Shown here piece by piece: positions 1-64,000 of a stretch of DNA of 64,000 nucleotides. Source of the stretch: Patescibacteria group bacterium (lineage in GTDB: Bacteria; Patescibacteriota; Microgenomatia; Daviesbacterales; UBA10151); contig JAMCSY010000011.1 of assembly GCA_023379125.1 (NCBI GenBank), forward strand, positions 5,333 through 69,332, given 5' to 3'. How positions within the stretch are numbered: the stretch's first letter is position 1; each line of letters opens with the position of its first letter. The translations under genes were made by a program, and so were the position numbers. Under the pieces are notes generated by a model. It did no database searches. It saw only the letters and a list, made by a program, of their open reading frames with translations, and was not told where the DNA came from.

Positions 1-324
1 GCTCGAGTTTTGAGTCTCCACCACCAAGCATTGGGGTGACATTGGTATAGCGCGTGTAGCTGATTAGCAGATTTTTGAACTTCTTTTATCAGCTTTTGGT
101 ACTCAGCTGGCTGTCTGGCAGCCAGCTCCTCTACAAAACTATCTGAAATTGCACACGTTTTGGGAGTATCTACTCTGACATATAAACCTGGACTTACTTC
201 TCTAATCAACATATCCGATAACTTTAAATCTCACACGAACACTGATGTCTGATAAGTTTATCACTCCTTTTGCTTTTCAACAATCTGGCTTTAGCAAAAA
301 TCTCATGTTAGAATTGACCATGGG

Positions 325-1389
325 ATGCAAAGCTTCTTGCTTACAGAAATGGAAAATAAATTAAACGAGCTAAAGGCAGACCATTTGCAACAAATTAAAA
401 GAGCCCAAACTCTTCAGGAGTTGGATGATATTTTTCTAAAGTTATTTGGCAAAAATGGCCAGATTACTCTAGTCCCTAAGGACTTTCCTAGTTTACCTAA
501 AGAGGAGTTGAAAACTATCGCTCCTTTATTTAACCAAGTCAAAAATAACTTAGAACAAGCAATCAAGGAACAGCGATCAGCAGTAAGAGAAAAAAGTTAT
601 CAAAAATTAAACGAGGAAGCTTTGGACATTCAACCAGTAGCCTTGCAGCAAAGGTCGGGTTTTATACACCCAGTGATCAAAATAGAAAATGAGATCATTG
701 AGTTGTTTGAAAAACTTGGCTTTTTTAGATTTGAAGCTCCGCAAATTGATTCAGATCAGTATAACTTTGAGTTGCTAAATATACCTGCGGGCCACCCAGC
801 TCGGGATTTATGGGATACTTTATATATTGACTCACAAAAATACGGCATCAATCCTGGACAACTGCTTTTAAGAACACACACCTCTAATGCCCAAGTCAGA
901 GTGATGGAAAAAGTTAAACCTCCTTTTCGAGCCATGATTATCGATCGTTGTTTTCGCTACGAAAATATTGATCCGCGGCATGAACACACTTTGGAGCAAT
1001 TTGAAGTGGTCTTAGTGGAAAAGGGCTTAAGTATGGCTAACTTACAATATCTATCCGAATACTTCCTAAAGAATATTTTTGGCCAAGATATTAAAGTCAG
1101 GATGAGACCTAAATATTACCCCTTTGTGGAGCCAGGAGTAGGTGTAGATGGGGAGTGTATTTTTTGCTATGGAAAAGGCTGTAAAATTTGTGGCGAAGGT
1201 TGGTTAGAACTAGCCGGTGCTGGCATGATCCATCCAAAAGTTCTAAAAAATGGTGGCATTAATCCTCAAGAGTTTTCTGGTATTGCCTGGGGTTTTGGTC
1301 CAGAAAGAATGGCTATGCTCAAATATGGTCTTGCTGATATTAGGATATTTAATAGTGGCAATTTAACTGAATTGGAGAAAATTAAATAA
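325..1389 (+). CDS. pheS: Phenylalanyl-tRNA synthetase alpha subunit
   Basis: 354 aa; class II aaRS motifs (FRFEAPQIDSDQYNFELLNIPAGHPARD, GFGPERMAML); stop overlaps pheT start (TAATG). Confidence 0.9.
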   Translation: MQSFLLTEMENKLNELKADHLQQIKRAQTLQELDDIFLKLFGKNGQITLVPKDFPSLPKEELKTIAPLFNQVKNNLEQAIKEQRSAVREKSYQKLNEEALDIQPVALQQRSGFIHPVIKIENEIIELFEKLGFFRFEAPQIDSDQYNFELLNIPAGHPARDLWDTLYIDSQKYGINPGQLLLRTHTSNAQVRVMEKVKPPFRAMIIDRCFRYENIDPRHEHTLEQFEVVLVEKGLSMANLQYLSEYFLKNIFGQDIKVRMRPKYYPFVEPGVGVDGECIFCYGKGCKICGEGWLELAGAGMIHPKVLKNGGINPQEFSGIAWGFGPERMAMLKYGLADIRIFNSGNLTELEKIK

Positions 1390-3074
1390 TGAAAGTTTCT
1401 ATTAGCTGGTTAAAGGAATTGGTCAAACTTGATAACTCTATCCAGCAAGTTGAGCACCTACTACCCTTAAGAACTATTGGAACCAAAGAAATCGACGAGA
1501 ATTTTTTTGAGCTGGATATGAAAGGCTATAACCGCAGTGATCTACTGTCCATGCGTGGAGTTGCTTATGAAATCGCCGCTATCACCGATGCCACAGTTAC
1601 CTTTAGCGAGACTTTGGACCAAGATTTTATCTGGTCAAACAAAAATTTACCACAAGTTAATGTTGAGGTTTTAGACCCTGACTTAGTCCCTGTCTACGCC
1701 ATTGCCAAGATTGAGGGTCTTGAGGTACAAAACACTCCATCCAATTCAGACTCCGCTAAACAACTTACAGATTGTGGAATGAGGGCAATTAATAATGTGG
1801 TAGATGTGACAAATCTAGTGATGCTGGAATATGGCCAACCTTTACATGCTTTTGATGCTAAGTCAGTCCAGGATGAAAAAATTATTGTCCGTCTAGCCCA
1901 TCCTCAAGAAAAATTGACTACCCTTGATCATAAAGAAAGAGTCCTGGAAAAAACTGATCTTTTGATTTGTGACCCAGCTAAAGCTTTGGGAGTAGCAGGA
2001 GTGATGGGGGGAGCAAATAGTGAGATTTCAGATTCACCATGCACAATTTTGCTTGAGGCAGCCATTTTTGATCCAGTGAAGATTAGGCAAACCTCGCAAA
2101 GACTTGGCCTACCATCTGAAGCCAGCAAAAGATTTCAGCATGGTTTAACTAAAACCAGATTACTTCAAGCTTTAGATGAAGCTATTAGGCAATATCAGGA
2201 TCTAGGTGGTAGACTGACTGCTTTAGCCATTGTTTCTAATTATGAGGACCAGGTTAAACAAGTACATTTGTCCCAGGCAAAAACTAACTCTCTAATTGGA
2301 GTAGTCATAACCAGTCAGCAGATCGAAGATTATTTAGCAAAATTACATTTTAAACTAAAAGTAACTTCAGCAGGTAATTGGGAAGTTAATGTACCTTATT
2401 GGAGATTAGATATCGAGATCGAGGAGGATTTAGTTGAGGAGGTAGCCAGAATGTATGGGTATGAAAATATTCCAGCTCAGCATCTACCTAATTTAAAACT
2501 TAACACTTTAGATCAGACTGATTTAAGAAAAATTGATCAGCTAAAACAAGAGACTGTGACACAGGGTTTAACAGAAATTATGACTTATTCATATTTTACC
2601 AGTGAGGTAATTAATAATCTCCACATTAATCAAGACAGTTTGGTCAAAATTGCTAACCCCATGTCTGCCCAAACAGAATATTTAAGAACAAGACTTTGGC
2701 CAAATTTATTGGAAAAAGCTGCAGAAAATTTAAAAGAAAGAGACAGTTTAGCCATTTTTGAAATTGGTAAAACATACCATCCACAAAACCAGGGTGTACC
2801 CAAAGAGAAAAAAACTTTAGGGATTTTACTGGTTAACCAAACAAATAACCCCTTGGCTGAACTAATCACCATTATCAAACAAATTCCCAGCTTAGTTGAT
2901 CTTACGGTTGAGCAGATTAGTGCAGATAAGAATTTTCATCCCCAGCGCTACTTACAAATTAAAAATAATAGGGGAGAGGTGATTGGTCTGGCTGGAGAAA
3001 TTCATCCCAGAGTAGTTAATCAGTTTGGAGCTGAAAAACGAATTGCAATTATGGAAATTTCTTTAGATGATTAA
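1389..3074 (+). CDS. pheT: Phenylalanyl-tRNA synthetase beta subunit (short form, 561 aa)
   Basis: Bacterial-type N-terminus MKVSISWLKELV; B3/4 and B5-like regions; immediately downstream of and translationally coupled to pheS; about 240 aa shorter than typical bacterial PheT. Confidence 0.8.
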   Translation: MKVSISWLKELVKLDNSIQQVEHLLPLRTIGTKEIDENFFELDMKGYNRSDLLSMRGVAYEIAAITDATVTFSETLDQDFIWSNKNLPQVNVEVLDPDLVPVYAIAKIEGLEVQNTPSNSDSAKQLTDCGMRAINNVVDVTNLVMLEYGQPLHAFDAKSVQDEKIIVRLAHPQEKLTTLDHKERVLEKTDLLICDPAKALGVAGVMGGANSEISDSPCTILLEAAIFDPVKIRQTSQRLGLPSEASKRFQHGLTKTRLLQALDEAIRQYQDLGGRLTALAIVSNYEDQVKQVHLSQAKTNSLIGVVITSQQIEDYLAKLHFKLKVTSAGNWEVNVPYWRLDIEIEEDLVEEVARMYGYENIPAQHLPNLKLNTLDQTDLRKIDQLKQETVTQGLTEIMTYSYFTSEVINNLHINQDSLVKIANPMSAQTEYLRTRLWPNLLEKAAENLKERDSLAIFEIGKTYHPQNQGVPKEKKTLGILLVNQTNNPLAELITIIKQIPSLVDLTVEQISADKNFHPQRYLQIKNNRGEVIGLAGEIHPRVVNQFGAEKRIAIMEISLDD

Positions 3075-3514
3075 CTAGCCTTTCGAACTGGATCAGAGCT
3101 ACTAGAGCCTTGAGAATCTTCCTGAAAAGCTTTGCCTGATAAAACCGGGTCCAGAATATCATCAAGCTTTCTTCGGTCAGTTACTTCTCTAAATCCATGA
3201 CGTCCAACTCTGACAGTTTTTTTACTAGTCTCTTGTGTAATTTCATCATAAATCTCTTTATGGTCAGACTCTAGTCGATCGTAGAATCCACTAAGTGCTT
3301 CTTTGTATTCCGCTTCAGTTCTCAATTTACCTGTTACATACCTGGCTGCAATATTCTGTAGTTGTAAGAATGCTACTTGTCTTGCAGTTAGCTCTCCGCT
3401 TTCTATTTTCTGCAAGTTACTATTAATGAATCTGCGAGCCAATACTACTCTTTCATCGTCGGACCCAGTAATTATTGTAGAATCCATGGGGTGTGACTTT
3501 GCTTCTGGGCTCAT
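3071..3514 (-). CDS. Hypothetical protein (147 aa, charged, no recognisable motif)
   Basis: ORF only; overlaps pheT stop by 4 nt; family-1 repeat lies directly upstream of it. Confidence 0.4.
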   Translation of the reverse strand: MSPEAKSHPMDSTIITGSDDERVVLARRFINSNLQKIESGELTARQVAFLQLQNIAARYVTGKLRTEAEYKEALSGFYDRLESDHKEIYDEITQETSKKTVRVGRHGFREVTDRRKLDDILDPVLSGKAFQEDSQGSSSSDPVRKAS

Positions 3515-3597
3515 AGTTTGGATAATTATACTACCTTAAATTTAGTTGTCAATTAAAATTTTGTAAGAAACTATCAACAGTCCAGATAACGATTTTT

Positions 3598-3746
3598 ATA
3601 AGCTTGCGCAGACTAAAAACCTGCGGTTTTCTCAGCTTATTCAAGCTTTCAACCGCTTCATCACTAATTCAGCAAAAAGCTTGAAACCTTGCTTCGTCTA
3701 CATCACCTGCACTAAAAAGTGTGGGGTTTTAACGAAGCGGTTATAA
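3598..3746. repeat. Structured intergenic repeat, family 1, copy 1 (begins ..TTTATAAGCTT, ends ..ACGAAGCGGTTATAA)
   Basis: About 75-80% identical to copies at 11578-11721 and 47087-47244. Contains the hairpin CGCAG-N9-CTGCG and an outer stem CTTCGT..ACGAAG. Its 3' end overlaps the PBP stop codon. Confidence 0.7.
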
Positions 3747-6338
3747 AGCCACTGTTACTCCAATCGAGGTTGTAAATGTTGCTCCAACATTATCTTCTAG
3801 AGTTGCTGAAATGGTGTGTGAACTATGGTCTCCCTGAGGAAATTCAATATGCAAAGCATAAGGTTCAGCTGTTTGCGTTGATTTTTGAGCTCCGTCAACT
3901 GTCCAAGTTACTTTTTTCACCCCGTTGGGAGAATTGACTGAGGCCAGCACGTCAAAAACCCTGGGGACATTGGCACCATTACCTACATTCACAATCTGAA
4001 TTGCTCCACCACTACCAGCGGAAAAACCTGGAATATTTGAACAACCCATTCCCATACCTACAAACAGCGGATTTGCTGCTGTTAACACCCATTGATCGAT
4101 TCCTGCTTGCCAAGTGTTAGCTCCAGTTGGATCGTTCTCTTGGAGCACAATCACATCCTTTTGATCTCCAGGTTCACCATCTCCAGCTAGACGATGAGGA
4201 TTATTTTGGCAAACTTTTTTGTTTTGATAGGCAGGAGACTGAGCAGTTGGTTCGGTACCTTTAATAAAATATTCCTTGCGAGTAGGTGATCCATCATGCG
4301 GTAATCCTCCCATTAATCCGTCAATATCCATTGATACCACATCATCAGGTTGGTTAAACTGCTCGTCTGGTTTACCATCCAGCACAGCTGTCATAATATC
4401 ATGCCAGATTGGAGATGCCCCAGTGATACCGGAAGAAATCTGCTGATTCATTGGCTCATTATCATTATTACCCACCCAAACTCCAACTACATAAGAGGGA
4501 GTATAACCAAAGGCCCAATTGTCTTTTTTCTCATCAGTAGTCCCAGTCTTGGCAGCCACGGTGTGATTTTTAATTACCAACACTGAATTAGGACCAAACT
4601 CAGCTGTTCTGGCACCATTATCAGACAATATATTAGAAATAATATAGGTAATACCAGAATCCAAAATTTTCTGTCCCAGGGAGGGTTTATATTCATAAAG
4701 CACTTTGCCACTAGCATCAGTTACCTTCAAAATGGAGATAGGATCTTGCTTGACACCTTGGTCGGCCAATACTTGATAAACAGAGACCAAATCCAATAGC
4801 TTGACCTCTCTACCTCCCAGTGTCAAAGACAAACCCACTTGATTGACAGTTTGATCAGTCGGCTCCCAGGTTGACAAACCCATTCGATAACCTAAGTCCA
4901 GATCATCTTTGATTCCCACCATCGCTAACATCTTGACTGCAGGGATATTAAAGGAGTTAGCTAGAGCATAACGCACTTGGACTGGACCATGGAATTGCCC
5001 ATCATAATTAACCGGTACATAAGCGGGATTACCTGCCCCCCCAGGAAATTCAGTTTTGACATCCATTAGAACTGTGGCGGCAGTATAACCTTTTTCTAAA
5101 GCTAGAGAGTAGGTGATTGGTTTGGTTGCCGAACCAGGTTGCCTTTCGTTAATGGCCACATTAACATTAGGTTCAAAAGTACAAGAAACTCCTTCTGTAC
5201 AACCAGCTGGCTCTGATTGACCAAAATAGTCTTTTGAACCAACCATGGATAAAATTTCTCCAGTTTTTGCATCAAGTACCACAGCAGCACCATTACCAAC
5301 ATCATATTTAGTCAAGCCATCAATTTGATCTTTGACTATTTGCTCAGCCTTTTGCTGAATTCCATAATCAAGGGTAGTAGTCACCTTTAAGCCACCTTGT
5401 TCCACCATCTTGTCCCCAAACTGCTCAATTAGTTTCTGCTTAACATACAGCACAAAATGAGGAGCTTTAAAGCCTAGCTCGTTTTGTGAAGTACGATATG
5501 TTAGTTGTTCATTATAAGCATCATCTGCTTGCTTTTGTGTGATATAGCCATTGGCTACCATTGCACTTAGCACCTCTTTTTGCCTCACCTTGGCCAGCTC
5601 TGGATGTGTTCCATATGGAGAATAAACAGACGGCAACTGAGGTAGACCAGCTAGTAAAGAAGATTGAGCTAAATCTAAATCTTTGGCATGAATACCAAAA
5701 TAGAGATTAGCTGCTGCTTCAATACCATAGGCTGTTCCACCATAAGGAATCTCGTTAAGGTACATTTCCAAAATTTGATCTTTACTGTAAACTCGTTCTA
5801 CTTGGATAGCTAAGATAAACTCTTTAATCTTGCGCACTAAAGTCTGTTCATTACCCAGTAAGGCATTTTTGACAAGTTGTTGAGTCAGTGTGGAGCCACC
5901 ACCTTCAACTTGACGATGTAACACTAAATCAAATAAAGCACGAGCTATGCCGGTAATTGAAAATCCACCATGCTGGTAAAAGTTTTTGTCCTCGATGGCA
6001 ATTGTTGCCTGTTTAATGCTATCTGGCATATCAGCTAACTTAACTGGAGTTCGATTCTGATTTTGGAAAATATCGTACAGCAGCTCACCATTACGATCGT
6101 AGATTTTTGTGGACTGTGCTACATTGCGATTACTTAATTGATCAGGGGAGGGAACTTGAGTAGCAAAATAAACTATCCCCGCAATAGTTATCAGAATAAT
6201 GCCTAAAATTAATACCAAGATTACTGTGGAAAGTTTGGACAAAATTTTAGCTTTATCCAAAGAGTGATCAGATATCCGTCTGAGTCTGCGAAAAGGCATA
6301 TCACCACTTAGTATAGCAGCAAGAAGGTTCAGCCTCAA
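3741..6338 (-). CDS. Class A penicillin-binding protein (bifunctional transglycosylase/transpeptidase) with C-terminal extension
   Basis: 865 aa; N-terminal TM; GT51 motifs EDKNFYQHGG, GGSTLTQQLVKN, RKIKE; transpeptidase SxxK (SATK), SxN (SFN), KTG (KTGTT); about 230 aa of extra Gly/Asn-rich C-terminal sequence after KTG. Confidence 0.9.
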   Translation of the reverse strand: MRLNLLAAILSGDMPFRRLRRISDHSLDKAKILSKLSTVILVLILGIILITIAGIVYFATQVPSPDQLSNRNVAQSTKIYDRNGELLYDIFQNQNRTPVKLADMPDSIKQATIAIEDKNFYQHGGFSITGIARALFDLVLHRQVEGGGSTLTQQLVKNALLGNEQTLVRKIKEFILAIQVERVYSKDQILEMYLNEIPYGGTAYGIEAAANLYFGIHAKDLDLAQSSLLAGLPQLPSVYSPYGTHPELAKVRQKEVLSAMVANGYITQKQADDAYNEQLTYRTSQNELGFKAPHFVLYVKQKLIEQFGDKMVEQGGLKVTTTLDYGIQQKAEQIVKDQIDGLTKYDVGNGAAVVLDAKTGEILSMVGSKDYFGQSEPAGCTEGVSCTFEPNVNVAINERQPGSATKPITYSLALEKGYTAATVLMDVKTEFPGGAGNPAYVPVNYDGQFHGPVQVRYALANSFNIPAVKMLAMVGIKDDLDLGYRMGLSTWEPTDQTVNQVGLSLTLGGREVKLLDLVSVYQVLADQGVKQDPISILKVTDASGKVLYEYKPSLGQKILDSGITYIISNILSDNGARTAEFGPNSVLVIKNHTVAAKTGTTDEKKDNWAFGYTPSYVVGVWVGNNDNEPMNQQISSGITGASPIWHDIMTAVLDGKPDEQFNQPDDVVSMDIDGLMGGLPHDGSPTRKEYFIKGTEPTAQSPAYQNKKVCQNNPHRLAGDGEPGDQKDVIVLQENDPTGANTWQAGIDQWVLTAANPLFVGMGMGCSNIPGFSAGSGGAIQIVNVGNGANVPRVFDVLASVNSPNGVKKVTWTVDGAQKSTQTAEPYALHIEFPQGDHSSHTISATLEDNVGATFTTSIGVTVAL

Positions 6339-6393
6339 GTAAAACTATGATCTAGCTATAAATAGAAAAACTATCTTTGCCCAATAGAGTGAC

Positions 6394-7068
6394 TCAAGGT
6401 CGTTGAAAGATCGCTACAAACATTGGAATCTTTCTGATTGCTCCTTCAATGACATCAGAGCCCGCTTGCTCTTGTAGACTAATTAATTTGAATCGTTTAT
6501 ATACAGTTAACAACTCATCTTTGGAATATTGTTTTTCAAACTCACCGGTTCGTGGGAAAATACAGCTGTTTGGTTCAGGCCCAGGACTAGTTCTGACAAG
6601 ATCTGTCGTCCCAACTCCATAAAAAAGATAACAACCACCCGGCAGAAGTTTTGTATAAGATTGTTCAATAACCTGTGATCTACCGGGTTGGGGAATACAA
6701 ATTGTTACATTACTGTCAATGATTGCTTGGAAGCTATGTTCTGCAAAAGGCCATTTGTTAGTTATGTCCAGTTGAACAAAAGTTACCTGAGCATTTGCCA
6801 AAGCAGCTCTTTGTCTGGCTACTGATAAACTACCTTCTTCAATAAAATCCACACCTGTTACTTGAAATCCTAACATAGCCAAACCAATACTATTTCTGCC
6901 TTTACCACAGCCTAAGTCAAGAACATGAGTTTTCTCTGGCATAAATCCCTGAGCAATTAAGAAATTAGCAAACTCTACAACACAATTTGAAGGTGTTTCT
7001 GAATGGATCTTAGTAAAAGTACCTCCAGCAGTATGTTCTTCCTGCCAAACTTCTTTTTGGGGCCTCAT
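6394..7068 (-). CDS. Class I SAM-dependent methyltransferase
   Basis: 224 aa; motif I VLDLGCGKGRNS; Rossmann-fold spacing. Confidence 0.6.
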   Translation of the reverse strand: MRPQKEVWQEEHTAGGTFTKIHSETPSNCVVEFANFLIAQGFMPEKTHVLDLGCGKGRNSIGLAMLGFQVTGVDFIEEGSLSVARQRAALANAQVTFVQLDITNKWPFAEHSFQAIIDSNVTICIPQPGRSQVIEQSYTKLLPGGCYLFYGVGTTDLVRTSPGPEPNSCIFPRTGEFEKQYSKDELLTVYKRFKLISLQEQAGSDVIEGAIRKIPMFVAIFQRP

Positions 7069-7110
7069 GGCAGAAATTATACTACGAGATTAGTTTTGGA
7101 TAATTTATTG

Positions 7111-7183
7111 TCCTGAGGGTAGGAGTTGAACCTACTTAAAACGGTTTTACAGACCGTCGCCTCAGCCGTTCAGCCACCTCAGG
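7111..7183 (-). tRNA. tRNA-Tyr (anticodon GUA), class I with 5-nt variable loop, C1:G72, A73, CCA not encoded
   Basis: Minus-strand sequence CCTGAGG-TG-GCTGAACGGCTGAGGC-G-ACGGT-CTGTAAA-ACCGT-TTTAA-GTAGG-TTCAACT-CCTAC-CCTCAGG-A folds into a cloverleaf by hand. It has a 7-bp acceptor stem, D-loop with GG, anticodon loop with U33-GUA-A37, and T-loop TTCAACT. Confidence 0.65.
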
Positions 7184-7331
7184 TATCTTCACAATTTTAG
7201 GATCTCTGATCGCAAAAGGCAAGCCTAGTGCTAGTCAATAACAATCTCCCATACTTACCAATTTCATACATAGACTCAATTGACTCGCAAGAGGATATCT
7301 CATACTATTTAAGAGGAAGCTAAATCTGCTC

Positions 7332-8423
7332 ATGGACTTCAGAAAAATCTTTAATTCTCCGGTGCAATTAGAAAGTGGTTTTACCCTTGTTGAATTACTC
7401 ACAGTCATTACAATCATTGCTGTTTTAGGAATTGCAGGAGCACTGGTTTATAACTCAACTCAACAGAAGGTTAGAGATGCCAAACGAGCCTCTGAGATCA
7501 AAACAATTGCCTCAGCTGTAGCCACTTCTAAAAATTTCACAACCAATTCTTATCTTTATGCGGCCACTGACGAAAATAAAGATTTCCAAAGTGGAGTACC
7601 TGATGACCCTAATGCCTCTCGACATTACTGTATGTCAGTTAGCACTACCAATTTTGACCCTCCGAGTGTTTGTGGTAGTAACTGGAGTACTGGCTGCCCA
7701 ACCACATCTCAGTGTGGTGGAGCAACTTATGTTGATTTACCAACTGCTCTAAATAGTCTGGCAAAAACTAGCCCAGCAGTTTTATCCTGGACTATTTGTG
7801 CCTCTTTGGAAAATAGTAGTACTCCTTATTGTTTAAGCAACTATACCCTGGGAGGGGATGATCTAAAACCTGTCATTTACCTCTATCCTCCACAAGAAGA
7901 AAATATCACAGTTAAACTAAACTATTTAGGAGCGATCGTCACTAGCACACCGCTTTACGATACTGCTATTCCCGGTTGGTCAGTTAAAGCTACTCCTGAT
8001 GGTAAAATTACTGATCCAGTAACAGGTAAAAGTTATCAGTACATTTATTGGGAAGGCAAGCCTTTAAGCACAAGTTATGATTTGACAACAGGTTTTGTAG
8101 TTCCAGGCAATGAGTCTGCTCAATTTCTAACTGACGAACTACGTAAAATAGGTTTAAATGATGATGAGTCGCAGGAGTTTATGTCTTTTTGGTTACCAAG
8201 GATTCAGGGCAATAAGTATAATCTGATTCATTTTGCTTCAACTGAATATACCAGTCGTGCCCAGTTGAATGTTGAACCACAACCAGAAAGCCTACTCAGA
8301 GTCTTTATGGTTATCAAACCATTAGAACAAACTTCTACCATTACTCCCCAGACATTTACCAAGTTTCAAAGAAAAGGTTTCACCGTGGTAGAATGGGGAG
8401 GCACGATAGTTTCACCATTTTAA
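7332..8423 (+). CDS. Large type IV pilin-like protein (prepilin leader + 330-aa Cys-containing C-terminal domain)
   Basis: 363 aa; MDFRKIFNSPVQLESG|FTLVELLTVITIIAVLGIAGALV class III signal peptide; downstream RDAKRASEIKTI motif typical of T4 pilin N-domain. Confidence 0.65.
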   Translation: MDFRKIFNSPVQLESGFTLVELLTVITIIAVLGIAGALVYNSTQQKVRDAKRASEIKTIASAVATSKNFTTNSYLYAATDENKDFQSGVPDDPNASRHYCMSVSTTNFDPPSVCGSNWSTGCPTTSQCGGATYVDLPTALNSLAKTSPAVLSWTICASLENSSTPYCLSNYTLGGDDLKPVIYLYPPQEENITVKLNYLGAIVTSTPLYDTAIPGWSVKATPDGKITDPVTGKSYQYIYWEGKPLSTSYDLTTGFVVPGNESAQFLTDELRKIGLNDDESQEFMSFWLPRIQGNKYNLIHFASTEYTSRAQLNVEPQPESLLRVFMVIKPLEQTSTITPQTFTKFQRKGFTVVEWGGTIVSPF

Positions 8424-8447
8424 CTGCGGGTGCTATGATATTTTGGC

Positions 8448-9755
8448 ATGACTGACAGCCCGGATACTCAAGAAAACAATTCTCAAAAACGTATTACTAC
8501 AACTCGTCGAAAATTGTTAGTTGCGACAGCAGCTGCTACACCGACTCTTTTGGCTGCTGGTAATTTAGTGAAAGCTTTTGTCCAGGAGGCAAATAAAGCA
8601 AATACTCCGTATAAAGCACCAACAAAAAATCCTCCCACTGCCACGCCAGCTACTCATACTCAATCAGAAAGAGTGATTGCAACAACCCCAACTGTCTCTG
8701 CTAATATTACAGAAAAAGCACCTATGGAGAATCCCTTGCAGCAGGTGCTTAAATTGCCTCTAGAATCTAGTGAGAGACAAAGCGCAGAGGCAGATATTGT
8801 GACCAAGGCGCAAAGCTTGCAGCAAATCGATCAAGCTTTGTGGGTTGTTAATAATATGAATTTAAGAGCTCAATTAATCGAAAAAAGGTATCAACTAAGA
8901 TCACAACGCAAGGATAATCTAAAACCTCTAAATCAAGCAGAAACTAAATGGGCCCTAGACCACGAACTTCACCCAGAAGATATTGCAATTGCCCAAGAAG
9001 CCTACACTAAGGCCAGCACAATTATTGCCAACTTACTGACTGATAAAAGTCACCCTTTTCGGCCTGACATTGATCTACAAATCCAAAGAGGCAGACTACC
9101 TCAATCTTCTCAACAACTCCTCTTAGCCCAACAAATGATGATCAATAGTGGTGGTATGGCTACTTTGTTATCCACAGAAACTGGAGTGGGCAAACAATTC
9201 CAGATTCACAAAGCAGGAGAAAGTAGGATTGTTTCCGTGGCTTTAAGCAATATTGGCCAAACTCCAGCCATCCAGGTAAACAAGCTTTATAGTGAAGAGA
9301 AAAAGCAATCTCAATATCAACAAATGGCTGATATTTTTCAGCACACCACAGGTTTAGTAATTTCATCTGAGCAAATTCCTGGATCTGGAGGTCAAGCTCC
9401 TGGGGACATAAGTGGGGGAGCAGTTTCCGTGCAAATGTTACCAGACTCGATATTGGATATTGAGCAAGATGTTTACCGGGCTACTGGAAAATACTTGAAT
9501 TGGGCAGACCCAGTAGAGAGTGTGGCTCTGGCTTATATTTTCTTAGCCAAGGGCTGGTTGGTTGGACAAGGAGCTCGCTTTGGGTATTGGCGGGGGACAG
9601 TCATAGACCCAAAACAGGGTAACGATGTGGCAGAGGCAATGCGTCAAGATGCTCTAGCTAAGTGGAATCAAGATCAACAGCAACAAAAGAAAATACTCGA
9701 CGCTGCAAATAGCTACTATGCGAAGATTATCGCACTTAATATTTCTAGTTACTGA
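8448..9755 (+). CDS. Hypothetical secreted protein with Tat-like signal (TRRKLLVATAAATPTLLAAG), Gln-rich C-terminus
   Basis: 435 aa ORF; RRxLL twin-arginine-like N-terminus followed by hydrophobic stretch. Confidence 0.45.
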   Translation: MTDSPDTQENNSQKRITTTRRKLLVATAAATPTLLAAGNLVKAFVQEANKANTPYKAPTKNPPTATPATHTQSERVIATTPTVSANITEKAPMENPLQQVLKLPLESSERQSAEADIVTKAQSLQQIDQALWVVNNMNLRAQLIEKRYQLRSQRKDNLKPLNQAETKWALDHELHPEDIAIAQEAYTKASTIIANLLTDKSHPFRPDIDLQIQRGRLPQSSQQLLLAQQMMINSGGMATLLSTETGVGKQFQIHKAGESRIVSVALSNIGQTPAIQVNKLYSEEKKQSQYQQMADIFQHTTGLVISSEQIPGSGGQAPGDISGGAVSVQMLPDSILDIEQDVYRATGKYLNWADPVESVALAYIFLAKGWLVGQGARFGYWRGTVIDPKQGNDVAEAMRQDALAKWNQDQQQQKKILDAANSYYAKIIALNISSY

Positions 9756-11572
9756 TAAGCCCGAGCTTGTAATCTAAATAATGAAGCATATTTACCATTA
9801 AGTTTCATTAACTGCTCATGATTACCAGACTCTGTAATCTTGCCTTTATCTATCACATAAATCCGATCTGCATTTCTGACAGTAGAGAAACGATGGGAAA
9901 TAATAATGACACTTTTCTCGCGAGAGAGTTTTTCCACTCGACTAAAAATTTCTGCTTCTGCCTTAGCATCAATTGCTGATGTAGGCTCATCTAAAACCAA
10001 AACAGGAGCATTTCTCAAAAAAGCTCTGGCTAAGGCAATCCTTTGCCATTGCCCAGTAGAAAGTTCAGCACCTTTTTCCCAATTTCTACCTAACATTTGC
10101 TGATAACCAGCGTCTAACTTTGAAATCATCTCATGAGCCCCAGCAGAAGTAGCAGCAGTAATAATTTCTGGTAGTTCAATATGGCGATGGATATCACCAA
10201 AATTAATATTTTCTTCAACAGTATGCTCGTACCTGTTAAAATCTTGAAACAGTACTCCTACATTTTGATACCAACTTTCCAAGTTAATTTCTTTCAGGTT
10301 TTGACCATTAATCAGAATCTCACCTTGAGAAACATCATAAAAGCGGGTTAGCAGCTTTATGGCAGTAGTTTTTCCAGCTCCGTTTTCTCCCACAAAAGCA
10401 ATCTTTTCTCCAGGCTTAATTACTAAAGAAAAATCTTTTAGTGAGTTCTTTTTGCTATCCGGATAAGTAAAGTCAACATTTCTAAACTCAATTAAGGGAG
10501 CTTTCTTCAAGCGAGGCAAAATTGTTGCATGAGGATCAGAGGTAATAATCGGCTCTGTATCCAAGACATCAAAAATGCTTTGAATATACAGACTGCTTTC
10601 ATAGATATCGTTTAAATTCCGAAACAGCCCACCTAAAGAATTTTGAAAATTACCAATTATTCCACCGTAAAAACCAATATCACCAACTGTGAGTTTTTTC
10701 ACTAAGACTTGTACTATGACATAAAATTGAATCCCGATTAAAACTCCAGCTGATAAAATTCCGAATAAAGCACTTGATAGGTACTCCTTTTTGGCAATCT
10801 GGGTATTTTCCCGATAAAATTTTTCTTGAGTTTCTTTAATCTCTTTCAAAAACTTATCCGCCAGCTTAAACAGTTTAATCTCTTTGATCCAATGGCTGCT
10901 CTGTAAAATATAGGACAGGTAAAAAAAGCGTTTTCTTTCCGGTGTGTTTTTACTCCAGATTCCCCAAGATAACTTGGAGTGATAAGTTTGCTGGATAAAC
11001 TCGGGCACAGCAATCGCTAAAATTAGGGGGATCAGTAACCAGTTTAGCCTAGCTACAATCCCCAACGTGACACCAATTTGAATTACTCCTTGCATCACTA
11101 ACAAAGCACTGTCCACAACCCGTGGGGGACGAAAATTCGCACTGTCGCGAACCTTGTCTAGCAAGTCATTAAAATCACTGTTTTCAAAGTACTGCACATC
11201 TAAGTGCGCAGTCTTTTTATATAAAACTTGATTTAAATAAATGGGGAACTTGGTCCACAGCAGGCGATGGACAAAATTTTGAGTATTAAAAGCTAGATCA
11301 GAAATAAAATATACTGCTAAACTTAAGCCTAGTAGTAAATAAAGCTGGTTCCAATTAATCGCTGATTGATTTAAAGCACTCACCACAAAATTAATAATTA
11401 GCTTGGCGATATAAGCATTTAAAAAAGGAGTCACTGACGGGACAAGTACGACTACTGCCGAACCAATAAACATCCGCCGGTCAACCTGCCAAGTCAATTT
11501 AAGCAGTCTAAAAGTGGTAATAAAAGTATCTTTAAATTGAGCTGTTTTATTAATATTTCCTGTTTTTTCCAT
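9749..11572 (-). CDS. ABC transporter, fused permease/ATP-binding protein (type I exporter, MsbA-like)
   Basis: 607 aa; six N-terminal TM segments; Walker A GENGAGKTT, signature LSTGQWQRIALARA, Walker B VLVLDEPTSAID, H-loop SHR. Confidence 0.85.
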   Translation of the reverse strand: MEKTGNINKTAQFKDTFITTFRLLKLTWQVDRRMFIGSAVVVLVPSVTPFLNAYIAKLIINFVVSALNQSAINWNQLYLLLGLSLAVYFISDLAFNTQNFVHRLLWTKFPIYLNQVLYKKTAHLDVQYFENSDFNDLLDKVRDSANFRPPRVVDSALLVMQGVIQIGVTLGIVARLNWLLIPLILAIAVPEFIQQTYHSKLSWGIWSKNTPERKRFFYLSYILQSSHWIKEIKLFKLADKFLKEIKETQEKFYRENTQIAKKEYLSSALFGILSAGVLIGIQFYVIVQVLVKKLTVGDIGFYGGIIGNFQNSLGGLFRNLNDIYESSLYIQSIFDVLDTEPIITSDPHATILPRLKKAPLIEFRNVDFTYPDSKKNSLKDFSLVIKPGEKIAFVGENGAGKTTAIKLLTRFYDVSQGEILINGQNLKEINLESWYQNVGVLFQDFNRYEHTVEENINFGDIHRHIELPEIITAATSAGAHEMISKLDAGYQQMLGRNWEKGAELSTGQWQRIALARAFLRNAPVLVLDEPTSAIDAKAEAEIFSRVEKLSREKSVIIISHRFSTVRNADRIYVIDKGKITESGNHEQLMKLNGKYASLFRLQARAYQ

Positions 11573-11577
11573 AATTT

Positions 11578-11721
11578 ATAAGCTTCCCCAGACTGAAAAG
11601 TCCGGGGTTTTTCTCTGGCTAGCTTTCAAGCGCTTCGCTACCCGTTTGCCGGTAAAGCTTGAAGCCTACTTCGTCTACATCCACGAGCTGAGAGCTCGTG
11701 GTTTTGACGAAGCGGTTATAA
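11578..11721. repeat. Structured intergenic repeat, family 1, copy 2
   Basis: Contains the GNRA-loop hairpin CCCCAGACU-GAAA-AGUCCGGGG. A nested hairpin CCACGAGCU-GAGA-AGCUCGUGG is enclosed by the outer stem CTTCGTC..GACGAAG. Lies in the divergent region between the ABC exporter and tyrS. Confidence 0.7.
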
Positions 11722-11796
11722 TCATACCAAATATATCCCAAAATTAATTCCAAAACAGTCTGTGATTATAAGCATTTTTAGGATATAATCATAAAC

Positions 11797-12921
11797 ATGA
11801 CTACTGATGAGAAGCTGAGCTTGATTACTAGAAATTTGGAGGAAGTTTTAACAACTGACGAGTTGAGGAAACTATTAGAGTCAGGTACCCCTCTAAAACA
11901 CTACATCGGCTTTGAAATCTCTGGTAAGATCCATGTTGGCCAGGGGATTTTAAGCATGATGGTGATAAAAAATCTCCAAGAGGCAGGAGTAGATATTACA
12001 GTCTATTTAGCTGATTGGCACACCTGGCTTAATAAAAAACTAGATGGTAATTTGTCCACTGCTTCTAAAATGGCCTTGCAATATTTTGCCGAAGCAATGA
12101 AAGCTTGCGCTCTGGTAGTTGGTGCAGATCCAGAAAAAATAAAGTTCCTTTTAGGAAGCGAATTTTATAAGGCGAAAGGTCTAGATTATTGGTCCACAGT
12201 TATCAGAGTATCAAAAGAAACAACTCTCGCTAGAATGCTCAGATCTACCACGATTATGGGAAAAAAGGAAGAAGATATTACTGATTCAGCAATGTTGATC
12301 TATCCAGCGATGCAGTCAGCAGATATCTTCACGATGGGCGTTAATTTAGCACATTCTGGGACAGATCAACGGAATGTACATGTAATTGCTCGAGAAAATG
12401 CGGTTAAGCTAGGTTTTGATAAACCAATTGCCCTACATCAACATTTACTCTTAAGTCTATCCAAACCTGATGTTTGGCCCATCCCAGAGGGGGACAGAGA
12501 AGAATTAGCTCAGTCCATGAAAATGAGCAAGAGCAAACCCGATAGTGCCATTTTTATTCACGATAATCCAGATGAAATCAGAAGAAAGATTAAAGAGGCT
12601 TTTGCTCCAGAAGCAGAGGCTAAATATAATCCTATTTTGGATTGGACTAAATATTTAGTTTTTGGGTTACAAAGCGAGTTTACTATTAAAAGAGCGGAGC
12701 AATATGGTGGTAATGTTACTTATTCTTCATATGAGCAGCTTGAAAAGGACTACCAGCAAAAGAAACTTTATCCACTGGATTTAAAGAATGCTTTGGCTGA
12801 GTGGTTGATTAAAAAATTGGAGCCAGCCAGAACTTATTTTGAGGACCCTCAAAGACAACAAGCTTTAGCAGAAATAGAAAAGTTAACTTTGACGAAGCGA
12901 TATAATATTAAAAATGGATGA
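11797..12921 (+). CDS. tyrS: Tyrosyl-tRNA synthetase, archaeal/eukaryotic type
   Basis: 374 aa; HIGH-region YIGFEISGKIHVGQG matches archaeal TyrRS YIGFEPSGKIHLGH rather than the bacterial form; KMSKS present. C-terminus GGNVTYSSYEQLEKDYQQKKLYPLDLKNALAEWLIKKLEP closely resembles recalled M. jannaschii TyrRS. Confidence 0.75.
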   Translation: MTTDEKLSLITRNLEEVLTTDELRKLLESGTPLKHYIGFEISGKIHVGQGILSMMVIKNLQEAGVDITVYLADWHTWLNKKLDGNLSTASKMALQYFAEAMKACALVVGADPEKIKFLLGSEFYKAKGLDYWSTVIRVSKETTLARMLRSTTIMGKKEEDITDSAMLIYPAMQSADIFTMGVNLAHSGTDQRNVHVIARENAVKLGFDKPIALHQHLLLSLSKPDVWPIPEGDREELAQSMKMSKSKPDSAIFIHDNPDEIRRKIKEAFAPEAEAKYNPILDWTKYLVFGLQSEFTIKRAEQYGGNVTYSSYEQLEKDYQQKKLYPLDLKNALAEWLIKKLEPARTYFEDPQRQQALAEIEKLTLTKRYNIKNG

Positions 12922-13021
12922 TTTAGTCAGAAAATATCGTTGGGTCTGGATTATTTTAACCATTGTTGGCACTGTTGCCATCTTAATTTTTTCACTCTTA
13001 CCACTTTTCTCAGCCTACTAG
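12914..13021 (+). CDS. Possible small membrane protein (35 aa, MDDLVRKYRWVWIILTIVGTVAILIFSLLPLFSAY)
   Basis: ATG overlaps tyrS stop (ATGGATGA); single TM helix; below the ORF-track length cutoff; unverified. Confidence 0.25.
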   Translation: MDDLVRKYRWVWIILTIVGTVAILIFSLLPLFSAY

Positions 13022-13039
13022 TAAAAGTATAATGCCCTC

Positions 13040-15067
13040 ATGCAGCTTGATACACCTCTTTCTGCCTTAATGGGCATTGGTCCAATTTTACTATCTAGGT
13101 TAAAAAAACTAAACCTTAATACTGTTGAAGATTTATTGAATTATTATCCCTTCCGCTATGAAGACTACTCACACATTTCTAGTGTGATGCAAGCCCAAAG
13201 TGGAGAAAAATTAACTTTATCAGGAGAGGTTTGGTCAATTGGTAATACTTATACTAAATTCAGAAAAGTCTTAACTAAAGCAATTTTTAATGATGGCAGC
13301 GGACCAATTGAGATCATTTGGTTTAACCAACCTTGGCTTATCAAAAGTATTACAAGTGGTGATAAACTGCAGATTTCTGGCAAAATCAAGAAAACTCGCT
13401 CGAAAATCCAAATTATTTCACCACAGTGGGAAAAACTTCAAGCTTTTTCCAATCAACAATATAATATCCACACAGGTAGGTTAGTTCCAGTTTATTCAGA
13501 AACTTATGGTCTAACTTCAAAGTGGCTAAGAGCCAAAATTTCTCAACTTTTACCCAATATGTTACCAAAAATAATAGATTACCTGTCAGAAGAAGTAAGA
13601 CAAGACATGCTAAGTCTGCCTGAAGCAATTACCCAAATACATTTTCCTGCTAATCTAGATGAAGCAAAGAATGCTTACCAGAGACTTGCTTTTGACGAAC
13701 TATTCCTGATTCAACTTGCTACTCTCCGACAGAAAGCCAGTTGGCAAAACAAAACAACCACTTACCCAATTGAAATTAACTCTGTAAAACTAGATCAATT
13801 TATCAATGATCTACCCTTTAGATTAACTAACGCTCAGCTGCGCGTGATCAAAGAAATTAGCCATGACCTAAGTCAGGGTACGCCAATGAATCGTTTAGTG
13901 CAAGGAGAGGTAGGGTCGGGCAAGACCGTCGTGGCCGCCGCTATCATATTTTTAACCTACCTAAGTGGACTCGGCTCAGTGGTGATGGCCCCTACAGAAA
14001 TTCTAGCTTTCCAGCATTATCAAACTTTAGACAAGCTATTAGGCCCATATGGGATCCAAATTGGTTTGTATACAGGTAGTAAGAAGTTTACCAAGCAAAA
14101 CATTAAACCAGAAGTAATCGTCGGTACACATGCTTTACTCTCCGATCAACTGAGCCTAGCAAATATCGGCTTGGCAGTAATTGACGAGCAGCAGCGGTTT
14201 GGTGTTGAGCAAAGAACAAAACTCCGACATAAGGCAAAAGTTCCACATTTTTTAACAATGACCGCTACACCAATACCACGTACAGTCGCCTTGACGCTTT
14301 ATGGTGATTTGGATTTGTCAGTGATTGATGAACTACCAAAGGGTAGAAAAGTTGTTCGAACATATTATGTACCCGAAAGCAAAAGAGCCGATTCTTATCG
14401 GTTTATTGAAAATGAGGTAAAAAATGGTTCACAAGTATATATCATTACTCCACTTATTGAGCAGTCAGAAACACTTCTTTCAGCTAAGGCTGCTAAAGTT
14501 GAGTTTGAAAGATTAAGCAAAGACATTTTTCCCAAGCTACGACTTGGCTTATTACATGGTCGGCTAAAATCCAAAGAGAAGGAAAAAGTGATCGCTGATT
14601 TTAAATTGCATAATATCGACATTCTTGTGTCAACATCTGTTGTGGAAGTAGGGGTTGATGTTCCTAATGCAACAGTCATGGCAATCGAAGGTGCGGACAG
14701 GTTTGGACTTGCCCAATTACACCAGCTTCGCGGCAGAGTAGGGAGAGGTGAAAAAGAATCGTTTGCTTTCTTGTTCGCTGAGGATAGTACTTACCCAGCA
14801 ATTTCCCGCTTAAAAAACCTGGAGAAAATTCACGACGGTCTACAACTATCAGAGTTAGATTTGCAAATTCGCGGCAGTGGGCAAATCTACGGGACAATGC
14901 AAAGTGGTAGTTGGGAGTTAAAAATCGCTTCTTTGACTGATCTAAATTTGCTAGAGAAAACGCGCAATTTTGCGCAAAAAATCTTGCAAGCAAGCCCCAA
15001 TCTTGACAAATACCCTCAACTTAAGGCAAAATTGACCAAGACTTTAGCAGAAGTTATGCCTGATTAA
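13040..15067 (+). CDS. recG: ATP-dependent DNA helicase RecG
   Basis: 675 aa; wedge/OB N-domain; helicase motifs GEVGSGKT, DEQQRFGV, MTATPIPRT, QLHQLRGRVGRG. Confidence 0.9.
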   Translation: MQLDTPLSALMGIGPILLSRLKKLNLNTVEDLLNYYPFRYEDYSHISSVMQAQSGEKLTLSGEVWSIGNTYTKFRKVLTKAIFNDGSGPIEIIWFNQPWLIKSITSGDKLQISGKIKKTRSKIQIISPQWEKLQAFSNQQYNIHTGRLVPVYSETYGLTSKWLRAKISQLLPNMLPKIIDYLSEEVRQDMLSLPEAITQIHFPANLDEAKNAYQRLAFDELFLIQLATLRQKASWQNKTTTYPIEINSVKLDQFINDLPFRLTNAQLRVIKEISHDLSQGTPMNRLVQGEVGSGKTVVAAAIIFLTYLSGLGSVVMAPTEILAFQHYQTLDKLLGPYGIQIGLYTGSKKFTKQNIKPEVIVGTHALLSDQLSLANIGLAVIDEQQRFGVEQRTKLRHKAKVPHFLTMTATPIPRTVALTLYGDLDLSVIDELPKGRKVVRTYYVPESKRADSYRFIENEVKNGSQVYIITPLIEQSETLLSAKAAKVEFERLSKDIFPKLRLGLLHGRLKSKEKEKVIADFKLHNIDILVSTSVVEVGVDVPNATVMAIEGADRFGLAQLHQLRGRVGRGEKESFAFLFAEDSTYPAISRLKNLEKIHDGLQLSELDLQIRGSGQIYGTMQSGSWELKIASLTDLNLLEKTRNFAQKILQASPNLDKYPQLKAKLTKTLAEVMPD

Positions 15068-15192
15068 CTATTTTATCAGGATAGAAAAGTTGCATATAGA
15101 ATTAATAAATAAGGAGGTCTCGGTGATGGACGATCCGGCGGTGAACATTTTTTAAGCTGCAGGAAGATATGTCCGGATCCGTCCAAATCTAG

Positions 15193-15393
15193 GTGTCTCA
15201 AGAACCAAAAAGAAAACATAGTAAAATGCGCAAGCGGACAAGACGCGCTTCGATCATGTTGAAAAACATGGGACTTGTTTTATGCACGAATTGCCATGAG
15301 CCAACTTTGTCACACCAAGTGTGTAAAAGTTGTGGTTTCTATGATCAAAAACAGGTTAACATTAAAACTGAGGTTAAGGTAACTAAAGCCTAA
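15193..15393 (+). CDS. rpmF: 50S ribosomal protein L32
   Basis: 66 aa; PKRKHSKMRKRTRRA N-terminus and CxxC..CxxC zinc ribbon (CTNCHEPTLSHQVCKSCG). Confidence 0.8.
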   Translation: MSQEPKRKHSKMRKRTRRASIMLKNMGLVLCTNCHEPTLSHQVCKSCGFYDQKQVNIKTEVKVTKA

Positions 15394-15434
15394 AAAGTCA
15401 TTCCATCAGTCAATAGTCCAGTCAAAATCAACTA

Positions 15435-15842
15435 ATGAAAACCTCCAGTGACCCCCGCCACAAAAATCGTATCAGGCTAATGAAATCTTTATTTGCTTGG
15501 GACTTTCACAATCAAGATGACGACCTGGATAATTCAGCTAAAGATGTCATCAATCATATTGAATTGATTAATAGTGAGATTGGCAAAGCAGCTGCTCAAC
15601 GACCCTTGAAAGAGATTAATAAAATCGATTTAGCCATTTTACGGTTAGCAGTTTATGAATTGTTAGTCCAACCAAAACTTCATAGCCAAACTAGAGAAAA
15701 AAATGTTCCCTATAAAGTTATCACTGATGAGTCTGTTGAACTGGCTAAAGAGTTTGGTTCAGAGTCTAGTCCAAGTTTTGTAAATGGAGTCCTAGGGAAT
15801 ATTATTTCCGAGCATCATCTTGACGAACTGGGCTCAATTTAG
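15435..15842 (+). CDS. nusB: Transcription antitermination factor NusB
   Basis: 135 aa; signature AILRLAVYELL. Confidence 0.75.
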   Translation: MKTSSDPRHKNRIRLMKSLFAWDFHNQDDDLDNSAKDVINHIELINSEIGKAAAQRPLKEINKIDLAILRLAVYELLVQPKLHSQTREKNVPYKVITDESVELAKEFGSESSPSFVNGVLGNIISEHHLDELGSI

Positions 15843-15894
15843 GGCTTGCATTTTTCCCAACTAATAGATTTTAATAATCTAAGTATTTAAATTT

Positions 15895-16131
15895 ATGGCC
15901 GATCAAAAACAAATCATTGAAGCTATTGCCCAAGCCTTAACTTTACCAGAAAGTGATATTGACCTGGATTCTTCTCTGCAAGATGATCTAGGGCTAAATC
16001 CAGTAGAGATCGCTGATTTACTGGGAAGTCTATCAAAGGAGTTTAAAATCTTCTTTGAACAATCAGACGTGACAGGCTTAAAAACAGTGGGTGATTTAGT
16101 TGTTTTAATAGAAGATAAGTTGTTAGAATAA
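15895..16131 (+). CDS. Acyl carrier protein-like protein lacking the phosphopantetheine-attachment Ser (DLGLNPVE instead of DLGADSLD)
   Basis: 78 aa, acidic, aligns by eye with ACP helices II-III; Ser36 equivalent is Asn; conserved acpP-rnc neighbourhood. Confidence 0.55.
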   Translation: MADQKQIIEAIAQALTLPESDIDLDSSLQDDLGLNPVEIADLLGSLSKEFKIFFEQSDVTGLKTVGDLVVLIEDKLLE

Positions 16132-16155
16132 TCCTGCACTACCTTCTTTAATTTT

Positions 16156-16866
16156 ATGAGCGCAAATCTTGATGAATTTAGGCAGATACTGGAAAAATTA
16201 GGCTTAACGCCGACTAAAAACCCCTGCTACCAGACAGCTTTTATCCATCGTTCATATCTGAATGAGGCCAAAAATATTTCTAAATCTAATGAAAGGTTAG
16301 AGTTTTTAGGCGACTCTGTACTTTCTTTGATTGTTTCTACAGATCTTTATCAATCTCACCCTCAGGATGAGGAAGGTGAATTAACTAACTTACGAGCGTT
16401 TGTAGTCAAGACAGATTCTCTGGCAAAGGTCGCTCGTAATTTAGGACTGGGTAAGTTTTTAATGCTCTCAAAGGGAGAGGAGCTTTCGGATGGCCGAAAC
16501 AACACCCAAATTTTGGCTAACACTTATGAATCAGTTCTGGGAGCGGTATATTTAGATTTAGGACTCAACAGTGCCCGTAAATTTGTTGAGTCTACCTTAT
16601 TATCGTTTTTCCGCGAGGAAGTCGAAAAAGGGGCCCCTAAGGACCCTAAAAGCCAACTCCAGGAAGTGGCTCAGAATATTCTACAGTCAGCACCAAAATA
16701 CAAAATTCTACAAACTAGTGGCCCCGACCATGCTAAACATTTTACTGTTGGGGTGTTTTTACAAGGTCATCAAGCAGGAGAAGGTAGTGGCCCCAGTAAG
16801 CAACAGGCCGAAGAGATGGCTGCTCAACAAGCTTTAGAATACTTAGCTCAGCAATCCAAGAGTTAG
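16156..16866 (+). CDS. rnc: Ribonuclease III
   Basis: 236 aa; signature ERLEFLGDSVL; C-terminal dsRBD. Confidence 0.9.
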   Translation: MSANLDEFRQILEKLGLTPTKNPCYQTAFIHRSYLNEAKNISKSNERLEFLGDSVLSLIVSTDLYQSHPQDEEGELTNLRAFVVKTDSLAKVARNLGLGKFLMLSKGEELSDGRNNTQILANTYESVLGAVYLDLGLNSARKFVESTLLSFFREEVEKGAPKDPKSQLQEVAQNILQSAPKYKILQTSGPDHAKHFTVGVFLQGHQAGEGSGPSKQQAEEMAAQQALEYLAQQSKS

Positions 16867-17055
16867 TTAATCCTTAAGCTTGCTTTCATGAGCGTGCCTA
16901 TGGTAGTATGTGACAACGTTTAACTAATCTGGATTATGTTAGACAATGTCATAATTAAAGATAGTTGTAGACTTAAATGTTTAGCGGAAGGTGGCAAGTA
17001 ACTTTTAAGGTAAGACTTGAATAAGGCAGTTAGTACCCAAAAAGTTAAAAATTAT

Positions 17056-17550
17056 ATGTCTGTAAAAATAAGGTTAATGCGTATTGGCAACAAGAAACGC
17101 CCTTTTTATCGGGTGGTAGCTGTTGATGAGAGAAAAAAACGCGGGGGAGAATACATCGAAGCACTGGGGACTTATAATCCTCTAACTAAACCAAAAGAAA
17201 TTAATATTCATCAAGACCGTTTAGATGCTTGGAAAAAACAGGGAGCCATTTTCTCTGATGGGTTTTTAAGAATCATTGGACAAGCTCCACAAAGGCCACC
17301 ACGTAAACCCAAAAAAGTCAAGAATACACCTGCCGAGAAAGTAGCTACTGAGCCAGAACCTTCGGTAAACACTGAGTCATCCGCCAATGAGGAAACAGTA
17401 GTAACTCAACAAAATCCAGCAGAGGGTACAGCAGCAAGTTCTACAGCCGCAGAGTCAGCTAATCAGACTAGCGATGAGGGGCACGAGGCAAGTCCTGATA
17501 CAAGTAGCGAGGTCAAGCAAAGTGACGAAGTAAAAGAAAAGGATAAATAA
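17056..17550 (+). CDS. rpsP: 30S ribosomal protein S16 with about 80-aa low-complexity acidic/Ser-Thr-rich C-terminal extension
   Basis: MSVKIRLMRIGNKKRPFYRVVAVDERKKRGGEYIEALGTYNP matches S16; ORF-track start at 17017 is probably spurious, ATG at 17056 preferred. Confidence 0.8.
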   Translation: MSVKIRLMRIGNKKRPFYRVVAVDERKKRGGEYIEALGTYNPLTKPKEINIHQDRLDAWKKQGAIFSDGFLRIIGQAPQRPPRKPKKVKNTPAEKVATEPEPSVNTESSANEETVVTQQNPAEGTAASSTAAESANQTSDEGHEASPDTSSEVKQSDEVKEKDK

Positions 17551-17796
17551 GTGCAAGAACTGTTAGAGTATATCGTTAAAAATTTAGTCAGTAATCCAGA
17601 TCAGGTTAAAATTGATCAAGAAGTAAGTGATAACACCGTCAATTTAAATCTGACAGTTGCACCAGATGATATGGGAAAAGTTATTGGCAAAGCAGGCCAG
17701 ACAATTCGCTCAATCCGTCGATTGCTAGTGACTGTTGCTATGTCTACTAATTCTGGAACTCGAGTGAGCCTGAACTTGGTCGAGGAAGCAAAATAG
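17551..17796 (+). CDS. KH-domain RNA-binding protein (YlqC/UPF0109 family)
   Basis: 81 aa; GxxG KH loop VIGKAGQTIRSIRRLL; conserved position between rpsP and trmD. Confidence 0.75.
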   Translation: MQELLEYIVKNLVSNPDQVKIDQEVSDNTVNLNLTVAPDDMGKVIGKAGQTIRSIRRLLVTVAMSTNSGTRVSLNLVEEAK

Positions 17797-17799
17797 TTA

Positions 17800-18480
17800 T
17801 TGTTGATGAAAATCAACATCGTTACTTTATTTCCAAAACAGTTTATGCCATTTCTGGAAACTTCAATTGTTGGCCGAGCTGTCAAACAGCATAAAGTTGA
17901 ATTCAATTTAATTGATTTACGTCAGTTTGGTGAGGGAAAACACCAGATAGTTGATGATCGTCCTTTTGGCGGAGGACCAGGTATGATTTTGAAAGCTGAT
18001 ATCTTAGCCAAGGCAGTTAAATCATTGCCTTACAAACCATATACTCTTCTTATGTCAGCCTCAGGCAAGCCTTATAATCAGCAGCTAGCTCAACAGTTTT
18101 CTCAACTTCCAGAACTATTGATCATTGCTGGGCACTACGAAGGTGTTGATCAAAGATTTGTCGATAAGTATGTTAACGAAGAAATTTCGATCGGTGATTA
18201 CGTATTAACTGGCGGCGAGATTCCCACTATGGTAATTGCTGATTCGATAGTCCGTCTCATCCCTGGAGTACTTAAAAAAGCTGAGGCAACTGAACAAGAA
18301 AGTTTTAGTCACAACCTCCTCGAATATCCCCAGTACACCAGACCAGAGAATTTTGAAGGGGCAAAGGTACCTCCAGTACTACTATCTGGTCACCATCAAC
18401 AAATTAAACAGTGGCAAAAACAACAATCAGAAGAAAAAACTACTCACCTCAGACCTGACCTGCTCACCAAAAATCACTGA
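17800..18480 (+). CDS. trmD: tRNA (guanine37-N1)-methyltransferase
   Basis: 226 aa; MKINIVTLFP..VDDRPFGGGPGMIL SPOUT motifs. Confidence 0.9.
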   Translation: MLMKINIVTLFPKQFMPFLETSIVGRAVKQHKVEFNLIDLRQFGEGKHQIVDDRPFGGGPGMILKADILAKAVKSLPYKPYTLLMSASGKPYNQQLAQQFSQLPELLIIAGHYEGVDQRFVDKYVNEEISIGDYVLTGGEIPTMVIADSIVRLIPGVLKKAEATEQESFSHNLLEYPQYTRPENFEGAKVPPVLLSGHHQQIKQWQKQQSEEKTTHLRPDLLTKNH

Positions 18481-19163
18481 AAGGGATCAGCTTTACCCAA
18501 GGGAACAGACACATTCTCACTGGTAGTGTTTATTACTAGAGGAGCACTTCGACTATAGAGTTGTTGCAATACCGTCTTATCTTTTTCGTTAAGCTTAGCT
18601 ACTGGTTGTTCCGGATTAATCTTGGAGGCAGAAACTGTTTTGTAATAGGCATCAATAGGCAAAGTAATTTCTGCTCCATCACCCTGATTAGAAAATCTAA
18701 TTGCCTCAACTGTTACTGCCCGCTGAAAATTATCTAAATTACTTAAAAACAGTCCTAGCTGTGGTGGTTGGCCCAAAGCAGTTAAGTTTAATACATAGCT
18801 ACTGTTGTCTCCAGTTTGTTTGAGTTGACCAAAATTAAGATTTTTAGTGATCAGTGCAGATTGACTCATTAATCCTTGTATTGAAACCACAGTTTCTGGG
18901 ACAGCAGGGGAGGTAGGTAAAACATTCAGTAGGATCTGTAAATCTTTTGACATTTGATCTGAATCTAAACTATTCAGATCATTAATTTTAGTTTCCAATC
19001 GCGTACTTCGATCATTAAGGGCACTAATTTTTTTCTGAGTATCAAGATAACTTAACAGTTGTGGAACAATCACCAGACCCACTACTGAGACTGAGACAAC
19101 CAGCACAACTATGGGAATTACTAAAAAACTATATTGTTGAAAAGTAAATTTTATTTGGTCCAT
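18474..19163 (-). CDS. pilO: Type IV pilus assembly protein PilO-like
   Basis: 229 aa; N-terminal TM then coiled coil; positioned after pilM-pilN. Confidence 0.5.
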   Translation of the reverse strand: MDQIKFTFQQYSFLVIPIVVLVVSVSVVGLVIVPQLLSYLDTQKKISALNDRSTRLETKINDLNSLDSDQMSKDLQILLNVLPTSPAVPETVVSIQGLMSQSALITKNLNFGQLKQTGDNSSYVLNLTALGQPPQLGLFLSNLDNFQRAVTVEAIRFSNQGDGAEITLPIDAYYKTVSASKINPEQPVAKLNEKDKTVLQQLYSRSAPLVINTTSENVSVPLGKADPFQ

Positions 19164-19708
19164 TAATTTGTTTTAATTTTTAAGGTAAAACGATAGACAT
19201 TATCTTTCCCCATTGATAAACCATCAAAATCAACCAGCGAGATTAAGTTTTGATTTTTTGACTGATCAGCTAAATCATGAAAAAGTGCATCCATATCCGC
19301 AAGAGAAGTAGTATTTAAAGAGATAATCAGATTATTACTTTTATCTAAAGACAAATCCGTTACTTGCATTCCTGGTGGAAGTAAATTCATAATCAGGCTA
19401 TAGATCTGTTTACGCTTTTGATCACCACCTAGAATGCCTTCGATCGAAGTCAAACGATCCTTGATTAACCAAGCCTGGCTATCTTTATCAGACATGGCCA
19501 ATACTTGATTCTGATCATTAGAGACGCGATCGTTGGCACTATTTAGTGCAGATTGTTGAGTAAGGCGCAAAGCAACTGTAGCTCCTCCTAAAATAACTAC
19601 AAAAACCAGCACACCAAAACTGACCTTTCTTAACAGATCAAACTTGAGATTCTGCTTTTTCTCTTCAAGTAAATCGGTTGGGAGTAAATTAACCGCTAAT
19701 TTATTCAT
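19163..19708 (-). CDS. pilN: Type IV pilus assembly protein PilN-like
   Basis: 181 aa; VNLLP N-motif then TM; start overlaps pilO stop. Confidence 0.55.
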   Translation of the reverse strand: MNKLAVNLLPTDLLEEKKQNLKFDLLRKVSFGVLVFVVILGGATVALRLTQQSALNSANDRVSNDQNQVLAMSDKDSQAWLIKDRLTSIEGILGGDQKRKQIYSLIMNLLPPGMQVTDLSLDKSNNLIISLNTTSLADMDALFHDLADQSKNQNLISLVDFDGLSMGKDNVYRFTLKIKTN

Positions 19709-19726
19709 GATGTTTCCTCACTTGAT

Positions 19727-20755
19727 TTACTCACTGCGCAAGGCTAAACCAACGGCAATGGTATAGTGAGTAGCATTTTCCAAAAGTTTAGCTTGAATTG
19801 AAGCATCTTTTTCAATAAAGTACCAAGGATCAGCTTCTTGAATTTCCAAGCCTAGTTTATTAGCAAAAAAGATTACTAAGCCAGGTAGTTTAGCTCCACC
19901 TCCAGTTAACACCACTCGTTTAATTTGATTCTGGGGGAACTTATTCTCAAAAGCCTGAACAACCCTACCAGATTCAGTCACAATCAGATCCACTAAAGGC
20001 TCTAGGACCTGATAAATTTTGCCACCTAATTGGTCTTGTAGTAAACCATATACTTTTTTATACTCCTCAGCTTGCATCATCTCAAAGTTTAAGTATTGGG
20101 CAATAGCTCTGGTTAAAGCAATTCCGCCGGTTGAGATAGAACGCGTTAACAAAATCATCCCCTTTGAGACCACTGCAAAGTCAGTTGAGGAAGCTCCAAG
20201 CTGCACAATCATAGTGGTTGGAGCATAAGGATTTCCCCCAACTAAAGCCCTAGTAGCCGCAATTAACTCAGTTTCCATCGCCATCGGTTTCAGTTGAATT
20301 TTACTCAAGACTTTGAGGTATTTTGCGACAGTATTTTTAGGTGATGCCACCACAAAAACTGTCGTATTATTGCGTTGCTTACTGCGGTCCATCACTTGCC
20401 AGTACAAATTAACCTGATCTGCTGGTAAAGGTACAAATTCTTCAGCTGAGTATTTAATAGCTGAAGCTAGTTCATCATCAGATAGATAAGGAAGATCACC
20501 AATTACCCGAGTGAAAATTCGTGATTCCGGTAAAGCCACTACAACTTCCTGCGGGGCTTTTAAAGCTTCCATTAAACTCTTAATTGATTTACTGACAGCA
20601 TCCAGATCTAAATCAAATTCTGAATTCATCCCAGGTTGGGGAGTGGGAGTAGAACCAAAAGAGACTAAACGTGGAGTCTTGGCTTTGTGAGATAAAACTA
20701 CTGCTTTAATGGAAAAACTTCCAATATCTATTCCAGTTACATAATCGGCAGCCAT
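19727..20755 (-). CDS. pilM: Type IV pilus assembly ATPase-fold protein PilM
   Basis: 342 aa; actin-like GIDIGSFSIKAVVL, VQLGASSTDFAVV. Confidence 0.8.
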   Translation of the reverse strand: MAADYVTGIDIGSFSIKAVVLSHKAKTPRLVSFGSTPTPQPGMNSEFDLDLDAVSKSIKSLMEALKAPQEVVVALPESRIFTRVIGDLPYLSDDELASAIKYSAEEFVPLPADQVNLYWQVMDRSKQRNNTTVFVVASPKNTVAKYLKVLSKIQLKPMAMETELIAATRALVGGNPYAPTTMIVQLGASSTDFAVVSKGMILLTRSISTGGIALTRAIAQYLNFEMMQAEEYKKVYGLLQDQLGGKIYQVLEPLVDLIVTESGRVVQAFENKFPQNQIKRVVLTGGGAKLPGLVIFFANKLGLEIQEADPWYFIEKDASIQAKLLENATHYTIAVGLALRSE

Positions 20756-20851
20756 ATATAATTTGGATGTTCACACTCATAGTACACGACATTATTTGAG
20801 TGTCTATATCTATTTAAATATGTCTAATCTCAAAATGCAAGAATTGAAAAA

Positions 20852-22651
20852 CTACTTTTCTTGATAGCTACCCTTAATAATACTAAAGGAGCCAGATGGC
20901 CCGGATGAGAAAAACGAAGAAGCCAACCCAGTGTCATAATCAACTACTACGTTGTTTGACAGATTAATTTTCCAAGCTGTAAGCTCTGTCATGTGATTAT
21001 TATTACTGATAACTACCATGCCATAAGGTGCATATAAAACACCTTGATTACCACTATTGGCTACACTGACCGCAGTTGAGCCGTTAGTCCTACTATCATA
21101 AGTAGTTAGGGTAAGCAGATAGCTACCAGCAGTCCCTGAACCCAGCAATCTGCAGCTATTACTCAGAGTAATCACACCATCCACTACGATTACCCCAGAA
21201 GAAGCACCATAAGAGCTATCTAGATTAAGCACCACATTATTACTTAGATTCAAGTAACCAGTAATCCAAACTGGATCTTTGATTGTCACCATACAGTTGT
21301 TAGTAAAAGTAACATTACCAACATATTTACCTGGACCAAGCGTAGTACGACAACTTGAGATATTACCGGTATAAACACCCGCTGCTGTGGCTGCATCTTT
21401 CCAGGCTTGGATATTGGCATCAGATACAGGCATTGCTTTGGCAGGAGGATCAGCAGATCCAGGATAATAATTACCAGCAGAAATGCCGTTGGCAGTTTGA
21501 TAATAAGCACCACCATTAATTAGTAATGAATTTAACGTATTAGCATGAGCATCGCCTTGAACAGTCGATCCATTAGTTCCAGTAATATTAGTTCTGGTAC
21601 CACCCATGAAGGTTTTAAAATCCAAATCGACTAAAGTAGAGTTCCAGATGGGAGTAGTAGCTTGCCAATTTGCTGACCATTTAGCCGCACCTCTAGTATA
21701 ACCTTGACTAGAGTCTGCTGACCAACTCCAATAGTTTGTAGCATTGGAGGTTGTATCTAAAAGGATCCAGTACGTGTTACCAGAGTTTACCTGGGGAGAG
21801 CTAGTAAATGTGACCTCAACAAAACCATAGTTACCTGTCACCAAGCTAGCAGGTAAGGTACCTGAGGCAATCACATTATTTTTATCTGGGGAGCCATTTT
21901 TATCTTTAGTAATTCTGACAGTAATGTCTGGTGGGGAACCGACTTTTTTCAAATTGAGAGAAATTTTATTTAAATAGTCACTAACAGACGGCTTGAAGCT
22001 TTGGGCTACATCCAGCTGATCGTTGCCAGCCACGTTTTTCCCAAAGACAAAATCAGTACAGCTTGGGGTTGTACAAACGCTTTCTTGATCAGGTGCAGGA
22101 GCGACACCTCCTGCTACATACGCATCACCTGTGACAATCGAGTTATTACTCATTGAAACATTACCATTGGAGTAGATTGAACCATTCACTCGTGCTCCAT
22201 TGGACATTTGTAACCCTCCCTCACCAACCTGGACACCATAATTAAAAGAAACTCCTAAACCTTTTGAAGCGGACACTTTGATTGTTCTAGTAACTTTCGG
22301 CTCAGCTTTGGATGGGATATAGCCTGTAGCCTCAATTACTTTAGTGCCTACATCGGGGGTAGTCACAGTTACCGAATATGACCCTTCACCTAACTGAATC
22401 TCACTGTCACCGTTATATGAACCACCAGTTGCATTAAGTGACGCCAGAGCTTTATCGACACCAGCCTCAGCTAAATTAGTTGCTTGAGTCTCTTCCACTG
22501 AATACTTTGCATTATTTGAATATATCTGTGATCCTCCAATAATGACTAAAGTATTAACCAAAACAAGTCCAATCACAATCACACCTAAAATAAGAATCTG
22601 CCCTGATTCTATCGTTGGACAAAATGATTTGTTTAGTTGTCGTTTATTCAT
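20852..22651 (-). CDS. Large pilus-associated protein with PilX_N-like N-terminus (putative tip/adhesin; Asn/Gly/Ser-rich beta-rich body)
   Basis: 599 aa; N-terminal TM + QATNLAEAGVDKALASL (PilX_N-like); repetitive NG/NS-rich sequence. Confidence 0.5.
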   Translation of the reverse strand: MNKRQLNKSFCPTIESGQILILGVIVIGLVLVNTLVIIGGSQIYSNNAKYSVEETQATNLAEAGVDKALASLNATGGSYNGDSEIQLGEGSYSVTVTTPDVGTKVIEATGYIPSKAEPKVTRTIKVSASKGLGVSFNYGVQVGEGGLQMSNGARVNGSIYSNGNVSMSNNSIVTGDAYVAGGVAPAPDQESVCTTPSCTDFVFGKNVAGNDQLDVAQSFKPSVSDYLNKISLNLKKVGSPPDITVRITKDKNGSPDKNNVIASGTLPASLVTGNYGFVEVTFTSSPQVNSGNTYWILLDTTSNATNYWSWSADSSQGYTRGAAKWSANWQATTPIWNSTLVDLDFKTFMGGTRTNITGTNGSTVQGDAHANTLNSLLINGGAYYQTANGISAGNYYPGSADPPAKAMPVSDANIQAWKDAATAAGVYTGNISSCRTTLGPGKYVGNVTFTNNCMVTIKDPVWITGYLNLSNNVVLNLDSSYGASSGVIVVDGVITLSNSCRLLGSGTAGSYLLTLTTYDSRTNGSTAVSVANSGNQGVLYAPYGMVVISNNNHMTELTAWKINLSNNVVVDYDTGLASSFFSSGPSGSFSIIKGSYQEK

Positions 22652-22661
22652 TGCTCTAGAC

Positions 22662-23228
22662 CTACATATTTCTTAAAGTCACTGAAACTTTGGATGTCCT
22701 TTGTGAACTAACTTGACCTGTTTGGGCTAAGACTGTCAAAGAAACCTCGACCACACTGGCTGAAACAGGCGTTACTTGATTACCATTCTTATCATAAAAC
22801 TTATATTGGACATTATCGAGTAGGGTAGTAAGTACCTGATTAGTTGACTTACGACTACTTTGTGGATCGGGAAAAATTTGCATTCGCAGAATGTTGGGAT
22901 TTGTGGGATCGGTTGAAAAAACTACATAGTCATAAGTATCTGGAATAATTTCAGTAGGACCTTCCGAGGCCAGTTTCAAAACCAAAACATGACTACTGGT
23001 AACAAAACTAGGAGTTGCTTCTGGATATCCAGTAGCTACTGCTGAGGCCTGTCTAATCATTGAAGTTAAATTATCCATCGTGTCATTAATGTTTACTCCC
23101 TCGTTAATTACAGCACCTTGTTTGAAAAAGAATCCATTTGAATTAACCAATATACTTATTAAAAAAGTCCCCACCACTAAACCAATCGCGGAGACAATTA
23201 TGACTTCTAGTAAAGAAAAACCTTTCAT
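22662..23228 (-). CDS. Minor pilin (prepilin-type N-terminal cleavage/methylation domain)
   Basis: 188 aa; MKG|FSLLEVIIVSAIGLVVGTFLI. Confidence 0.65.
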   Translation of the reverse strand: MKGFSLLEVIIVSAIGLVVGTFLISILVNSNGFFFKQGAVINEGVNINDTMDNLTSMIRQASAVATGYPEATPSFVTSSHVLVLKLASEGPTEIIPDTYDYVVFSTDPTNPNILRMQIFPDPQSSRKSTNQVLTTLLDNVQYKFYDKNGNQVTPVSASVVEVSLTVLAQTGQVSSQRTSKVSVTLRNM

Positions 23229-23234
23229 AAGCAG

Positions 23235-23666
23235 TTATTGTGCTAATCCACCTTGACTAACAATTGTAGATAAATCTACCGTTTTGTCATCGCCAGATTC
23301 ATTCCAAGCCACACTGACTGTAACTATTTTTGCTTTTTCACCATTTATACAAGCAGGCTCCTGACAATCATTAACTGTGTAGCTGGCTGTTGACTTGGGT
23401 AAACTAGTTAAATCAGGGTCAGTGAAATTATTTGTGCCATTGGAGAGTGAATCATAAGAAAGTTTACGTAAATACTCCAATTCTCGAGTAGCAATATCCT
23501 TAGCAATTGAGGAATGACGACTACGGTTAATTGAGGACACAGATGAGGGTAAATTAGCTACTAGTAGAGCCAAGGCAGCAATAATAACTGTCACTAGAAC
23601 TAACTCAATTACTGAGACTCCTTGTTCAAGATATTTTTGATGTTTATTTTGGGCAGTAAAAACCAT
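23235..23666 (-). CDS. Minor pilin (prepilin-type, PilV-like)
   Basis: 143 aa; QG|VSVIELVLVTVIIAALALL. Confidence 0.6.
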   Translation of the reverse strand: MVFTAQNKHQKYLEQGVSVIELVLVTVIIAALALLVANLPSSVSSINRSRHSSIAKDIATRELEYLRKLSYDSLSNGTNNFTDPDLTSLPKSTASYTVNDCQEPACINGEKAKIVTVSVAWNESGDDKTVDLSTIVSQGGLAQ

Positions 23667-23696
23667 CTTTTTGTTATAAGTATTAGGTCTATTCTT

Positions 23697-24665
23697 TTAT
23701 TTGGTTAAATCACCATTGGAAAAGAGTACATAATCCATAAATGGAGGTAATACATCTTTGTCCTGAAAAATCTGCAGCACTCTTTTTGAATCACCAGACA
23801 CTCCTTCAGATTTAAAAATATGGGCCTGTAAAGGAATAGAATATCCAGAAGGAGGTTCTATCCCCACTGGCTGGCTATAAGCAGTAGAAAAAAGCATTCT
23901 GGCCCTAATCATTAAGGGTGTATCTGCATCATTGTGTTTGATTCCGGCTGCCTGTGACATATTTAAATTAACCTGACAGTAAAATTGCTCAGTTGTAGTG
24001 CCGTCATTAACTGGAATTGGAGCCACAGACGAGCCCCAAACATTACATCCAGAAAAACCAGTAGTATTTGTTCTGGCAGCTGCGCAAGTAGGGTCATTTT
24101 TACAATAGGAGTCGTAATATTTCCTCACAACGTAGTAACCACCGGTGGTATCGCGAAAAGCCATCGTTAGTTCCAATCCAGGTTGCTGTTCCAAATTACT
24201 ACTATAATCTTGCAGATCACCAAAATACAAAGTTAACAAATTACTTTTGCAAAGCATTGGTTTACCGTCTGTGGCCATATAGCCACAGTTTAAATCAGAC
24301 GTAGTAGGATCCACTAACCAAAATTGAGCTACCTCGTCTTTATTCAGTGGAGGAACTGCGAGTGCTGTACCTGTCACAGGAATATCAACTTGCCACTTCA
24401 CATTAGCTAAAGCAGTATTGCCAAAATTTGTGGTAAAAGTATTACTGGAAACACCTGCTCCAACGCTTTCCTGTAAAGCCTTTTCTAAACCTGCCTCTGC
24501 AGCAGCAAAAGCTCGTGAGGAATTTTCTGCTTTGGTAGAATTCGAAATTTCCGTAGTACTACGGCTGATAATCGATAGAGCAATTGCCAATATCACAACC
24601 ATCACTAGCAGCAAAATTACTACTACTTGGCCTGTTTGATTGAGTTTTAAATAATTTTTAATCAT
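23697..24665 (-). CDS. PilX_N-domain pilus assembly protein
   Basis: 322 aa; N-terminal TM + AFAAAEAGLEKALQE motif. Confidence 0.55.
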   Translation of the reverse strand: MIKNYLKLNQTGQVVVILLLVMVVILAIALSIISRSTTEISNSTKAENSSRAFAAAEAGLEKALQESVGAGVSSNTFTTNFGNTALANVKWQVDIPVTGTALAVPPLNKDEVAQFWLVDPTTSDLNCGYMATDGKPMLCKSNLLTLYFGDLQDYSSNLEQQPGLELTMAFRDTTGGYYVVRKYYDSYCKNDPTCAAARTNTTGFSGCNVWGSSVAPIPVNDGTTTEQFYCQVNLNMSQAAGIKHNDADTPLMIRARMLFSTAYSQPVGIEPPSGYSIPLQAHIFKSEGVSGDSKRVLQIFQDKDVLPPFMDYVLFSNGDLTK

Positions 24666-24713
24666 CCCCTGATTCCATCGTATAACAAAACTACTTACAG
24701 CGGCAATTTATTG

Positions 24714-25430
24714 CTAAAACTGTGAGCCTCTGACCATTACTGATGTCTCAAATTGCACACCACTACTATTAACACTTGATTCGAATACTTGACCAGCTGA
24801 GATAGCTTCCTTCACCGCATATCTGATTAAAATCACATCACGATAACCCGAGCTAGAAACTGGCGTAAAAATATTTGCACCCGAAGACTCTTGTACAAAA
24901 GATACTCCATTTTTTAGATCATTAGGATCGCTGAGGTTGATTAAAGTACCAGAAACTGGTGATGTGCACAATTCACTATCTGAGTAGGGAAGTGAGGTAT
25001 CGGAATGAACAGGGATATCAGTAAAATCTTCCCGTGAGATATAGCCATTAGTGCTGACGGTGGGAGAGTGATAGGCAAATTTTGTATACAGTCCACTGGT
25101 AGAGCTGTCTGATGAAAGACCATGCACAACAATAGTTTGACCATCACCACTGATACACATGACTTGCTGAGATTCTCTAATTGTTAAACTCAATTTATCC
25201 ATTACTGATTGACCATTTTGTTTAACCTGATTTAAAGTCTGGACTTTGTTTTCTCCCCGCAGAGTCTGTAGCAAAATATCAGAAATAATAATCATAATCA
25301 CCCCTAAAACAGCAACAGCAACTAACATCTCCACTAAGGTAAACCCAGTATTTACACATTTTAATCCTGTATTATTCTGTCCCCTGTGTAAAAACTTCAG
25401 ACCAGATTTGATACTCCTGTTAATTTGCAT
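24714..25430 (-). CDS. Minor pilin (prepilin-type, PilW-like)
   Basis: 238 aa; NTG|FTLVEMLVAVAVLGVIMIII. Confidence 0.65.
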   Translation of the reverse strand: MQINRSIKSGLKFLHRGQNNTGLKCVNTGFTLVEMLVAVAVLGVIMIIISDILLQTLRGENKVQTLNQVKQNGQSVMDKLSLTIRESQQVMCISGDGQTIVVHGLSSDSSTSGLYTKFAYHSPTVSTNGYISREDFTDIPVHSDTSLPYSDSELCTSPVSGTLINLSDPNDLKNGVSFVQESSGANIFTPVSSSGYRDVILIRYAVKEAISAGQVFESSVNSSGVQFETSVMVRGSQF

Positions 25431-25434
25431 CTGT

Positions 25435-26088
25435 TTATTGTTGGTGATTTGTCAAAACTGTTTGTAAATTTGATTCATGGTTACCGACAGCATCAGTCCA
25501 ACGCACCCTGACTACCACATCCTTCTCGTTATTAGGTTGTTCTGGTGGGTAGCCTGAGTCATATTTATCATAAATAAAAATTTGTCTGGAAAAGCCCGGA
25601 TCCAGCCCTGTATTGTCCCAACTGGCAGAAGAATCATGAATTTCTTGCAAGCTCACTGATAAAGGGTTAGCCAAGTAAAAATAACAACCCAGAGTACCAG
25701 AAACTGCTTTATCAGTATCAGGCGGTGTAATACTACATAAATGATCAGAGGGATCACTTAACACTCGATTCCATAATTCCGAAAAGGGGCAACTGGAGCC
25801 AGTACAAGACCCTCCACCAGTGAAGGTATCTGCACCCCACAATTCTACTGAACCATCCCGATCTCGCACTGCCTGGATTTTTTCAATTGCATCCTGAGCA
25901 TATTTGGTTGCCTTAGCTTGATTTTGGGCAAACTGACTATTATGCAGGCTGTTGATTACAGCAATCGCCAAACCCGTTAAAACTACAGCTGTAATTGCCA
26001 AAACGATTAGGATTTCCACCAGACTCTGCCCCTGTTGAGCTGTTTTCATCTCTTTTTTCCCAGAAAGTTGCCTTTCTAAAAAAGGCAT
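25435..26088 (-). CDS. Pilin-like protein (prepilin-type N-terminus)
   Basis: 217 aa; QQGQ|SLVEILIVLAITAVVLTGLAIAV. Confidence 0.6.
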   Translation of the reverse strand: MPFLERQLSGKKEMKTAQQGQSLVEILIVLAITAVVLTGLAIAVINSLHNSQFAQNQAKATKYAQDAIEKIQAVRDRDGSVELWGADTFTGGGSCTGSSCPFSELWNRVLSDPSDHLCSITPPDTDKAVSGTLGCYFYLANPLSVSLQEIHDSSASWDNTGLDPGFSRQIFIYDKYDSGYPPEQPNNEKDVVVRVRWTDAVGNHESNLQTVLTNHQQ

Positions 26089-26183
26089 TACCTTATTTCA
26101 CTATATGGTGAGGTCTGCAATCTTGTCAATGAATTCCAACTTCTTAATCAGGATTTGGGGCTGTTATCCTAACAAAAAAAGGA

Positions 26184-26870
26184 TTATGGGCAATCTGTGG
26201 CAGAGATACCACCACCCTTGTCAACTATAACGCAAGCCGTATATCCTGCACCGTGAGTTTGCCCCAGCTTGATGGTTGCCTTAGTCCAATCATAAGTAGT
26301 AGGTGACCCACAGCCAATGACAGCATCGGCAGTAATGTTGCTGTATTGGATTTTAAAGTCATTAATGGGCTGGTCATAAGTAAGTACCGAATTACTACAC
26401 GTTACGTTTAATACATTAATTGAGGTAGGAAAGGCATACGCAGCCAAAGGTTGTGGTGTAGGCAAAGGGGGATTGGTAGTATTGGCACATTCTGGCACTA
26501 CTTGAAAACTATAACTAGGCGGGGTACCCCCAGTTACACTTAATACAACATCCCAGCTCGAAGCTTTGTTTTTGGCATCAGCACTAAAGCCACCTTCATA
26601 AGTTGGATCACAAACCACACCACTGGCTGCATTATTTTGAGCTGTCCTGAGTGCTGTTTGTAGCTGAGTCGAGGTATTGTACAAATCTTGAGTATTATTA
26701 AAAACAGTGTACTGAGGAATTAAAATAACAGCAATCGAAGCCATAATACTCACCACAACTAGTAATTCAATTAAAGTAAAACCAATACTCGTATGTCTTA
26801 ACTTTGCCGGTGACTTTCTTTGGCAAAATGTCAAACTTAGATTGATAACAAAAGTAGTAATTTGTGGCAT
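26184..26870 (-). CDS. Pilin-like protein (prepilin-type N-terminus)
   Basis: 228 aa; SIG|FTLIELLVVVSIMASIAVILIP. Confidence 0.65.
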   Translation of the reverse strand: MPQITTFVINLSLTFCQRKSPAKLRHTSIGFTLIELLVVVSIMASIAVILIPQYTVFNNTQDLYNTSTQLQTALRTAQNNAASGVVCDPTYEGGFSADAKNKASSWDVVLSVTGGTPPSYSFQVVPECANTTNPPLPTPQPLAAYAFPTSINVLNVTCSNSVLTYDQPINDFKIQYSNITADAVIGCGSPTTYDWTKATIKLGQTHGAGYTACVIVDKGGGISATDCP

Positions 26871-26908
26871 TAACTAAAAAATAACATGGTTATATCATTA
26901 AAGTCATC

Positions 26909-27388
26909 TTAGGGACCAAGTTCTATATTACACTGAGTTGTACCAGCAGAGAGGCAATTTTGAGTCTGACAACCAGCAACTGTTGTAGGATATGACTGAT
27001 CACCCTCTTTGAGAGCGCATAAATAAAAAGTAGTACAGTTGCGATCATAAGTTGTACAACCACTTGGCAAAGAAAAATATTTATAAACCCTGTTGGTGCT
27101 AGGCGAAGGATCAGCGGGAATATTTGGTAAGTAGACAGGCACCATCTGTGCAGCAAACTCTGATGTTCCGGGATAAGAATGATTAACATTGCGATAAAGC
27201 TCCAGTGCTTGTTTCATCGAACCCAAATCTTTCATCCGTGATTGATCACGAGTGTTCTTCATGATATTAGTATAAACTACCGCGCCCACAGCCACCAAAG
27301 TAGCAATAATCGTCATCACAGCGAGCAATTCTACCAGAGTTAGTCCTTGCTGAAGTTTGTTGTTTAAATGTGTTTTATGGATAATCAT
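26909..27388 (-). CDS. Type IV pilin
   Basis: 159 aa; QQG|LTLVELLAVMTIIATLVAVGAVVY + NTRDQSRMKDL. Confidence 0.65.
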   Translation of the reverse strand: MIIHKTHLNNKLQQGLTLVELLAVMTIIATLVAVGAVVYTNIMKNTRDQSRMKDLGSMKQALELYRNVNHSYPGTSEFAAQMVPVYLPNIPADPSPSTNRVYKYFSLPSGCTTYDRNCTTFYLCALKEGDQSYPTTVAGCQTQNCLSAGTTQCNIELGP

Positions 27389-27885
27389 TGAGGTACTACC
27401 CCAAAATTATAATTAGTAGTATCTGGAGAACAGACAGTTGAGCTTGAGGGAATACTACCTTCTAGCTTGGCACAAAGGTAATATTTGGTACAGTAGTTGC
27501 TCGAGGAGTTGTCACAACCAGCTGCACCTGAAGCATTTTGGGGAAAGTAAGCATAACTTGGCGCTGATTGCGGATCATTGGGCACCTTAGACATATAAGT
27601 CTTCGTTCCATCCGGATTGGTAATCGCTCCTCCGCCGATTAAAATAGTTGCAGGGTAGTAGTTCTGATCTGCATGATATTGTTCAATTGCTGCTTGAATA
27701 TTTCTTAAATCAGACTCTCTTTTAGCATCACGTCCATTCCTTTGTACTGAAGAAAAAGAGATTACAGAAATTGTTGCCAATACCGCAATGATGGAAATTG
27801 TCACTAATAGCTCGATTAAAGTAAAACCGAGGATTTTAGAAGTAGGCATTAACTTCAAGTTAGCATATCTTAGTCCGAGCATCAA
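27385..27885 (-). CDS. Type IV pilin
   Basis: 166 aa; ILG|FTLIELLVTISIIAVLATISVISF + GRDAKRESDLRNIQAAIEQY. Confidence 0.7.
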   Translation of the reverse strand: MMLGLRYANLKLMPTSKILGFTLIELLVTISIIAVLATISVISFSSVQRNGRDAKRESDLRNIQAAIEQYHADQNYYPATILIGGGAITNPDGTKTYMSKVPNDPQSAPSYAYFPQNASGAAGCDNSSSNYCTKYYLCAKLEGSIPSSSTVCSPDTTNYNFGVVPQ

Positions 27886-29469
27886 GTGAGAGTTGACTTA
27901 TTTGTAGGGAAGCTAATAAAGTTGATAAAGTTATTTATAATTAAAGTGATCACCAGACTTATTACTCGTTATCAACTTATTTTTCTCTTTCTCAGCTTGG
28001 CAATCTTTATTGCAATATGCCTCAGATTTTTGCTAGTTTACCCAGCTGTTTGGCCTGATGAGGCAATTTATGCTGATATTGCCAAGCATTATTTAGCACA
28101 AAACCGTTTGGGAACTGATCTTTGGGGAAACACTATTCCAGGCATTCATGACCATGCTTACTGGTACCCACCAGTTTTTTTCTTTTTGATAAATCTTTGG
28201 ATTAATATTTTTGGAGTTAATATTCAAACGCAAAGACTGCTGTCTGTTTTAGCTGGAGGAAGCCTCCTGGTGGTTGTCTATTTGCTCACTAAGCAACTTC
28301 TACAGAAACATTCTAAAAAATCTTTGTTTCTTGTGTTATTTTCTATTTACCCTGTTTTTCTACTCATCAGCAACGCTCGGTACCTTAATGGGGCAAAGGT
28401 CAGCAGACCAGAGATTTTTCTGCTTTTCTTTGGCCTGGTTGCTGTCTATCTTTACCTTTCTCCTACTTTACATAAATATAAAACTTTACAGCCTATATCT
28501 GTTGGTTTTTTAATGAGTTTATCTTACTTAACTCATTTTATTGCTTTTTTCTTTCCACTCGCTGTTGTTATTCATCGTCTTGTCATACACAAAAAAATGA
28601 TCTTGCGGGATAAATTCTTCTATTTATTCTTAGTAGCTTTTCTTATTCCTATCATCTTATGGTTAATTAGTATCTACCCTGATTACAATATCCTATATGA
28701 ACAAGTGAGGTTAGCGATTGATCAAAAAGTAAATACTGGAACCACAATGTGGATCCATATGTATTTAAAGCTCAATAATCTACCCACTCTAGTAAATTAT
28801 TTTATTTATATATTTTTAACTTGGGAATTCTGTTTTGCAGTCTTGGTCAAAAAACAGGCTACCTATTATTTCTGGGCTATTATACTAGTCCTAAGCTGGG
28901 TATTTTCGCTTTATGGTCGGATGTCCTGGTATGTTTTAATTCCTTTGCCTTTTTTAGCGATCACACTATCAATTTACGCTCATGATAATATTCAGCAGAT
29001 TAAAAAACCATTCTTGTCAGCACGTAACTATTATCAGCTGTTGATTATTAGTGGGGTGTGTCTGGTATTAGTTTTAAGTATCGTTGATTTAGTCAGTAAT
29101 TATGATATTCAGTATTCTAATCAAGATTACTATACCTTCGGACAACAACTAAGCAATTTTATCCCTCAAGACAAAAAAGTATTATTAATCTCTTTACCTG
29201 ATGCCTATTTTAGTCTAGAAAAGCAAGGGTATTCCTTGTATGAATTTCCAGTCTTACCAACTTCCCGACAAAATATTGCTGAGCTTGTTAATCAAGCAGA
29301 CTACGTAGTTTTAAATTATCGCCTTGGAACAAGTGATTTTATTGATTATATTAATCCCTATTTACAACTCAACACTCTTGCTAGTACGCGTATTGGCACA
29401 ACATCGGGATATCAAGCCACCGTTATTGAATTAAAAAACAAGAATGAAAGAACCGAACCCCAACAGTAA
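27886..29469 (+). CDS. GT-C fold glycosyltransferase, PMT/ArnT-like (GT39/GT83-like), polytopic membrane protein
   Basis: 527 aa, more than 10 predicted TM segments; first-loop WPDEAIYADIAKHY resembles the DE catalytic motif of PMT_2/ArnT family. Confidence 0.55.
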   Translation: MRVDLFVGKLIKLIKLFIIKVITRLITRYQLIFLFLSLAIFIAICLRFLLVYPAVWPDEAIYADIAKHYLAQNRLGTDLWGNTIPGIHDHAYWYPPVFFFLINLWINIFGVNIQTQRLLSVLAGGSLLVVVYLLTKQLLQKHSKKSLFLVLFSIYPVFLLISNARYLNGAKVSRPEIFLLFFGLVAVYLYLSPTLHKYKTLQPISVGFLMSLSYLTHFIAFFFPLAVVIHRLVIHKKMILRDKFFYLFLVAFLIPIILWLISIYPDYNILYEQVRLAIDQKVNTGTTMWIHMYLKLNNLPTLVNYFIYIFLTWEFCFAVLVKKQATYYFWAIILVLSWVFSLYGRMSWYVLIPLPFLAITLSIYAHDNIQQIKKPFLSARNYYQLLIISGVCLVLVLSIVDLVSNYDIQYSNQDYYTFGQQLSNFIPQDKKVLLISLPDAYFSLEKQGYSLYEFPVLPTSRQNIAELVNQADYVVLNYRLGTSDFIDYINPYLQLNTLASTRIGTTSGYQATVIELKNKNERTEPQQ

Positions 29470-29475
29470 AATTAG

Positions 29476-31404
29476 ATGAATACAACAAAAATACTAGCCA
29501 CAATCAAAAATAAGTGGGTACATTTATTTTGCCTAACATTACTAGTCCTAATATGTTATTTAGGAATTTTACAAAATGGTTTTGCTTGGGATGACGAGGA
29601 TTTTTTTCTGAACTGGCCGACAATCAAGGACAGCCAGGAAATTTCTGCTGTTTTAAGTATACCTGACCTGCTAGCAGGTTCTTTACCTTCCAATCATCAA
29701 GGTGTTTATCGTCCAATTAGAAGTGTATACTATCTGGCTAGTTACAAAATCTGGGGAGAAGACGCTTTTGGATATCACTTACAAGCCATCATTGTTCATC
29801 TGTTGGTCGTCCTCCTTATCTATTTTATTACCGAAGAAATATTCAAGCAGCGACTTCTCGCTTTTCTATCGGCAGCCTTTTTCGCTACCCATCCTATACA
29901 TACAGAGGCAATTAGTTATACTGCAGCTAGCTTAGATTCTCTGGGGATACTTTTCTTCTTCGCCGCTTTTTATTTTTATTTACGATCAACCAATTCAGTG
30001 AAAAGAAATATCCCAGCTATAATTTTATCAATCATTTATACAGGTTTAGCTTTTTTTACCTACGAGATGACTCTGGTTCTTCCAATCCTGATTGTTTTTT
30101 ACGATTATACTTTTAATTTTCTCACCAGGGAAAATTGGCGTCAGCGACTATCAGTATACAAACCTTATTTGTCTTTATGGTTATTCTATTTGGTAGTGAG
30201 ATTTCTGTGGCTACAAATAGGGGACAGAGCTGATTATTTGGGTAACGGTATGTTATTAGTTGCCCAACAGGCCAGAACTGCGATTTTGGTTATTTATGCT
30301 CACTACCTATCTTGGTTAGTCTTACCACTGCATCAAAATATCCTACCCAACATCAACCAATCCTCGAATCTGGATATCTTAGCTTTTGTTAATAAATTCA
30401 GGGCAGGTCAGCTCACTTCTGTAATAATCGACTATTCAGCTTTAATCCCTGTTTTCTTTCTAATAAGTGGAATACTAGCTACGTTATTCTTACTAAAAAA
30501 GCATAAATTAGTAGCTTTCAGTCTTGGCTGGTTATTGATTTCACTTACTACCGTTTCCAGTATTCTTCCTCAAGGTGCACCAATTGCCGAGCGCTATCTC
30601 TATATTGGATCCTTTGGTTATACACTCATTCTAGCTTTTTTAGTAATCTATATATCTCATCTGACTCCAAGAGTGTTAAGGATGGTCATCAAGGGCTATA
30701 TCTCCCATACCTCTTTTTTATCATATAGTCTTATAGTTTCAGCTAGTCTTGCAATCGTTGTCTCCTACACATACCTAACTATTAATCGCAACTTTGATTG
30801 GCATAATTACCAAAGTCTGTGGGAAAGTGTAGTTCGAGAGGACCCGAATAACTCTTATGCCTATGAAGGATTAGGCTATCAAAGCTTTGAAAGAGGTAAT
30901 ATAAATGAAGCAATTAATTTATACCAAAAAACTATTAGTCTTAACCCACAACAAACCCGCGCAAGAACTAATCTGGCAAGCGCCTATATTAAGCAGCAGC
31001 AATATGACTTAGCGTTACAACAACTCCAATTGACTTTGGATATTGATACTAATAATCCAATCGCCTATGAATTATGGGGAGACATCGCAATGGTTCAAAA
31101 AAACTACAAATTGGCGATCGAAAAATATCAACAGGCGTTGCAAATTGCGCCACAGTATTCCTTCTATAATGCCAATTTAGGATCAGCTTACGAACAAAAT
31201 GGCCAATACCAGCAGGCTTTGACCCAGTACCAAACAGCCATCTCTCTTAACCCCAACAGTGCTGACTATTATTACCATATCAGCAATATTTATTATCACT
31301 TAGGTCATCAGGATTTGGCAATTCAAGCTATAAATTTATCTTTGGAGTTTGACCCTAATAATAATATAGCTAAAGAATTAAAAGAACTTTTGCAAAATCA
31401 ATGA
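29476..31404 (+). CDS. TMTC-like membrane glycosyltransferase with C-terminal TPR repeats
   Basis: 642 aa; N-terminal polytopic domain with FAWDDEDFF (DD motif as in TMTC/DUF1736 O-mannosyltransferases); C-terminal 200 aa has at least 5 TPR-like repeats (AYEGLGYQ.., AYELWGDI.., NLGSAYEQNGQYQQA..). Confidence 0.55.
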   Translation: MNTTKILATIKNKWVHLFCLTLLVLICYLGILQNGFAWDDEDFFLNWPTIKDSQEISAVLSIPDLLAGSLPSNHQGVYRPIRSVYYLASYKIWGEDAFGYHLQAIIVHLLVVLLIYFITEEIFKQRLLAFLSAAFFATHPIHTEAISYTAASLDSLGILFFFAAFYFYLRSTNSVKRNIPAIILSIIYTGLAFFTYEMTLVLPILIVFYDYTFNFLTRENWRQRLSVYKPYLSLWLFYLVVRFLWLQIGDRADYLGNGMLLVAQQARTAILVIYAHYLSWLVLPLHQNILPNINQSSNLDILAFVNKFRAGQLTSVIIDYSALIPVFFLISGILATLFLLKKHKLVAFSLGWLLISLTTVSSILPQGAPIAERYLYIGSFGYTLILAFLVIYISHLTPRVLRMVIKGYISHTSFLSYSLIVSASLAIVVSYTYLTINRNFDWHNYQSLWESVVREDPNNSYAYEGLGYQSFERGNINEAINLYQKTISLNPQQTRARTNLASAYIKQQQYDLALQQLQLTLDIDTNNPIAYELWGDIAMVQKNYKLAIEKYQQALQIAPQYSFYNANLGSAYEQNGQYQQALTQYQTAISLNPNSADYYYHISNIYYHLGHQDLAIQAINLSLEFDPNNNIAKELKELLQNQ

Positions 31405-31435
31405 TTTCTTAGAAAGATAAGTAGTAGAGAAGAAA

Positions 31436-31858
31436 TTACTGAGCGTTCCTCTTACAGAACCAGTTTCCAGAAGTAGTAGCACCCCCACCCACACTAGTGG
31501 TTGCATTACCTGTTGAGTTTTCCAGTGAAGCACAGAAAACAAAGCCATTAGAAGAATTAAATGAGGTAGCATAATTAGCACCACCAGGAGAAGGATTAGT
31601 TGGTACTGTTTGATCAGAAAACCAAGTCCCGTTTAATGATGTTGGATAACCAGAACCAGAAACATAATTGGCTTCCATTGCTCCAGCCATGGATTGAATA
31701 TCAGCCTTTCTTTTGGCATCTCGCGCTTTATTTAAAGTTCCAGTATAAATAGTAATCCCGATAATACCTAAGATTGCCAAGATTGAAATAACAACTAACA
31801 GCTCAAAAAGTGTAAAACCTTGAGAGTTATTTTTAGTTCTAGGCAAAAATTTTGACAT
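31436..31858 (-). CDS. Type IV pilin, tandem paralog A
   Basis: Preferred start MSKFLPRTKNNSQG|FTLFELLVVISILAILGIIG (the ORF-track start at 31930 overlaps paralog B); C-terminal Cys pair; Ser/Thr-rich segment with NST/NAT. Confidence 0.7.
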   Translation of the reverse strand: MSKFLPRTKNNSQGFTLFELLVVISILAILGIIGITIYTGTLNKARDAKRKADIQSMAGAMEANYVSGSGYPTSLNGTWFSDQTVPTNPSPGGANYATSFNSSNGFVFCASLENSTGNATTSVGGGATTSGNWFCKRNAQ

Positions 31859-31859
31859 A

Positions 31860-32282
31860 TTATTGTGCATTCCTCTTACAATACCAATTACCAGAAGTAG
31901 TAGCACCTCCACCAACACTGGTAGTAGCATTACCTGTTGAATTCTCTAGTGAAGCACAGAAAACAAAACCACTCGAAGTATTAAAAGAAGTCGCATATGT
32001 GGCACCACCAGGAGAAGGATTAGTTGGAACTGTTTGATCAGAGAACCAAGTAGCATTTAACGATGTTGGGTAACCAGAACCAGAAACATAATTAGCTTCC
32101 ATAGCTCCAGCCATTGCTTCTATATCTGCTTTTCTCTTAGCATCTCGAGCTTTATTCAAAGTTCCAGTATAAATAGTAATACCAATAATACCTAATATTG
32201 CTAATATAGAGATTACTACCAAAAGTTCGAAAAGTGTAAAACCTTGAGGATTTGAATTTGTCTTGGGCAGTAGCTTTTTCAT
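31860..32282 (-). CDS. Type IV pilin, tandem paralog B (about 90% identical to A)
   Basis: Preferred start MKKLLPKTNSNPQG|FTLFELLVVISILAILGIIG; the mature N-terminal about 45 aa are identical to A. Confidence 0.7.
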   Translation of the reverse strand: MKKLLPKTNSNPQGFTLFELLVVISILAILGIIGITIYTGTLNKARDAKRKADIEAMAGAMEANYVSGSGYPTSLNATWFSDQTVPTNPSPGGATYATSFNTSSGFVFCASLENSTGNATTSVGGGATTSGNWYCKRNAQ

Positions 32283-32323
32283 TTCTTGATCTATATTTAC
32301 TTTTGCATAACTAAAATATCTTG

Positions 32324-33250
32324 TCAAGAACCAATTTTCAGGCTAGTAATATACCAATTTATTATTTTTGCACCAAATAACAAAGCAGTAAAAGCACCCA
32401 AACTCAGGAAAGGACCAAAGGGAATTGTTTGCCCAAAATGTCTCTTTTTAAAAGCCATCAGCAGCAAAGCAATCACTGCACCGCTAATAAACGCCAAAAA
32501 GATAGCTAAGACTATATTAGGATAACCAAGTGCCAAGCCTAGTAGAAAAACATACTTAACGTCACCCCAACCCATCCCACGCCCTCTTGTGATTACAATT
32601 AGGAAAAAGAAAACGAGAGCTGAAATTACTGCTGCACCTAGGCTCCAAGCAGCATCCATCACAATTCTTTGGATATTATCAGTCAGGTAAGCAGAGTAGG
32701 GAGGCATCAAGTATTTTCCAAAAGGAATCAAAACTACTTCGTGATAAAAATTCCAAGAAACTAAAACCGTAGTTAAAATTAGATATATCAGAGAAATAAT
32801 CATAGCTGGATAAGTAATTCGATCAGGTATTATTCCCAATTTCAAGTCAGTCAAAAAGATAATTGCTAAAACTGTGACGATGAAACACCTAAATAGTAGG
32901 TCAATTAAAAGTAATAAATGTGGGATATCGGCAATAAAAATTTGCTCTAGGTGAGTAGGTAAGGTCGCTAAAAAAACCAAGGCAATCAGTATACCCATTA
33001 CTAATTCAGCTAAAAAATTACCCAGAGGGATTTTTCGATGACAAAACCGGCAGTGTCCACGCAGGATTAAAAAGGAGAAGACAGGGAAAAGGTCGTACCA
33101 TCTAAGCGTTTTTTTGCAACTTTGACAATACGACCTTTTTTTAAATGATACCTTTTCCTGGATCCGATCAGAGGTTGCTTTAGCAAAGCTTCCTAAAATC
33201 GTTCCCAGAACAAAACCCAGTAGCCACATCTTAAACCCTATTGTATCCAA
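32324..33250 (-). CDS. pilD: Prepilin peptidase (A24 family)
   Basis: 308 aa; N-terminal CxxC..CxxC (CQSCKK..CRFCHRK), about 8 TM segments, A24 architecture. Confidence 0.8.
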   Translation of the reverse strand: MDTIGFKMWLLGFVLGTILGSFAKATSDRIQEKVSFKKRSYCQSCKKTLRWYDLFPVFSFLILRGHCRFCHRKIPLGNFLAELVMGILIALVFLATLPTHLEQIFIADIPHLLLLIDLLFRCFIVTVLAIIFLTDLKLGIIPDRITYPAMIISLIYLILTTVLVSWNFYHEVVLIPFGKYLMPPYSAYLTDNIQRIVMDAAWSLGAAVISALVFFFLIVITRGRGMGWGDVKYVFLLGLALGYPNIVLAIFLAFISGAVIALLLMAFKKRHFGQTIPFGPFLSLGAFTALLFGAKIINWYITSLKIGS

Positions 33251-33290
33251 ACTGTTACGTTCTCACAAGAGAACTAACAGTACCCAAACC

Positions 33291-33851
33291 TTAATACGCG
33301 CAAGGTGTACCAGCAGCTGTGATTAAGTTAAGGTTAGAACCAACCTCATACAAAGTATCCTGATCACCACCATCTGTGGCCATCTTGCCCTTTTGTTGAT
33401 CTGATTCCAGAGCAGTATCAATTTCCCAAGAATCAGTGGAACCGACAGTATCAGATGCACAATATGTGTAGTGATAGTCTGTACTGTTGGTAGGATCGGC
33501 GGGTAAGGTAGGTATCGAGACACTCTTTTGGAGACTCAAATTTACTTTCACCCAACCAGAACCGTTAGAATTCCTCACGTTTGCATCTGTGTCATCACTG
33601 TGACCTACACAGGTGTAGTTAGAACCTGATGTACCACAAAGAATTTGACCACCGGAAGCTGTTGCCTCCTGAACTGCAACGTTAATCGCTTGCTGAAGAT
33701 TTGCTAAATCGGTTAGTCTAGCAGCATCACGGCTTCGTCTGGTTAATTCTAACGGATTAATAATCAGCACTACCACAGCTGCAAGAATTGCAATAATTGC
33801 AATGACCACCAATAGCTCTACCAAGGTAAACCCACGGGCAGTTTTCTTCAA
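33291..33851 (-). CDS. Type IV pilin (candidate major pilin), TTG start with strong SD
   Basis: 186 aa; MKKTARG|FTLVELLVVIAIIAILAAVVVLI + SRDAARLTDLANLQQAI; GAGGGGGTGAGGT 5 nt upstream of TTG. Confidence 0.7.
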   Translation of the reverse strand: MKKTARGFTLVELLVVIAIIAILAAVVVLIINPLELTRRSRDAARLTDLANLQQAINVAVQEATASGGQILCGTSGSNYTCVGHSDDTDANVRNSNGSGWVKVNLSLQKSVSIPTLPADPTNSTDYHYTYCASDTVGSTDSWEIDTALESDQQKGKMATDGGDQDTLYEVGSNLNLITAAGTPCAY

Positions 33852-33892
33852 ATTTACCTCACCCCCTCTCAGTAGTTTAGTTCATAACTTAT

Positions 33893-34113
33893 AGTTAGTA
33901 GTTCATAGATCGGCTGAACTATGAACTGCAAATAATGAACTTATTACTAATCTTATTGTTGACATAGCTGAAAGTTTTAGTCAAGTGTTTAACTTATTTA
34001 AATACATACCTAATATTATGAGTTTAGTAACATTACTTTCAACAAGAAGATACCGCGCTAACGTCAGCCAGTGGTAGATTCTTTGTTGACATAGCTGAAA
34101 GTTTTAGTCAAGT
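33893..34113. promoter_or_regulatory. Pilin upstream control region: two copies of TTGTTGACATAGCTGAAAGTTTTAGTCAAGT (inverted half-sites TTGAC-N16-GTCAA) plus a cluster of GTTCAT/ATGAAC half-sites
   Basis: Exact 31-bp direct repeat at 33956-33986 and 34083-34113; GTTCATA x2 and ATGAAC x2 between 33893 and 33950; located 100-260 bp upstream of the pilin start at 33851. Confidence 0.5.
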
Positions 34114-34132
34114 CCTTTAGTTTTAGCAAAAC

Positions 34133-35341
34133 TTACTGAATATTAGTAGTGAGCTGGTAAATGGGCAAAATAATTGATATCACTAAAAAGGCCACCCCCA
34201 CACCCAAGATTACTAAGATGATAGGTTCAATTAAGGTTGTTACATTTTTAAGTTGATTATCTGACTCTGTCTCAAAATAGTTTGCCAATCTGATCATAAT
34301 CTCATCAATTTTACCAGTCTCTTCGCCAGTCTTAATCATTTGTCCCACAATCCTTGGAAATACTGGCATAGCCAGTATTTGGCTAGAAAGAGTTAAACCA
34401 CGTTCAACTCCTTTATATGCTGTTTCTAAACCACTTTGAAAAACACTATTTCCTACAATTTCTCCGACAATTTTAATTGATTCCAAAATCGGAATGCCAG
34501 AAGAAGCAAGTAAGCCAAAAGTACGAGTAAAATTGGTTAGCGTTACTAAAGTAACAATCCGTCCAACTACAGGCAGTTTGAGAACGACTGTATCATATTG
34601 ATATTTACCGCTCGGAGATTTGATATAACGGCGAAAAGTTAAGATCCCTACCACTAAAATAAGCAGAATTATCCACCAGTAAGTCAACATGAAGTTAGTG
34701 AAGGCAAGCAATATTTTGGTCGGTAGTGGTAAATCTAAGCCAGAATCTGTATAAAGATTCATCAGCTTAGGCATCACGAAAAAGATCATAATCAGCATCA
34801 CACCAGCCATCATCAACAACACAACGATTGGATAAATCATGGCTCCTCTGATTTTGCTACGGAATTCACGATCTTTCTCCAAGTTATCAGCAAGTTGCAA
34901 AAGTACAGTATCCAACTTACCGGAGGCTTGACCAGCTCTGACTAATTTACTATAGAGTTTAGGAAATACCTCTGGGTATTTTTCCAGGGAAGTCGCAAAA
35001 TCCATTCCACCTTTGACATCATTAGATATTTCACCAATAATTTTCTGAAAGTTCTTGTCAGACTGCTGCTCTTGTAAAATATCCAGAGCTTCAGAAAGCA
35101 CTAAGCCTGCTTCTACCATCGTGGCTAACTGCCTGGTAAAAACCACCACATCTGAATAAGCCACTTTGGAGAAAAACTTTTCAACAAAATTATCTTTATT
35201 AGTATTTTTAACTTTCAGTGAAATCACAATTAATTTTTTGCGGCGGAGGAGGGTAGCCGCTTGACGATCATCGGTAGTCTCAATTTCTCCTTTGTGATAA
35301 CTGCCAGTCAAGTCTTTGGCAATGTAATTAAATATCGGCAT
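34133..35341 (-). CDS. pilC: Type IV pilus inner-membrane platform protein PilC (GspF family)
   Basis: 402 aa; two GspF repeats, 3-4 TM segments. Confidence 0.8.
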   Translation of the reverse strand: MPIFNYIAKDLTGSYHKGEIETTDDRQAATLLRRKKLIVISLKVKNTNKDNFVEKFFSKVAYSDVVVFTRQLATMVEAGLVLSEALDILQEQQSDKNFQKIIGEISNDVKGGMDFATSLEKYPEVFPKLYSKLVRAGQASGKLDTVLLQLADNLEKDREFRSKIRGAMIYPIVVLLMMAGVMLIMIFFVMPKLMNLYTDSGLDLPLPTKILLAFTNFMLTYWWIILLILVVGILTFRRYIKSPSGKYQYDTVVLKLPVVGRIVTLVTLTNFTRTFGLLASSGIPILESIKIVGEIVGNSVFQSGLETAYKGVERGLTLSSQILAMPVFPRIVGQMIKTGEETGKIDEIMIRLANYFETESDNQLKNVTTLIEPIILVILGVGVAFLVISIILPIYQLTTNIQ

Positions 35342-35346
35342 AATTG

Positions 35347-36396
35347 TTAGACTAGTTTGGCCAATAGGTCTGGACGGAAGCTGTAGTTTAAGGCTGTATT
35401 AAAATCTACCTCACCTTCTTTGACTAGATTAGCCAGAGAGGTTTCCAAACTAATCATTCCTTGTTCACCAGAAGTTTGAATTAAGTTATCAATTAAATGA
35501 GTTTTTGATTCTCTGATTAAGGCTGGCAAAGCACTGTTTCGTAGTAGCAACTCAACAGCTAGTTTTCTACCCGGAGTTATCGTGGGCACTAGACGTTGTG
35601 AGACAATTGCTTCTAGGGTAGCAGCAAGTTGCAATCTAATCTGCTGCTGCTGATTTTGTGGAAAAACATCGATCATACGGTCTATCGATTGAGCTGCAGA
35701 GTTAGTATGAAGAGTTGCTAAAACCAAGTGGCCAGTTTCAGCAATAGTAATTGCTGCCGCAATAGTTTCTGGATCACGCATTTCACCAATCAAAATTACA
35801 TCAATATCCTCGCGCAACACTGCCCTTAAAGCACTATCCCATGATTTAGTATCTAAATACATCTCTCTTTGAGAAATGATCGATTTACCCTTTGCATAGA
35901 CATACTCAATAGGATCTTCAATTGTCACAATATGAGCTGATCGTTTGGAGTTAATTTTATTAATAACCGCAGCCAAAGTAGTGCTTTTTCCTTGACCATT
36001 AGGGCCAGTTACCAAAACAAAACCTTGATGTAAATCAATTAGTTTATTAACTGCTGGAGGCAAACCTAACGTTTCCAATTCAGGAATTGCCAGAGGAATC
36101 ATGCGCAAAGATGCACCCATTTGGCCCTTTTGACGATAAAGATTTGCCCTAAAACGAGCTTTATCTTCAAAAGAGAAACCAAAATCTAATTCAAAATTTT
36201 TCTCAAATAATTGCTTTTGAGTAGGAGTTAGTAGCTGAAAAACCAAACTAGTAACATCAGGGTCAGATAACGCAGTAGAGCCTGCCACTTGTACCAGCTC
36301 ACCATGAATACGAATCATTGGTGGGTAACCAGCCAAAAGATGTAAGTCTGACGCCCGTCTTTCAATTGTAATCTCAAGTAGCTGTCTGATATTCAT
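35347..36396 (-). CDS. pilT: Twitching motility ATPase PilT
   Basis: 349 aa; ASDLHL, GPNGQGKSTT Walker A, GEMRD, His box TLHTNSAAQSIDR. Confidence 0.85.
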   Translation of the reverse strand: MNIRQLLEITIERRASDLHLLAGYPPMIRIHGELVQVAGSTALSDPDVTSLVFQLLTPTQKQLFEKNFELDFGFSFEDKARFRANLYRQKGQMGASLRMIPLAIPELETLGLPPAVNKLIDLHQGFVLVTGPNGQGKSTTLAAVINKINSKRSAHIVTIEDPIEYVYAKGKSIISQREMYLDTKSWDSALRAVLREDIDVILIGEMRDPETIAAAITIAETGHLVLATLHTNSAAQSIDRMIDVFPQNQQQQIRLQLAATLEAIVSQRLVPTITPGRKLAVELLLRNSALPALIRESKTHLIDNLIQTSGEQGMISLETSLANLVKEGEVDFNTALNYSFRPDLLAKLV

Positions 36397-36462
36397 ATAA
36401 TTTCTATAATTTAATGCACTATAATTATTGTTATCATTTCCAACTTCAAAAGCAAAGGGTCT

Positions 36463-38163
36463 TTAATCTTCAGCCACCCTTAAGACCTCTTCCAAAGCAG
36501 TAACACCTTCCAAAGCTTTGAGATAACCATCTTGTTTGAGAGTAATCATCCCTTCCTCAATAGAAACATCTTCTATTTTTTGGCTCGAAGCTCTTTCCAG
36601 AATCAGATTCATAATTTTATTTGAAACCACTAGCACTTCAAAAATACCAATCCGCCCTTGGTAACCAGTATTGCCACACTCAGCACACCCTGCACCTTTA
36701 TATAGTTTAATTGCACGCTCAGGCGAAAGCAGTTTACCAAGTACTCCTCTGATATTTTGCACTACCTCATCTGGTGGGGTATACTCTTGTTTACACGAAG
36801 GACAAATCTTACGCAAAATCCTCTGGCCAACCACACCATTGATTGAAGATGCGAGCAAGAACGGTTCCATACCCATATCTAAAAGTCTGGGCAAAGCTCC
36901 AGCTGCAGTATTAGTATGCAGAGTAGAAAAAACTTCGTGGCCAGTCAAAGCTGCTTGAATTGCCAAATCAGCTGTTTCATTATCACGAATTTCACCTACT
37001 AACATAATATTAGGATCTTGGCGCAAGAAAGATCTTAGGGCATCAGCAAAGGTTAAGCCAATTAATGGGTTAACTTGCACTTGGTTTGCACCAGGAATGC
37101 GATACTCGACAGGATCTTCAACTGTTAAAACATTAACCTTAGTGGTAGATAATCTTGTGAGAATAGAGTAGAGGGTAGTTGTTTTACCAGACCCAGTTGG
37201 TCCACAAATCAGAATAATGCCGTGCGGTCTGGTAATTTGTATATCGAGATTCTTCAAAGCAGTACCTCTTAAACCTAGCTCCTGCAGAGTTGGAGGTGTG
37301 ACTGATTTTGGTAAAAGCCTCATCACTACTTTCTCGCCATAAATAGTAGGCACTGTGGATACACGCAAATCATAAATTGCTTTTCCAGAGGTATAGCTAA
37401 AACGTCCGTCTTGAGGTAGTCTTTTTTCCTCAATCTTCAGATTAGACAGAATCTTAATTCGGGAAACTAGTGCATCATGAACTCCACGCGGCAAAACCAC
37501 TTTTTCGTGCAGAATTCCATCAATCCGATACCTTACTCGAGTGCGATCCTCCATAGGTTCAATATGAATATCTGATGATTTAGTGCGGACAGCATAATCA
37601 AGGAGTTGACTTATAATATTAGCAACAGGTGCCTCACGGATAATTTCTGCTTTTTCTTCTTGTGGTTCTTCATTTTTCTGAAAAGAGGAAACTTCTTCCA
37701 AAGCGGAAGTGACTTCAGAAGTTAAATTCTGGGCATATTGTTCATTAACTGATTTAGCAATATCCTCTGGTAAAGCCAGATAAGGCTTGATAAAAAGCCC
37801 TGATTTTTTTTCAATAAATTGAATTACCTGCAAATCCAGTGGATCTTCCATCGCCACAAACAACTTGTCAGCTTTTTTATCAAAAGGCATGAGGTGGTAA
37901 CGCCTTGCCACAGCCTCAGGTACATAATTTAACACCTCAACAGAAACTCCTTTGCCTTCTAAGCTAATAAAGGGAACTCCCAGCAGCTGAGCACGAGCTG
38001 CTCCAATTTTAGATGGAGGAACTATTTGGTGCTGGAGGATAATTTTCTCAACTGGTTGGCCACTATTAATAGCTTCTAACTTAATTGCAGAGAGTTGACT
38101 TGCGTTAATCGCTCCCTGCCTGTAAAGAATATCTTCAATCCCAACTTGAGCAGACTGTGGCAT
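36463..38163 (-). CDS. pilB: Type IV pilus assembly ATPase PilB (GspE family)
   Basis: 566 aa; GPTGSGKTTT, tetracysteine CPSCK..CAECGNTG zinc motif, GEIRD. Confidence 0.85.
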   Translation of the reverse strand: MPQSAQVGIEDILYRQGAINASQLSAIKLEAINSGQPVEKIILQHQIVPPSKIGAARAQLLGVPFISLEGKGVSVEVLNYVPEAVARRYHLMPFDKKADKLFVAMEDPLDLQVIQFIEKKSGLFIKPYLALPEDIAKSVNEQYAQNLTSEVTSALEEVSSFQKNEEPQEEKAEIIREAPVANIISQLLDYAVRTKSSDIHIEPMEDRTRVRYRIDGILHEKVVLPRGVHDALVSRIKILSNLKIEEKRLPQDGRFSYTSGKAIYDLRVSTVPTIYGEKVVMRLLPKSVTPPTLQELGLRGTALKNLDIQITRPHGIILICGPTGSGKTTTLYSILTRLSTTKVNVLTVEDPVEYRIPGANQVQVNPLIGLTFADALRSFLRQDPNIMLVGEIRDNETADLAIQAALTGHEVFSTLHTNTAAGALPRLLDMGMEPFLLASSINGVVGQRILRKICPSCKQEYTPPDEVVQNIRGVLGKLLSPERAIKLYKGAGCAECGNTGYQGRIGIFEVLVVSNKIMNLILERASSQKIEDVSIEEGMITLKQDGYLKALEGVTALEEVLRVAED

Positions 38164-38296
38164 AAGTTTATTACCTAAAAAGTTTAGGCCTTACAATTAT
38201 TATGTTCAAAGTAGGGTAGTAGTGTCAATTGCCATAAAAAATAGCTCGACTAATTCAAGCAATTTGCGCAGTCTGCTTTTGATATAATCCAAAGCA

Positions 38297-38965
38297 ATGA
38301 TAGCTCAACTAATAATTCAACCAGATATTCCTACCAGAATCCAGGCTATTGAGAAAATCTTAATTGATCAGGGGTTAAACAGAAATCACCCTAACCTGAT
38401 CTGGTTTGATGAAAATAGTAAATTAGGAGTAGAACAAACTAAAAAAATCAGGGAACATCTTTCCTTAAAACCCTATCAGGGAAAATTTCAAGCAGCTGTA
38501 CTTATAGCAGCAGAGGTTTTAAGCTTGGATGCTCAAAACTCGCTGTTAAAAATTTTAGAAGAGCCCCCTGGCGAGGCATTGATTATTTTGGGCATTGGTT
38601 TTGAATCCCAACTTCTTCCCACTGTTATTTCCCGTTGTCAGCTAACTTTCATTCATGATTCAGGAACTAATAAAAATGAGGTTTTGTTGAAAAAATACCA
38701 GGCTAAAATCATGCAGCTTTTTGCCAGTAATATTGAGACGAGATTTCAGCTAATTGAAAAAATAGAACAACGTGAGGAGTTTTTAACTGCTTTGGTTACT
38801 TATTTTCATGAGCATCGTCAAGATAAAACTTTACAGCCCTTTTTAGCAGATCTGCTTCAAGCCAGTCTTTGGCAACAACACAATGTTAATACTCGAGGAA
38901 TTTTAGAATACCTGATGCTCAAAATACCAATTATTAAAGATAATAAGATTGAATTTAGCCGCTAA
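38297..38965 (+). CDS. holB: DNA polymerase III delta'-like clamp-loader subunit, truncated (no P-loop)
   Basis: 222 aa; NSLLKILEEPP and TVISRCQ motifs present but no N-terminal Walker A. Confidence 0.5.
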   Translation: MIAQLIIQPDIPTRIQAIEKILIDQGLNRNHPNLIWFDENSKLGVEQTKKIREHLSLKPYQGKFQAAVLIAAEVLSLDAQNSLLKILEEPPGEALIILGIGFESQLLPTVISRCQLTFIHDSGTNKNEVLLKKYQAKIMQLFASNIETRFQLIEKIEQREEFLTALVTYFHEHRQDKTLQPFLADLLQASLWQQHNVNTRGILEYLMLKIPIIKDNKIEFSR

Positions 38966-39071
38966 TCATTAATATTTTGCTGCTTTTGTGGACAAAAGAA
39001 TATGCATCGCATATTTATCTGAAAAACACCTTGATTAGCCTACTATTACGGCCTAAAATCAACATTTATAG

Positions 39072-41060
<1,989 letters not shown>

Positions 41061-41084
41061 AAGCTCCTTGGTAGAATAACTGTA

Positions 41085-41831
41085 ATGGATAAATTCCCAA
41101 AAGTAGCAGCAATAGTTTTGGCTGGAGGAAAGGGGACTAGAATGAACTCCGATCTCCCCAAGGTCTTGCACAAGATTCAAGGCAAACCAATCGTTTCCCA
41201 CACTATTTTAGTTTTGGAAAAAATTGGCTTAGGGCATATCAACGTCGTGACTGGATATAAAGCTGAACTAGTTAAGAAAACTTTAGGGAAAAACCTAAAT
41301 TATTCTTTACAAAGTGAACCTCTTGGCACTGGCCATGCTGTACTTTCTGCATTACCTTCAATACCCAAAAACATTACAGATATTATTGTCATTAATGGTG
41401 ACGACTCTGCTTTTTATAGGCCTGAGACGATTTCCAATATTATCCGCCAACACCAACAATTAAACATGGCTATGACTATCGTTACCACGATTAACGAAGA
41501 AGCTGCAGTGTCTGGGAGAGTAATTCGTAATCAGTATGGCAAAATAATTGGGGTTAAGGCAAACTCTAAGCTAACTCCTGCAGAATTAGCCTCAAATCAT
41601 GAAATGGTCTGTGGGCTATATTTATTTAAGCGTCATTTTTTAGAAGAGCACTTACCAAAAGTTGAGTTTAGTCCCAAAGGAGAGTATAATATAACGGCCT
41701 TAATTTCTACAGCTATAGGCCTATCTGAATTACATGATATCAGATTAGAAAATCCCCAAGAGTGGCAAAGTATTAATACTCAAAGGGAATTGCAAAAAGC
41801 TCGGAAATTATGGAAAAGTTTCAAAGGATAA
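41085..41831 (+). CDS. Sugar-phosphate nucleotidyltransferase (GlmU N-domain/RmlA-like)
   Basis: 248 aa; AAIVLAGGKGTRMNSDLPKVLH nucleotide-binding motif. Confidence 0.65.
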   Translation: MDKFPKVAAIVLAGGKGTRMNSDLPKVLHKIQGKPIVSHTILVLEKIGLGHINVVTGYKAELVKKTLGKNLNYSLQSEPLGTGHAVLSALPSIPKNITDIIVINGDDSAFYRPETISNIIRQHQQLNMAMTIVTTINEEAAVSGRVIRNQYGKIIGVKANSKLTPAELASNHEMVCGLYLFKRHFLEEHLPKVEFSPKGEYNITALISTAIGLSELHDIRLENPQEWQSINTQRELQKARKLWKSFKG

Positions 41832-41834
41832 CTA

Positions 41835-42872
41835 ATGACAGAAAACATCGATATCAGACAAAGAGCTGACTTTCATGTACATCTTGGAAAAAGAACCGAG
41901 GAAGATGTTCTGGCTGAAGCAGTACGCAATCATGTTTCAGTGATAGCTCTGTTAGACCGTGGTGAAGTAAGGATTAATAGGCTGCAGAGAGCTCAGGAAC
42001 TAGGCAGAGAAACAGGTGTAACTGTAATTCCAGCAATTGAGAGTTTTACTGCTTTCCCTTATCAAGATCAAGAAATATTAATGGAATTTATCGGCCTAGA
42101 TTTCGACTTAGATCATTCCATAATCAAACGAACTTTTGATCCATTTAGCGAAGTCCAGATGGCCAATCTCAGCAGAAAAGTGGCTTTCCAAAAAAACTAC
42201 ATCGAATCAGTAGGTTTCTCCGTTAATCATACAGACTCTAACAACAGAAGCTGGCTAGAAATCAGTAGTGGTCGTGTTGCTGAAACTGCTATTGAGATCT
42301 GTAAAATTGCAGCTGGAGACCCAGCTAACGAAGATTTATTATTATCCCTGCAAGGACAATTTAGACATCATTTTCTCATTCGACCACAGGATGCTCCTAC
42401 TAACCCCGAGGATCCATCTCAAACACAACTCTCAGTCGCTAAAGCTTTATATTGGCAACACTTTGCTCCTGGTCGACCAGGATTCAAACGTTGGTACCTA
42501 CCATTTGAGGAGATTAGGGACACTATTCACCAAGGCCAAGGTGTAATTGTGGTCGCTCATCCAAAATTTGAACATAAACCTGGAGAAGTTAGAATCCAAG
42601 ACATTTTACCAGAAATTCTCGAGGCAGGCGTTGACGGTGTTGAAGGTTGGGACGCTGGTAAGCTTGACCGTCATTTAGCAAGGATTGCTTTATCTCAAAA
42701 TAAGCTTGTTCTGGGTGGGAGTGGAAAAGACGCTAGTAGATATAAAAATCGAGAAATTGGTCTAGGTGATAACAGTGATCCAGAAAATCCTGCTCCTATG
42801 TTCATACCTCCCAGACTACTTAACAAAATTAGAGAATATAAAGCTAGCCATTCTGTGCCTAGTAGTAGATAA
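41835..42872 (+). CDS. PHP-domain (metal-dependent phosphoesterase) family protein, tentative
   Basis: 345 aa; N-terminal ADFHVHLG His motif, further His/Asp residues spaced as in PHP domains; weak. Confidence 0.35.
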   Translation: MTENIDIRQRADFHVHLGKRTEEDVLAEAVRNHVSVIALLDRGEVRINRLQRAQELGRETGVTVIPAIESFTAFPYQDQEILMEFIGLDFDLDHSIIKRTFDPFSEVQMANLSRKVAFQKNYIESVGFSVNHTDSNNRSWLEISSGRVAETAIEICKIAAGDPANEDLLLSLQGQFRHHFLIRPQDAPTNPEDPSQTQLSVAKALYWQHFAPGRPGFKRWYLPFEEIRDTIHQGQGVIVVAHPKFEHKPGEVRIQDILPEILEAGVDGVEGWDAGKLDRHLARIALSQNKLVLGGSGKDASRYKNREIGLGDNSDPENPAPMFIPPRLLNKIREYKASHSVPSSR

Positions 42873-42893
42873 GTTGTATACTATATCCACAAA

Positions 42894-43589
42894 ATGCTTG
42901 ATCATCAGATATTGAGGAACGCTTATCAAAACTTCATTTTAAACGTATACGGTAAGCAGATTTCTATTCCATATCGAATTAACTTACCTCCAATTAAATA
43001 TTCAGTAGATAACAAACACCGTAGAGGCAAAAGCTCTCCTCGACAGATCACCAAACAGCTAAAAATAGATGCTGAGGAGCAAGGTTTTAACTTACAAAAA
43101 GCTACTCCAAAACAGGTTAGGCAGTTCATGATCAAAAACAAACTAGGCTTAGATTGTTCCGGATTTGCTTATCAAATGATTAATAAAGTACTCAAGCAAC
43201 TACACAAGGGGACTCTCGTTCAAGCTGGTTTACCCCGTGTTACCCGAACTAATGTGGAGATATTAACTTCAAATCAATTTTCTGTGCCTGTTAGCAGTAC
43301 CGAGGACATAGAACCAGGAGATTTAATCAAACTAGCCTCAAGCCAGAAAATTCCTCATGTGGTAATTGTGATTAAAAAGACACCTTCTGAAATCGTTTAT
43401 GCACACTCAAGTGATTCCACTACAGAATCTGGAGTTCATCTTGGAAAAATAATTATCACTAATCCTAAATGGGGGATAGAGAAACAAACATGGGAGGAAA
43501 AAACTCATAATAACCAATCCTACCAAAGTTTATATATCCCTCAATATGGAGATAAGGTAGTTAGACTAAAAACTTTACTGAATCATTAA
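42894..43589 (+). CDS. NlpC/P60-like cysteine peptidase family protein, tentative
   Basis: 231 aa; GLDCSGFAYQ (catalytic Cys context) and downstream PHVVIVI His. Confidence 0.35.
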   Translation: MLDHQILRNAYQNFILNVYGKQISIPYRINLPPIKYSVDNKHRRGKSSPRQITKQLKIDAEEQGFNLQKATPKQVRQFMIKNKLGLDCSGFAYQMINKVLKQLHKGTLVQAGLPRVTRTNVEILTSNQFSVPVSSTEDIEPGDLIKLASSQKIPHVVIVIKKTPSEIVYAHSSDSTTESGVHLGKIIITNPKWGIEKQTWEEKTHNNQSYQSLYIPQYGDKVVRLKTLLNH

Positions 43590-43817
43590 CTAGGTTTAGT
43601 AAGTAATACTACAAATCTCCTAAATATTAATGTAAGTCGCTTGCTTGATAATTCCAGAACAGATATAATAAGATGTGCTTCTGAAAAAGGCTGAGTTGTA
43701 CTGAATTTACGATCATTAGACAAAATTCTCAATTGACAAAAGAAAGGCAGTAATAGACTTTTTGGCAGAAAATACTATATAACAGAACAAGATCGATCGG
43801 AAAAGTCTAAACAAAAG

Positions 43818-46343
43818 ATGAGTAGTATTGGAAAAATTGAGCCAGCGCCAATAGTGGAGGAGATGAAACGCTCCTATTTGGACTATGCTATGTCCGTAAT
43901 TGTGCAACGAGCTCTTCCAGATGTTCGAGACGGTCTAAAACCAGTTCAAAGAAGAATTGTTTACTCTATGCAAGAGCAGGGAATTCACCACAGCGCTAGA
44001 TATCAAAAAAGTGCTGCTGTGGTAGGCGATGTCCTCAAAAACTATCACCCCCATGGAGATGTACCTGTCTATGATGCGATGGTCAGAATGGCTCAGGATT
44101 TTTCCATGAGATATATGCTAGTAGATGGACAAGGAAATTTTGGCTCAGTCGATGGTGACTCTCCAGCAGCGATGCGATATACCGAAGCCAGGCTCTCTGC
44201 GATTGCTGATGAGCTCCTCCGAGACATTAACAAAAATACTGTTGATTATATTGATAACTATTCTGGCACTACTAAGGAGCCTACTGTATTACCTTCAGTG
44301 ATACCAAATCTCTTACTTAATGGTGCCTCAGGAATTGCTGTTGGCATGGCAACTCAAATCCCTCCTCATAACTTGGGTGAAGTAATCGATGCTCTAAATT
44401 ACATGATTGATCATCCTGCTAAAGAGGAAACAAATGGGCAAGCGAAACCTACCCCAGACGGAATTGTTCTACCTTCCACAAATAAATTTGAATCTGAGAC
44501 AACTGTTGAAGAACTGATGCAGTTTATTAAAGGGCCAGATTTTCCCACTGGTGCTTCAATATATGACTGCGCAGAAATTTTGGCTGCTTATGCGACAGGT
44601 CGTGGCAGAATTGTGATGCGAGCCAAAGCAGAAATTGAAGAAGCCAAAAATGGCCGTTTTGACATTATTATTTCTGAACTGCCATATCAGGTAAATAAAG
44701 CAGTTTTAGTAACTAGAATTGCTGACTTACATAAGGAAAGAAAAATCGAAGGAATCGCTGATTTAAGGGATGAATCAGACAGAAGGGGAATGAGAGTTGT
44801 AATTGAACTCAAACGTGACGCTAACCCTAAATCTGTTTTAAATAACCTCTTTAAGCATACTGCCATGCAATCTGTTTTTAACGTGAACATGGTGGCCTTA
44901 GTTGATGGAGTGCCCCATCTTTTGCCTCTCAAACATGTTTTAGAGGAATTTATTTCTCATCGGCAGAGTATTGTCACCAGGCGCTCAGAATTTGAATTAG
45001 CAGAAGCCAAAGCCAGAGCCCATATTTTAGAGGGACTCAAGATCGCAGTGGATCATATTGACGCGGTCATTGATACCATCCGCAAAAGTCAAGATGCCGA
45101 TGAAGCAAAGAAAAATTTAATCGTACGTTTCAAATTATCTGACTTACAAGCACAAGCTATTTTAGACATGCAATTGCGTCGTCTGGCAGCACTAGAGCGG
45201 CAAAAAATCGAAGATGAGCTAAGCTTGGTCAGAGAAACAATTACTTATCTGGAAGATTTACTTGCTCATCCTGAAAAAATCCTTAAAGTCATCAAGGAAG
45301 AGCTGACTAAAATTAAGGATAAATATGGTGATGATCGCCGTACCAGAGTTTATAAACAAAAAGTTGGTGAGTTCTCTGAGGAAGATTTGATTACTGATGA
45401 ACCCACTATTGTGACTATTACCGAAAGTGGTTATATCAAACGTCAACCACCTTCTACTTTTCGAGTCCAGGCACGCGGTGGTAAGGGTGTTTCCGGAATG
45501 AATACCAAAGATGAGGATGCAGTAACTCATATCTTTTATCCCAAAACCTTAGATAATATCTTATTCTTTACTGATCGAGGACGAGTTTTTCAGATTAAAG
45601 TCTGGGAAATTCCTGAAGCCTCTCGGGCTGCCCGCGGGCAAGCAATTGTTAACTTAATCAATGTTGACCAAGGTGAAAGAATTACGGCAATTTGGACCTT
45701 AAGACAAAAAGATACTGCAAAGTTTTTGTTTATGTGTACAAAACAGGGTAATGTTAAAAAAACTCCAATTGAAGAGTATGCTTCAATTAGGAAAAATGGT
45801 CTAGTGTCAATTAACTTAGACAAGGGAGATACTCTAGGTTGGGTTTGGCCCACCTCAGGTAAAGATGAGTTGATTATTGTTTCTCAAGGAGGACAATCAA
45901 TTAGATTCTCAGAAAACGATGTTCGTCCGACTCATCGGGATACTTCCGGAGTTCGCGGCATTAAATTAGCAAGTAGTGACAGTGTAGTTTCTTTGAATAA
46001 AATTGAAAACATTACCTCAAATCAATTACTTGTGGTTATGGAAAATGGCTTAGGTAAGAAAACTAATGTTTCTGCTTGGGCCAGGCAGGGGAGGGGAGGC
46101 ATGGGTGTAAAAGGAGCTCAAGTGACCTCAAAAACAGGACAAATTGTAACAGCCCAAATTGTGGATCAAGACGGAGAAACTCTAGTCTTAACTTCCAATA
46201 AAGGGCAGATTATTAAAATTGGTATTAAGGATGTCCCTACCCTACAAAGACAAACACAGGGAGTTATTCTGATGCGGATGAGAGAAGGGGAGAAGGTAGC
46301 AGCGGCAGCGGTCATTTCTCCCAGCAAAGAACCAGCTAGCTAA
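43818..46343 (+). CDS. gyrA: DNA gyrase subunit A
   Basis: 841 aa; [10 protein letters not shown], active-site [11 protein letters not shown]-terminal beta-pinwheel repeats. Confidence 0.9.
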
Positions 46344-46374
46344 CAAACTGTGAGTTTTTTGTTAAACTATATCC

Positions 46375-46590
46375 ATGAAGCGTTTTGAAAGGTATGTTGC
46401 TGCCTTTTTTATTAGTTATTTTTTCATTGGATTGCTTTTTGCTAGCCTTTATGCTCTGTTTTACCATTGGAGTGCTTTTTCCTTTTTTAGCCCTGGATTC
46501 TACATGGTTTTACTAACCTGGCCAGCTCAGCTACCCGGTTTTTTTGCTGATTTTCAATATTATGGTTTTGCTGGAAAAACTTTGCCCTAA
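46375..46590 (+). CDS. Small hydrophobic protein (71 aa, 2 TM, Phe/Tyr-rich)
   Basis: ORF only. Confidence 0.3.
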   Translation: MKRFERYVAAFFISYFFIGLLFASLYALFYHWSAFSFFSPGFYMVLLTWPAQLPGFFADFQYYGFAGKTLP

Positions 46591-46612
46591 ATAGTCCAAA
46601 AAAACTGGCTTT

Positions 46613-46894
46613 TTGACTCTTTTTGTGCTACAATTAAAGCCCTTGAGAAAGAAAACTTCTACTAAACATCCTGCCAAGATTTGTGCTGAGTGTGGCAGTG
46701 AACTAATTTTTGTGGAAGAAATCACTATGACAGTTGGCAACGCCCTTTCTCCAGTTACCAAAACTATTTATCATTGTTCTAATCAAACCTGTCAGGAAGA
46801 ATCAGAAAGAAAAGAAGCTCAGCGACGTGAGTTTAGACTACAGCAAGAAACTTTAAAACAAAATCGCCTCAACAACCGTCACAGTACTAAATGA
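46613..46894 (+). CDS. Small zinc-ribbon protein (CAECGSEL..CSNQTCQEE) with basic C-terminus
   Basis: 93 aa; CxxC..CxxxC. Confidence 0.35.
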   Translation: MTLFVLQLKPLRKKTSTKHPAKICAECGSELIFVEEITMTVGNALSPVTKTIYHCSNQTCQEESERKEAQRREFRLQQETLKQNRLNNRHSTK

Positions 46895-47086
46895 ATCCCT
46901 TCCCGCCGTAAACAACTGGGTATCCCTAAAAGGGAAAGTTCTTTCGAGCGTTCATCCACACGGTAAGCCGCAAGGTATTCTCGCCCAAAATAAAGTTCCC
47001 AATCCACACCTTCTGCGAATTTTATACATTTCCCTGCTCTATAAATAAAAGCATGGTAAAGATTTCGCACACTAAAGGTCTGCGCA

Positions 47087-47244
47087 GTTTTGACGAAGCG
47101 GTTATAAGCTTTCCAGACTGAAAGTCCGGGGTTTCCTCTGGCTAGCTTTCAAGCGCTTCGCTACCCGTTTGCCAGTAAAACTTGAAACCTACTTCGTCTA
47201 CATCCACGAGCTCTCAGCTCGTGGTTTTGACGAAGCGGTTATAA
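47087..47244. repeat. Structured intergenic repeat, family 1, copy 3, preceded by a duplicated 20-nt 3'-terminal segment TTTTGACGAAGCGGTTATAA
   Basis: Full copy is about 90% identical to copy 2. The 20-mer occurs at 47087-47107 and again at 47225-47244. Lies 8 bp upstream of nfo. Confidence 0.7.
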
Positions 47245-47251
47245 TAAACTC

Positions 47252-48094
47252 ATGCCAAAAATTGGTGCTCACGTTTCTTCTGCTGGAGGATTAGAAAAAT
47301 CTTTTGATAAGGCCTTGGAGATTGGGGCAGAGTGTACCCAAATTTTTATTTCTCCACCACAACAATGGTTGGAAAAAACTCATCCTCAAGAAGAAATTGA
47401 TAGATACACAAAAAAAGCAGCGGAAACTCAAATTGGACCAAACTTTATCCATGCCACTTATTTGACAAATTTAGCTTCGGCCAATCCTGATTTTGTGAGA
47501 AAAGCAATTTCCTGGCTTGTTTATTCCCAAAAAACAGCTGAAAAATTGAGAATAGCAGGGACTATTTTCCATATTGGTTCAGCTAAAGAAAAAACCACCC
47601 AAGAAGCAGTGCAGCAAGTTATTAGCAATATTCAGCAAATTCTCTCTCAAACTGGGCAAGTAAATCTAATTTTGGAAACATCAGCTGGAGCAGGTAACAC
47701 GGTGGGAGATAGCTTGGAAGAATTAGAGCAAATCATCTCCGCAATTAATGATCCCAGATTAAAAATTTGTTTAGATACTCAGCACATGTTTGCTTCTGGA
47801 TATGGTTTAACCACTCCTGGGGCTGTGGCAAAAGTTGCTCAGCAAATAGAACAGACAATTACCTTTACTAAGATTATCGCCGTTCATGCTAATGATTCCA
47901 AGGTGGAGTTGAATAGCCATAAAGATAGGCATGAGAATATTGGCCAAGGTTTAATTGGTCTAGCAGGCTTTCGAGCTTTAATTAACCATCCACAGTTTGC
48001 CCAAATTCCTTTCATCCTGGAGGTCCCCGGGATGGGAAACCAAGGCCCTGATAAAGTTAATGTTGATTTGTTGAAGTCTTTACGCACCAACTAG
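47252..48094 (+). CDS. nfo: Endonuclease IV (AP endonuclease, TIM barrel)
   Basis: 280 aa; MPKIGAHVSSAGGLEKSFDKALEIGAECTQIF matches Nfo N-terminus; His/Asp/Glu metal ligands spaced appropriately. Confidence 0.8.
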   Translation: MPKIGAHVSSAGGLEKSFDKALEIGAECTQIFISPPQQWLEKTHPQEEIDRYTKKAAETQIGPNFIHATYLTNLASANPDFVRKAISWLVYSQKTAEKLRIAGTIFHIGSAKEKTTQEAVQQVISNIQQILSQTGQVNLILETSAGAGNTVGDSLEELEQIISAINDPRLKICLDTQHMFASGYGLTTPGAVAKVAQQIEQTITFTKIIAVHANDSKVELNSHKDRHENIGQGLIGLAGFRALINHPQFAQIPFILEVPGMGNQGPDKVNVDLLKSLRTN

Positions 48095-48133
48095 CTTGCA
48101 TTCTTTCTAACTGGTTGATAAACTCGCCCTATT

Positions 48134-48961
48134 ATGAATGAGGCTGTTTCCCATCGAGATCAGATCTTAGGATATTCACGACAAGCTTATCAGGATTTAC
48201 AAAGTTGGTGGCAACTGCTGAGTAGATCTCTACCTGACCACAAACTACTTTGTCAGATTGCTGAGCACAATTATAGTGATGACGTGATTGCATCAACTTT
48301 TCGTCGAGCTAGTCCAACTACGATTCTACTGGAGACAGAATTTAGTGAGATTGCTGGCCCACTTTTTAATCGCCCGGTGAGAACATTTGATACTGCTATA
48401 CTTTACAGGGTAACTCCAGAGTGCAATTTCACGCACAATTTTGGTGTTTATTCCTTATATTTTCTCCCTCTTAATAAAAGGCATGTCGCAAGAGATCAGG
48501 ATTGTGAGTACGTCAGGTTAGCAGCAGGCTATCCATTTCATCATCTTTCATTGACTTTAGGTGAAGGTATGGATCAACTACGCTCGCTTGATGTTCGCTT
48601 ACGCAGTAGTCGACCCACTGAAAATGTCAGAACATTACAAATTTCTCTAGATAGTGACTCTGTTTGGACTATTGTCCAAACTGCTAGAGACAATACATAT
48701 TTTAAAAACCCATTAGACCACAAACTTCAAGACAGAGCCTCTAGTCACCGACCATCCCAACGTTTTTCTTATCAGCATCTAGCCTATGAGCACTTGTGTT
48801 CATTTGGGTATGACCGTAGTAATTACCTCAGAATGAGCCCGTGGCAAGATCTTTTATTTCCTAACAAATTCTATTCCTTTTGTCCTTATCCTGGATTTAA
48901 TGTTGGGGAAGCAATTATCAGAGCCTGTCACTTTCAGTCAGCCATCAAGCCAGCTCCCTAG
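48134..48961 (+). CDS. Hypothetical protein (275 aa; Arg/His-rich, apparently higher GC than neighbours)
   Basis: ORF only; composition differs from flanking genes by eye; convergent with recombinase. Confidence 0.35.
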   Translation: MNEAVSHRDQILGYSRQAYQDLQSWWQLLSRSLPDHKLLCQIAEHNYSDDVIASTFRRASPTTILLETEFSEIAGPLFNRPVRTFDTAILYRVTPECNFTHNFGVYSLYFLPLNKRHVARDQDCEYVRLAAGYPFHHLSLTLGEGMDQLRSLDVRLRSSRPTENVRTLQISLDSDSVWTIVQTARDNTYFKNPLDHKLQDRASSHRPSQRFSYQHLAYEHLCSFGYDRSNYLRMSPWQDLLFPNKFYSFCPYPGFNVGEAIIRACHFQSAIKPAP

Positions 48962-49884
48962 CTAATCTTCTTGATATTCCCTGAATGGAAAGCTTTATGG
49001 ATATCCTTTAAGTGTCTGTTGGTAACATGGGTGTAGATTTGAGTTGTGGCAATATTACTGTGCCCAAGCATTTCTTGAACTGATCTAATATCTGCTCCAT
49101 TAATCAGCAAATCTGTGGCAAATGAATGTCTAAGGGTATGGGGGGTTGCCTTTATTGATAACCCTACTGCTTTAACATATTTTTCTACGATTCTTTCGAT
49201 TGAGCGGGGAGTGAGTCTCATTTTTTCACCATTGTCTTCTGAATTTTCCTTTCCTTGAAACCTAATGAAAAGTGGTTGATATGGATCATGCCTACCATGT
49301 AGATACTCACCCAACCACTTTAAAGCTGAATCAGATAAAAATACTACTCTCTCTTTGGAACCTTTACCTATCACACTAAACTCAGTCCGGTTTAAATTAA
49401 TAGTGTCTCTATTCAGGCTAGCTAGTTCCGAAACCCTTAAACCAGTGGAAAAGAGTAATTCTAACAAAGCCCGGTCACGCAATCCCGCTTTGTCTAGCAC
49501 ATCTGGCGCTTCAAGCAATTTCTGCAATGCGTCTTCATCGAGTACTTTAATAGGGGAGGCTTCTGTTTCACCTAACTCCACTTTTTCTGCCGAGAGACTG
49601 TTGATATCGTGCCTGGCTAGATACCGGAGAAATGCCCTTAATGCAATCATAAAATAGTTTTGAGTCACTCTCTTGAGAGGCTTTTTTGTTTCTGGATCAA
49701 CGAATCTTCCCAAGTAAAGACGATATTTTCTGACTAGCCCCAAATCAATCTTATTTGGCTCGATATCCCCAGCAAAACCTAAAAATCTTTTTAAATAGTG
49801 ATCGTAATTTTGAATTGTTTTTTGCGAGGCATTACGTTCAATTTCTAAATATTCAAGGAAATCAGTGATGGATGAAGAGATCAT
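48958..49884 (-). CDS. Tyrosine recombinase XerC/XerD family
   Basis: 308 aa; N-terminal SAM-like domain; catalytic R..HTLRHSFAT..GHSNIATTQIYTHV. Confidence 0.8.
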   Translation of the reverse strand: MISSSITDFLEYLEIERNASQKTIQNYDHYLKRFLGFAGDIEPNKIDLGLVRKYRLYLGRFVDPETKKPLKRVTQNYFMIALRAFLRYLARHDINSLSAEKVELGETEASPIKVLDEDALQKLLEAPDVLDKAGLRDRALLELLFSTGLRVSELASLNRDTINLNRTEFSVIGKGSKERVVFLSDSALKWLGEYLHGRHDPYQPLFIRFQGKENSEDNGEKMRLTPRSIERIVEKYVKAVGLSIKATPHTLRHSFATDLLINGADIRSVQEMLGHSNIATTQIYTHVTNRHLKDIHKAFHSGNIKKIS

Positions 49885-49911
49885 CTTAAGGCTATTTTAG
49901 CACAGCCTAAA

Positions 49912-50619
49912 CTAGAGCAGAGCAAGCCCAGCAATCGCGATCAAGACTAATATTGCCCCAGCTCCAGCGAGCATCCAAGTAGGTGTAAAATTACCACTGG
50001 CTGGCAAAGTCACAGTCGCAGATTCACTGGATGAAGTATCAGTCACCGAGGGAGCTCCTTGAGCAGCTGTCGCCAGACAACTACCAGAACCAACAGTGTA
50101 GTTACCATCAGTTACACTACTTAAAATATCATTAGTTGTACCGCGTTGCACAATATTTGAATCTGTTGTTTTAGTTTTATCATTTGGGTCAAAATCAAAC
50201 TTGAGCTGGGTTGCTCCAGCTGGAGCATTATCCAGTACAGTGAAGTCAATTGTGGCTAAAGTACCGCTACCAGAAAAAGCCTGGGTGGTTGAGGAAACTC
50301 CGGTAATAGATATCTTACCGTTTTGTTGATCGATAAAGTTACTGGCTGTTGGATAATCAGGATAAAGGCTACCCGAAGTCAGCTTCACCGCCCTAAACCT
50401 AGTAGGATCATAAAAGATTACTGCATCAACTCCATCAGTTTGCACACCAGCAGTGTTAACCACCACACTAACAGTAAAGGAACAACTATGGTTAAAGGTG
50501 CCCGTTGAAGGTGAGACAGCTAAAGATGCACCTGCAGTTTGAGCTAAGACCAAAGTAGGAGAAATGCTAAAAAGAAAAATAGAGAATATAGATGATATAA
50601 AGGCAGTAATTTTTTTCAC
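49912..50619 (-). CDS. Secreted beta-rich protein with signal peptide and C-terminal LPASG + hydrophobic anchor
   Basis: 235 aa; MKKITAFISSIFSIFLFSISPTLVLAQ signal; ends TVTLPASGNFTPTWMLAGAGAILVLIAIAGLALL. Confidence 0.45.
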   Translation of the reverse strand: MKKITAFISSIFSIFLFSISPTLVLAQTAGASLAVSPSTGTFNHSCSFTVSVVVNTAGVQTDGVDAVIFYDPTRFRAVKLTSGSLYPDYPTASNFIDQQNGKISITGVSSTTQAFSGSGTLATIDFTVLDNAPAGATQLKFDFDPNDKTKTTDSNIVQRGTTNDILSSVTDGNYTVGSGSCLATAAQGAPSVTDTSSSESATVTLPASGNFTPTWMLAGAGAILVLIAIAGLALL

Positions 50620-51218
50620 TTGATTATATTTACAGTTAAGTTTTGCACTCGATCTAAAATATTATTACCTGATTTAAAGTCTATCACATATGAGTCTATC
50701 GTGCTACCCGGGGTAAAATCAAGACTGATTTTAGCTGTTCCCGGAGTCTTAGCCACAAAATTGATACTACCGATTGGACCATTGTTCACAACTCCAATCG
50801 TCTCAGCTGAGACGCCTGAAAGCACAATCCGACCATTACGACTATCTAATCGGTTGATAGGATACCTTTCATAAACTACATTTCCTCCTACAGGCATATT
50901 ATTGTTTTGTGGAACAATTGCTAGTAAGTCTGGATCATAACTTACCACGACATTTGTTTGTCTAGTAGGCTGAGTGCTATGTAGATTTATATTGACTTGG
51001 AAACTTTGGCCAACACTAACTAAGTTGTTATCAGTAGTTAAACTAATTTCGGTATTGGTGTTAATAGCCACTTCATTTTTTCCAGCAGCATTTGAGTTAA
51101 AACTTTGCCTTTGACTAGCCAAATTAACACCAAAAGGCACTGCTAAAACTAAAATACCAACAATGAGAAAAGAGGCAAGATTTTTCTTGGAGAGTAGCAA
51201 CTTTAAATTTGGATCCAT
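50616..51218 (-). CDS. Secreted beta-rich protein, paralog of 49912-50619
   Basis: 200 aa; N-terminal TM/signal; shares I(S/V)L(T/S)GVS..G(T/P)(L/I)..I(D/N)F.. blocks with its neighbour. Confidence 0.45.
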   Translation of the reverse strand: MDPNLKLLLSKKNLASFLIVGILVLAVPFGVNLASQRQSFNSNAAGKNEVAINTNTEISLTTDNNLVSVGQSFQVNINLHSTQPTRQTNVVVSYDPDLLAIVPQNNNMPVGGNVVYERYPINRLDSRNGRIVLSGVSAETIGVVNNGPIGSINFVAKTPGTAKISLDFTPGSTIDSYVIDFKSGNNILDRVQNLTVNIIK

Positions 51219-52445
51219 CTAGCTATTTCTTCTTACGATACAGTGTAGTTTTTATAATCTGTAGTTGTCAACAGTTTTTGGCATATTTTTTGCAGTTATG
51301 CAAACTAAATAGGGAAGTGTCTAAATCAAGACTTACAAGATCATCAAAATATAATCTCCAATCACGCGTTGCTTAATTCATAAACAACTAGGTAGTTGAC
51401 AACTTATGTTGGAATCAAACTTTAATATTGTGCGACATCGAGAATTTTTATTTATAATCTTACAAACGGCTTTTAAAAACCAAAAATGTTCAAGAAATCA
51501 GGTCTAAGTTAAACATAGTGAAAAAGATCAAAATATAATATTGCGTAATAGCACTAGTTAAAACGACTTTAGTACAAAGAGCGCACATCTTTTAAAACCC
51601 AACAACTAAACCTCAGCTAAATAGTTTTTCTGCTTTAGTCAATACAATCCTAAGAAGAATGTACAAATCAAGTTCTTTACACAATCAGCCATCCTAACCT
51701 ATTTTATCCAAAATAAGACTCCTAGAGGTATTTAGCCTCGAGGCCCGTAAAGGCCCCTAAAACGGCTGGAAACGGGGGAAGATGACTAGTTAGTCATCTA
51801 TAGATTAGACTGTCTCAAAGCCCTAAGTGTTAATTTTAAGAAGTTATTAATAGAGGGGCAAAAATTATCGAAAAAAATTGATAGGAAATTAGTAAAAATA
51901 GGTACAGGTTTATTAAACTTACAAAATTAATTATTTTTTATTAAATACTTTTTTAAAGCAAGTTGACCACTTCTCCGGCTACTAGGCATATACGTCGTCG
52001 TATAAGGTACATTGTGCGACATACTAGTTGGGAAGGCTTGACCCCTCTGAAGAGAGAATGGCCTCTTAATTGAGAAAACAATAAGACGGTGAGGCTAACT
52101 CACTCATGCTACATACATATCTGTGTACCACTACTAGGACTCTCCTCTCAGTAACTATACCTATAGTTTTCACGCGTGGAAACAACTTTGGGTTTTTTAT
52201 AGCAGAGAAATGTAAGAGAGTACTCTGCTCTTGGGTGTGATTGCTTTTATCATGCTCCACGAGCTACACCATATTTTATATTTTCTGGCCTCCAATAATA
52301 CCCTATAATTCTTAGTTATCCACAGTGTACTAACTATATCAGACTGTATCAACTATATTATAGGCTTATAATATTAGCACTCTTCCCTACCTTGTGTTAA
52401 CCTATTATTTTTTGGGTTATCAAATTGTTAACTAAACTACTAAGC

Positions 52446-52625
52446 CTATCCCACCCAAGAGGTTGTGATATGAGCTAAAGCTCTATCACTTTCAGGATAT
52501 GAGCTAAAGCTCTATCACTTTCAGGATATGAGCTAAAGCTCTATCACTTTCAGGATATGAGCTAAAGCTCTATCACTTTCAGGATATGAGCTAAAGCTCT
52601 ATCCCGCCCAAGAGGTTGTGATATA
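52446..52625. repeat. Perfect tandem array: 29-bp unit ATATGAGCTAAAGCTCTATCACTTTCAGG x4 plus a 21-bp partial unit, flanked on both sides by CTATCCC(A/G)CCCAAGAGGTTGTGATAT
   Basis: Direct reading; units at 52468, 52497, 52526, 52555 and partial at 52584; no intervening spacers. Confidence 0.85.
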
Positions 52626-53402
52626 GGCAATGAGGAAAATTGGGATTGCCCACTTGAGAAAACCTACCACTACTTCCCTGTTTAACCTATCCTTCAAAGC
52701 TTCTAGGCTGATACCCAAAGTAATATATAGTGTGGCTGTTAAAACCAGAGAAATCATGGCTTTTGAAATAGGCCAAAAAGATAGGGCCAAACCCACTTCT
52801 CCAATAATGAGTGAAATAATAGCTGAGTACATTAATAATCTACCAGATACACCAGCCATATCAATTGTCCAAAGTACCTGCAAAGTTAAGGGAAAGGATA
52901 GTAGAAAAACCATTAATCCATTCCACAAAAACAAAAGATCCAGTGAGTAAACTACATTAAAGAGCAAAGAAGTTGTGACAATGGTCAGAACAAAAATTAC
53001 TGTCGAGGAAACACGATAAAGCGGAATGGTTCTGATGGCGGAAATATTAAAAATATTTTGGGATAGTAGCAGAGTATAAAAAGATAAACCAAAAATTAAT
53101 GCTGCTAATATCCTCGACCAGGTACTGAGTAATAAAAAATAGTAGCCAGAAACTGATAAGGTTAAAAAAGTGGGTAGTATTAGTAAAATGATTGCCTTTA
53201 GTTTACTTAACCCCTCCCACAGTGACCAAACTGATAGAAGATAAGCAAGGACTGTCAACCCAGCAATATAATGATAACGTAAATAAAAGGGTACAAATTG
53301 GGTGCCAAATAAGCCTAAAGATAAGATAACCGCCGTAACAATAATTTTTTCTCGCTTGCTGAAGAATGGTTTACTATTTATGGAATTTAATTTTTGAGCC
53401 AT
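52599..53402 (-). CDS. Polytopic integral membrane protein, hypothetical
   Basis: About 7 TM segments; start MAQKLNS at 53402 preferred over ORF-track 53471, which overlaps ruvC. Confidence 0.45.
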   Translation of the reverse strand: MAQKLNSINSKPFFSKREKIIVTAVILSLGLFGTQFVPFYLRYHYIAGLTVLAYLLSVWSLWEGLSKLKAIILLILPTFLTLSVSGYYFLLLSTWSRILAALIFGLSFYTLLLSQNIFNISAIRTIPLYRVSSTVIFVLTIVTTSLLFNVVYSLDLLFLWNGLMVFLLSFPLTLQVLWTIDMAGVSGRLLMYSAIISLIIGEVGLALSFWPISKAMISLVLTATLYITLGISLEALKDRLNREVVVGFLKWAIPIFLIAYITTSWAG

Positions 53403-53409
53403 ATATTTT

Positions 53410-53955
53410 TCAAGCTGCTGCCATCTTGAGGACATGACAAATCGCAATAGCCAAAGCATCAGTGGCATCATCTAAATGTCCACCCTTTGGAGCAACTAAC
53501 ACACTTCTCTTTTCCCCATTGCTACCTAAGAATTTTCTCACCCCTTCATAGACCTGTTTTTTATCTGCTCTACCTGAACCTGCAACCATTAATTTAACCT
53601 GTAATCCAGTATATTCATGAACAGGAATATTATGCTGAGCAGCAGCGAGCATAACCACCCCTCTCGCCTGCCCCACAGCAATAGCTGTTTTAGTATTAGC
53701 CCCAAAAAACAACATCTCAATCACAATCATATCAGGCTGGTATTTCTCAATCACTAAGTTTAACTGGTTATAAATCATCAACAATCTCTCTTGGGCAATT
53801 CTATCTTTGGGTGTGGAGATATTATCGTAGTGGATTAAATCAAGATCATAATCAAATTTCCTACCTAAGATATCTTCTGGAACTTTGATTAAACCATAAC
53901 CAGTAGTAGCTGTACCTGGATCTATACCCAAAATAACCATCAATCTAGTATACAC
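53410..53955 (-). CDS. ruvC: Holliday junction resolvase RuvC
   Basis: 181 aa; ILGIDPGTATTGYGLI and catalytic acidic residues. Confidence 0.85.
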   Translation of the reverse strand: MYTRLMVILGIDPGTATTGYGLIKVPEDILGRKFDYDLDLIHYDNISTPKDRIAQERLLMIYNQLNLVIEKYQPDMIVIEMLFFGANTKTAIAVGQARGVVMLAAAQHNIPVHEYTGLQVKLMVAGSGRADKKQVYEGVRKFLGSNGEKRSVLVAPKGGHLDDATDALAIAICHVLKMAAA

Positions 53956-53961
53956 CTTTCG

Positions 53962-54669
53962 CTAGCTTGTTACCCCAGTTAAGTGACCATCTGGATGATA
54001 ATCAGGTACAAACGCAAAATCATCTTTTATCAGCCTATATCCATTTTGCACCGAGGAGGCATCTGATATCGTCTCAATTCTGTAGGAAGACTTACTAAGA
54101 TGTTTTCTTAACTTGGAAGCATAAACTCTTAGCGAATCATCGATCTCTTCTATCCCCCAAGTAGGCCAGATGTGTTGGCGAAAATCTCTTTTGCTGACCT
54201 TTATTCCTGGACTTTGCCAAAGTCTGTACAATATTTTCATCTCAGTTAAGTCAAGATCTAATCCTTGCACTCCTAAACCATAACCAATTCTAGTTTTTGA
54301 AAAAATTGCTGTCGGCAACTCGTGACCTCTGTTTATTTTACAGATGTATAGGGAGACAGCGCAGCGAGCATTACGGGAGACGTCTCCTCGAGAGCAAGAT
54401 ACTACCAAACGATCTTTTGAAACAAGATAACCTGCATGTTTACCTAACAGTAAAACAAGAGCATCTTTAATTCGCAATTCCTGTGATCTATCGCTTAGGT
54501 GGATTGATTGTTCAGCCAAGGAACCTATTTCTGCACTATTGGCTGCTCTGGACATCAAGCCTATTTCGTGTAACCATTCTTGGTAACAAGGGTCTAGATG
54601 AGGAGCCTCCTGAATATTATGAAACCGATTAATTATTCTCTCAAACTCTACCGACTGCATCTTCAGCAA
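53962..54669 (-). CDS. Protein with C-terminal OmpR/PhoB-type winged-helix DNA-binding domain and a non-receiver N-domain
   Basis: 235 aa; C-terminal LYRLWQSPGIKVSKRDFRQHIWPTWGIEEIDDSLRVYASKLRKHL resembles trans_reg_C; TTG or internal ATG start. Confidence 0.45.
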   Translation of the reverse strand: MLKMQSVEFERIINRFHNIQEAPHLDPCYQEWLHEIGLMSRAANSAEIGSLAEQSIHLSDRSQELRIKDALVLLLGKHAGYLVSKDRLVVSCSRGDVSRNARCAVSLYICKINRGHELPTAIFSKTRIGYGLGVQGLDLDLTEMKILYRLWQSPGIKVSKRDFRQHIWPTWGIEEIDDSLRVYASKLRKHLSKSSYRIETISDASSVQNGYRLIKDDFAFVPDYHPDGHLTGVTS

Positions 54670-54674
54670 TTTTT

Positions 54675-54806
54675 AAATGAAGCTCCACGGCCTAACGGCC
54701 GTGGTATCCTCTCAGCTTCACAGCTTTAGCTGTGATAATTTAAGCATTCATCCATTTTCCAACGAGCATGGTTTTCTGCTTTCGCTGATAAATATCCCAG
54801 GTTGCT
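54675..54806. repeat. Structured intergenic repeat, family 2, copy A
   Basis: About 85% identical to 58655-58786. Hairpins CCACGGCC-TAAC-GGCCGTGG and TCACAGCT-TT-AGCTGTGA. Lies between the yebC stop and the 53962-54669 start. Confidence 0.7.
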
Positions 54807-54830
54807 AGCCTGAATCTTGCTGCTAAACTT

Positions 54831-55613
54831 TCAAAGGATATTTTCTGGAATATCAAAATTAGCAAAAACTTTTTGAATATCATCTTGGTCTTCTAATTTC
54901 TCGGTAAAATCTAATATTTTTTGGGCTATTTCTTTATCATTAATCTGCATAGTAGTTGTAGGTTTAAACACTAACCCAGATTCCTCTACCGCAAAGCCAG
55001 ATTGAGTAATCTTATTACCCATAGTATATAGTTCTGGGCCTTCTACATAGATTAAATACTTATTCTCACCCTCTTCTGTAAAAGCATCAACATCCTCTGC
55101 TCCCAAATCAATTAGCTCCAGCATCTCATCATCTACCTCTCCACCTTTGCCCTTTACTTCATCTACCTCTCCACCTTTGCCCTTTACTTTTAATTCTCCC
55201 TTTCTTTCAAACATATAAGCTACACTTCCTTGCCCTCCCAAAGCCCCTCCACTGTGTTCAAACAGGCTTTTGACTATTTGGTTGGTTCTTAACTTATTAT
55301 CTGTCACACCTTCCACCAAAAAGGCTACTCTACCAGGACCAAAACCCTCATATAAAACTTCTTCAAGTGTTTGGCCAGGTAAATTACCCAGACCGCGATC
55401 AATAGCTCGCTGGACATTTTCCTTAGGCATATTTATCTTGCGGGCTTCTTCTAAAGCCTCACGCAGGCGAGGATTTGTATTTGGATCACCCGAATTACCC
55501 AATCTAGTGGCAATAGTGATGGCATTGGCAATTTTCGTAAACATCATCCCACGTTTAACATCAGCCACACCTTTTTGTCTTTTAATTTGCGCCCATTTTG
55601 AATGTCCCGACAT
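54831..55613 (-). CDS. yebC: YebC/PmpR-family transcriptional regulator with in-frame 10-aa tandem duplication
   Basis: 260 aa; MSGHSKWAQIKRQKG..MFTKIANAITIA; VKGKGGEVDE x2 is encoded by a 30-bp direct DNA repeat at 55128-55187. Confidence 0.85.
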   Translation of the reverse strand: MSGHSKWAQIKRQKGVADVKRGMMFTKIANAITIATRLGNSGDPNTNPRLREALEEARKINMPKENVQRAIDRGLGNLPGQTLEEVLYEGFGPGRVAFLVEGVTDNKLRTNQIVKSLFEHSGGALGGQGSVAYMFERKGELKVKGKGGEVDEVKGKGGEVDDEMLELIDLGAEDVDAFTEEGENKYLIYVEGPELYTMGNKITQSGFAVEESGLVFKPTTTMQINDKEIAQKILDFTEKLEDQDDIQKVFANFDIPENIL

Positions 55614-55763
55614 ATTGTTACTCCTAAATTACATTCAAAAAGAAGCGTATTAGCGATTCATTTTGAATGACCTGACTTATATTCCCCTCCTTTGAAATGA
55701 CGTTCAAAAGAGGTGCTTCAGCAACTCATTTTGAATGTCCCGACATATTGTTACTCCTAAATT
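55594..55763 (-). promoter_or_regulatory. Reiterated yebC translation-initiation region: three copies of TCATTTTGAATG(A/T)CC(T/C)GAC; the distal copy (55727-55763) equals RBS + ATG + the first 6 codons
   Basis: On the mRNA strand AATTTAGGAGTAACAATATGTCGGGACATTCAAAATGA gives MSGHSK-stop. The true gene has TGG (Trp) in place of TGA. Confidence 0.5.
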
Positions 55764-55900
55764 GGCATTATTTGTTGGCGATCTCTGCCATTATTACAGG
55801 ACTAATCTTAATCGTATTAGCCTCTTTTTTCAAGTCCATTCATCTAAAAAGGAGCAAACCTTTATCTGATAAAGATCCCAGCTAAGCTGAGTCACATTGC

Positions 55901-56686
55901 TTGACAAGAGATATTGCAATTACTTATACTCCTTTGCTAATGGATGATTCATCTGCCTCCCTCAAACAGCGGGCAATTACTGCTGCACTATCTGCAAATT
56001 GGGAAGAGGCTTTAGCAATTAACCAAGAAATTTTGACCAGTGAACCCAACAACGTTGATGCACTCAATCGTATCGCCCGCGCTTATTTTGAGCTGGGTGA
56101 TTTTAAATTATCCAAAAAAAACTATCAAGAAAGTCTCAAAATAGATCCTTATAATCAGATTGCCTATAAATTTATCAAAAGAATTGAGGCTTGTGCCAAA
56201 AAAGGAGTTAAATTGCCTAATGGGAAAAATGGTAAAAACCATTCTATCTTAGAAACAATTAGCAATTTATCTGATCTTTTTATTGAAGAGCCTGGTAAAA
56301 CCAAAGTGGTGAATTTACTGAAAGTTGCTGAGCCAAAAAAACTTTCTTTTTTATCTCCAGGTACACCTGTATTACTAGTACTTAGGAATCGTTGTATTGC
56401 AGTGACTGATCAGAATTCTGATTATTTAGGAGTGTTGCCTGATGATTTATCACATCAGTTAACCAGATTAATTAATGGTGGTAATAAATACCAAGCTTTA
56501 ATTAAAACTGTAAAGATTAATGCCATTGCTATTCTCATTAGAGAAATTTATCGTTCAACTCGTTTTAGGAATCAGCCTTCATTTTTGGAAAACAGTGGAG
56601 AAACTTTTAGTTACTCCTCGGATAACATTTATTTTGGCGACACAGAAGATTCTAGTGAGGATACAGAAAACGAAGAAGAAAGCTAG
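55901..56686 (+). CDS. TPR-repeat protein with acidic C-terminus
   Basis: 261 aa; N-terminal 100 aa has 2-3 TPR-like repeats (ALAINQEIL.., ALNRIARAYFELGDF.., KKNYQESLKIDPYN). Confidence 0.45.
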   Translation: MTRDIAITYTPLLMDDSSASLKQRAITAALSANWEEALAINQEILTSEPNNVDALNRIARAYFELGDFKLSKKNYQESLKIDPYNQIAYKFIKRIEACAKKGVKLPNGKNGKNHSILETISNLSDLFIEEPGKTKVVNLLKVAEPKKLSFLSPGTPVLLVLRNRCIAVTDQNSDYLGVLPDDLSHQLTRLINGGNKYQALIKTVKINAIAILIREIYRSTRFRNQPSFLENSGETFSYSSDNIYFGDTEDSSEDTENEEES

Positions 56687-57489
56687 TTAACTAAATTGCA
56701 GATTTCTGTATTACTCAAAAATACGATTCCATTTTCTTTAGACTGACTTAAGGGTTGACCAATTACCTGAGTAAAAAACGCTGTCCCAATCGCTCTTTCT
56801 CGATAATAGGTAGCAATTTGCTCACTAGTAAAACGCTGTGGCAACATCGATAAACCAGATAGCCGATAATTGTTAATTAGTTGATCTTTTAGTTCACCCA
56901 CACGGCTGGCTGTCCCAACCAGTGATAAGCCACGCAGTGAGGCACAAAACATTGGCTCAGAATCAGCTTGAGTTGGTTCCCTTCGTAAACTGCCAACTAA
57001 CTTGCCAACTGGACTTTGCTGAACTGGTTGTAATACTATTTGCCACCAATATTGCTCATTTTCATCTAATTTTGGAGGTTTGATCTGTTTACTACCCGCT
57101 TGGTAAGTCAGTGAGCGCTTACCTACTTCCCAAGCATTTAATTGTGAGTCAGGGTCTTTCACAGCAGAAGTTTGAGCATAATCTTCCAATTCTAATAAGT
57201 CGAGTTTGGTCCCAAAAAGATTTACTACCTCTTCAGGAGCAAAAATTGCCAATGCTTCCCTATCCCCTTTATAGAGTTTCTCTAAAGAAACAATTAGCCC
57301 TCGTGGAATAATTGTTTGGTAAATTTGTGCCAGCACTTCTGTTGTTAACTCGGCTGGCTTTCTAATTAAATAAACTGAATATTTAGTGGGTAAATTAAAA
57401 GGAGTTTCTCGAAAATCACTCATTGATCGAACAGCTAGAATCAACGAGATGCCAACAACTAAAAAGAATAATAAAAACCAGATAACCAT
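56683..57489 (-). CDS. Hypothetical membrane-anchored protein
   Basis: 268 aa; N-terminal TM; overlaps neighbours by 4 nt. Confidence 0.4.
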   Translation of the reverse strand: MVIWFLLFFLVVGISLILAVRSMSDFRETPFNLPTKYSVYLIRKPAELTTEVLAQIYQTIIPRGLIVSLEKLYKGDREALAIFAPEEVVNLFGTKLDLLELEDYAQTSAVKDPDSQLNAWEVGKRSLTYQAGSKQIKPPKLDENEQYWWQIVLQPVQQSPVGKLVGSLRREPTQADSEPMFCASLRGLSLVGTASRVGELKDQLINNYRLSGLSMLPQRFTSEQIATYYRERAIGTAFFTQVIGQPLSQSKENGIVFLSNTEICNLVN

Positions 57490-57494
57490 AAATT

Positions 57495-58610
57495 TTATCT
57501 GTTAGAGTGATCTGTATAAAAATCCTCACCGAGAATGATTGTAATATCCGCGCGATTGAGATCAACAGCTTCACCTAACTTGCCAGAAATTATATCACAA
57601 CTACCCTGATTAGCTGAGAAAAATAGACTACTAGAACGCTGCAAACAGCTTGGCCGAAATGCTTGAGTGGCTCTCTGCTTAGTCCAGCTTTGTTTGCCTA
57701 GTATCAAAGTATTTGCTAAATCATCCTGGCTGTTGGCAGTAAAAATCACCCGTCCTCCTAAATTAGTAATCACCCGAGCGGCTTGTTCAGCTAGTAATGG
57801 ATGAGCAGTGGAGTTATAAATTCCCACAGTCAAACCTTCTTGTTCAATCTGATTATCATACATATGAGCCATCACGTACTGATCAGTAACTGATTGTTTG
57901 AGACTCAATACACGACTACCGTCAGCCAGAACTTGCCAATTGGTAGCTTCACTTGATTGCAAATCAAGATTATCAACTTTGTCACTTCGAATTGAGCTCA
58001 AAACATGTGCTAGTTTCACAAGCTCGACCAAACTAAGATCTGTCTTGCTTTGCTGTATTAAATTCAAACTATCCCAGGGTGATTTACGAATCCTATCTAA
58101 CATTTCACTCACCGGAGTCTGAGATAAATCCTCGGTAAAAATTAAATAACCGTCAACAGGTATGGCCAAATTTAAAGCCAGAGTTTCTTTCAGCAACTGT
58201 GCTCCCATGGGAGGTTTTTCATCTTGACCCAAGCCATAAATACTGCTCACCAACCACTGACCAAAACCATGTGGTAAATCAAGATAGGCTTTATCAGGAA
58301 CAGTAATAATAGTGGCAGCTTTATCAATAGGGTTAACTGAGACTAGATAAATCTGATCACTTTTGATAGCTAAATTAATTGTGTTTGTGCCATTCCAACT
58401 GTAATATTTATCTACTGGCAGGGCATCAGGAGCATAAGGTTGTCCTAAACCCACAATAAAACTAATTAGCTTACCAATAATAATCAGCAAAACCACTAAA
58501 CCTAGGGCAAATAAGCCTAAGCCCAGTTTACTGCGCGAGGAAGACGAACGACGAATACTTTTCCTTTTATTAACTTTTTTTAAGACGGATCTAGCCATAC
58601 TAATTCTCAC
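57495..58610 (-). CDS. LytR-CpsA-Psr (LCP) family cell-envelope phosphotransferase
   Basis: 371 aa; N-terminal basic tail + TM; NTINLAIKSDQIYLVSVNPIDKAATIITVPDKAYLD resembles LCP core. Confidence 0.65.
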   Translation of the reverse strand: MRISMARSVLKKVNKRKSIRRSSSSRSKLGLGLFALGLVVLLIIIGKLISFIVGLGQPYAPDALPVDKYYSWNGTNTINLAIKSDQIYLVSVNPIDKAATIITVPDKAYLDLPHGFGQWLVSSIYGLGQDEKPPMGAQLLKETLALNLAIPVDGYLIFTEDLSQTPVSEMLDRIRKSPWDSLNLIQQSKTDLSLVELVKLAHVLSSIRSDKVDNLDLQSSEATNWQVLADGSRVLSLKQSVTDQYVMAHMYDNQIEQEGLTVGIYNSTAHPLLAEQAARVITNLGGRVIFTANSQDDLANTLILGKQSWTKQRATQAFRPSCLQRSSSLFFSANQGSCDIISGKLGEAVDLNRADITIILGEDFYTDHSNR

Positions 58611-58654
58611 CGGCTCCGTCTATTCCAGTGGTTTTTCTGCTCTTAACTCTAGCA

Positions 58655-58786
58655 AATGAAGCTCCATAGCCTAACGGCTAGGTATCTTCTCAGCTTCACA
58701 GCTAAAGCTGCTGATTGAAAGCATTTATCCATGTTCCAACAAGCATGGTTTTCTGTTCTCGCTCATAAAATTATTCCCAAGGTTGC
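58655..58786. repeat. Structured intergenic repeat, family 2, copy B
   Basis: Hairpin TAGCC-TAAC-GGCTA, with CG to TA compensatory changes relative to copy A. Sits immediately upstream of the LCP gene. Confidence 0.7.
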
Positions 58787-58905
58787 TTTTTCTTACCAAC
58801 AATTTGTGGGGGCGTAAAAACAGGAGCACTGGAAAACTTGACCGGTTGCTCACCTTTTTTCTTTTTTTTCTTTTCCCCTTTAAAATATGATCCAAAACCT
58901 GCCAT
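58771..58905 (-). CDS. Possible small Lys-rich protein (44 aa, MAGFGSYFKGEKKKKKKGEQPVKFSSAPVFTPPQIVGKKKQPWE)
   Basis: Strong SD GGAGGTGGTGA 4 nt upstream of ATG; not in ORF track (short). Confidence 0.3.
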   Translation of the reverse strand: MAGFGSYFKGEKKKKKKGEQPVKFSSAPVFTPPQIVGKKKQPWE

Positions 58906-58987
58906 CTATCACCACCTCCTATGGTTAATTACTAGTTTAGAAAAAATCTGAAGCTAAATCAAGTTGTTTTAAGATCACTGGTTAATT

Positions 58988-60703
58988 TTATTCTAGAGCA
59001 AAGTGGTTTCTGGCTAATTTATGCAGTTCAATTTCTGAGCGGTCTTTCATAAAGCTTAAGTTAGGCCAATGGGCAGCTAAAATCTGAGCCATAAAAACAC
59101 CAGCTACAATTTCTGGCATAATCACATAATCAGCACCTGATTGATAAAGCATTTCTGCATCAACAACATTGGTTGCCCTGACAATCACAATTGTTTCTGC
59201 TCTTCTCGTCTTCACCTCAGTTAACAAAACTAAATTATCATCTACTCCAGGGGCTGTTGAGACAACCAATTTAGCGTGATCTAAGTTAACAAAATCTAAA
59301 ATCTCTGGATCTCCAATATCTCCATACATGGCATGAATACCCCTACTAATCAAATTTTGAATCACTCTGGGATTAAAGTCTAAAATCAAAAAAGGTACTT
59401 TTTCCTTTTCTAAAAACTTAACTATTTCACCACCCATCAAATGACCCCCCACTACTACTGCATGTTCTGTCAGATCTGAGGCAGTTTTTTTCTCCAGTTG
59501 ATGAGTTAACTTAGTATGCTCAAAAAAAGTAACTAAGGGTTTTAAAACTGGATAAATATTACGCGAGTAGATAATCATAATTGAAGAAACAATTATCGAG
59601 ATCACGCCAATTAAGGCCATCGCTGTTAATGAACTTTCTGAGACCAAACCTGTTTTTAAACCCAGCACAATCACGATTAAGGAAAACTCTGAAATTTGTG
59701 ATAAGTTGATGGCTGTTTGGAAAATGGTATGTTTACGAAAACCAAACAGACCTAAGACAAACATAAAGATTAATGGTTTAATCAAAAGTGCATAAAGTGT
59801 AAAAACTATAATCACAGGTAAGACACTAACTACTTGGTTAAAACTAACCTGTGAACCAAGATAGACAAAAAATAAGGTGACAAAGAAATCTCTTAATGGT
59901 TTTACCTTGCCCTGAATTTCATAATGAAATGGTGAATTTGCTAAAGCCACACCTGCCAAAAAGGCTCCGATGACTACGGAAAAACCCAGCAGCAAGGCAA
60001 ATGCGACATAGATAAAACACCAAGCCAAAGCTACCAGTAATAAAAGTTCGGAAGACCTTGCTACTACTTTAAAAATACCAGCGAGGAAGGTGTTTGATAA
60101 CCACAGAGCTAAGCCAATTAACAAAATCCCTTTGACTAACAGTAAAATTAAGGGCAAGTTTTGTGATAGACCTAAACCTAAAGCCGAGGAAGAGAGTGTC
60201 ATTAGCATCAACAAAATAATTGCCACCAAGTCCTCCAGTAATAAGATGCCTACTGATAATTTGCCATAGAGCGAAGTTAGATCCTTCTTTTCTAGCAATA
60301 ACTTAACTACGACAATCGTTGAGGAAAAAGAGAGGCCTACCCCCAAATAGAAACTTTCAGTAGGTCCAAAACCCAAAGCCTTAGCGATAAAAAAGCCTGC
60401 TAACAAAGAAATCAAGATTTGTCCCAAACCCGCGACGATAATAGGTTTGCCCAAGTTTTTAATCTCTTTGAAATCTAACTCCATGCCAACTAAAAATAGG
60501 ACAAAAGCAATTCCAATATCAGGGAAAAAAGTTAGAGCAAAAGAGTGTGAAATATCAAGAACTTTAACAAAAGACAGTAAAACTCCAGCCAATAGATAAG
60601 CTACCACCAAAGGCAGCCTCATTTTACTAATAAAATAACCAAAGGCAGCAGACAAGCCAATCACTACTGCCAACTGGATAAACAAGGAATCTGTGACACC
60701 CAT
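58988..60703 (-). CDS. Monovalent cation:proton antiporter (CPA2/Kef-type) with C-terminal RCK/TrkA-N domain
   Basis: 571 aa; about 12 TM segments then VVVGGHLMGGEIVKFLEKEKVPFLILDFNP Rossmann-like. Confidence 0.75.
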   Translation of the reverse strand: MGVTDSLFIQLAVVIGLSAAFGYFISKMRLPLVVAYLLAGVLLSFVKVLDISHSFALTFFPDIGIAFVLFLVGMELDFKEIKNLGKPIIVAGLGQILISLLAGFFIAKALGFGPTESFYLGVGLSFSSTIVVVKLLLEKKDLTSLYGKLSVGILLLEDLVAIILLMLMTLSSSALGLGLSQNLPLILLLVKGILLIGLALWLSNTFLAGIFKVVARSSELLLLVALAWCFIYVAFALLLGFSVVIGAFLAGVALANSPFHYEIQGKVKPLRDFFVTLFFVYLGSQVSFNQVVSVLPVIIVFTLYALLIKPLIFMFVLGLFGFRKHTIFQTAINLSQISEFSLIVIVLGLKTGLVSESSLTAMALIGVISIIVSSIMIIYSRNIYPVLKPLVTFFEHTKLTHQLEKKTASDLTEHAVVVGGHLMGGEIVKFLEKEKVPFLILDFNPRVIQNLISRGIHAMYGDIGDPEILDFVNLDHAKLVVSTAPGVDDNLVLLTEVKTRRAETIVIVRATNVVDAEMLYQSGADYVIMPEIVAGVFMAQILAAHWPNLSFMKDRSEIELHKLARNHFALE

Positions 60704-60811
60704 AATTGTTAAAATTTAACTTCAAATATCTAAATCCTAAATAAATTCAAAATTTAAAACTGTTTAGGAAATTTGAAATTTGAGCATTGTTTAGATTTTA
60801 GAACTTGTCAT

Positions 60812-61591
60812 TTAGGATTGACACTCCTCAAGTTTATCCAAAATATCTTGTAAATCTTTGGGCAGCTTGCTTTCAAATTCCAATCTCTCCCCTGTCTGTG
60901 GATGATCAAAAGATAACTCGGCAGCATGTAAAAACTGTCTGGGGCACCACCTTTTATCTAAACGAGCAGTTTTCCTACCACCATACTTTTCATCCCCTAC
61001 AATACTGTGCCCAATATATTTTAAATGTACTCTAATTTGATGAGTCCGTCCAGTTAGTGGATGACATCGCAGCAAACTAAAGACATTATAATTGGCTTTA
61101 TTCAGCTTTCTCTGCTGAATTTTATTAAAATTTACTAAAAGATTTTGGTACTCACTTGTTAAAAATTGATATTGGCTGATTGGCTGATATTCAGTAATTG
61201 CCTGACGCAAAATACCACTATCGTCCTCCTCGTCAGCAAAAACAACAAACTTTTCTCGGTCTCCAGGATTTCGGCCAATTAAAGTTTCAATTTTACCTGC
61301 CTGCTCAACTCGGCCATGTACTAAAGCTAAATAACTTTTATCAACTGTCCGTTCTTTAAATTGGATTTGTAAAGCTTGTAGAACGAGATTGTTTTTTGCC
61401 ACTAACATTAAGCCCGAGGTATCTTTATCTAGTCTGTGCACAATACCACTTCTATCAGCCTGAATATGATAATTATTTTTTAGTAAATCTTCTAAAGTAG
61501 GCTCTTGTTGAGTTTGAGTAGCGGTAACTACTAGATTGGGTGGTTTATCGATGACGAGCAAAGCTTCATCTTCAAAAACAACTTTAAGCAT
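60812..61591 (-). CDS. RluA-family pseudouridine synthase
   Basis: 259 aa; HRLDKDTSGLMLVAK catalytic Asp motif. Confidence 0.8.
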   Translation of the reverse strand: MLKVVFEDEALLVIDKPPNLVVTATQTQQEPTLEDLLKNNYHIQADRSGIVHRLDKDTSGLMLVAKNNLVLQALQIQFKERTVDKSYLALVHGRVEQAGKIETLIGRNPGDREKFVVFADEEDDSGILRQAITEYQPISQYQFLTSEYQNLLVNFNKIQQRKLNKANYNVFSLLRCHPLTGRTHQIRVHLKYIGHSIVGDEKYGGRKTARLDKRWCPRQFLHAAELSFDHPQTGERLEFESKLPKDLQDILDKLEECQS

Positions 61592-61991
61592 TAGTGGGAG
61601 TTGGCACTTTTTGCAGGAAGTTATTCAATTCTACCAAAACCTCATCAGGATTCATTGCTGATTTAATCAAATAACCATTAGCACCTAGCTCAAAAGCTTG
61701 GTTGATCACAGTATCATGACCTAAATTTGTTAATACTACAATTGGGCCATTGGCTACCTTGGCTGGCTGCAACTTTAGCTCTCTGAGGATCTGTAGGCCA
61801 TCTCTTTTGGGTAACATAATATCTAATAAAGTTAAGTTCCAACCACCCTCTTTTAATTTATTTAACCCCACTTCTCCATCTGGGGCTACATCTACAGTGT
61901 ATCCTTCAGAGGTTAACAATTCTTGGTAAAAATCTCTCAAGAATTGATCATCCTCAACAATTAAAATTCTTTTACTTTTTTTATCATCCAT
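61584..61991 (-). CDS. Stand-alone response-regulator receiver domain protein
   Basis: 135 aa; ILIVEDD..LLDIMLPKRDG (phospho-acceptor Asp), LTNLGH; overlaps rluA start by 8 nt. Confidence 0.75.
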   Translation of the reverse strand: MDDKKSKRILIVEDDQFLRDFYQELLTSEGYTVDVAPDGEVGLNKLKEGGWNLTLLDIMLPKRDGLQILRELKLQPAKVANGPIVVLTNLGHDTVINQAFELGANGYLIKSAMNPDEVLVELNNFLQKVPTPTNA

Positions 61992-62139
61992 AGCAATACT
62001 ATATATAACACATCAGGGATCTGCTTCGCCAGTAGCTATTTTGGATACCTGGCTAGTTTAATGAATCTCCATTGACTCACACCAGTGTCATCTTCTAGAC
62101 CTCATCTTCGATAAGTCCCGTCTACAGTGGGAACCTATT

Positions 62140-62844
62140 TCATCTACGAGCTAACGCTGATGGTTCTTCGTAGGTATTATAAATAGAATTAATCCATTCG
62201 GTTTGGCATGATTGCAAATCTTGTGAGTATATTTTTTTGAAGATGTTAGAAAATGTCTGATAATCGTTATCGGGAGCAAGCTGGGATAATAAAGATAGTA
62301 AATCTGCCTTATTATATTTTTCGATCAGGAAAGCTGTAAAAAGATAAGCCTGGTTGTAATTGTGTGTTTTCTCCCACCCTCTAGTATCATGCAGTTTGGA
62401 AAAATCTTGAGCATCTTCTAACTTCAGCGTTCTTGTTTTGTACTGTCCAGCTATAAGGCCTGCCAACCCCTCACTTAGCCAACGAGGATATTGTAAATGG
62501 AAAAGTTTCCAGGCAAAGCTATGGGCAATTTCATGAGTTAAAACCAAAGGAAAATCAGAAGCGGGATGAGGAGAAATCTCAGCAAAAATATGGGGACTGA
62601 GCATTACTACTGTTTCATGATTAACAATTGATCCAACCACCCAATCTGCTGTTGTTCTATCTAACTCACTATCCATTTGGTTTCTGGTATAAATTATCTT
62701 TATTTGTATCCCAGAAACATCTTGATCAAAAAATTGTCTATTTTGTTGATAAGAATACCGCATAACCTTGTCCAAGCTCTCCAAGGAATCAACTTTAGGA
62801 TCAAACTCAATTATTTCTAGTAAAGATCCCTCTATTTTGTTCAT
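62140..62844 (-). CDS. Putative zinc metallopeptidase (HExxH: VLTHEIAHSFAW)
   Basis: 234 aa; HEIAH plus downstream Glu (LSEGLAG). Confidence 0.45.
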   Translation of the reverse strand: MNKIEGSLLEIIEFDPKVDSLESLDKVMRYSYQQNRQFFDQDVSGIQIKIIYTRNQMDSELDRTTADWVVGSIVNHETVVMLSPHIFAEISPHPASDFPLVLTHEIAHSFAWKLFHLQYPRWLSEGLAGLIAGQYKTRTLKLEDAQDFSKLHDTRGWEKTHNYNQAYLFTAFLIEKYNKADLLSLLSQLAPDNDYQTFSNIFKKIYSQDLQSCQTEWINSIYNTYEEPSALARR

Positions 62845-62872
62845 TGTGTAACAAGACTTTAGCTTATTGCAC

Positions 62873-63907
62873 CTATTTTATAAACTTTTTTAATACCCTT
62901 AGAACCTGCCTTATATATAAAGCATCTAGAGACCTCCCATTTTCAATATATTTTCTAGAAATAGGCATTAGGTGGTATCCTGCATAGGTTCTCCAATAGC
63001 TCATGTCTTTTTGGTGATTTTTTAATATATCAATTTCTCTGTCATAATTTTCTTCTGTATTAAAACTAAAATATTTTTGAGCCAAATACCCTTTCGGTAA
63101 CAATGATTCCAATATGGCTTCGTTGATAATATTTTCCAAGGGCCTCTGACCAAAAAAGCTCTGAGATAATCTTAACTTGCTCTTTTTTTCTTTGGCAATC
63201 TTATCAATCAGCTCCTCATATTGTCTGTTTTGCCAAAAACTATGAATTAATTCATGCCACAACACCATCAGGGAACGTTGGATAACCTGTGAGCTATTAA
63301 TACCTATCTCCAGAGTAACGATTCCCGGGTCAAGGTTTGCACCACCATTAAAATAATATTCACTGGAAATCAATAAAATAACTGTAACCTGTTTAATTTC
63401 AACATCGGTACCAAAGAAAATATTCAGATCGTCAATTAGTTGTTTACTTGGAAATTTCTTATTATTTTCTTTAAGAAGACAAGCCCAATAATTTAATAAA
63501 AATTTTTCTTTTCTCCATACTTTTTTAAAGCGAGGAAGGAATACTTCAGCTGCCGACTGGAAGAGTTGTAATTCTTTAGTATTAAATTTGTTTTTTGCGA
63601 CCTGCCAAACTTTACTATCTGATTCAACCAGGAATACTCTACCCCAATATTTAGGACCAAAAGAGTATTTTTGAAATAACTTTTCAATATCTCCTAAGAC
63701 TTTCTTTTCATTACTAGATAAAGGACCTGTCTCTTGTAACCAAATATCTCTGTACACAGTTCTAACACTAAAATGCCAGCTAGTTAGATTAGAGATAAAG
63801 TGAAACAAATTAGCGGACTTTGAAATTCTATAATTCAAACCAACAGAAAAATTATTCATTTCGAATATATATTTTATGTAATTTATTACTATCTTAAGTG
63901 CTAGCAA
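62873..63907 (-). CDS. Putative zinc metallopeptidase (HExxH: VLWHELIHSFWQ), paralog of 62140-62844
   Basis: 344 aa; shares the extended VL(W/T)HE(L/I)(I/A)HSF block with its neighbour. Confidence 0.45.
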   Translation of the reverse strand: MLALKIVINYIKYIFEMNNFSVGLNYRISKSANLFHFISNLTSWHFSVRTVYRDIWLQETGPLSSNEKKVLGDIEKLFQKYSFGPKYWGRVFLVESDSKVWQVAKNKFNTKELQLFQSAAEVFLPRFKKVWRKEKFLLNYWACLLKENNKKFPSKQLIDDLNIFFGTDVEIKQVTVILLISSEYYFNGGANLDPGIVTLEIGINSSQVIQRSLMVLWHELIHSFWQNRQYEELIDKIAKEKKSKLRLSQSFFGQRPLENIINEAILESLLPKGYLAQKYFSFNTEENYDREIDILKNHQKDMSYWRTYAGYHLMPISRKYIENGRSLDALYIRQVLRVLKKFIK

Positions 63908-63914
63908 CTTAAGA
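63890..63914. promoter_or_regulatory. 25-bp near-perfect palindrome ATCTTAAGT-GCTAGCA-ACTTAAGAT upstream of the HExxH gene pair
   Basis: Direct reading; centred about 10 bp upstream of start codon at 63907. Confidence 0.4.
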
Positions 63915-64000
63915 TAGTCCTTAGCTCAATCTATGCTTGATCTCTATGGGAGTCTATATAATCCCCATAAGGCATATTATGATCTATATGATCACTATGA

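Follow-up and report, generated by a model that had tools for sequence, protein, structure and literature searches.

The approximately 145-bp non-coding repeats of this Candidatus Daviesbacteria genome are a previously undescribed family, and we consider it probable that the family is MITE-like, non-autonomous mobile DNA of Candidatus Daviesbacteria and related Microgenomates; most likely it is a fresh instance of a familiar type of element and not a novel RNA gene. Mobile DNA was preferred over an RNA gene because of seven observations, namely a copy inside an open reading frame, contig breaks inside the repeat, the short spacer that relatives have at the site of copy 3, the patchy distribution, the A·C mismatches in the stems, a flipped hairpin loop and the lack of database matches. 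The genomes of CPR bacteria (Patescibacteria) are small (about 1 Mb), dense and considered to contain little mobile DNA, and no description of such a repeat in CPR bacteria was found in the literature searched. A structured repeat that occurs about once per 20 kb, exactly at promoter boxes and the ends of genes, would supply regulatory change at little cost; in practice it also breaks assemblies of this lineage, and it offers a test case for promoter and terminator function in leaderless-style CPR units and for the type of enzyme that moves hairpin-ended elements. The interest of the family lies in its host, its targeting of promoter boxes and its terminator-like modules, and no new class of system is proposed.

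Copies in the window and in metagenomes

The window, the 64-kb stretch of DNA analyzed here, is bacterial chromosome with about 39% G+C and carries housekeeping genes (PheS/PheT, a class A PBP, TyrRS, RecG, GyrA, endonuclease IV, RuvC and a XerC/D-like protein). Its GyrA shares 73-81% identity with the GyrA proteins of Candidatus Daviesbacteria MAGs, and the next relatives of its TyrRS are about 70% identical. As a separate observation, a related Daviesbacteria GyrA (1162 aa; L016, 49-3537) has an intein-like insertion near its N-terminus that the window GyrA (841 aa) lacks. The cumulative GC skew falls steadily across the window, which suggests a single replichore. In many genes of the window, a TATAAT-like box stands 6-10 nt ahead of the ATG and a Shine-Dalgarno sequence is missing (e.g., 3525-3530, 11783-11788, 13024-13029 and 47240-47245), a leaderless-style arrangement that suggests mostly leaderless or very short-leadered mRNAs in this Daviesbacteria genome.

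A profile search of the window found three full copies and one orphan 3' end, all on the + strand, and nothing else; the three copies of about 145 bp sharing the termini TTATAAGCTT...ACGAAGCGGTTATAA that the preliminary description had reported were borne out. Copy 1 (3596-3746), with its TTATAA ends at 3596-3601 and 3741-3746, represents a divergent subfamily that is 68-69% identical to copies 2 and 3, as distant from them as are copies from other organisms. Copy 2 lies at 11576-11721. Copy 3, which is 90% identical to copy 2, had been placed at 47087-47244; the copy itself is real, but that range included the orphan end, and its proper extent is 47102-47244. The extra terminal 20-mer that had been noticed directly 5' of copy 3 was confirmed as the orphan 3' end of an older copy (GCGCAGTTTTGACGAAGCGGTTATAA) and was widened by profile homology to 28 nt (47080-47107, + strand), with its TTATAA (47102-47107) doubling as the left TTATAA of copy 3. 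The 3' 16-mer GACGAAGCGGTTATAA occurred five times in the window at ≤3 mismatches, against a chance expectation of 0.25, and one of these five matches is an inverted internal copy (3647-3662). The full copies are 143-153 bp long, under the 500 bp that bounds MITEs, and non-coding, with no reading frame common to the copies; as in MITEs, multiple dispersed copies lie in one genome (three copies and one remnant in 64 kb). On the + strand, a stop-free frame spans the element in six of the eight full copies (copies 1, 2 and 3, L003, L004 and L005), compared to about 0.3 per copy in shuffles; these frames are not homologous among the copies and are unexplained, and the copy within a gene (L006) is read on the - strand.

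When metagenome contigs were scanned with the pattern CTTCGTC-N20-40-ACGAAGCGGTTATAA, six loci were obtained, five with full copies (L002-L006) and one with an internally deleted copy (L001), in which the deletion spans the interval between repeated CCGCGG segments. A covariance model found a 3' remnant of about 70 nt (L133). These seven additional members (five full, one internal deletion and one 3' remnant) all come from groundwater metagenomes, and 10 members of the family are known in total. The preliminary description had made its reading depend on the existence of further copies, and they do exist beyond the window. The invariance of the right end in the metagenomic copies is partly an artefact of the search pattern; copies 1-3, found independently of the pattern, show equal right-end conservation. 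By RpoB, the carrier of L005 falls in Daviesbacteria, and the PilO of L003 is 33% identical to the window PilO, while the L003 element is 66-69% identical to the window copies. The distribution was patchy, in that some 200 kb of sequence, drawn from 13 or more related Daviesbacteria genomes, held no full copy and one remnant, compared to three copies in the 64 kb of the window.

The same pattern gave no matches in contigs of GTDB representative genomes. A relaxed pattern gave 35 matches in IMG/VR, the best of which reached an nhmmer E-value of 0.014 over 60 positions; these were rejected as chance because none fits the element profile outside the searched motif. Plasmid and phage records showed no match to copy 2 (blastn). 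No Rfam family matched the element, either at gathering scores or at lax E-values up to 10, the only match in the window being tRNA-Tyr, and the lax searches returned only sub-threshold matches to terminator-like parts of small RNAs.

Conserved blocks and hairpins

The element is built of nearly invariant blocks that alternate with variable stems. Its first half runs (T)TATAA-RCTT, a hairpin (HP1), TTTTCT ... AAGYTTYAA-CCGCTTCG, and its second half runs CCNNGGAAGMYTG-WAACC ... CTTCGTCTRCAT, a hairpin (HP3) and TTTGACGAAGCGG-TTATAA. The blocks ATAA-RCTT, AACCGCTTCG, CTTCGTCTACAT and TTTGACGAAGCGGTTATAA are near-fixed, and the blocks are near identical even between copies that are 62-70% identical overall. 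The near-invariance of the blocks shows constraint, which we attribute to what the copies required for spreading.

Both HP1 and HP3 have a G+C-rich stem of 5-10 bp, a loop of 3-4 nt (reaching 9 nt in copy 1 and L004) and, after the stem, a run of three to five T. In copy 1, HP1 pairs CGCAG (3607-3611) with CTGCG (3621-3625) ahead of a T-run at 3627-3630, and HP3 (3706-3713/3718-3725) precedes a T-run at 3727-3730. In copy 2, HP1 (11586-11594/11599-11607) has the loop GAAA, one A·C mismatch and a T-run at 11608-11612, and HP3 (11681-11689/11693-11701) has the loop GAG and a T-run at 11702-11705. In copy 3, HP1 (47113-47119/47123-47129) has the loop GAA, and HP3 (47204-47212/47216-47224) has the loop CTC, inverted relative to copy 2. 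An outer stem CTTCGTC/GACGAAG had been described around an inner hairpin, and it is present in copies 2 (11669-11675/11706-11712) and 3 (47192-47198/47229-47235) and, as CTTCGT/ACGAAG (3692-3697/3732-3737), in copy 1, where, as in the others, the hairpin that it encloses has a sequence of its own. Because they show no variation, this stem and the stem AACC/GGTT are uninformative as to pairing.

The description of the loops did not hold up. What had been given as a 5' hairpin, CCACGAGCU-GAGA-AGCUCGUGG, is a faulty transcription of the 3' inner hairpin, which in the DNA is CCACGAGCT-GAG-AGCTCGTGG, with a 3-nt loop; the CTC of copy 3 is the reverse complement of this loop. GNRA loops, which had been claimed for the repeat, are not a trait of the family, because the GAAA tetraloop occurs only in the 5' hairpin of copy 2, while the HP1 loop is GAA in copy 3 and most metagenomic copies.

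The view that structure is conserved over sequence was borne out for the two local hairpins. In a model-fitted alignment, 90% of the HP1 and HP3 cells pair, compared to 36-42% when the partners were slid by 1-3 columns; 9 of the 28 hairpin pairs, four of them in HP1 and five in HP3, were changed at both partners, G-C, U-A, A-U and C-G all occur at a single HP3 position across the copies, and none of 500 shuffles reached the covariation score. Fold energies were also well below those of shuffles (z = -3.9 to -7.4), equally for both strands, so that folding alone cannot choose a strand; single-hairpin energies ranged from -0.1 to -14.4 kcal/mol. 

Both ends have inverted copies inside the element. 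The left end, ATAA-RCTTCCNNGG, matches the mid-element CCNNGGAAGYTT, and the right end, ACGAAGCGGTT, pairs with the internal AACCGCTTCGT (for copy 2, AAGCGCTTCG at 11628-11637). The pairing of the right end holds in 92% of cells with no variation; the pairing of the left end, AAGCTTCCCCGG, with the middle, CCGGGGAAGCTT, holds in 72% of cells with little covariation, one position having changed from C-G to G-C in three copies. On these figures the two long end-to-internal helices were rejected as conserved structure. The two helices cross each other and are in competition with HP1 and the stem enclosing HP3; the strand thus has several exclusive folds, none of which we claim. The terminal inverted repeat is weak: the two ends have TATAA and CTTC(S)(K)C in common and agree at about 11 of 15 positions once offset by 1-3 nt.

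Such features might suggest that the repeat is not transposed but is a recombination site or repeat of another kind, such as a folded site resembling attC or Xer/dif, or a terminator module propagated by gene conversion. The palindromic TTATAA termini, the pairing of each end with an internal segment, by which the strand would fold back on itself, and the conservation of structure over sequence, as in attC sites, are in line with this, and a tyrosine recombinase gene lies at 48958-49884. However, that recombinase looks like an ordinary XerC/D-type enzyme and is unlinked to copies 1 and 2, the neighbors of the copies are core housekeeping genes and not cassettes, and the ends miss the attC core GTTRRRY, in that GTTATAA fails at two positions (attC: RYYYAAC ... 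GTTRRRY). Insertions inside an open reading frame and at unrelated sites fit transposition better, and we regard a recombination site as very improbable.

The preliminary description implied a family of structured RNAs, and the hairpins are the main argument for a host RNA, be it a family of small RNA genes or a leader or insulator acting in cis, whose fold would be kept by selection on the + transcript. The covariation of both hairpins, the fold-energy z-scores of -4.6 to -7.4 and the conserved blocks beside variable stems all agree with this; a hairpin followed by a T-run has the form of an intrinsic terminator, which would end a small RNA, and the 3' end can alternatively pair with three internal segments in a switch-like manner. 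On the other hand, HP1 and its T-run would stop the + transcript about 35 nt into the element, Rfam gave no match even at E-values up to 10, and decayed and truncated copies occur. The non-Watson-Crick cells of the stems also run the other way: RNA under selection should give more G·U than A·C, and on the + strand we counted 15 A·C and 7 G·U, an imbalance that is not significant. Furthermore, copy 2 has GAG and copy 3 has CTC as the HP3 loop, a flip of the loop between inverted repeats, which is an event at the DNA level. The copies have no common context (one follows a PBP gene, one separates the promoter of an ABC gene from its start, one precedes endonuclease IV and one is within an ORF), and the element is absent from close relatives and present in distant ones. 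Overall, these results do not support a family of structured RNAs and better fit a mobile DNA repeat in which the hairpins would serve its spread or its toleration, and we consider a host RNA quite unlikely.

As a separate observation, one A·C mismatch recurs at HP1 alignment columns 16/29 (11590/11603 in copy 2), where copies 2 and 3, L002 and L005 have A·C and L006 has G·T; the recurrent A·C mismatch would read G·U on the - strand.

As parts of probably mobile DNA, the hairpins still resemble intrinsic terminators on the + strand, with G+C-rich stems and T3-T5 runs, and like terminators they are free in stem sequence while the pairing, kept by covariation, and the T-run persist. They differ in that they are parts of a mobile repeat and not gene ends, and their T-runs are short (TTTTCT, TTTTGA). 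A simple consensus terminator scan flagged neither HP1 nor HP3.

Insertion sites, neighboring genes and orientation

TTATAA had been suggested as the insertion site or target, and the flanks support this. The left flank, which could be read in nine copies, is TATAA in seven (TTATAA in four of them), the two others having CATAA and AATAA. On the right, all full copies end in TTATAA, and copy 3 and the end of the older copy share one TTATAA. The flanks fit a target-site duplication of 4-6 bp and a fixed TTATAA end beside a TATAA target alike. Apart from element ends, the window has 21 TTATAA sites, five of which are intergenic, and all three insertions of the element are intergenic.

These ends, together with the position of the hairpins, raise the question of whether the element is an IS200/IS605 derivative ('PATE'), that is, single-stranded DNA moved by a Y1 HUH transposase for which the subterminal hairpins would be binding sites. 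It would then insert 3' of a TATAA-like target without duplication, its - strand would be the active one, and its transcript might serve as a TnpB guide-RNA scaffold. Subterminal hairpins at both ends without a convincing terminal inverted repeat are what such an element should have. HP1 begins 4 nt inside the left TTATAA and HP3 ends 14 nt inside the right TTATAA, so that, read on the - strand, the hairpins are 14 and 4 nt away from the boundaries with TTATAA, or 20 and 10 nt if measured from the outer ends; the hairpins of IS608 lie about 19 and 10 nt from its ends. The left-end hairpin is terminator-like, as in IS200, where the left-end hairpin is a known terminator, and copy 3 sits head-to-tail on the older end with one TTATAA in common. 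Three further points in its favor are qualified: the left-flank motif varies (TATAA, CATAA, AATAA) beside a fixed right end, but right-end invariance comes partly from ascertainment; all four window members have one orientation on what the falling GC skew suggests is a single replichore, but the orientation sample is three to four copies; and the stem mismatches favor pairing on the - strand, but 15 versus 7 is not significant. In contrast, HP1 is unlike HP3 in every copy, and within this one genome copy 1 has hairpins with no sequence relation to those of copies 2 and 3. The hairpins thus lack the likeness and conservation expected in IS200/IS605, because one transposase reading hairpin sequence would not allow such differences. 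The Watson-Crick stem around HP3 is foreign to IS608, and no Y1 transposase or TnpB gene was found in the window or the fetched loci. We therefore consider a PATE unlikely, and since the hairpin differences run against a defining feature of IS200/IS605, the element was filed as a non-autonomous, MITE-like element.

The copies lie at several kinds of site. Copy 1 is bordered on one side by the PBP1 stop codon (3741-3743), whose TAA the right TTATAA of the copy supplies, and on the other by the promoter of the ORF 3071-3514, a perfect TTGACA-16-TATAAT (3552-3525). The left end of copy 2 is 3 nt from the ATG of an ABC transporter gene (11572-11570, - strand), and its right flank together with the first T of TTATAA forms a TATGAT box for that gene on the - strand; as copy 2 lies between this box and the ATG, the leaderless-style ABC gene now has a 150-nt leader from the element's - strand. 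Copy 2 is also upstream of TyrRS, and a T-box or leader was considered for it and rejected, because the same element occurs in unrelated contexts. In copy 3, the terminal TTATAA and the next T make TATAAT (47240-47245), 6 nt before the ATG of endonuclease IV (47252), and the right ends of copy 3, L004 and L005 all make TATAAT 6-9 nt before an ATG. In L006, the copy lies within the gene for a 303-aa protein, where it lengthens a P/T-rich linker by exactly 138 bp (46 codons) without shifting the frame, and it is the - strand of the element that is read; the insert has no counterpart in any of the nine homologues found. When the L006 protein was used to search for element-derived peptides, only true homologues were recovered, none with the insert.

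At the site of copy 3, the small ORF that follows gyrA is separated from endonuclease IV by 5-12 nt in the relatives L014 and L022, compared to about 660 bp in the window. L016 has TTATGATAAACT before the ATG where the window has TTATAATAAACT, and because L016 keeps this motif, the right-boundary TTATAA(T) of copy 3 looks ancestral. Extra DNA (46591-47079), absent from L014 and L022, separates the conserved small ORF (46375-46590) from the orphan end and holds a 93-aa zinc-ribbon-like ORF (46613-46894) and a 76-codon open frame on the - strand. This frame was examined as a transposase remnant and rejected, with no homologue in 1.84 billion representative proteins and no Pfam match. We treat this DNA as context of the insertion site rather than as part of the element.

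Orientation followed the neighboring genes. Five members lie in the path of transcription of a neighboring or enclosing gene (copies 1 and 2, L003, L006 and the L133 remnant), and all five are antisense, which puts their hairpin-plus-T-run modules on the untranscribed strand. The sense copies (copy 3, L004 and L005) are exactly those whose right end abuts the next start codon. This pattern is what one would expect of selected one-way terminators and a rebuilt -10 box, a predicted function that rests on about eight cases. A bolder reading, which we hold to be improbable, is that the element is a mobile one-way transcription insulator, with two terminators on one strand and an outward -10 box at the right end, that rewires leaderless units and is perhaps moved as single-stranded DNA by an HUH enzyme reading the shape of the hairpins and not their sequence.

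Probable mobility, related element types and other repeats

Mobility of the DNA is further suggested by the state of the sites and copies. Short-read contigs of the same genome start inside the repeat (L007 in copy 3 and L008 in copy 2). Decay products are represented by the internal deletion of L001 and by 3' remnants, the window orphan and L133. Occupied and empty sites can be compared at low resolution, by the L006 insert and the copy 3 spacer described above. No near-identical empty site was found in sequence collections, where the nearest relatives are about 70% (TyrRS), 81% (GyrA) and about 86% (RpoB, L005 lineage) identical and lack synteny there; in three sequencing runs (SRR10278331, SRR10252151 and SRR10244963) the same genome turned up again, each time with the identical insertion. 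A Pfam search of the genes around the copies, of window 48.9-60.7 kb and of the metagenomic loci covered transposases; neither a transposase nor a longer element bounded by these ends came to light in the window or the fetched loci.

Taken together, we propose that a transposase acting in trans would insert the element at (T)TATAA-like, AT-rich sites, and that in this genome such sites would mostly be promoters and gene boundaries, leaving the element ends bracketed by (T)TATAA. The hairpins and blocks would be requirements of the mobilizing enzyme, and the hairpins may act as one-way transcription stops. Surviving copies would then be those that are antisense to crossing transcription, or those that are sense with a right end rebuilding TATAAT 6-9 nt before a start codon.

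Elements of this kind are well known, among them the Correia elements of Neisseria, RUP and BOX of pneumococci, enterobacterial ERIC and the Rickettsia palindromic elements (RPE). Like Correia, RUP, BOX and ERIC elements, the present repeat is about 100-150 bp long, non-coding, multi-copy, placed at gene boundaries and provided with stable stem-loops, has short AT-rich target flanks (TA for Correia elements) and may bring promoter-like and terminator-like signals to its neighbors. It shares no sequence similarity with them, its inverted repeat matches at about 11 of 15 positions compared to the 26 bp of Correia elements, it has two hairpin-plus-T-run modules and internal inverted copies of its ends, and its host is a CPR bacterium with a genome of about 1 Mb. 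RPE are short palindromic mobile repeats that can lie in frame within genes and be translated as an additional peptide, as is the L006 copy; here, however, only one of ten members lies in an ORF, the others being intergenic beside promoters, and sequences and hosts are unrelated. With IS200/IS605 and PATEs it has in common subterminal hairpins in place of long inverted repeats, an AT-rich penta- or hexanucleotide at the insertion point, a terminator-like left-end hairpin as in IS200 and one orientation in the window; it differs in hairpins that are mutually unlike and variable between copies, in the Watson-Crick stem around HP3 and in having no tnpA or tnpB in the window or fetched loci.

Other repeats were also observed in the window. 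A second structured repeat of about 130-150 nt has two copies about 85% identical (54672-54800 and 58655-58790), each just upstream (- strand) of an ORF (53962-54669, Trans_reg_C, and 57495-58610, LytR_C). Its hairpin, CCACGGCC-TAAC-GGCCGTGG in one copy and CCATAGCC-TAAC-GGCTAGG in the other, looks compensatory, and the repeat may be a common leader or a further repeat family. At 52438-52623, a 29-nt unit (GATATGAGCTAAAGCTCTATCACTTTCAG) stands in about five tandem copies, flanked by a 26-nt direct repeat, CTATCCC(A/G)CCCAAGAGGTTGTGATAT; the array is within the ORF-poor 51219-52598, at the edge of 1.4 kb with no ORF of at least 120 aa and no Rfam match. A 37-nt direct repeat without mismatch, part of a 43-nt repeat with 77% identity (55594-55630 and 55727-55763), duplicates the start region of a YebC/TACO1-family gene (54831-55613). 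Upstream of a pilin-like gene cluster, a 68-nt direct repeat that begins TTGTTGACATAGCTGAAAGTTTTAGTCAAG (33956-34023 and 34083-34150; 79% identical) may be a duplicated promoter region. Finally, a 300-nt direct repeat (31435-31734 and 31859-32158; 85% identical, 424 nt apart) spans two adjacent paralogous small ORFs (31436-31930 and 31860-32327).

Follow-up and report, generated by a model that had tools for sequence, protein, structure and literature searches.

Archaeal-type tyrosyl-tRNA synthetase and a short-arm C1:G72 tRNA-Tyr in a chromosomal segment of a Daviesbacteria bacterium

Introduction

Candidatus Daviesbacteria, tiny bacteria of groundwater type that belong to the CPR (Patescibacteria), probably charge tyrosine tRNA by the archaeal rule. 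The 64-kb stretch of DNA analysed here (the window) encodes an archaeal-type tyrosyl-tRNA synthetase (TyrRS) and a tRNA-Tyr of the matching identity, and comparison with related loci points to a history in which the synthetase was replaced, the resident tRNA was switched to a C1:G72 first pair, and a short-arm gene later came to occupy the same locus.

Few amino acids have a tRNA identity rule that separates bacteria from archaea and eukaryotes. Tyrosine is one of them, with G1:C72 and a long variable arm in bacteria and C1:G72 and a short arm in archaea and eukaryotes. Genetic code expansion with the M. jannaschii TyrRS-tRNA pair builds on this difference, which was for a long time regarded as a barrier to the entry of TyrRS genes into bacteria. 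Bacteria that naturally follow the archaeal rule show that the barrier can be crossed, a point made in 2017 for the same bacterial group. The phenomenon is already known, because Mukai, Reynolds, Crnkovic and Soll (2017, Life 7:8; PMC5370408) described CPR bacteria with an archaea/eukarya-type TyrRS that lacks the S4-like domain and with a C1-G72 tRNA-Tyr that has the long arm in some cases and lacks it in others; Daviesbacteria are among the groups named in their TyrRS tree. The case presented here adds modest context to this known system.

The host and its contig

The window comes from the chromosome of a Candidatus Daviesbacteria bacterium. The CPR host is shown by the bacterial genes on the same contig, which include a type IV pilus cluster and the genes for PheS/PheT, PBP1A, RecG, TrmD, GyrA/B and RuvC, and the nearest relatives of the window TyrRS come from Candidatus Daviesbacteria metagenome-assembled genomes or Patescibacteria loci. 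GC content is uniform along the window, at 0.35-0.41.

The genes around the tRNA provide anchors for comparison with other loci. The bacterial-type pheS and pheT genes (325..3074, plus strand; TIGR00468, 254 bits, and TIGR00472, 420 bits) are syntenic with those of loci L039, L100, L180 and others, and form part of a conserved PheS-PheT-x-PBP1A-tRNA-Tyr block. The PBP1A gene (3741..6338, minus strand; TIGR02074, 512 bits) serves as the synteny anchor. Between it and the tRNA lies a gene for a SAM-dependent methyltransferase (6394..7068, minus strand), which was assigned from NCBIfam methyltransferase matches that all fall below cut-off, and for which tblastn at 1e-10 found no homologue in any related locus.

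Since CPR and DPANN genomes co-occur, and since Mukai et al. point out that the bins of one may contain DNA of the other (PMC5370408), the tRNA and tyrS might in principle lie on archaeal DNA that was misjoined or misbinned with bacterial DNA. This explanation is effectively refuted: both genes sit within one contig among unambiguously bacterial genes (PheST, PBP1A, RecG, NusB, RNase III, TrmD), the gene order tyrS-RecG-NusB-RNase III-S16-TrmD recurs in many independent Daviesbacteria assemblies, and the evenness of the GC content argues in the same direction. Furthermore, the TyrRS protein, which is identical to NCBI MCL5409955.1, was found exactly on a 22-kb contig of the independent Logan assembly that overlaps the window.

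The tyrosyl-tRNA synthetase

The tyrS gene (11797..12921, plus strand) encodes a long-form archaeal-type enzyme of 374 aa, as judged from profile matches, structural relatives and residue mapping. The NF006330 profile for archaeal-type tyrosine-tRNA ligases scores 422.3 bits against a cut-off of 220, with residues 1-358 aligned to profile positions 1-338 of 342, whereas the general TIGR00234 model gives only 123 bits. The best solved relative is the Pyrococcus horikoshii enzyme (PDB 2cyc; E 4.8e-115), a protein of 375 aa that aligns with the window TyrRS from end to end; the bacterial Thermus TyrRS (1h3e) reaches only E 2.6e-09. The original prediction of an archaeal-type tyrS 4.6 kb from the tRNA gene was therefore sound. 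PF00579 is the sole Pfam domain in the protein according to the precomputed Pfam assignments, and the enzyme thus has no S4-like C-terminal domain.

The catalytic and tRNA-reading residues were mapped onto an M. jannaschii TyrRS sequence whose numbering reproduced the published residues. The HIGH motif takes the form HVGQ (H46-V-G-Q49) and KMSKS lies at 242-246, while Tyr36, Asp176 and Gln191 correspond to Tyr32, Asp158 and Gln173 of the M. jannaschii tyrosine pocket. Arg132 and Arg174 of the M. jannaschii enzyme read C1 (PMC1934993), and their counterparts in the window, Arg149 and Arg192, are conserved in 43/43 aligned sequences of the Daviesbacteria clade, as is Asp328, the equivalent of the anticodon-reading Asp286. 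The contact with G72 is the exception. M. jannaschii Lys175 is replaced by Asn193 in the window and by Asn in 41 of the 43 clade sequences; Lys occupies this position in all 29 archaeal and all 7 other CPR sequences aligned. Lys175 is not a family-defining residue, yet its replacement is a departure from the archaeal recognition mode, and G72 must presumably be read somewhat differently by the window enzyme.

All 43 aligned sequences of the Daviesbacteria clade, the window included, are archaeal-type TyrRS. In a neighbour-joining tree built without support values, the enzymes of 44 Daviesbacteria or Patescibacteria loci, which are 56-71% identical to the window TyrRS, fall into one clade. The Daviesbacteria enzymes are nearer to the long-form Thermococci and Asgard enzymes (about 51% identity) than to the short-form DPANN enzymes sampled (about 39%). 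A tblastn search of the 64-kb window with E. coli TyrS detected no bacterial-type TyrRS (best E = 1).

The tRNA-Tyr gene

The tRNA-Tyr(GUA) gene (7111..7183, minus strand) is 73 nt long and has the class I shape. The single tRNA that ARAGORN reports in the window is a tRNA-Tyr (anticodon GTA) on the minus strand at 7110-7183. Rfam RF00005 covers positions 7183-7111 of that strand over its full length with 56.5 bits (gathering score 29; E 1.6e-09), and the window has no other match to any Rfam family. The Rfam alignment and the sequence together give the arrangement CCUGAGG UG GCUG AACGGCUG AGGC G ACGGU CUGUAAA ACCGU UUUAA GUAGG UUCAACU CCUAC CCUCAGG A, which has a C1:G72 first pair, discriminator A73, anticodon GUA, the T loop UUCAACU and a variable loop of only 5 nt (UUUAA) in place of a variable arm. 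The original prediction had described just such a molecule as the only tRNA of the window, and its position, length, isotype, anticodon, variable loop, first pair and discriminator all agree with these results; it named no strand, and the gene lies on the minus strand. The gene thus has neither the G1:C72 pair nor the long variable arm of a canonical bacterial class II tRNA-Tyr. It does not encode CCA, the bases after A73 being CAAUAA.

When folded alone, the sequence has a non-cloverleaf minimum free energy structure with a weak z of -2.1. This single-sequence fold was set aside because both the covariance-model match and covariation across relatives favour the cloverleaf: in 13 distinct relatives with a short arm, pairing in the cloverleaf amounts to 99.6% and 9 pairs have changes on both sides, a result reached by 0/500 shuffles. 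C1:G72 and A73 are invariant in these 13 relatives, although G71, G72 and A73 were imposed by the search pattern.

In the core of the molecule, the D stem consists of 3 bp plus a G13·A22 mismatch, and the Levitt pair is A15:A48. No tRNA-Tyr comparator was found in the 27 archaeal TyrRS loci searched, and the archaeal comparator is therefore a single sequence, that of M. jannaschii tRNA-Tyr, which has a 4-bp D stem and G15:C48. Judged against this comparator, and as a lead only, the window core looks not typically archaeal but rather bacterial-like or idiosyncratic. The description of the tRNA as one of archaeal/eukaryotic design thus holds for the identity set (C1:G72, A73, GUA) but apparently not for the core.

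Upstream of the tRNA lies a sigma-70-like promoter candidate (7194..7222, minus strand; TTGCCT-17 nt-TAAAAT, a 9/12 match in a consensus scan), which stops 11 nt short of the 5' end of the gene. Four sigma-70-like sites were found in the region when 2.8 were expected from shuffles, which is no excess, and only the position of the candidate is suggestive of a promoter.

The PBP1A-adjacent locus in relatives

In the loci of 17 relatives, a tRNA-Tyr gene adjoins and diverges from an orthologue of PBP1A (54-73% amino acid identity). All 17 of these genes have C1:G72, and 16 of them are long-arm, class II genes with an arm of 13-14 nt. The block PheS-PheT-x-PBP1A-tRNA-Tyr...TyrRS-RecG is common to the window, to L039 (long arm) and to L004 (short arm). 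Because 16 of the 17 relatives combine the long arm with C1:G72, the switch at 1:72 and the loss of the arm must be separate events, with the short-arm form secondary. The original prediction held that the synthetase and its substrate had been co-replaced; a bacterial host does carry an archaeal-type TyrRS together with a tRNA of archaeal identity, but the long-arm relatives speak for a change in steps and against a single event.

The same loci bear on the idea that the genome has a dual system, in which a bacterial TyrRS and a G1:C72 long-arm tRNA-Tyr are encoded elsewhere and the window pair is an additional, mutually orthogonal one. There are parallels in a related contig (L198/L199) that carries a canonical G1:C72 long-arm tRNA-Tyr as well as a short-arm C1:G72 tRNA-Tyr, and in the comparable double Trp system that Mukai et al. 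describe in a Beckwithbacteria genome (PMC5370408). Nonetheless, this arrangement seems quite improbable for the genome of the window: neither a bacterial TyrRS nor a second tRNA is present within the 64-kb window, the tRNA-Tyr beside PBP1A is itself C1:G72 in the 17 Daviesbacteria-like loci, and so is every tRNA-Tyr recovered from Daviesbacteria-type loci. CPR genomes are in addition small (820,589 bp for the L039 chromosome) and rarely keep duplicate synthetases.

The preferred reading, archaeal-rule charging reached in steps, would account for these patterns as follows. The long-form TyrRS keeps the two C1-reading arginines and has no S4-like domain with which to hold a long variable arm, and the window tRNA offers what such an enzyme reads, namely the GUA anticodon, C1:G72 and A73. 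The long arm would have become dispensable because nothing reads it. The synthetase was replaced in the ancestor of the Daviesbacteria, as its distribution shows; the resident bacterial long-arm tRNA-Tyr beside PBP1A would then have switched its first pair to C1:G72, a state kept in 16 of the 17 relatives; and in the lineage of the window the gene at this locus would later have become a short-arm tRNA. Most likely, a short-arm tRNA-Tyr lineage that accompanies TyrRS genes in other CPR supplied the sequence for this last step, either by replacing the resident gene or through gene conversion.

The window locus does show signs of disturbance. Its tRNA-Tyr has the opposite orientation to that in all 17 relatives, with the methyltransferase gene lying between it and PBP1A, and the inversion and this unique gene together imply a local rearrangement. 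A methyltransferase also lies beside the cassette in L170, but comparison found it to be unrelated to that of the window.

Short-arm tRNAs and TyrRS cassettes in other CPR contigs

Similar short-arm tRNAs come from other CPR contigs. Outside the variable region, the window tRNA shares 90% identity with the short-arm tRNAs of L132/L170, which adjoin a TyrRS of a different archaeal-type subfamily, and only 68% with the long-arm tRNA of L039. The pattern by which the metagenome tRNA matches were picked constrains the anticodon loop, the T loop and the 3' acceptor strand in part, and overall identities to distant comparators (67% for M. jannaschii, 64% for E. coli, a mean of 69% for CPR long-arm genes) are biased by this pattern and non-discriminating. 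On the origin of the tRNA, only a module-by-module comparison among CPR tRNAs is informative, and even there tRNA similarity is a weak phylogenetic signal in which common short-arm features could be convergent. In this comparison, the anticodon stem and T arm of the window tRNA are 100% identical to those of the L132 cassette tRNA, whereas the long-arm genes at the orthologous locus have mean identities to the window of 0.41 in the anticodon stem and 0.76 in the T arm. The L004 tRNA-Tyr is a mosaic of the kind expected from partial gene conversion. A further "tRNA", directly upstream of TyrRS in L161, was excluded from the counts, its 5' acceptor strand being broken.

An alternative route to a short-arm gene at the PBP1A locus would be loss of the arm in place, from the resident long-arm C1:G72 gene, with no S4 domain selecting for the arm and with the likeness to other short-arm tRNAs being a convergence forced by the class I core. 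The locus is that of the 16 long-arm genes, and the layout of the D arm (3-bp stem, purine 13·A22 mismatch, A14-R15-Y16-G18-G19) is still that of bacterial tRNA-Tyr, as in E. coli tyrU and in CPR long-arm genes. Arms of intermediate length (12-13 nt) exist, some of them with the same T stem GUAGG/CCUAC (L145, L189), and Mukai et al. likewise derive the C1-G72 long-arm tRNAs from bacterial tRNA-Tyr (PMC5370408). However, the anticodon stem and T arm match the L132 cassette tRNA rather than the local long-arm genes, even though nothing constrains the sequence of these stems, which does differ from one long-arm gene to another; the gene is inverted with a novel methyltransferase gene alongside; and the window and L004 have the acceptor stem CCUGAGG in common and yet are not sisters on the TyrRS tree. 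In-place arm loss is therefore possible but rather doubtful. Replacement or gene conversion at the PBP1A locus is most likely the route taken, and simple in-place deletion of the arm less likely, given the inverted tRNA, the unique methyltransferase gene, the module identity with L132, the 90% versus 68% overall identities and the L004 mosaic.

The linkage of short-arm tRNA-Tyr and tyrS in the other CPR subfamily, with gaps of 1 nt in L204, 9 nt in L085, 190 nt in L156 and 1.4 kb in L132/L170, might seem to favour the co-replacement of the original prediction in its strict form, namely import of the short-arm tRNA and the TyrRS gene from an archaeon as one pair. The TyrRS enzymes of this tRNA-linked subfamily are 59-62% identical to DPANN and Asgard enzymes, and Mukai et al. 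ascribe "bacterial or archaeal origins" to the tRNA-Tyr genes of CPR (PMC5370408). The window TyrRS, however, belongs to the Daviesbacteria clade, is just 48-49% identical to the tRNA-linked subfamily, and has clade relatives whose known tRNAs are mostly long-arm. Three genes and a distance of 4.6 kb separate the window tRNA from tyrS, which lies on the other strand, so the two do not form an operon; no flanking repeats of the kind that mark a mobile cassette were found around the tRNA-to-tyrS stretch, and a tRNA-Tyr lies within 10 kb of tyrS in only 3 of the 44 Daviesbacteria loci. The tRNA core is likewise unlike that of M. jannaschii tRNA-Tyr, a point that serves as a lead only. Import of the two genes together thus appears unlikely.

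One contig suggests how a short-arm tRNA could travel. In L198, a cassette consisting of orf228, a short-arm tRNA-Tyr, orf297, a YbaK-like editing protein and an archaeal-type TyrRS is bounded by perfect 77-nt inverted repeats, with a gene for a large serine recombinase alongside, and both orientations of the cassette were found. We tentatively suggest, as a conjecture with the odds against it, that the short-arm C1:G72 tRNA-Tyr is one lineage that moves between CPR in a small TyrRS-tRNA-Tyr cassette, a naturally mobile orthogonal pair; L198 would then represent the starting state, and the window a domesticated end state that has displaced the resident long-arm gene beside PBP1A.

Significance and comparison with known systems

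The occurrence of long-arm and short-arm C1:G72 tRNAs at one locus in one CPR lineage provides material for studying how a class II tRNA is converted to, or replaced by, a class I tRNA, and the related contigs suggest cassette-borne pairs as the vehicle. If such a mobile cassette does operate, a bacterium could swap its tyrosine identity rule without a lethal intermediate. The CPR pairs could also supply new orthogonal pairs for synthetic biology.

Relative to the CPR system of Mukai et al. (PMC5370408), the window differs in nothing essential and represents another genome of the same group. Three added details were not found in the accessible text of that paper: the shared PBP1A-adjacent locus of short-arm and long-arm tRNAs, the unusual short-arm core (R13·A22, homopurine 15:48), and the position of the Daviesbacteria TyrRS nearer to Thermococci and Asgard enzymes than to the DPANN enzymes sampled.

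The archaeal pairs (M. jannaschii, 1J1U; P. horikoshii, 2cyc) resemble that of the window in the fold family of the enzyme, in the HIGH and KMSKS motifs, in the C1-reading arginines and Asp286, and in the tRNA set of C1:G72, A73, GUA and a 5-nt variable loop. They differ in that the window host is bacterial and carries Asn in place of Lys175, and the M. jannaschii tRNA, with its 4-bp D stem and G15:C48, departs from the 3 bp plus G13·A22 and the A15:A48 of the window. The E. coli tyrU sequence, fetched for comparison, is like the window tRNA in GUA, A73, the 3-bp D stem, G13·A22 and the A14-R15-Y16-G18-G19 loop, and unlike it in having G1:C72 and a 13-nt variable arm.

Engineered E. coli strains in which the TyrRS-tRNA-Tyr pair was swapped for an archaeal or eukaryotic one (refs 17 and 18 of PMC5370408) are likewise bacteria that decode tyrosine by an archaeal-rule pair. 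These laboratory constructs, as cited in that paper, indicate that transfer of enzyme and tRNA together is the workable route. In the Daviesbacteria, by comparison, the archaeal rule is a natural state, and it apparently arose in steps in which the native tRNA was adapted.

The tyrosine tRNA and its synthetase

The sole tRNA gene that ARAGORN places in the 64-kb window is a minus-strand tRNA-Tyr(GTA) at 7110-7183. It matches the full length of the Rfam tRNA model (7183-7111, 56.5 bits, gathering score 29), and tRNA is the only Rfam family matched in the 64 kb. The Rfam alignment and the sequence together read CCUGAGG-UG-GCUG-AACGGCUG-AGGC-G-ACGGU-CUGUAAA-ACCGU-UUUAA-GUAGG-UUCAACU-CCUAC-CCUCAGG-A, a 73-nt short-arm molecule (class I, lacking a variable arm) with a 5-nt variable loop and the identity positions C1:G72, A73 and anticodon GUA; by the same two sources, the gene does not encode CCA. 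The original prediction had described this tRNA correctly, as judged by ARAGORN, Rfam and the sequence, without giving its strand. The single-sequence thermodynamic fold is not the cloverleaf, but when 13 distinct short-arm relatives are aligned the cloverleaf pairing reaches 99.6%, with nine pairs changed on both sides, a result equaled in 0 of 500 shuffles. A candidate sigma-70-like site lies upstream of the tRNA, ending 11 nt short of its 5' end; because such sites are no more frequent near the tRNA than in shuffled sequence, only its position is suggestive.

The tyrS gene (11797-12921, 374 aa) was likewise predicted to be of archaeal type, and this is borne out by its 422-bit match to the NCBIfam model for archaeal-type tyrosine--tRNA ligase (NF006330), where the general tyrS model TIGR00234 gives 123 bits, and by its best solved relatives, every one of them archaeal (Pyrococcus horikoshii 2cyc, E 4.8e-115; 7fg6; 2cya; 2cyb). 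The bacterial Thermus TyrRS matches at only 2.6e-09. PF00579 is its sole recorded Pfam domain, implying that the window enzyme has no S4-like domain. Residues were mapped by alignment to the M. jannaschii TyrRS sequence, with numbering that agrees with the published residues. In that numbering the tyrosine-pocket residues Tyr32, Asp158 and Gln173 are kept, as are HIGH (as HVGQ), KMSKS, Asp286, Arg132 and Arg174. In the M. jannaschii crystal complex, Arg132 and Arg174 read C1 and Lys175 contacts G72 (PMC1934993). The window enzyme has Asn193 (codon 12373-12375) at the place of Lys175, and the residue is Asn in 41 of 43 TyrRS sequences of the Daviesbacteria clade and Lys in 29/29 archaeal and 7/7 other CPR sequences.

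The window TyrRS has the same sequence as NCBI MCL5409955.1, which a Patescibacteria MAG encodes. When one genome per species was scanned, 44 loci emerged with TyrRS 56-71% identical to it, titled mainly Candidatus Daviesbacteria or Patescibacteria; the next matches were Asgard archaea at about 50%, followed by short-form DPANN enzymes at 30-37%. In a neighbor-joining tree without support values, the window TyrRS falls inside the Daviesbacteria clade, whose sister is a loose group of P. horikoshii, Asgard and several other CPR sequences.

Genomic context

The remaining genes of the window are all bacterial, including PheS, a shortened bacterial PheT, PBP1A, RecG, NusB, RNase III, S16, TrmD, GyrB/GyrA, a XerC/D-like integrase, RuvC, YebC and a large type IV pilus cluster, and GC content is even (0.35-0.41). 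The PheT gene (1389-3074, 561 aa) matches just positions 157-689 of the 798-position bacterial profile and lacks the N-terminal part, which fits a remark by Mukai et al. (PMC5370408) that the B2 domain is missing from many CPR PheRS beta subunits.

The pilus genes make up most of 18474-38163, with PilM, PilO, at least eight prepilin-like ORFs with N-methylation motifs, a PilD-type peptidase, PilC and two T2SSE ATPases. The cluster is interrupted by a glycosyltransferase-like ORF and a TPR ORF on the other strand, and several of its large ORFs have no family match, e.g. 20852-22651 (599 aa). Between a cohesin-domain gene cluster and a DUF5656 gene, a 1.38-kb stretch (51219-52598) lacks any Rfam match at E <= 0.1, and no ORF on its two strands exceeds 64 aa.

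Linkage and synteny of tRNA-Tyr and tyrS

In the original prediction, tRNA and synthetase appeared to have been replaced together. It read the match between enzyme and tRNA correctly, but a single event is too simple a history: linkage, synteny and the tRNA core, three lines of sequence evidence, argue for stepwise change of the two genes. In the window they lie on opposite strands with three intervening genes, and a tRNA-Tyr occurs within 10 kb of tyrS in just 3 of the 44 Daviesbacteria loci, namely L004 (short arm) and L008 and L039 (both long arm, i.e. class II), all three with C1:G72 and A73. The window, L004 and L039 have in common a PheS-PheT-x-PBP1A-tRNA-Tyr...TyrRS-RecG block.

Scanning metagenomes with a tRNA-Tyr pattern added at least 120 loci, a pattern-selected sample whose counts are not prevalences. 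A PBP1A orthologue (54-73% amino acid identity) adjoins tRNA-Tyr in 17 loci, comprising 15 metagenome loci among the matches listed plus L004 and L039. The tRNA has C1:G72 in 17/17 of these and a 13-14-nt arm in 16/17, L004 being the sole short-arm case. At this locus, then, the group has a long-arm tRNA of bacterial kind with the first pair already switched, and the short arm came later.

Origin of the short-arm gene

The short arm could have arisen by deletion of the variable arm in place, at the PBP1A locus, or by replacement or gene conversion from a short-arm lineage. Deletion would account for a locus common to short-arm and long-arm genes, and intermediates with 12-13-nt arms do exist. 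Replacement or conversion fits more of the data. The window tRNA gene is inverted relative to 17/17 relatives at the locus, and none of the related loci has a homologue of the methyltransferase gene between it and PBP1A. The tRNA on L132, a metagenome contig, has an identical anticodon stem and T arm, whereas the mean identity of the window tRNA to the long-arm genes of the orthologous locus is 0.41 in the anticodon stem and 0.76 in the T arm. With the variable region excluded, identity is 90% to L132 and a second such contig, L170, and 68% to L039. The L004 tRNA looks like a mosaic, with the anticodon stem of the local long-arm genes and a T arm and acceptor stem of the short-arm type. Replacement or conversion is thus favored over deletion, though not strongly, given the shortness of tRNAs and the sequence positions fixed by the search pattern.

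The core of the tRNA is also distinctive. Its D stem has 3 bp and a G13·A22 mismatch, and a purine 13·A22 mismatch recurs in 13/13 short-arm CPR tRNA-Tyr genes. In its D loop, A14-R15-Y16-G18-G19, it follows E. coli tyrU and the long-arm genes of CPR bacteria. The Levitt pair (15:48) is A:A; the 13 short-arm relatives have G:G (seven), A:A (five) or G:A (one), a homopurine switch between G:G and A:A in 12/13 (Fisher p = 0.005, relatedness not corrected for), compared with G15:C48 in 97 of 104 long-arm genes among the matches listed. This core, with its purine 13·A22 mismatch and homopurine 15:48 pair, recalls the unusual one in E. coli tRNA-Cys; it differs from that of M. jannaschii tRNA-Tyr.

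tRNA-synthetase cassettes in other CPR contigs

A second archaeal-type TyrRS subfamily, which shares 48-51% identity with the window enzyme and 59-62% with those of DPANN and Asgard archaea, has a short-arm tRNA-Tyr adjoining tyrS. A short-arm C1:G72 tRNA-Tyr lies on the same strand 1 nt (L204, 9926-11125), 9 nt (L085, 662-1799) or 190 nt (L156, 400-1802) upstream of archaeal-type tyrS, and the L204 neighbors are PheST, NusA, ClpP and RNase Y. These look like tRNA-synthetase operons in bacterial contexts.

In L132 and L170 the tRNA-tyrS gap is 1.4 kb, within a common 3.06-kb block (81% identical; tRNA-Tyr, orf297, a tRNA_edit protein and TyrRS) whose flanks differ. A fuller contig of L132 (L198) and an independent assembly (L199) carry, in order, tRNA-Thr, a long-arm G1:C72 tRNA-Tyr (L198 1546-1632), Ddl, tRNA-Thr and a serine recombinase gene (534 aa in L198, beside the cassette). 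There follows the cassette of orf228, a short-arm C1:G72 tRNA-Tyr, orf297, a YbaK-like tRNA_edit gene and archaeal-type TyrRS, and then L33, tRNA-Trp and, further on, SecE, NusG and L11. The 4-kb cassette sits between tRNA-Thr(GGU) and L33/tRNA-Trp (L198 2900-9300), bounded by perfect 77-nt inverted repeats (4688-4764 and 8670-8746), and in L200, from another sample, it is opposite in orientation relative to the flank. It has the look of a TyrRS-tRNA module, mobile or invertible, whose host genome retains a canonical tRNA-Tyr, and this is how a true co-transfer would appear. No such repeats flank the tRNA-to-tyrS stretch of the window.

In five further metagenome contigs (L125, L157, L158, L151 and L163), long-arm C1:G72 tRNA-Tyr genes have a homologue of the serine recombinase from L132 (28-52% identity) about 60-430 nt away, suggesting that integrative elements target or abut tRNA-Tyr in CPR bacteria. 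In L203 (437-7161), a short-arm tRNA-Tyr and an aminotransferase gene precede a TyrRS of 536 aa with a fused N-terminal tRNA_edit (YbaK-like) domain; a tyrosine integrase and a Replic_Relax gene adjoin, and an Asp/Glu racemase gene is one gene further on. This is possibly a mobile module with an amino-acid-related role.

A distinct 72-nt short-arm C1:G72 group has G, not U, at position 8 (L087, 34-738 and 2540-2612; L082, L091, L095, L122, L134, L174, L182); in L087 a bacterial-type TyrRS fragment (33% identical to E. coli TyrS) lies 1.8 kb from the tRNA, and a bacterial-type enzyme may be paired there with an archaeal-style tRNA. Two metagenome contigs (L075 2161-2237, in a dense tRNA gene array; L076 1541-1617) share one and the same tRNA with a CUA anticodon, which matches the tRNA-Tyr pattern and is called 'tRNA-Pyl' by ARAGORN; it may be an amber suppressor of a phage or recoded organism and has no relation to the window. 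In L161 a long-arm tRNA-Tyr-like sequence (48-134) ends 4 nt upstream of archaeal-type tyrS, and pairing between the UCAAGG of its 5' acceptor strand and the CCUCUGG of the 3' strand is impossible, a sign of gene decay or misassembly.

Relation to known systems

The leads worth pursuing lie in these related contigs rather than in the window. A tRNA-Tyr and TyrRS that follow the archaeal rule have been in the literature for this candidate phylum since 2017: Mukai et al. (PMC5370408) describe archaeal-type TyrRS with C1-G72 tRNA-Tyr in CPR bacteria, and in their account many such tRNAs keep the variable arm, armed and armless forms both occur, and Daviesbacteria is one of the major bacterial groups in the TyrRS tree, so that the present finding is a rediscovery of the same phenomenon.

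Follow-up and report, generated by a model that had tools for sequence, protein, structure and literature searches.

We consider it very probable (roughly 0.9) that the tyrS gene described here encodes the working, housekeeping tyrosyl-tRNA synthetase (TyrRS) of a Daviesbacteria-related CPR cell, an enzyme of archaeal type that was presumably acquired from an archaeon and is paired with a tRNA-Tyr carrying a C1:G72 base pair. Both genes lie in what we call the window, the whole 64-kb stretch of bacterial DNA that was analyzed. TyrRS and TrpRS were long held never to cross the divide between bacteria and archaea, owing to differing tRNA identity rules, and bacterial tRNA-Tyr is a class II tRNA with a G1:C72 pair and a long variable arm (V-arm).

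Such pairs are not without precedent. Archaea/eukarya-type TyrRSs together with C1-G72 tRNA-Tyr have been described in Parcubacteria, Microgenomates, Dojkabacteria and Katanobacteria (Mukai, Reynolds, Crnkovic and Soll, Life 2017, 7:8, PMC5370408), and Daviesbacteria are named among the major bacterial groups of the TyrRS tree in the legend of Figure 2 of that study. Many of these CPR tRNA-Tyr species keep the V-arm while V-arm-less ones also occur, and DPANN archaea were proposed as the source of the TyrRS genes (Mukai et al., 2017). The host group (Microgenomates, Daviesbacteria), the enzyme type and the C1-G72 tRNA are the same in the window, and nothing essential differs; the locus is a further species-level member of a phenomenon known since 2017. 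Likewise, the CPR cases had already made clear in 2017 that an identity set is not fixed to a domain of life. The value of the window is therefore confirmatory, as a clean case on a single contig in which the enzyme and a matching V-arm-less tRNA lie 4.6 kb apart. Beyond the earlier study (PMC5370408), four small increments are a clade-wide Lys to Asn change at the position that contacts G72, the presence of both tRNA forms inside the Daviesbacteria clade, the conserved tyrS-recG synteny and the recognition of a micro-ORF as a real gene. In the literature that we searched, no later paper gave biochemistry of a CPR archaeal-type TyrRS. The features of the locus are collected in Table 1.

Table 1. 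Features at and around tyrS, in positions of the window, with the evidence for each.
Feature	Position	Strand	Evidence and remarks
tRNA-Tyr(GUA), 73 nt, class I cloverleaf	7111..7183	-	ARAGORN (7110..7183); Rfam RF00005, 56.5 bits, and structure alignment
ABC exporter	9749..11572	-	Pfam
tyrS, archaeal/eukaryotic-type TyrRS	11797..12921	+	ATG start, 374 aa; ORF and Pfam, NCBIfam, PDB, AF2
Conserved micro-ORF, 35 aa, MDDLVRKYRWVWIILTIVGTVAILIFSLLPLFSAY	12914..13021	+	ORF; homologues in CPR-clade loci
recG	13040..15067	+	Pfam
rpmF (L32)	from 15193	+	Pfam
nusB	from 15435	+	Pfam
rnc (RNase III)	from 16156	+	Pfam
Housekeeping block recG, rpmF, nusB, acyl carrier protein, rnc, rpsP (S16)	13040..17550	+	Pfam; synteny

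The tRNA-Tyr(GUA) gene upstream of tyrS is the sole tRNA gene in the window. It has C1:G72, the discriminator base A73, a variable loop of 5 nt with no long V-arm, and no encoded CCA. It carries the archaeal/eukaryotic identity set and not the bacterial class II one, and it is the presumed cognate substrate of the window TyrRS. The same identity elements recur at related loci. Within 10 kb on either side of tyrS in the CPR loci we found four tRNA genes, that of the window included; all four are tRNA-Tyr, and all four have C1:G72 and A73. The V-arm is less constant. It is missing from the tRNA-Tyr of the window, of one related locus (L004) and of a metagenome fragment (L081), three tRNAs with an identical acceptor stem and T-arm, and it is present in its long form in the tRNA-Tyr of two other loci, L008 and L056, the latter being the closed chromosome CP066688.1. 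As the tRNA-Tyr gene adjoins the same penicillin-binding protein (PBP) gene in the window, in L004 and in L056, the forms with and without the V-arm occupy one syntenic neighborhood. When metagenomes were scanned with a pattern for tRNA-Tyr genes that have C1:G72 and lack the V-arm, one 1.7-kb contig (L081) was returned, the pattern being too strict to gauge how widely the form is spread. The V-arm-less tRNA may stem from a deletion within the resident gene or from an archaeal tRNA that was imported; the comparison of the 73-nt sequences, for which an M. jannaschii tRNA sequence was used, is compatible with either reading. The first-pass annotation, made from the window sequence, mentioned neither this matching tRNA gene nor the CPR host, in whose lineage the trait is widespread and already published.

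The surroundings of both genes are those of an ordinary bacterial chromosome. Upstream of tyrS are genes for the alpha and beta subunits of PheRS, the class A PBP and a SAM methyltransferase, and the rest of the window, outside the features in Table 1, includes trmD, a type IV pilus cluster, gyrB, gyrA and a Xer-type recombinase. The GC content is even, at 0.34-0.42 over the window and 0.375-0.39 around tyrS. The ABC exporter, recG, rpmF, nusB and rnc had been called ordinary bacterial genes in the first-pass annotation, which had also pointed to a small membrane ORF of 35 codons lying over the tyrS stop; Pfam confirms each of the five genes, and the small ORF is indeed present. The gene order tyrS, micro-ORF, recG, rpmF, nusB, ACP, rnc, rpsP is found at about 50 CPR loci from species-representative genomes, and this syntenic housekeeping block marks tyrS as a resident gene. 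The closed chromosome CP066688.1 has the clade tyrS with pheS-pheT-PBP and the C1:G72 tRNA-Tyr upstream, and no match to the recG block was seen within 10 kb downstream of its tyrS. As for regulation, no T-box or other leader RNA was found 5' of tyrS, the only Rfam match in the window being the tRNA, and a scan of positions 6900..15300 for promoters and terminators gave site counts like those of shuffled sequences (20 vs 19.3 and 9 vs 7.0).

The tRNA and the gene order also bear on the question of whether this TyrRS is the one on which the cell depends. It could instead be an auxiliary second enzyme, for instance a stress- or antibiotic-resistant copy, kept beside a canonical TyrRS/tRNA-Tyr pair of bacterial type encoded outside the window, much like TyrZ or the TrpRS-A of some Microgenomates. 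The view of the genome given here covers 64 kb, and Beckwithbacteria do have a TrpRS-A of archaeal type alongside a bacterial TrpRS, yet the CPR case for TyrRS is one of a change in tRNA identity and not of duplication (Mukai et al., 2017; PMC5370408). An auxiliary enzyme also fits poorly with the C1:G72 pair in the tRNA-Tyr of the window and in every one of the four seen near a clade tyrS, and with the place of tyrS in a housekeeping block that is conserved across about 50 small CPR genomes. Nor was a second class Ic synthetase found within the 64-kb window. We regard an auxiliary role as quite improbable; the archaeal-type enzyme would be the sole TyrRS of its genome.

The host belongs to the Patescibacteria (CPR) and stands near Ca. 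Daviesbacteria. A protein 100% identical to the tyrS product is held at NCBI under the name 'MAG: tyrosine--tRNA ligase [Patescibacteria group bacterium]', and the next 119 matches are 61-71% identical, with most of the named ones belonging to Ca. Daviesbacteria, which supply the nearest relatives at 62-71%. When each GTDB species was represented by one genome, a scan gave 440 relatives. Among the best 80 of these, about 57 come from Daviesbacteria, Microgenomates or Patescibacteria at 54-71% identity, followed at 51-54% by DPANN sequences from Aenigmatarchaeota, Iainarchaeum, Woesearchaeota, Pacearchaeota and Micrarchaeota. The best 80 also include one Moraniibacteria locus and two Chloroflexota/Dehalococcoidia loci; at one Chloroflexota locus (L076) the flanking genes are domain-neutral by Pfam, and the contig is taken to be bacterial from its record title and a uniform GC content of 66%. 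None of the archaeal, Chloroflexota or Moraniibacteria loci among the best 80 of the 440 relatives has the tyrS-recG gene order. In a neighbor-joining (NJ) tree computed from numpy distances, a CPR clade of 58 members was monophyletic in 81 of 100 bootstraps and stood beside TyrRSs of the DPANN/Thermococcales type; the tree has a single, distant outgroup (MjTyrRS, the M. jannaschii enzyme) and so identifies neither the donor lineage nor the direction of transfer.

Together, the conserved gene order and the monophyly of the CPR sequences indicate that tyrS is probably an old replacement that stems from one acquisition and was inherited vertically thereafter, and its recurrence in about 50 genomes is evidence that the replacement of TyrRS was ancient and has been stably inherited. 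The same two observations speak against a chimera produced during assembly or binning. CPR and DPANN organisms are found together, and there are documented cases of bins contaminated by one another, which might have suggested that DPANN archaeal DNA had been fused to a bacterial contig. However, tyrS has bacterial genes on both sides within one contig and lies in a region of uniform GC content, the same gene order was recovered from about 50 independently assembled genomes, and the CPR sequences form a clade of their own that is just 51-54% identical to the DPANN sequences. An artefact of this kind is effectively refuted.

The affiliation of the enzyme was evident from profile searches. By Pfam, the tyrS product belongs to tRNA-synt_1b, the class I W/Y synthetases (5.3e-42). 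NF006330, the equivalog model of archaeal-type TyrRS, matches it with 422.3 bits against a cut-off of 220, over residues 1-358 of the protein and positions 1-338 of the 342 in the profile. For an ORF of 374 aa, a 422-bit match to a curated family is far beyond chance. The general tyrS model, TIGR00234, passes as well (122.8 vs a cut-off of 113.8), at a score 300 bits under that of NF006330. Among sequences in the PDB, the top match is the TyrRS of P. horikoshii (2cyc; 4.8e-115, residues 3-354), and next come 7fg6 (1.5e-96) and the TyrRSs of A. pernix and A. fulgidus, then eukaryotic TyrRSs and that of M. jannaschii. The bacterial TyrRSs 1h3e and 6bqy align to residues ~2-219 alone, the N-terminal half, at ~1e-9 to 1e-10, and Pfam found no S4 domain in the product.

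These results agree with what had been read from the sequence at the outset. The first-pass annotation had delimited precisely this ORF, had quoted two peptide blocks, both of which occur in its translation, and had named the product an archaeal-type TyrRS lacking the bacterial architecture; the comparison of TyrRS and TrpRS profiles, the phylogeny and the nature of the C-terminal domain, which it had put forward as checks, all came out in its favor. That the protein is a TrpRS, or else a class Ic paralogue with no part in translation, such as a cyclodipeptide-synthase-like or regulatory protein, is effectively refuted. The two synthetases of class Ic are homologous and the product does match TrpRS weakly, but the TrpRS equivalog TIGR00233 stays below its cut-off (101.2 vs 176.75), models of the PRK12285 type all reach at most 57 bits against cut-offs of at least 320, the tyrosine pocket, KMSKS and the anticodon-binding domain are all kept, and the full-length fold fits TyrRS.

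The window TyrRS consists of a Rossmann catalytic domain and a helical C-terminal anticodon-binding domain, a class Ic layout without an S4-like domain. An AF2 model built with 14 homologues as input (pLDDT 84.3, pTM 0.85) superposes over its full length on 2cyc, with TM scores of 0.90/0.91 at 2.1 Å, and matches the TyrRS of Nanoarchaeum equitans, 7fg6, with TM scores of 0.90/0.92. All of the best 50 fold matches of the model are archaeal or eukaryotic TyrRSs. Because of the full-length superposition and of these 50 matches, the C-terminal domain, as modeled, is the archaeal helical anticodon-binding domain and not an S4 fold. The P. horikoshii and N. equitans enzymes are 'long' TyrRSs of ~375 aa; the window TyrRS is of the same length, is 48% and 44% identical to them, respectively, and has in common with both the insertions that are absent from the 306-aa M. 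jannaschii enzyme. It differs from them in its bacterial host, in having DQRN in place of the DQRK motif, and in an extra C-terminal helix at ~351-372, which is modeled with low confidence at its end. With bacterial TyrS/TyrZ, represented by the T. thermophilus enzyme 1h3e, it has the reaction, the class Ic Rossmann core and the bacterial host in common; it is distinct from them in lacking the S4-like C-terminal domain and in having a partner tRNA with C1:G72 and without a V-arm.

The model for recognition of C1:G72, A73 and G34 is MjTyrRS in its complex with tRNA (1j1u). The window TyrRS was aligned to an MjTyrRS reference identical to 1j1u at 306 of 306 positions; 130 of 305 aligned residues are identical, and the window enzyme is ~68 aa longer. 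The tyrosine pocket is kept as Y36, Y169, Q173, D176 and Q191 (Y32, Y151, Q155, D158 and Q173 in MjTyrRS), and KMSKS is kept at residues 242-246. The HIGH-like motif reads H46-V-G-Q49, with the His and Gly (H46, G48) invariant across the clade and the fourth position variable. That position has Gln instead of His; as P. horikoshii has Thr there (HLGT), Gln is normal for the subfamily. With respect to the anticodon, we take it that in the MjTyrRS-tRNA complex G34 is read by Asp286 and stacked upon by Phe261 and His283. D328 of the window TyrRS is the conserved counterpart of D286, whereas H283 is replaced by Y325 and F261 by Y303. Tyr at the H283 position is found in 2 of 120 phmmer matches.

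At the acceptor end, the comparison is less uniform. In MjTyrRS, C1 is contacted by Arg174 and, through water, by Arg132, and G72 is contacted by Lys175 (PMC1934993). The two C1 readers, R132 and R174, are conserved in the window TyrRS as R149 and R192, whereas the position of K175 is taken by N193. Asn is found there in 118 of 120 clade members in the phmmer matches, an unbiased set; the genome scan had given 54 of 57, a biased figure in that GTDQRNVH was among the scan patterns, hence the recount with phmmer. Lys occupies this position in all 22 of the archaeal, Chloroflexota and Moraniibacteria sequences examined, and it is also kept by L041, L043 and L080, the three syntenic CPR members that have diverged most. 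The change from K175 to N193 means that the mode of G72 recognition may differ from that of the archaeal model.

A course of events that would account for the locus begins with the ancestor of the CPR clade, which may have taken tyrS from an archaeon with a 'long' TyrRS of the DPANN-like or Thermococcales-like kind. Afterwards the gene would have been passed down vertically at a fixed chromosomal position beside recG. By analogy with the M. jannaschii complex 1j1u, the enzyme would work as a homodimer that activates tyrosine and charges tRNA-Tyr, choosing its tRNA through the C1:G72 pair, with R192 and R149 reading C1, and also through the discriminator A73. The anticodon base G34 would, by the same analogy, be read by D328, with aromatic stacking provided by Y303 and Y325. 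Because the enzyme is without an S4 domain to bind the V-arm, the long arm would be dispensable, and an arm that is not needed could be kept in some lineages and lost in others.

A more far-reaching idea, which seems doubtful to us, is that the TyrRS brought in from archaea and the tRNA-Tyr of the host are still co-evolving in the Daviesbacteria clade, as would be reflected in the Lys to Asn change and in a V-arm lost in the window, L004 and L081 and kept in L008 and L056, with a clade-specific membrane micro-protein, whose gene often follows tyrS directly, functionally linked to tyrS. If true, this would make the clade a natural time series of the rewiring of tRNA identity after synthetase replacement. 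For work on tRNA identity and for the mining of orthogonal pairs, the Lys to Asn change and the variable presence of the V-arm offer modest leads.

The 35-codon ORF itself is a real, conserved gene for a micro-protein with a single TM helix. No Pfam or NCBIfam family matches its product, and a Pfam search at E values up to 10 gave a meaningless match of 0.059. Its start and the end of tyrS have 8 nt in common, with the ATG lying over the tyrS stop (ATGGATGA), and 53 of the ~57 CPR-clade loci have a homologue of 33-36 aa in the interval from tyrS to recG. The product has a basic N-terminus ahead of the helix and a conserved FSLLPL end.

The 35-codon reading frame at the tyrS stop is, judged from its conservation across genomes, a conserved micro-protein gene. 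Among the best 80 of 440 relatives' loci, it lies in the tyrS-recG interval of 53 of about 57 loci of the CPR clade (L001-L060 and L080), and it was not found at the archaeal, Chloroflexota or Moraniibacteria loci. Its homologues are 33-36 aa long, carry K-K-[YF]-[RK] near the N-terminus, contain one TM helix and end in FSLLPL[LF]. They fall into two subtypes, MD..KKYR and MMYSKKF, and the micro-protein matched no known family in Pfam or NCBIfam.

The synthetase itself departs from M. jannaschii TyrRS (MjTyrRS) at two positions. At the first, that of MjTyrRS Lys175, Asn is found in 118 of 120 clade members collected as phmmer matches, and Lys throughout the DPANN, Thermococcales, Chloroflexota and Moraniibacteria sequences examined; of the syntenic CPR members, the three that diverge most (L041, L043 and L080) also have Lys. 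The second corresponds to MjTyrRS His283, which we take to be the position that stacks on G34, and it is Tyr in the window protein and in only one other (P0120) of the 120 phmmer relatives, His in 114 and Ile in one further relative, with three giving no match in the motif search. In MjTyrRS, Lys175 contacts G72 (PMC1934993).

Outside the Daviesbacteria clade, the TyrRS of the Moraniibacteriota locus groups with DPANN sequences and has Lys at the G72-contact position, and on these two grounds its sequence fits an independent acquisition, in agreement with the multiple transfers of TyrRS proposed in the literature. The proteins from two contigs labelled Chloroflexota and Dehalococcoidia, thus non-CPR, share 51-52% identity with the window protein and pair with each other, placed with archaeal sequences rather than with the CPR clade. 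The flanking genes are not diagnostic of domain, and the bacterial label of the contigs comes from the record titles, joined for the Chloroflexota contig by its GC; as this is uniform at 66%, the gene is native to that contig. No tRNA gene lies within 10 kb of either, and Chloroflexi are not mentioned by Mukai et al. (2017; PMC5370408).

Across the CPR loci, the 10 kb on either side of tyrS contain only four tRNA genes, each of them a tRNA-Tyr gene. The same PBP gene adjoins that of the window, L004 and L056, with the window tRNA on the opposite strand. CCA is encoded in the copies of L004, L008 and L081 (a metagenome fragment whose tRNA-Tyr lacks a V-arm), and the window copy has no encoded CCA.

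Coordinates of features in the window and in related loci
Feature	Sequence	Position	Strand	Remark
PheRS beta subunit, 561 aa	window	1389..3074	+	Pfam: B3_4, B5, core domains
tRNA-Tyr	window	7111..7183	-	
Pilin-like protein	window	7332..8423		N-terminal methylation motif
ORF, 435 aa	window	8448..9755	+	follows pilin-like protein gene
tyrS codon N193	window	12373..12375	+	aligned with MjTyrRS Lys175
tyrS codon Y325	window	12769..12771	+	aligned with MjTyrRS His283
Micro-protein gene, 35 codons	window	12914..13021	+	overlaps tyrS stop; conserved
tRNA-Tyr	L004	2892..2967		
tRNA-Tyr	L008	30..114		
tRNA-Tyr	L056 (closed Daviesbacteria chromosome)	7211..7294		
Parcubacteria TyrRS gene	L067	6061..7182		Ca. 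Moraniibacteriota
Archaeal-type TyrRS gene	L076	10001..11119		Chloroflexota MAG JANNPX010000038.1
Archaeal-type TyrRS gene	L078	8580..9671		Dehalococcoidia MAG

Elsewhere in the window, Pfam found neither the OB-fold (B2) nor a C-terminal anticodon-binding domain in the PheRS beta subunit, which in missing B2 is like the CPR proteins described by Mukai et al. (PMC5370408), many of which are without it. No Pfam family matches the 435-aa ORF, and its matches in related loci are weak (26-31%) and confined to three of them. Two intervals, 46344..47251 (about 0.9 kb) and 51219..52598 (about 1.4 kb), contain no ORF of at least 100 aa and no Rfam match at the gathering threshold.

The Daviesbacteria tyrS-recG-rpmF-nusB synteny also appears in many TPA-assembled GTDB records that bear the title 'uncultured Gammaproteobacteria bacterium'; such loci (L003, L007, L009-L013 and others) have 55-71% identity, and the titles are evidently placeholder mislabels.

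Follow-up and report, generated by a model that had tools for sequence, protein, structure and literature searches.

Why do two genes for polytopic glycosyltransferases lie antisense in the middle of a type IV pilus cluster, and could the pilin encoded next to them be their substrate? The question arises in a 64,000-nucleotide stretch of DNA (the window) from an uncultivated, monoderm-like Patescibacterium of the Microgenomates type. A central role in the attachment of Patescibacteria to hosts and in their life on them is ascribed to type IV pili, and what is on record about the modification of these pili comes from software predictions.

Two transferase genes in a pilus cluster

The pilus cluster is complete and its genes are all on the - strand: PilN, PilM, a conserved 599-aa protein and eight pilin-like genes (22662-27885) on one flank of the transferase genes, and two tandem pilins, PilD, a third pilin, PilC, PilT and PilB on the other. 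The first-pass annotation had described a 527-aa protein with a WPDEAIY motif and a 642-aa protein with FAWDDEDFF and at least five TPR repeats, on the opposite strand between the minor-pilin block and the tandem pilin paralogs, and the ORFs, motifs, coordinates and strands all agree with that description. The two ORFs are intact, adjacent and on the + strand, with a 6-nt gap between them. GT1, an ArnT/PMT_2-like GT-C glycosyltransferase (27886..29469, +), is 527 aa long when read from the GTG at 27886 (the NCBI call is 507 aa, from a GTG at 27946), and its first-loop acidic motif spans W56-Y62 (WPDEAIY; 28051..28071, +), with D58-E59 predicted to be catalytic. GT2 (29476-31404, +; 642 aa) combines a TMTC/TfpW-like GT-C membrane module of 11 predicted TM helices (residues 1-440; 29476..30795, +) with a C-terminal TPR domain of approximately six hairpins, predicted to be extracytoplasmic (residues ~441-642; 30796..31404, +); its DD(E) motif lies immediately after TM1, at F36-F44 (FAWDDEDFF; 29581..29607, +).

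The pilin gene flanking GT1, the last of the minor-pilin block (27385..27849, -; N_methyl and weak T2SSG matches), probably starts at the ATG at 27849 and is transcribed divergently from GT1; its orthologs adjoin the two transferase genes in other loci too. At the opposite end, GT2 and pilA1 are convergent, with 31 nt from the end of one to the end of the other. The proposed acceptor, pilA1 (31436..31858, -), is by gene call a 140-aa prepilin (N_methyl motif, E 1.5e-7) with the leader MSKFLPRTKNNSQG, cleaved before FTLFELL, and is followed by its tandem paralog pilA2 (31860..32282, -; 140 aa), which shares 91% protein and ~88% DNA identity with it. The PilD prepilin peptidase (32324..33250, -; A24_N_bact E 2.7e-23, Peptidase_A24 E 2.3e-10) is encoded directly upstream of the tandem pilins.

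Fold and topology of GT1 and GT2

As had been anticipated, both proteins score above the gathering cut-off (26.1) of the Pfam PMT_2 profile, GT1 at 37.7 bits (E 3e-9) and the N-terminal module of GT2 at 35.5 bits (E 1.4e-8). GT1 is predicted to cross the membrane with 11 TM helices and to end in an outward-facing, C-terminal alpha/beta domain of ~115 aa. The best PDB structural match of its AlphaFold2 model (pLDDT 91) is ArnT 5f15 (E 4e-8, TM 0.57), followed by AglB, ALG12, PglB, Pmt4 and AftA; when the GT1 family profile was compared with the PDB, ArnT was again matched, weakly (5ezm, E 0.066). Residues D58, E59, D64, R117, R174 and H217 are invariant among 37 homologs. GT1, which NCBI names a GT39 family protein, resembles ArnT (GT83) and bacterial PMTs (GT39) in its PMT_2 match and first-loop DE motif, and ArnT in particular in having a soluble C-terminal domain on the outer face, whereas the MIR domain of eukaryotic PMTs is absent. 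Synthesis of lipid A is not known from Patescibacteria, which makes an ArnT-like role for GT1 unlikely.

In the AlphaFold2 model of GT2 (pLDDT 92.9), 12 helices between residues 445 and 641 form the hairpins of the TPR domain, which Pfam matches as five TPR_2 stretches (E 2e-28), and this domain comes after TM helix 11, which crosses the membrane in the outward direction. Invariant residues are D39, D40, R79, H139, P140, E197, P284, S379, E372 and Y376, with D39 and D40 scored over 71 homologs. A structure search with GT2 was dominated by TPR matches; by hhalign, the GT2 and GT1 families are homologous (probability 97.5%, E 7e-12), with GT1 D58-E59 aligned to GT2 D40-E41 in the profile-profile comparison. 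An N-in, C-out topology fits the charge bias of the loops in both proteins, Lys and Arg being enriched in the predicted inside loops. The model helices and the positive-inside rule together place the first-loop acidic motifs (D58-E59 of GT1, in the predicted extracytoplasmic loop 48-112, and D39-D40-E41 of GT2) on the predicted outer face of the membrane, the location that the first-pass annotation had expected. Taken together, the profile matches and models show that GT1 and GT2 are both polytopic glycosyltransferases with a predicted GT-C fold.

GT2 had also been likened to the eukaryotic TMTC O-mannosyltransferases, and much of this comparison stands. TMTCs (GT105) are defined by a lumenal or outward-facing TPR domain placed after 11 TM helices and by seven motifs, M1-M7: DD, SHKSYRP, RxD, KE(T/Q)xxT, DW, PxxP and ERxxY (PMC7801869). 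GT2 has the same arrangement as TMTC1-4, 11 TM helices and then an outward TPR domain, and clearly carries four of the seven motifs: M1 (D39-D40), M2 (H74 and Y78-R79-P80), the Glu of M4 (E197) and M7 (E372-R373..Y376). These are placed as in TMTC, with DD and H..YRP in EL1, the Glu in EL3 and ERxxY in EL5, and for both the closest solved relative is ArnT. The Lys of M4 is replaced by Tyr in the GT2 clade, with KE found in distant family members; of M3 only the Asp is kept (D154), M6 is partial, and M5 (DW) was not found in GT2. The likeness also fails at the EL4 loop: TMTC_DUF1736 has no match in GT2 at E values up to 10, and among 17 members of the GT2 family it matches one, the distant P0118 (E 3.8e-8). 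TMTCs differ further in using Dol-P-Man and acting on cadherin EC domains.

The long-loop pilin and its cassette

The first-pass annotation had pointed to Ser/Thr-rich tails on the adjacent pilins. The string on which this was based, ENSTGNATTSVGGGATTSGNW, is present in both tandem pilins, five residues before the C-terminus, but it lies inside a C-terminal loop bounded by a disulfide and not in a free tail. In pilA1 the loop (31454..31534, -) is CASLENSTGNATTSVGGGATTSGNWFC, with 25 residues between the cysteines, 9 of them Ser or Thr, and two N-x-S/T sequons; pilA2 has the same loop. We propose this loop as the candidate glycosylation site, and assume that the linkage would be an O-linkage. 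A family of 63 cluster representatives (≥50% identity), pilA1 included, shares the long loop, and at least one N-x-S/T sequon is found within it in 62 of them, in 46 as GNA[ST].

The GT1/GT2 pair (the cassette) is an accessory insertion found in a minority of homologous pilus loci and is not part of their core. Conservation of the arrangement in related genomes, which had been suggested as a check, was observed. The same slot, with minor pilins, GT1 and GT2, a pilin and PilD, recurs in five other lineages (L004/L005, L006/L007/L015, L011, L016 and L017; GT1 is inverted in L006 and there are extra genes in L016), with GT2 identities of 38-49%, and GT2 remains beside a pilin in six other loci; on the other side, the cassette is missing from 15 of 15 independently sampled homologous pilus loci. 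Since the arrangement recurs in five other lineages, it is more than a chance one. Related cassettes in L016 and L117 include a family-2 glycosyltransferase and methyltransferases. Unrelated insertions are seen in pilus loci as well: L061 carries an IS66 transposase, L006 has a DDE transposase, and an insert of 4.4 kb is present in L105.

Throughout, the cassette abuts the same pilin allele, which differs from cassette-free orthologs in exactly one surface loop, the disulfide loop, of 24-28 residues in the cassette-associated allele (LENSTGNAT...) and 9-16 elsewhere. All seven cassette-bearing loci have a long-loop pilin, compared with 3 of 17 transferase-free loci (Fisher p 3.5e-4) or, by a more conservative count, 6 of 20 (p 1.9e-3), loci being counted in both tests without correction for phylogeny. 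By their pilus backbone genes the cassette-bearing loci do not form a clade, and therefore allele and cassette travel together. When the search was reversed and begun from the pilin, 11 of the 63 long-loop representatives were on contigs equal in size to those of GT2 homologs, and L117 was checked directly and confirmed. The association has exceptions: L116 has a long-loop pilin, yet its pilus locus is without a transferase, and L050 and L072 have long loops with no adjacent cassette. In L114, L115 and L118 the long-loop pilin is paired with another polytopic protein, one that is unclassified. At least three different GT-C types adjoin pilin genes; in L014 the neighbor is TMEM260-like, and in L053 it is a protein that matches PMT_2 weakly.

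The adjoining pilin as a candidate acceptor

The nearest functional precedent for GT2 is, by analogy, the bacterial TfpW, and not only eukaryotic TMTC. TfpW, the arabinosyltransferase that accompanies the group IV pilin of P. aeruginosa Pa5196/PA7 (AAM52060.1), is a GT-C protein of 646 aa that spans the membrane with 11 TM helices, has a DDX motif in its first periplasmic loop and carries a TPR domain, likewise in the periplasm; its best modeling template is ArnT, its gene adjoins pilA, and it is needed for pilin O-arabinosylation, mainly of the alpha-beta loop (Thr64 and Thr66). Compared on this published description rather than by sequence, GT2 shares the fold, the size (642 aa), the helix number, the first-loop DD motif, the outward TPR domain, the position directly beside a pilin gene, and the patchy distribution of a pilin allele together with its accessory genes. 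However, YX6PFX7P, the proline-rich, TfpW/Emb-type motif of TfpW periplasmic loop 4, is missing from GT2, and regular-expression searches, including relaxed forms, gave no match in GT2 or GT1. The systems also differ in that tfpW is co-directional with pilA and downstream of it, whereas GT1 and GT2 are convergent with the pilins and include a second GT-C protein; that the window showed no D-Araf genes of the DprE1/DprE2 type; that the distinctive feature of the Patescibacterium pilin is its C-terminal disulfide loop rather than an alpha-beta loop; and that the host is monoderm-like. TfpO/PilO, PglL and cyanobacterial Ogt are likewise pilin modifiers often encoded beside a pilin gene (ogt adjoins pilin genes in 38% of cyanobacterial genomes), but TfpO and PglL are en-bloc transferases of the Wzy_C type, and Ogt works in the cytoplasm as a TPR and GT41 enzyme that uses UDP-GlcNAc, all with folds unrelated to those of GT1 and GT2, neither of which has a Pfam match to Wzy_C, other O-antigen ligase domains or GT41.

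We lean, with modest confidence, towards glycosylation of the adjoining long-loop pilin by GT1 and GT2 as the best explanation of the locus. The pair forms a two-gene accessory operon, inserted antisense into the pilus cluster beside a specific pilin allele. Like other GT-C enzymes, GT1 and GT2 would take sugar from a polyprenyl-phosphate-linked donor at the outer face of the cytoplasmic membrane and transfer it to the globular domain of the pilin while the latter is still anchored in the membrane, ahead of pilus assembly. The transferase acting on protein would be GT2, which would bind the pilin through its TPR domain in the way proposed for TMTC and TfpW, and the acceptor would be the C-terminal disulfide loop of PilA1 and PilA2, 24-28 residues long and rich in Ser, Thr and Asn. 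GT1 would attach another sugar or act at a second site. The likely result, a glycan-masked pilus surface, could affect phage or host recognition, as with P. aeruginosa TfpW and TfpO.

A different, less probable reading, to which we nevertheless give a real chance, is that GT1 and GT2 glycosylate envelope or secreted proteins in general and that the pilus locus is merely a permissive insertion site for accessory genes, in which case the two would be ordinary envelope glycosyltransferases that came to lie there by chance. The closest homologs of GT1 (33-36% identity) are in a conserved non-pilus glycan locus that contains Crp, a TPR GT-C protein resembling GT2, two methyltransferases, the GT1 relative and further GT-C genes, and 16 of 22 genome loci with GT1 relatives show no pilus genes in their flanks; given these homologs, specificity for pilin is not inherent in the enzyme pair. 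Unrelated inserts are tolerated in pilus loci, as noted above for L061, L105 and L006, and because the GT2 membrane-domain family is very large (8,239 cluster representatives at E 1e-10 or better), its adjacency to a pilin could still be fortuitous. Against general glycosylation, all GT2 homologs of ≥35% identity with visible context are beside pilins, the allele that the cassette abuts is distinguished by that single surface loop, and several GT-C types have come to adjoin pilin genes.

A second rival concerns the linkage and starts from the near-invariant Asn of the G-N-A-T sequon in the pilin loop. The sequon counts in the loop family, and the presence of AglB and PglB among the structural matches of GT1, would be consistent with N-glycosylation of this residue by a non-STT3, TMTC/PMT_2-type GT-C enzyme, whether GT2 or GT1. 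This is improbable: Pfam gives no STT3-family match at E values up to 10 and the WWD motif is absent from both proteins, the PMT_2, TMTC and TfpW relatives modify lipids or form O-linkages, ArnT outscores AglB and PglB, and N-x-T may persist for structural reasons such as an Asx turn. Were it correct, bacteria would have a way to N-glycosylate proteins at the membrane independently of STT3, and pilin allele and transferase cassette would move jointly between Patescibacteria pilus loci. Least credible of all is a role for GT2 as a TPR membrane protein without catalytic activity that, like PilF, PilW or Tgl, helps to assemble the pilus and keeps its GT-C module as a vestige. Some GT2 homologs are named PilF or TadD by JGI and the TPR region has sub-threshold matches to PilW and Tgl models, but these are generic TPR similarities far under the family cut-offs, and the residues proposed to be catalytic or donor-binding in TMTC (DD, H..YRP, E197 and ERxxY) are invariant over the 71 homologs. 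Moreover, because fifteen homologous pilus loci have no GT2 gene, GT2 is not required for pilus assembly.

The locus offers a concrete candidate enzyme and substrate that can be tested together, a TMTC-like GT-C protein with TPRs from a bacterium and a short pilin loop associated with its presence. Glycosylation of the long-loop pilin, if true, would extend the P. aeruginosa idea of a pilin allele with a glycosyltransferase accessory cassette, together with phage evasion, to a distant, uncultivated phylum, and part of a very large and mostly unannotated protein family would become annotatable. It would also offer a small model substrate for acceptor choice by the TPR domains of GT-C O-glycosyltransferases, with a bearing on the same question for human TMTC and TMEM260.

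As to the sugar donor, the window yielded neither a gene for a donor synthase nor one for a flippase. A sugar nucleotidyltransferase at 41085-41831 had been put forward as a possible source; the NTP_transferase ORF exists, but nothing ties it to the glycosyltransferase module. Its match to GlmU is confined to the N-terminal uridylyltransferase half, and the ORF, situated between gyrB and gyrA, looks like a housekeeping GlmU-type domain.

Two transferase genes within a type IV pilus cluster

A complete type IV pilus cluster occupies 19163-38163 and is encoded on the minus strand apart from two plus-strand genes, GT1 and GT2, which break into it at the location reported in the first-pass annotation. 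The gene order is PilB, PilT, PilC, a conserved pilin (33291-33851, -), PilD, two tandem 140-aa pilins (31860-32282 and 31436-31858, -), eight pilin-like genes (22662-27885, -), a conserved 599-aa protein, PilM, and PilN. GT1 (27886-29469, +; 527 aa, or 507 aa from a GTG at 27946 in the NCBI call) and GT2 (29476-31404, +; 642 aa) are separated by 6 nt and are named by NCBI 'glycosyltransferase family 39 protein' and 'tetratricopeptide repeat protein', respectively. The counts from a promoter and terminator scan of 27300-32500 were not above those of shuffled sequence, so that the scan is uninformative on transcription units. The 28-30 kb region has lower G+C and a T-rich skew, which we do not read as a sign of foreign origin because genes for polytopic membrane proteins would give the same pattern. 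The tandem pilin genes, pilA1 and pilA2, share about 88% DNA identity and 91% protein identity; many of the differences look synonymous, and the leader regions diverge far more than the mature parts. The 599-aa protein (20852-22651, -), located between the minor pilins and PilM, has no Pfam family; it is 48-62% identical in every homologous pilus locus found, with numerous Gly, Trp, and Tyr positions that do not vary, and is possibly a tip or adhesin component.

The acidic motifs highlighted in the first-pass annotation are present (WPDEAIY at residues 56-62 of GT1 and FAWDDEDFF at residues 36-44 of GT2), and both proteins exceed the gathering score of the PMT_2 profile (3e-9 for GT1 and 1.4e-8 for the GT2 membrane module). 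Pfam also recognizes five or more TPR units in GT2. AlphaFold2 models of both proteins are confident (pLDDT 91 for GT1 and 92.9 for GT2). When the GT1 model was used in a structure search, the best solved match was ArnT (E 4e-8, TM 0.57), followed by AglB, ALG12, PglB, Pmt4, and AftA; the match list for GT2 was dominated by TPR proteins. Profile searches of PDB sequences gave only a weak ArnT match for GT1 and none for the GT2 membrane module. That module is nevertheless homologous to the GT1 family by profile-profile comparison (97.5%, E 7e-12), in an alignment that pairs D40-E41 of GT2 with D58-E59 of GT1, and E197 of GT2 with H217 of GT1. D58, E59, D64, R117, R174, and H217 are invariant in the GT1 family alignment, as are D39, D40, R79, H139, P140, E197, P284, E372, and Y376 in that of GT2.

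Eleven TM helices were assigned from the AlphaFold2 models. The short loops of GT1 predicted to be inside carry 19 Lys/Arg in 61 residues versus 4 in 23 outside, and in GT2 every short predicted-inside loop contains Lys or Arg and acidic residues are almost absent there, which puts the predicted N-termini of both proteins inside. The acidic motifs, the C-terminal alpha/beta domain of GT1, and the TPR domain of GT2 are then predicted to lie outside.

GT2 had also been likened to the eukaryotic TMTC O-mannosyltransferases. Scored against the TMTC motif list of Eisenhaber et al. (PMC7801869), the GT2 family retains M1 (DD), M2 (H..YRP), the Glu of M4, and M7 (ERxxY), but M3 and M6 are partial and M5 is absent; GT2 itself does not match TMTC_DUF1736, a profile matched by one distant member of its family. 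GT2 thus has a genuine TMTC-like layout but is at most a putative TMTC member in the strict sense.

The closest functional precedent, by analogy of architecture, is TfpW of P. aeruginosa, described as a 646-aa GT-C enzyme whose N-terminus is cytoplasmic. It has 11 TM helices, a DDX motif that is essential and lies in periplasmic loop 1, and a large TPR domain on the periplasmic side, and ArnT served as its best template. Its gene directly adjoins pilA and belongs to a cassette consisting of a pilin allele and an accessory gene, and TfpW is necessary and sufficient for the O-arabinosylation of pilin Ser/Thr. GT2 matches this published anatomy. The TfpW/Emb proline motif is absent from GT2. A tblastn search of plasmids aimed at a TfpW comparison returned no match.

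Recurrence of the cassette and the adjacent pilin loop

The arrangement recurs in related genomes, a check proposed in the first-pass annotation: the same slot (minor pilins, GT1 and GT2, pilin, PilD) is filled in the comparison loci L004/L005, L006/L007/L015, L011, L016, and L017. Across these loci, identity amounts to 38-49% for GT2 and to only 45-60% for the genes of the pilus backbone. The slot withstands rearrangement, as GT1 is inverted in L006, and the L016 cassette additionally contains a methyltransferase, a family-2 glycosyltransferase, and a 689-aa membrane protein. Mobile or unusual genes also lie within or next to homologous pilus loci; they include a DDE transposase adjoining the conserved pilin (L006 14481-15554, +), a 23S_rRNA_IVP-family gene between pilin and PilD (L006 12464-12772, -), and an IS66 transposase within a minor-pilin block (L061 5625-7088, +).

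We also collected homologous pilus loci without reference to the transferases, with the 599-aa protein serving as the marker. The GT1/GT2 pair was absent from 15/15 sampled loci spanning PilD to the marker, none of which has a gap big enough to hold it, indicating that the pair is an accessory insertion carried by only a minority of lineages. The cassette-bearing loci do not form a single clade: they stay ungrouped in neighbor-joining trees (without support values) built from the 599-aa protein and from PilM, and their median identity among themselves versus to cassette-free loci is 52 versus 53% (599-aa protein) and 61 versus 66% (PilM).

The pilins adjoining GT2 (eight in six loci, plus those of L117) all contain exactly two Cys residues around a loop of 24-28 residues with the pattern C-x-x-L-E-N-S-T-G-N-A-T...G...(F/Y)-C, 5-10 Ser/Thr, and 1-2 N-x-S/T sequons. 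Its ortholog is only 1-16 residues long in 14 of 16 cassette-free loci (9-16 in all but one), where it is poor in Ser/Thr and hardly ever includes a sequon. Counting loci and ignoring phylogeny, the long loop is found in 7/7 cassette-bearing versus 3/17 cassette-free loci (Fisher p 3.5e-4), or versus 6/20 under a conservative count (p 1.9e-3). The pilin allele linked to the cassette differs from related alleles by a single inserted surface loop, which is rich in hydroxyl residues and Asn. A reciprocal search starting from the pilin retrieved 63 cluster representatives at >=50% identity. The long loop is present in every one of them (median 26 residues); 62 have a sequon and 46 have GNA[ST]. 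Among weaker matches the median loop is 10 residues. Eleven of the 63 lie on contigs equal in size to contigs with GT2 homologs. One of these pilin loci, L117, was checked directly and contains two pilins, a GT2 ortholog (42% identity), a family-2-like gene, two methyltransferases, and then a pilin.

There are exceptions. L116 has a long-loop pilin in a pilus locus without a transferase, and in L114, L115, and L118 the long-loop pilin is paired with a 557-570-aa polytopic protein. Together with a protein of L061, these belong to a 515-570-aa family encoded among pilin genes (L115 5917-7608, -; L114 8041-9732, -; L118 6913-8625, -; L061 1111-2658, +) that has no Pfam match. Its N-terminal segment, LEP(F/T)PD(A/S), aligns weakly, as LEPFPDASLY, with the first-loop motif of GT1 (hhalign 36%, E 4e-4), and the family may represent a further GT-C-like group of pilin accessory proteins. 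Elsewhere, a YfhO-like protein, a GT1 homolog, and a 664-aa TMEM260-like protein of a different GT-C family (PF11028, E 6.5e-24) adjoin a pilin gene and PilC, PilT, and PilB (L014 28-6479), and L053 has a weak PMT_2 match beside a pilin.

Sugar donor, proposed mechanism, and alternatives

The nucleotidyltransferase encoded at 41085-41831 (+) had been put forward as a supplier of the activated sugar, a role we reject. The stand-alone 248-aa protein corresponds to the N-terminal uridylyltransferase half of GlmU only (E 7e-48, positions 2-236 of 447), and its gene lies between gyrB and gyrA, with a 345-aa metallohydrolase-like ORF and an NlpC/P60 protein downstream; it is most simply a housekeeping enzyme. 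The neighboring gyrB encodes an ordinary 662-aa protein, unlike the gyrB beside the pilus cluster of the Daviesbacteria relative L116 (1-640, -), whose 1081-aa product has an intein-splicing domain. No donor synthase of the family-2 polyprenyl-phosphate-sugar type or flippase was found among the scanned window ORFs, and the family-2 enzyme of L016 shows no specific affiliation with the GtrB or DPM1 type. The L117 cassette lacks the membrane part of GT1, but the GT1 C-terminal domain appears to survive there, fused to a GT-A fragment: the N-terminal half of the 250-aa fusion ORF (5055-5807, -) resembles polyprenyl/dolichyl-phosphate hexose transferases (AglJ 1e-13, under the family cut-off), and its last ~100 residues are homologous to the GT1 outer domain (27% over 98 aa, E 5e-12).

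The first-pass proposal of a pilin-glycosylation module is upheld as an observation and in part as a functional interpretation: two GT-C enzymes, with active-site loops predicted to be on the outer membrane face, occupy a conserved position beside a particular pilin allele. In the mechanism that we find somewhat probable as a whole, both enzymes would use polyprenyl-phosphate sugars on the outer face; the TPR domain of GT2 would recognize membrane-anchored pilin, and GT2 would start glycosylation in the loop, which is probably the acceptor; GT1 would lengthen the glycan or modify a second site; and the glycan would mask the pilus surface. In P. aeruginosa, pilin glycosylation guards against pilus-specific phages.

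The cassette might instead serve general envelope glycosylation, having landed in the pilus locus by chance or at a permissive site. The relatives of GT1 bear on this reading: it is only 28-31% identical to the GT1 proteins of other pilus-embedded cassettes versus 33-38% to homologs in a conserved non-pilus locus (L001, L112, and L113, each at about 5000-17000). That locus, which holds a Crp-type regulator, a divergently oriented 564-585-aa GT2-like TPR protein, two methyltransferases, the nearest relatives of GT1, and additional GT-C genes, looks like a general glycosylation island. The closer relationship of GT1 to these homologs argues that the GT1/GT2-type pair is a general module recruited to pili, in which GT1 may be an exchangeable partner. 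Set beside the recurrent slot and the co-varying loop, the general envelope role seems to us rather unlikely. It is improbable that the chemistry is N-linked, at the conserved sequon of the pilin loop, instead of O-linked. A non-catalytic role in pilus assembly we consider very improbable. On the preferred reading, pilin glycosylation, enzyme and substrate would make a clean pair open to testing, from an uncultivated phylum and for a GT-C/TPR family that is very large and poorly annotated; the GT2 membrane domain family comprises 39,961 cluster representatives at E <=1e-3 and 8,239 at E <=1e-10.

Two further regions of the window were noted. At 7332-9755 (+), ~10 kb from the main cluster, the gene for a 363-aa protein bearing a prepilin N-methylation motif precedes a 435-aa ORF without a family, and at 48958-50619 (-) a tyrosine recombinase (Phage_integrase and SAM-like domains) lies beside a 235-aa cohesin-domain protein.
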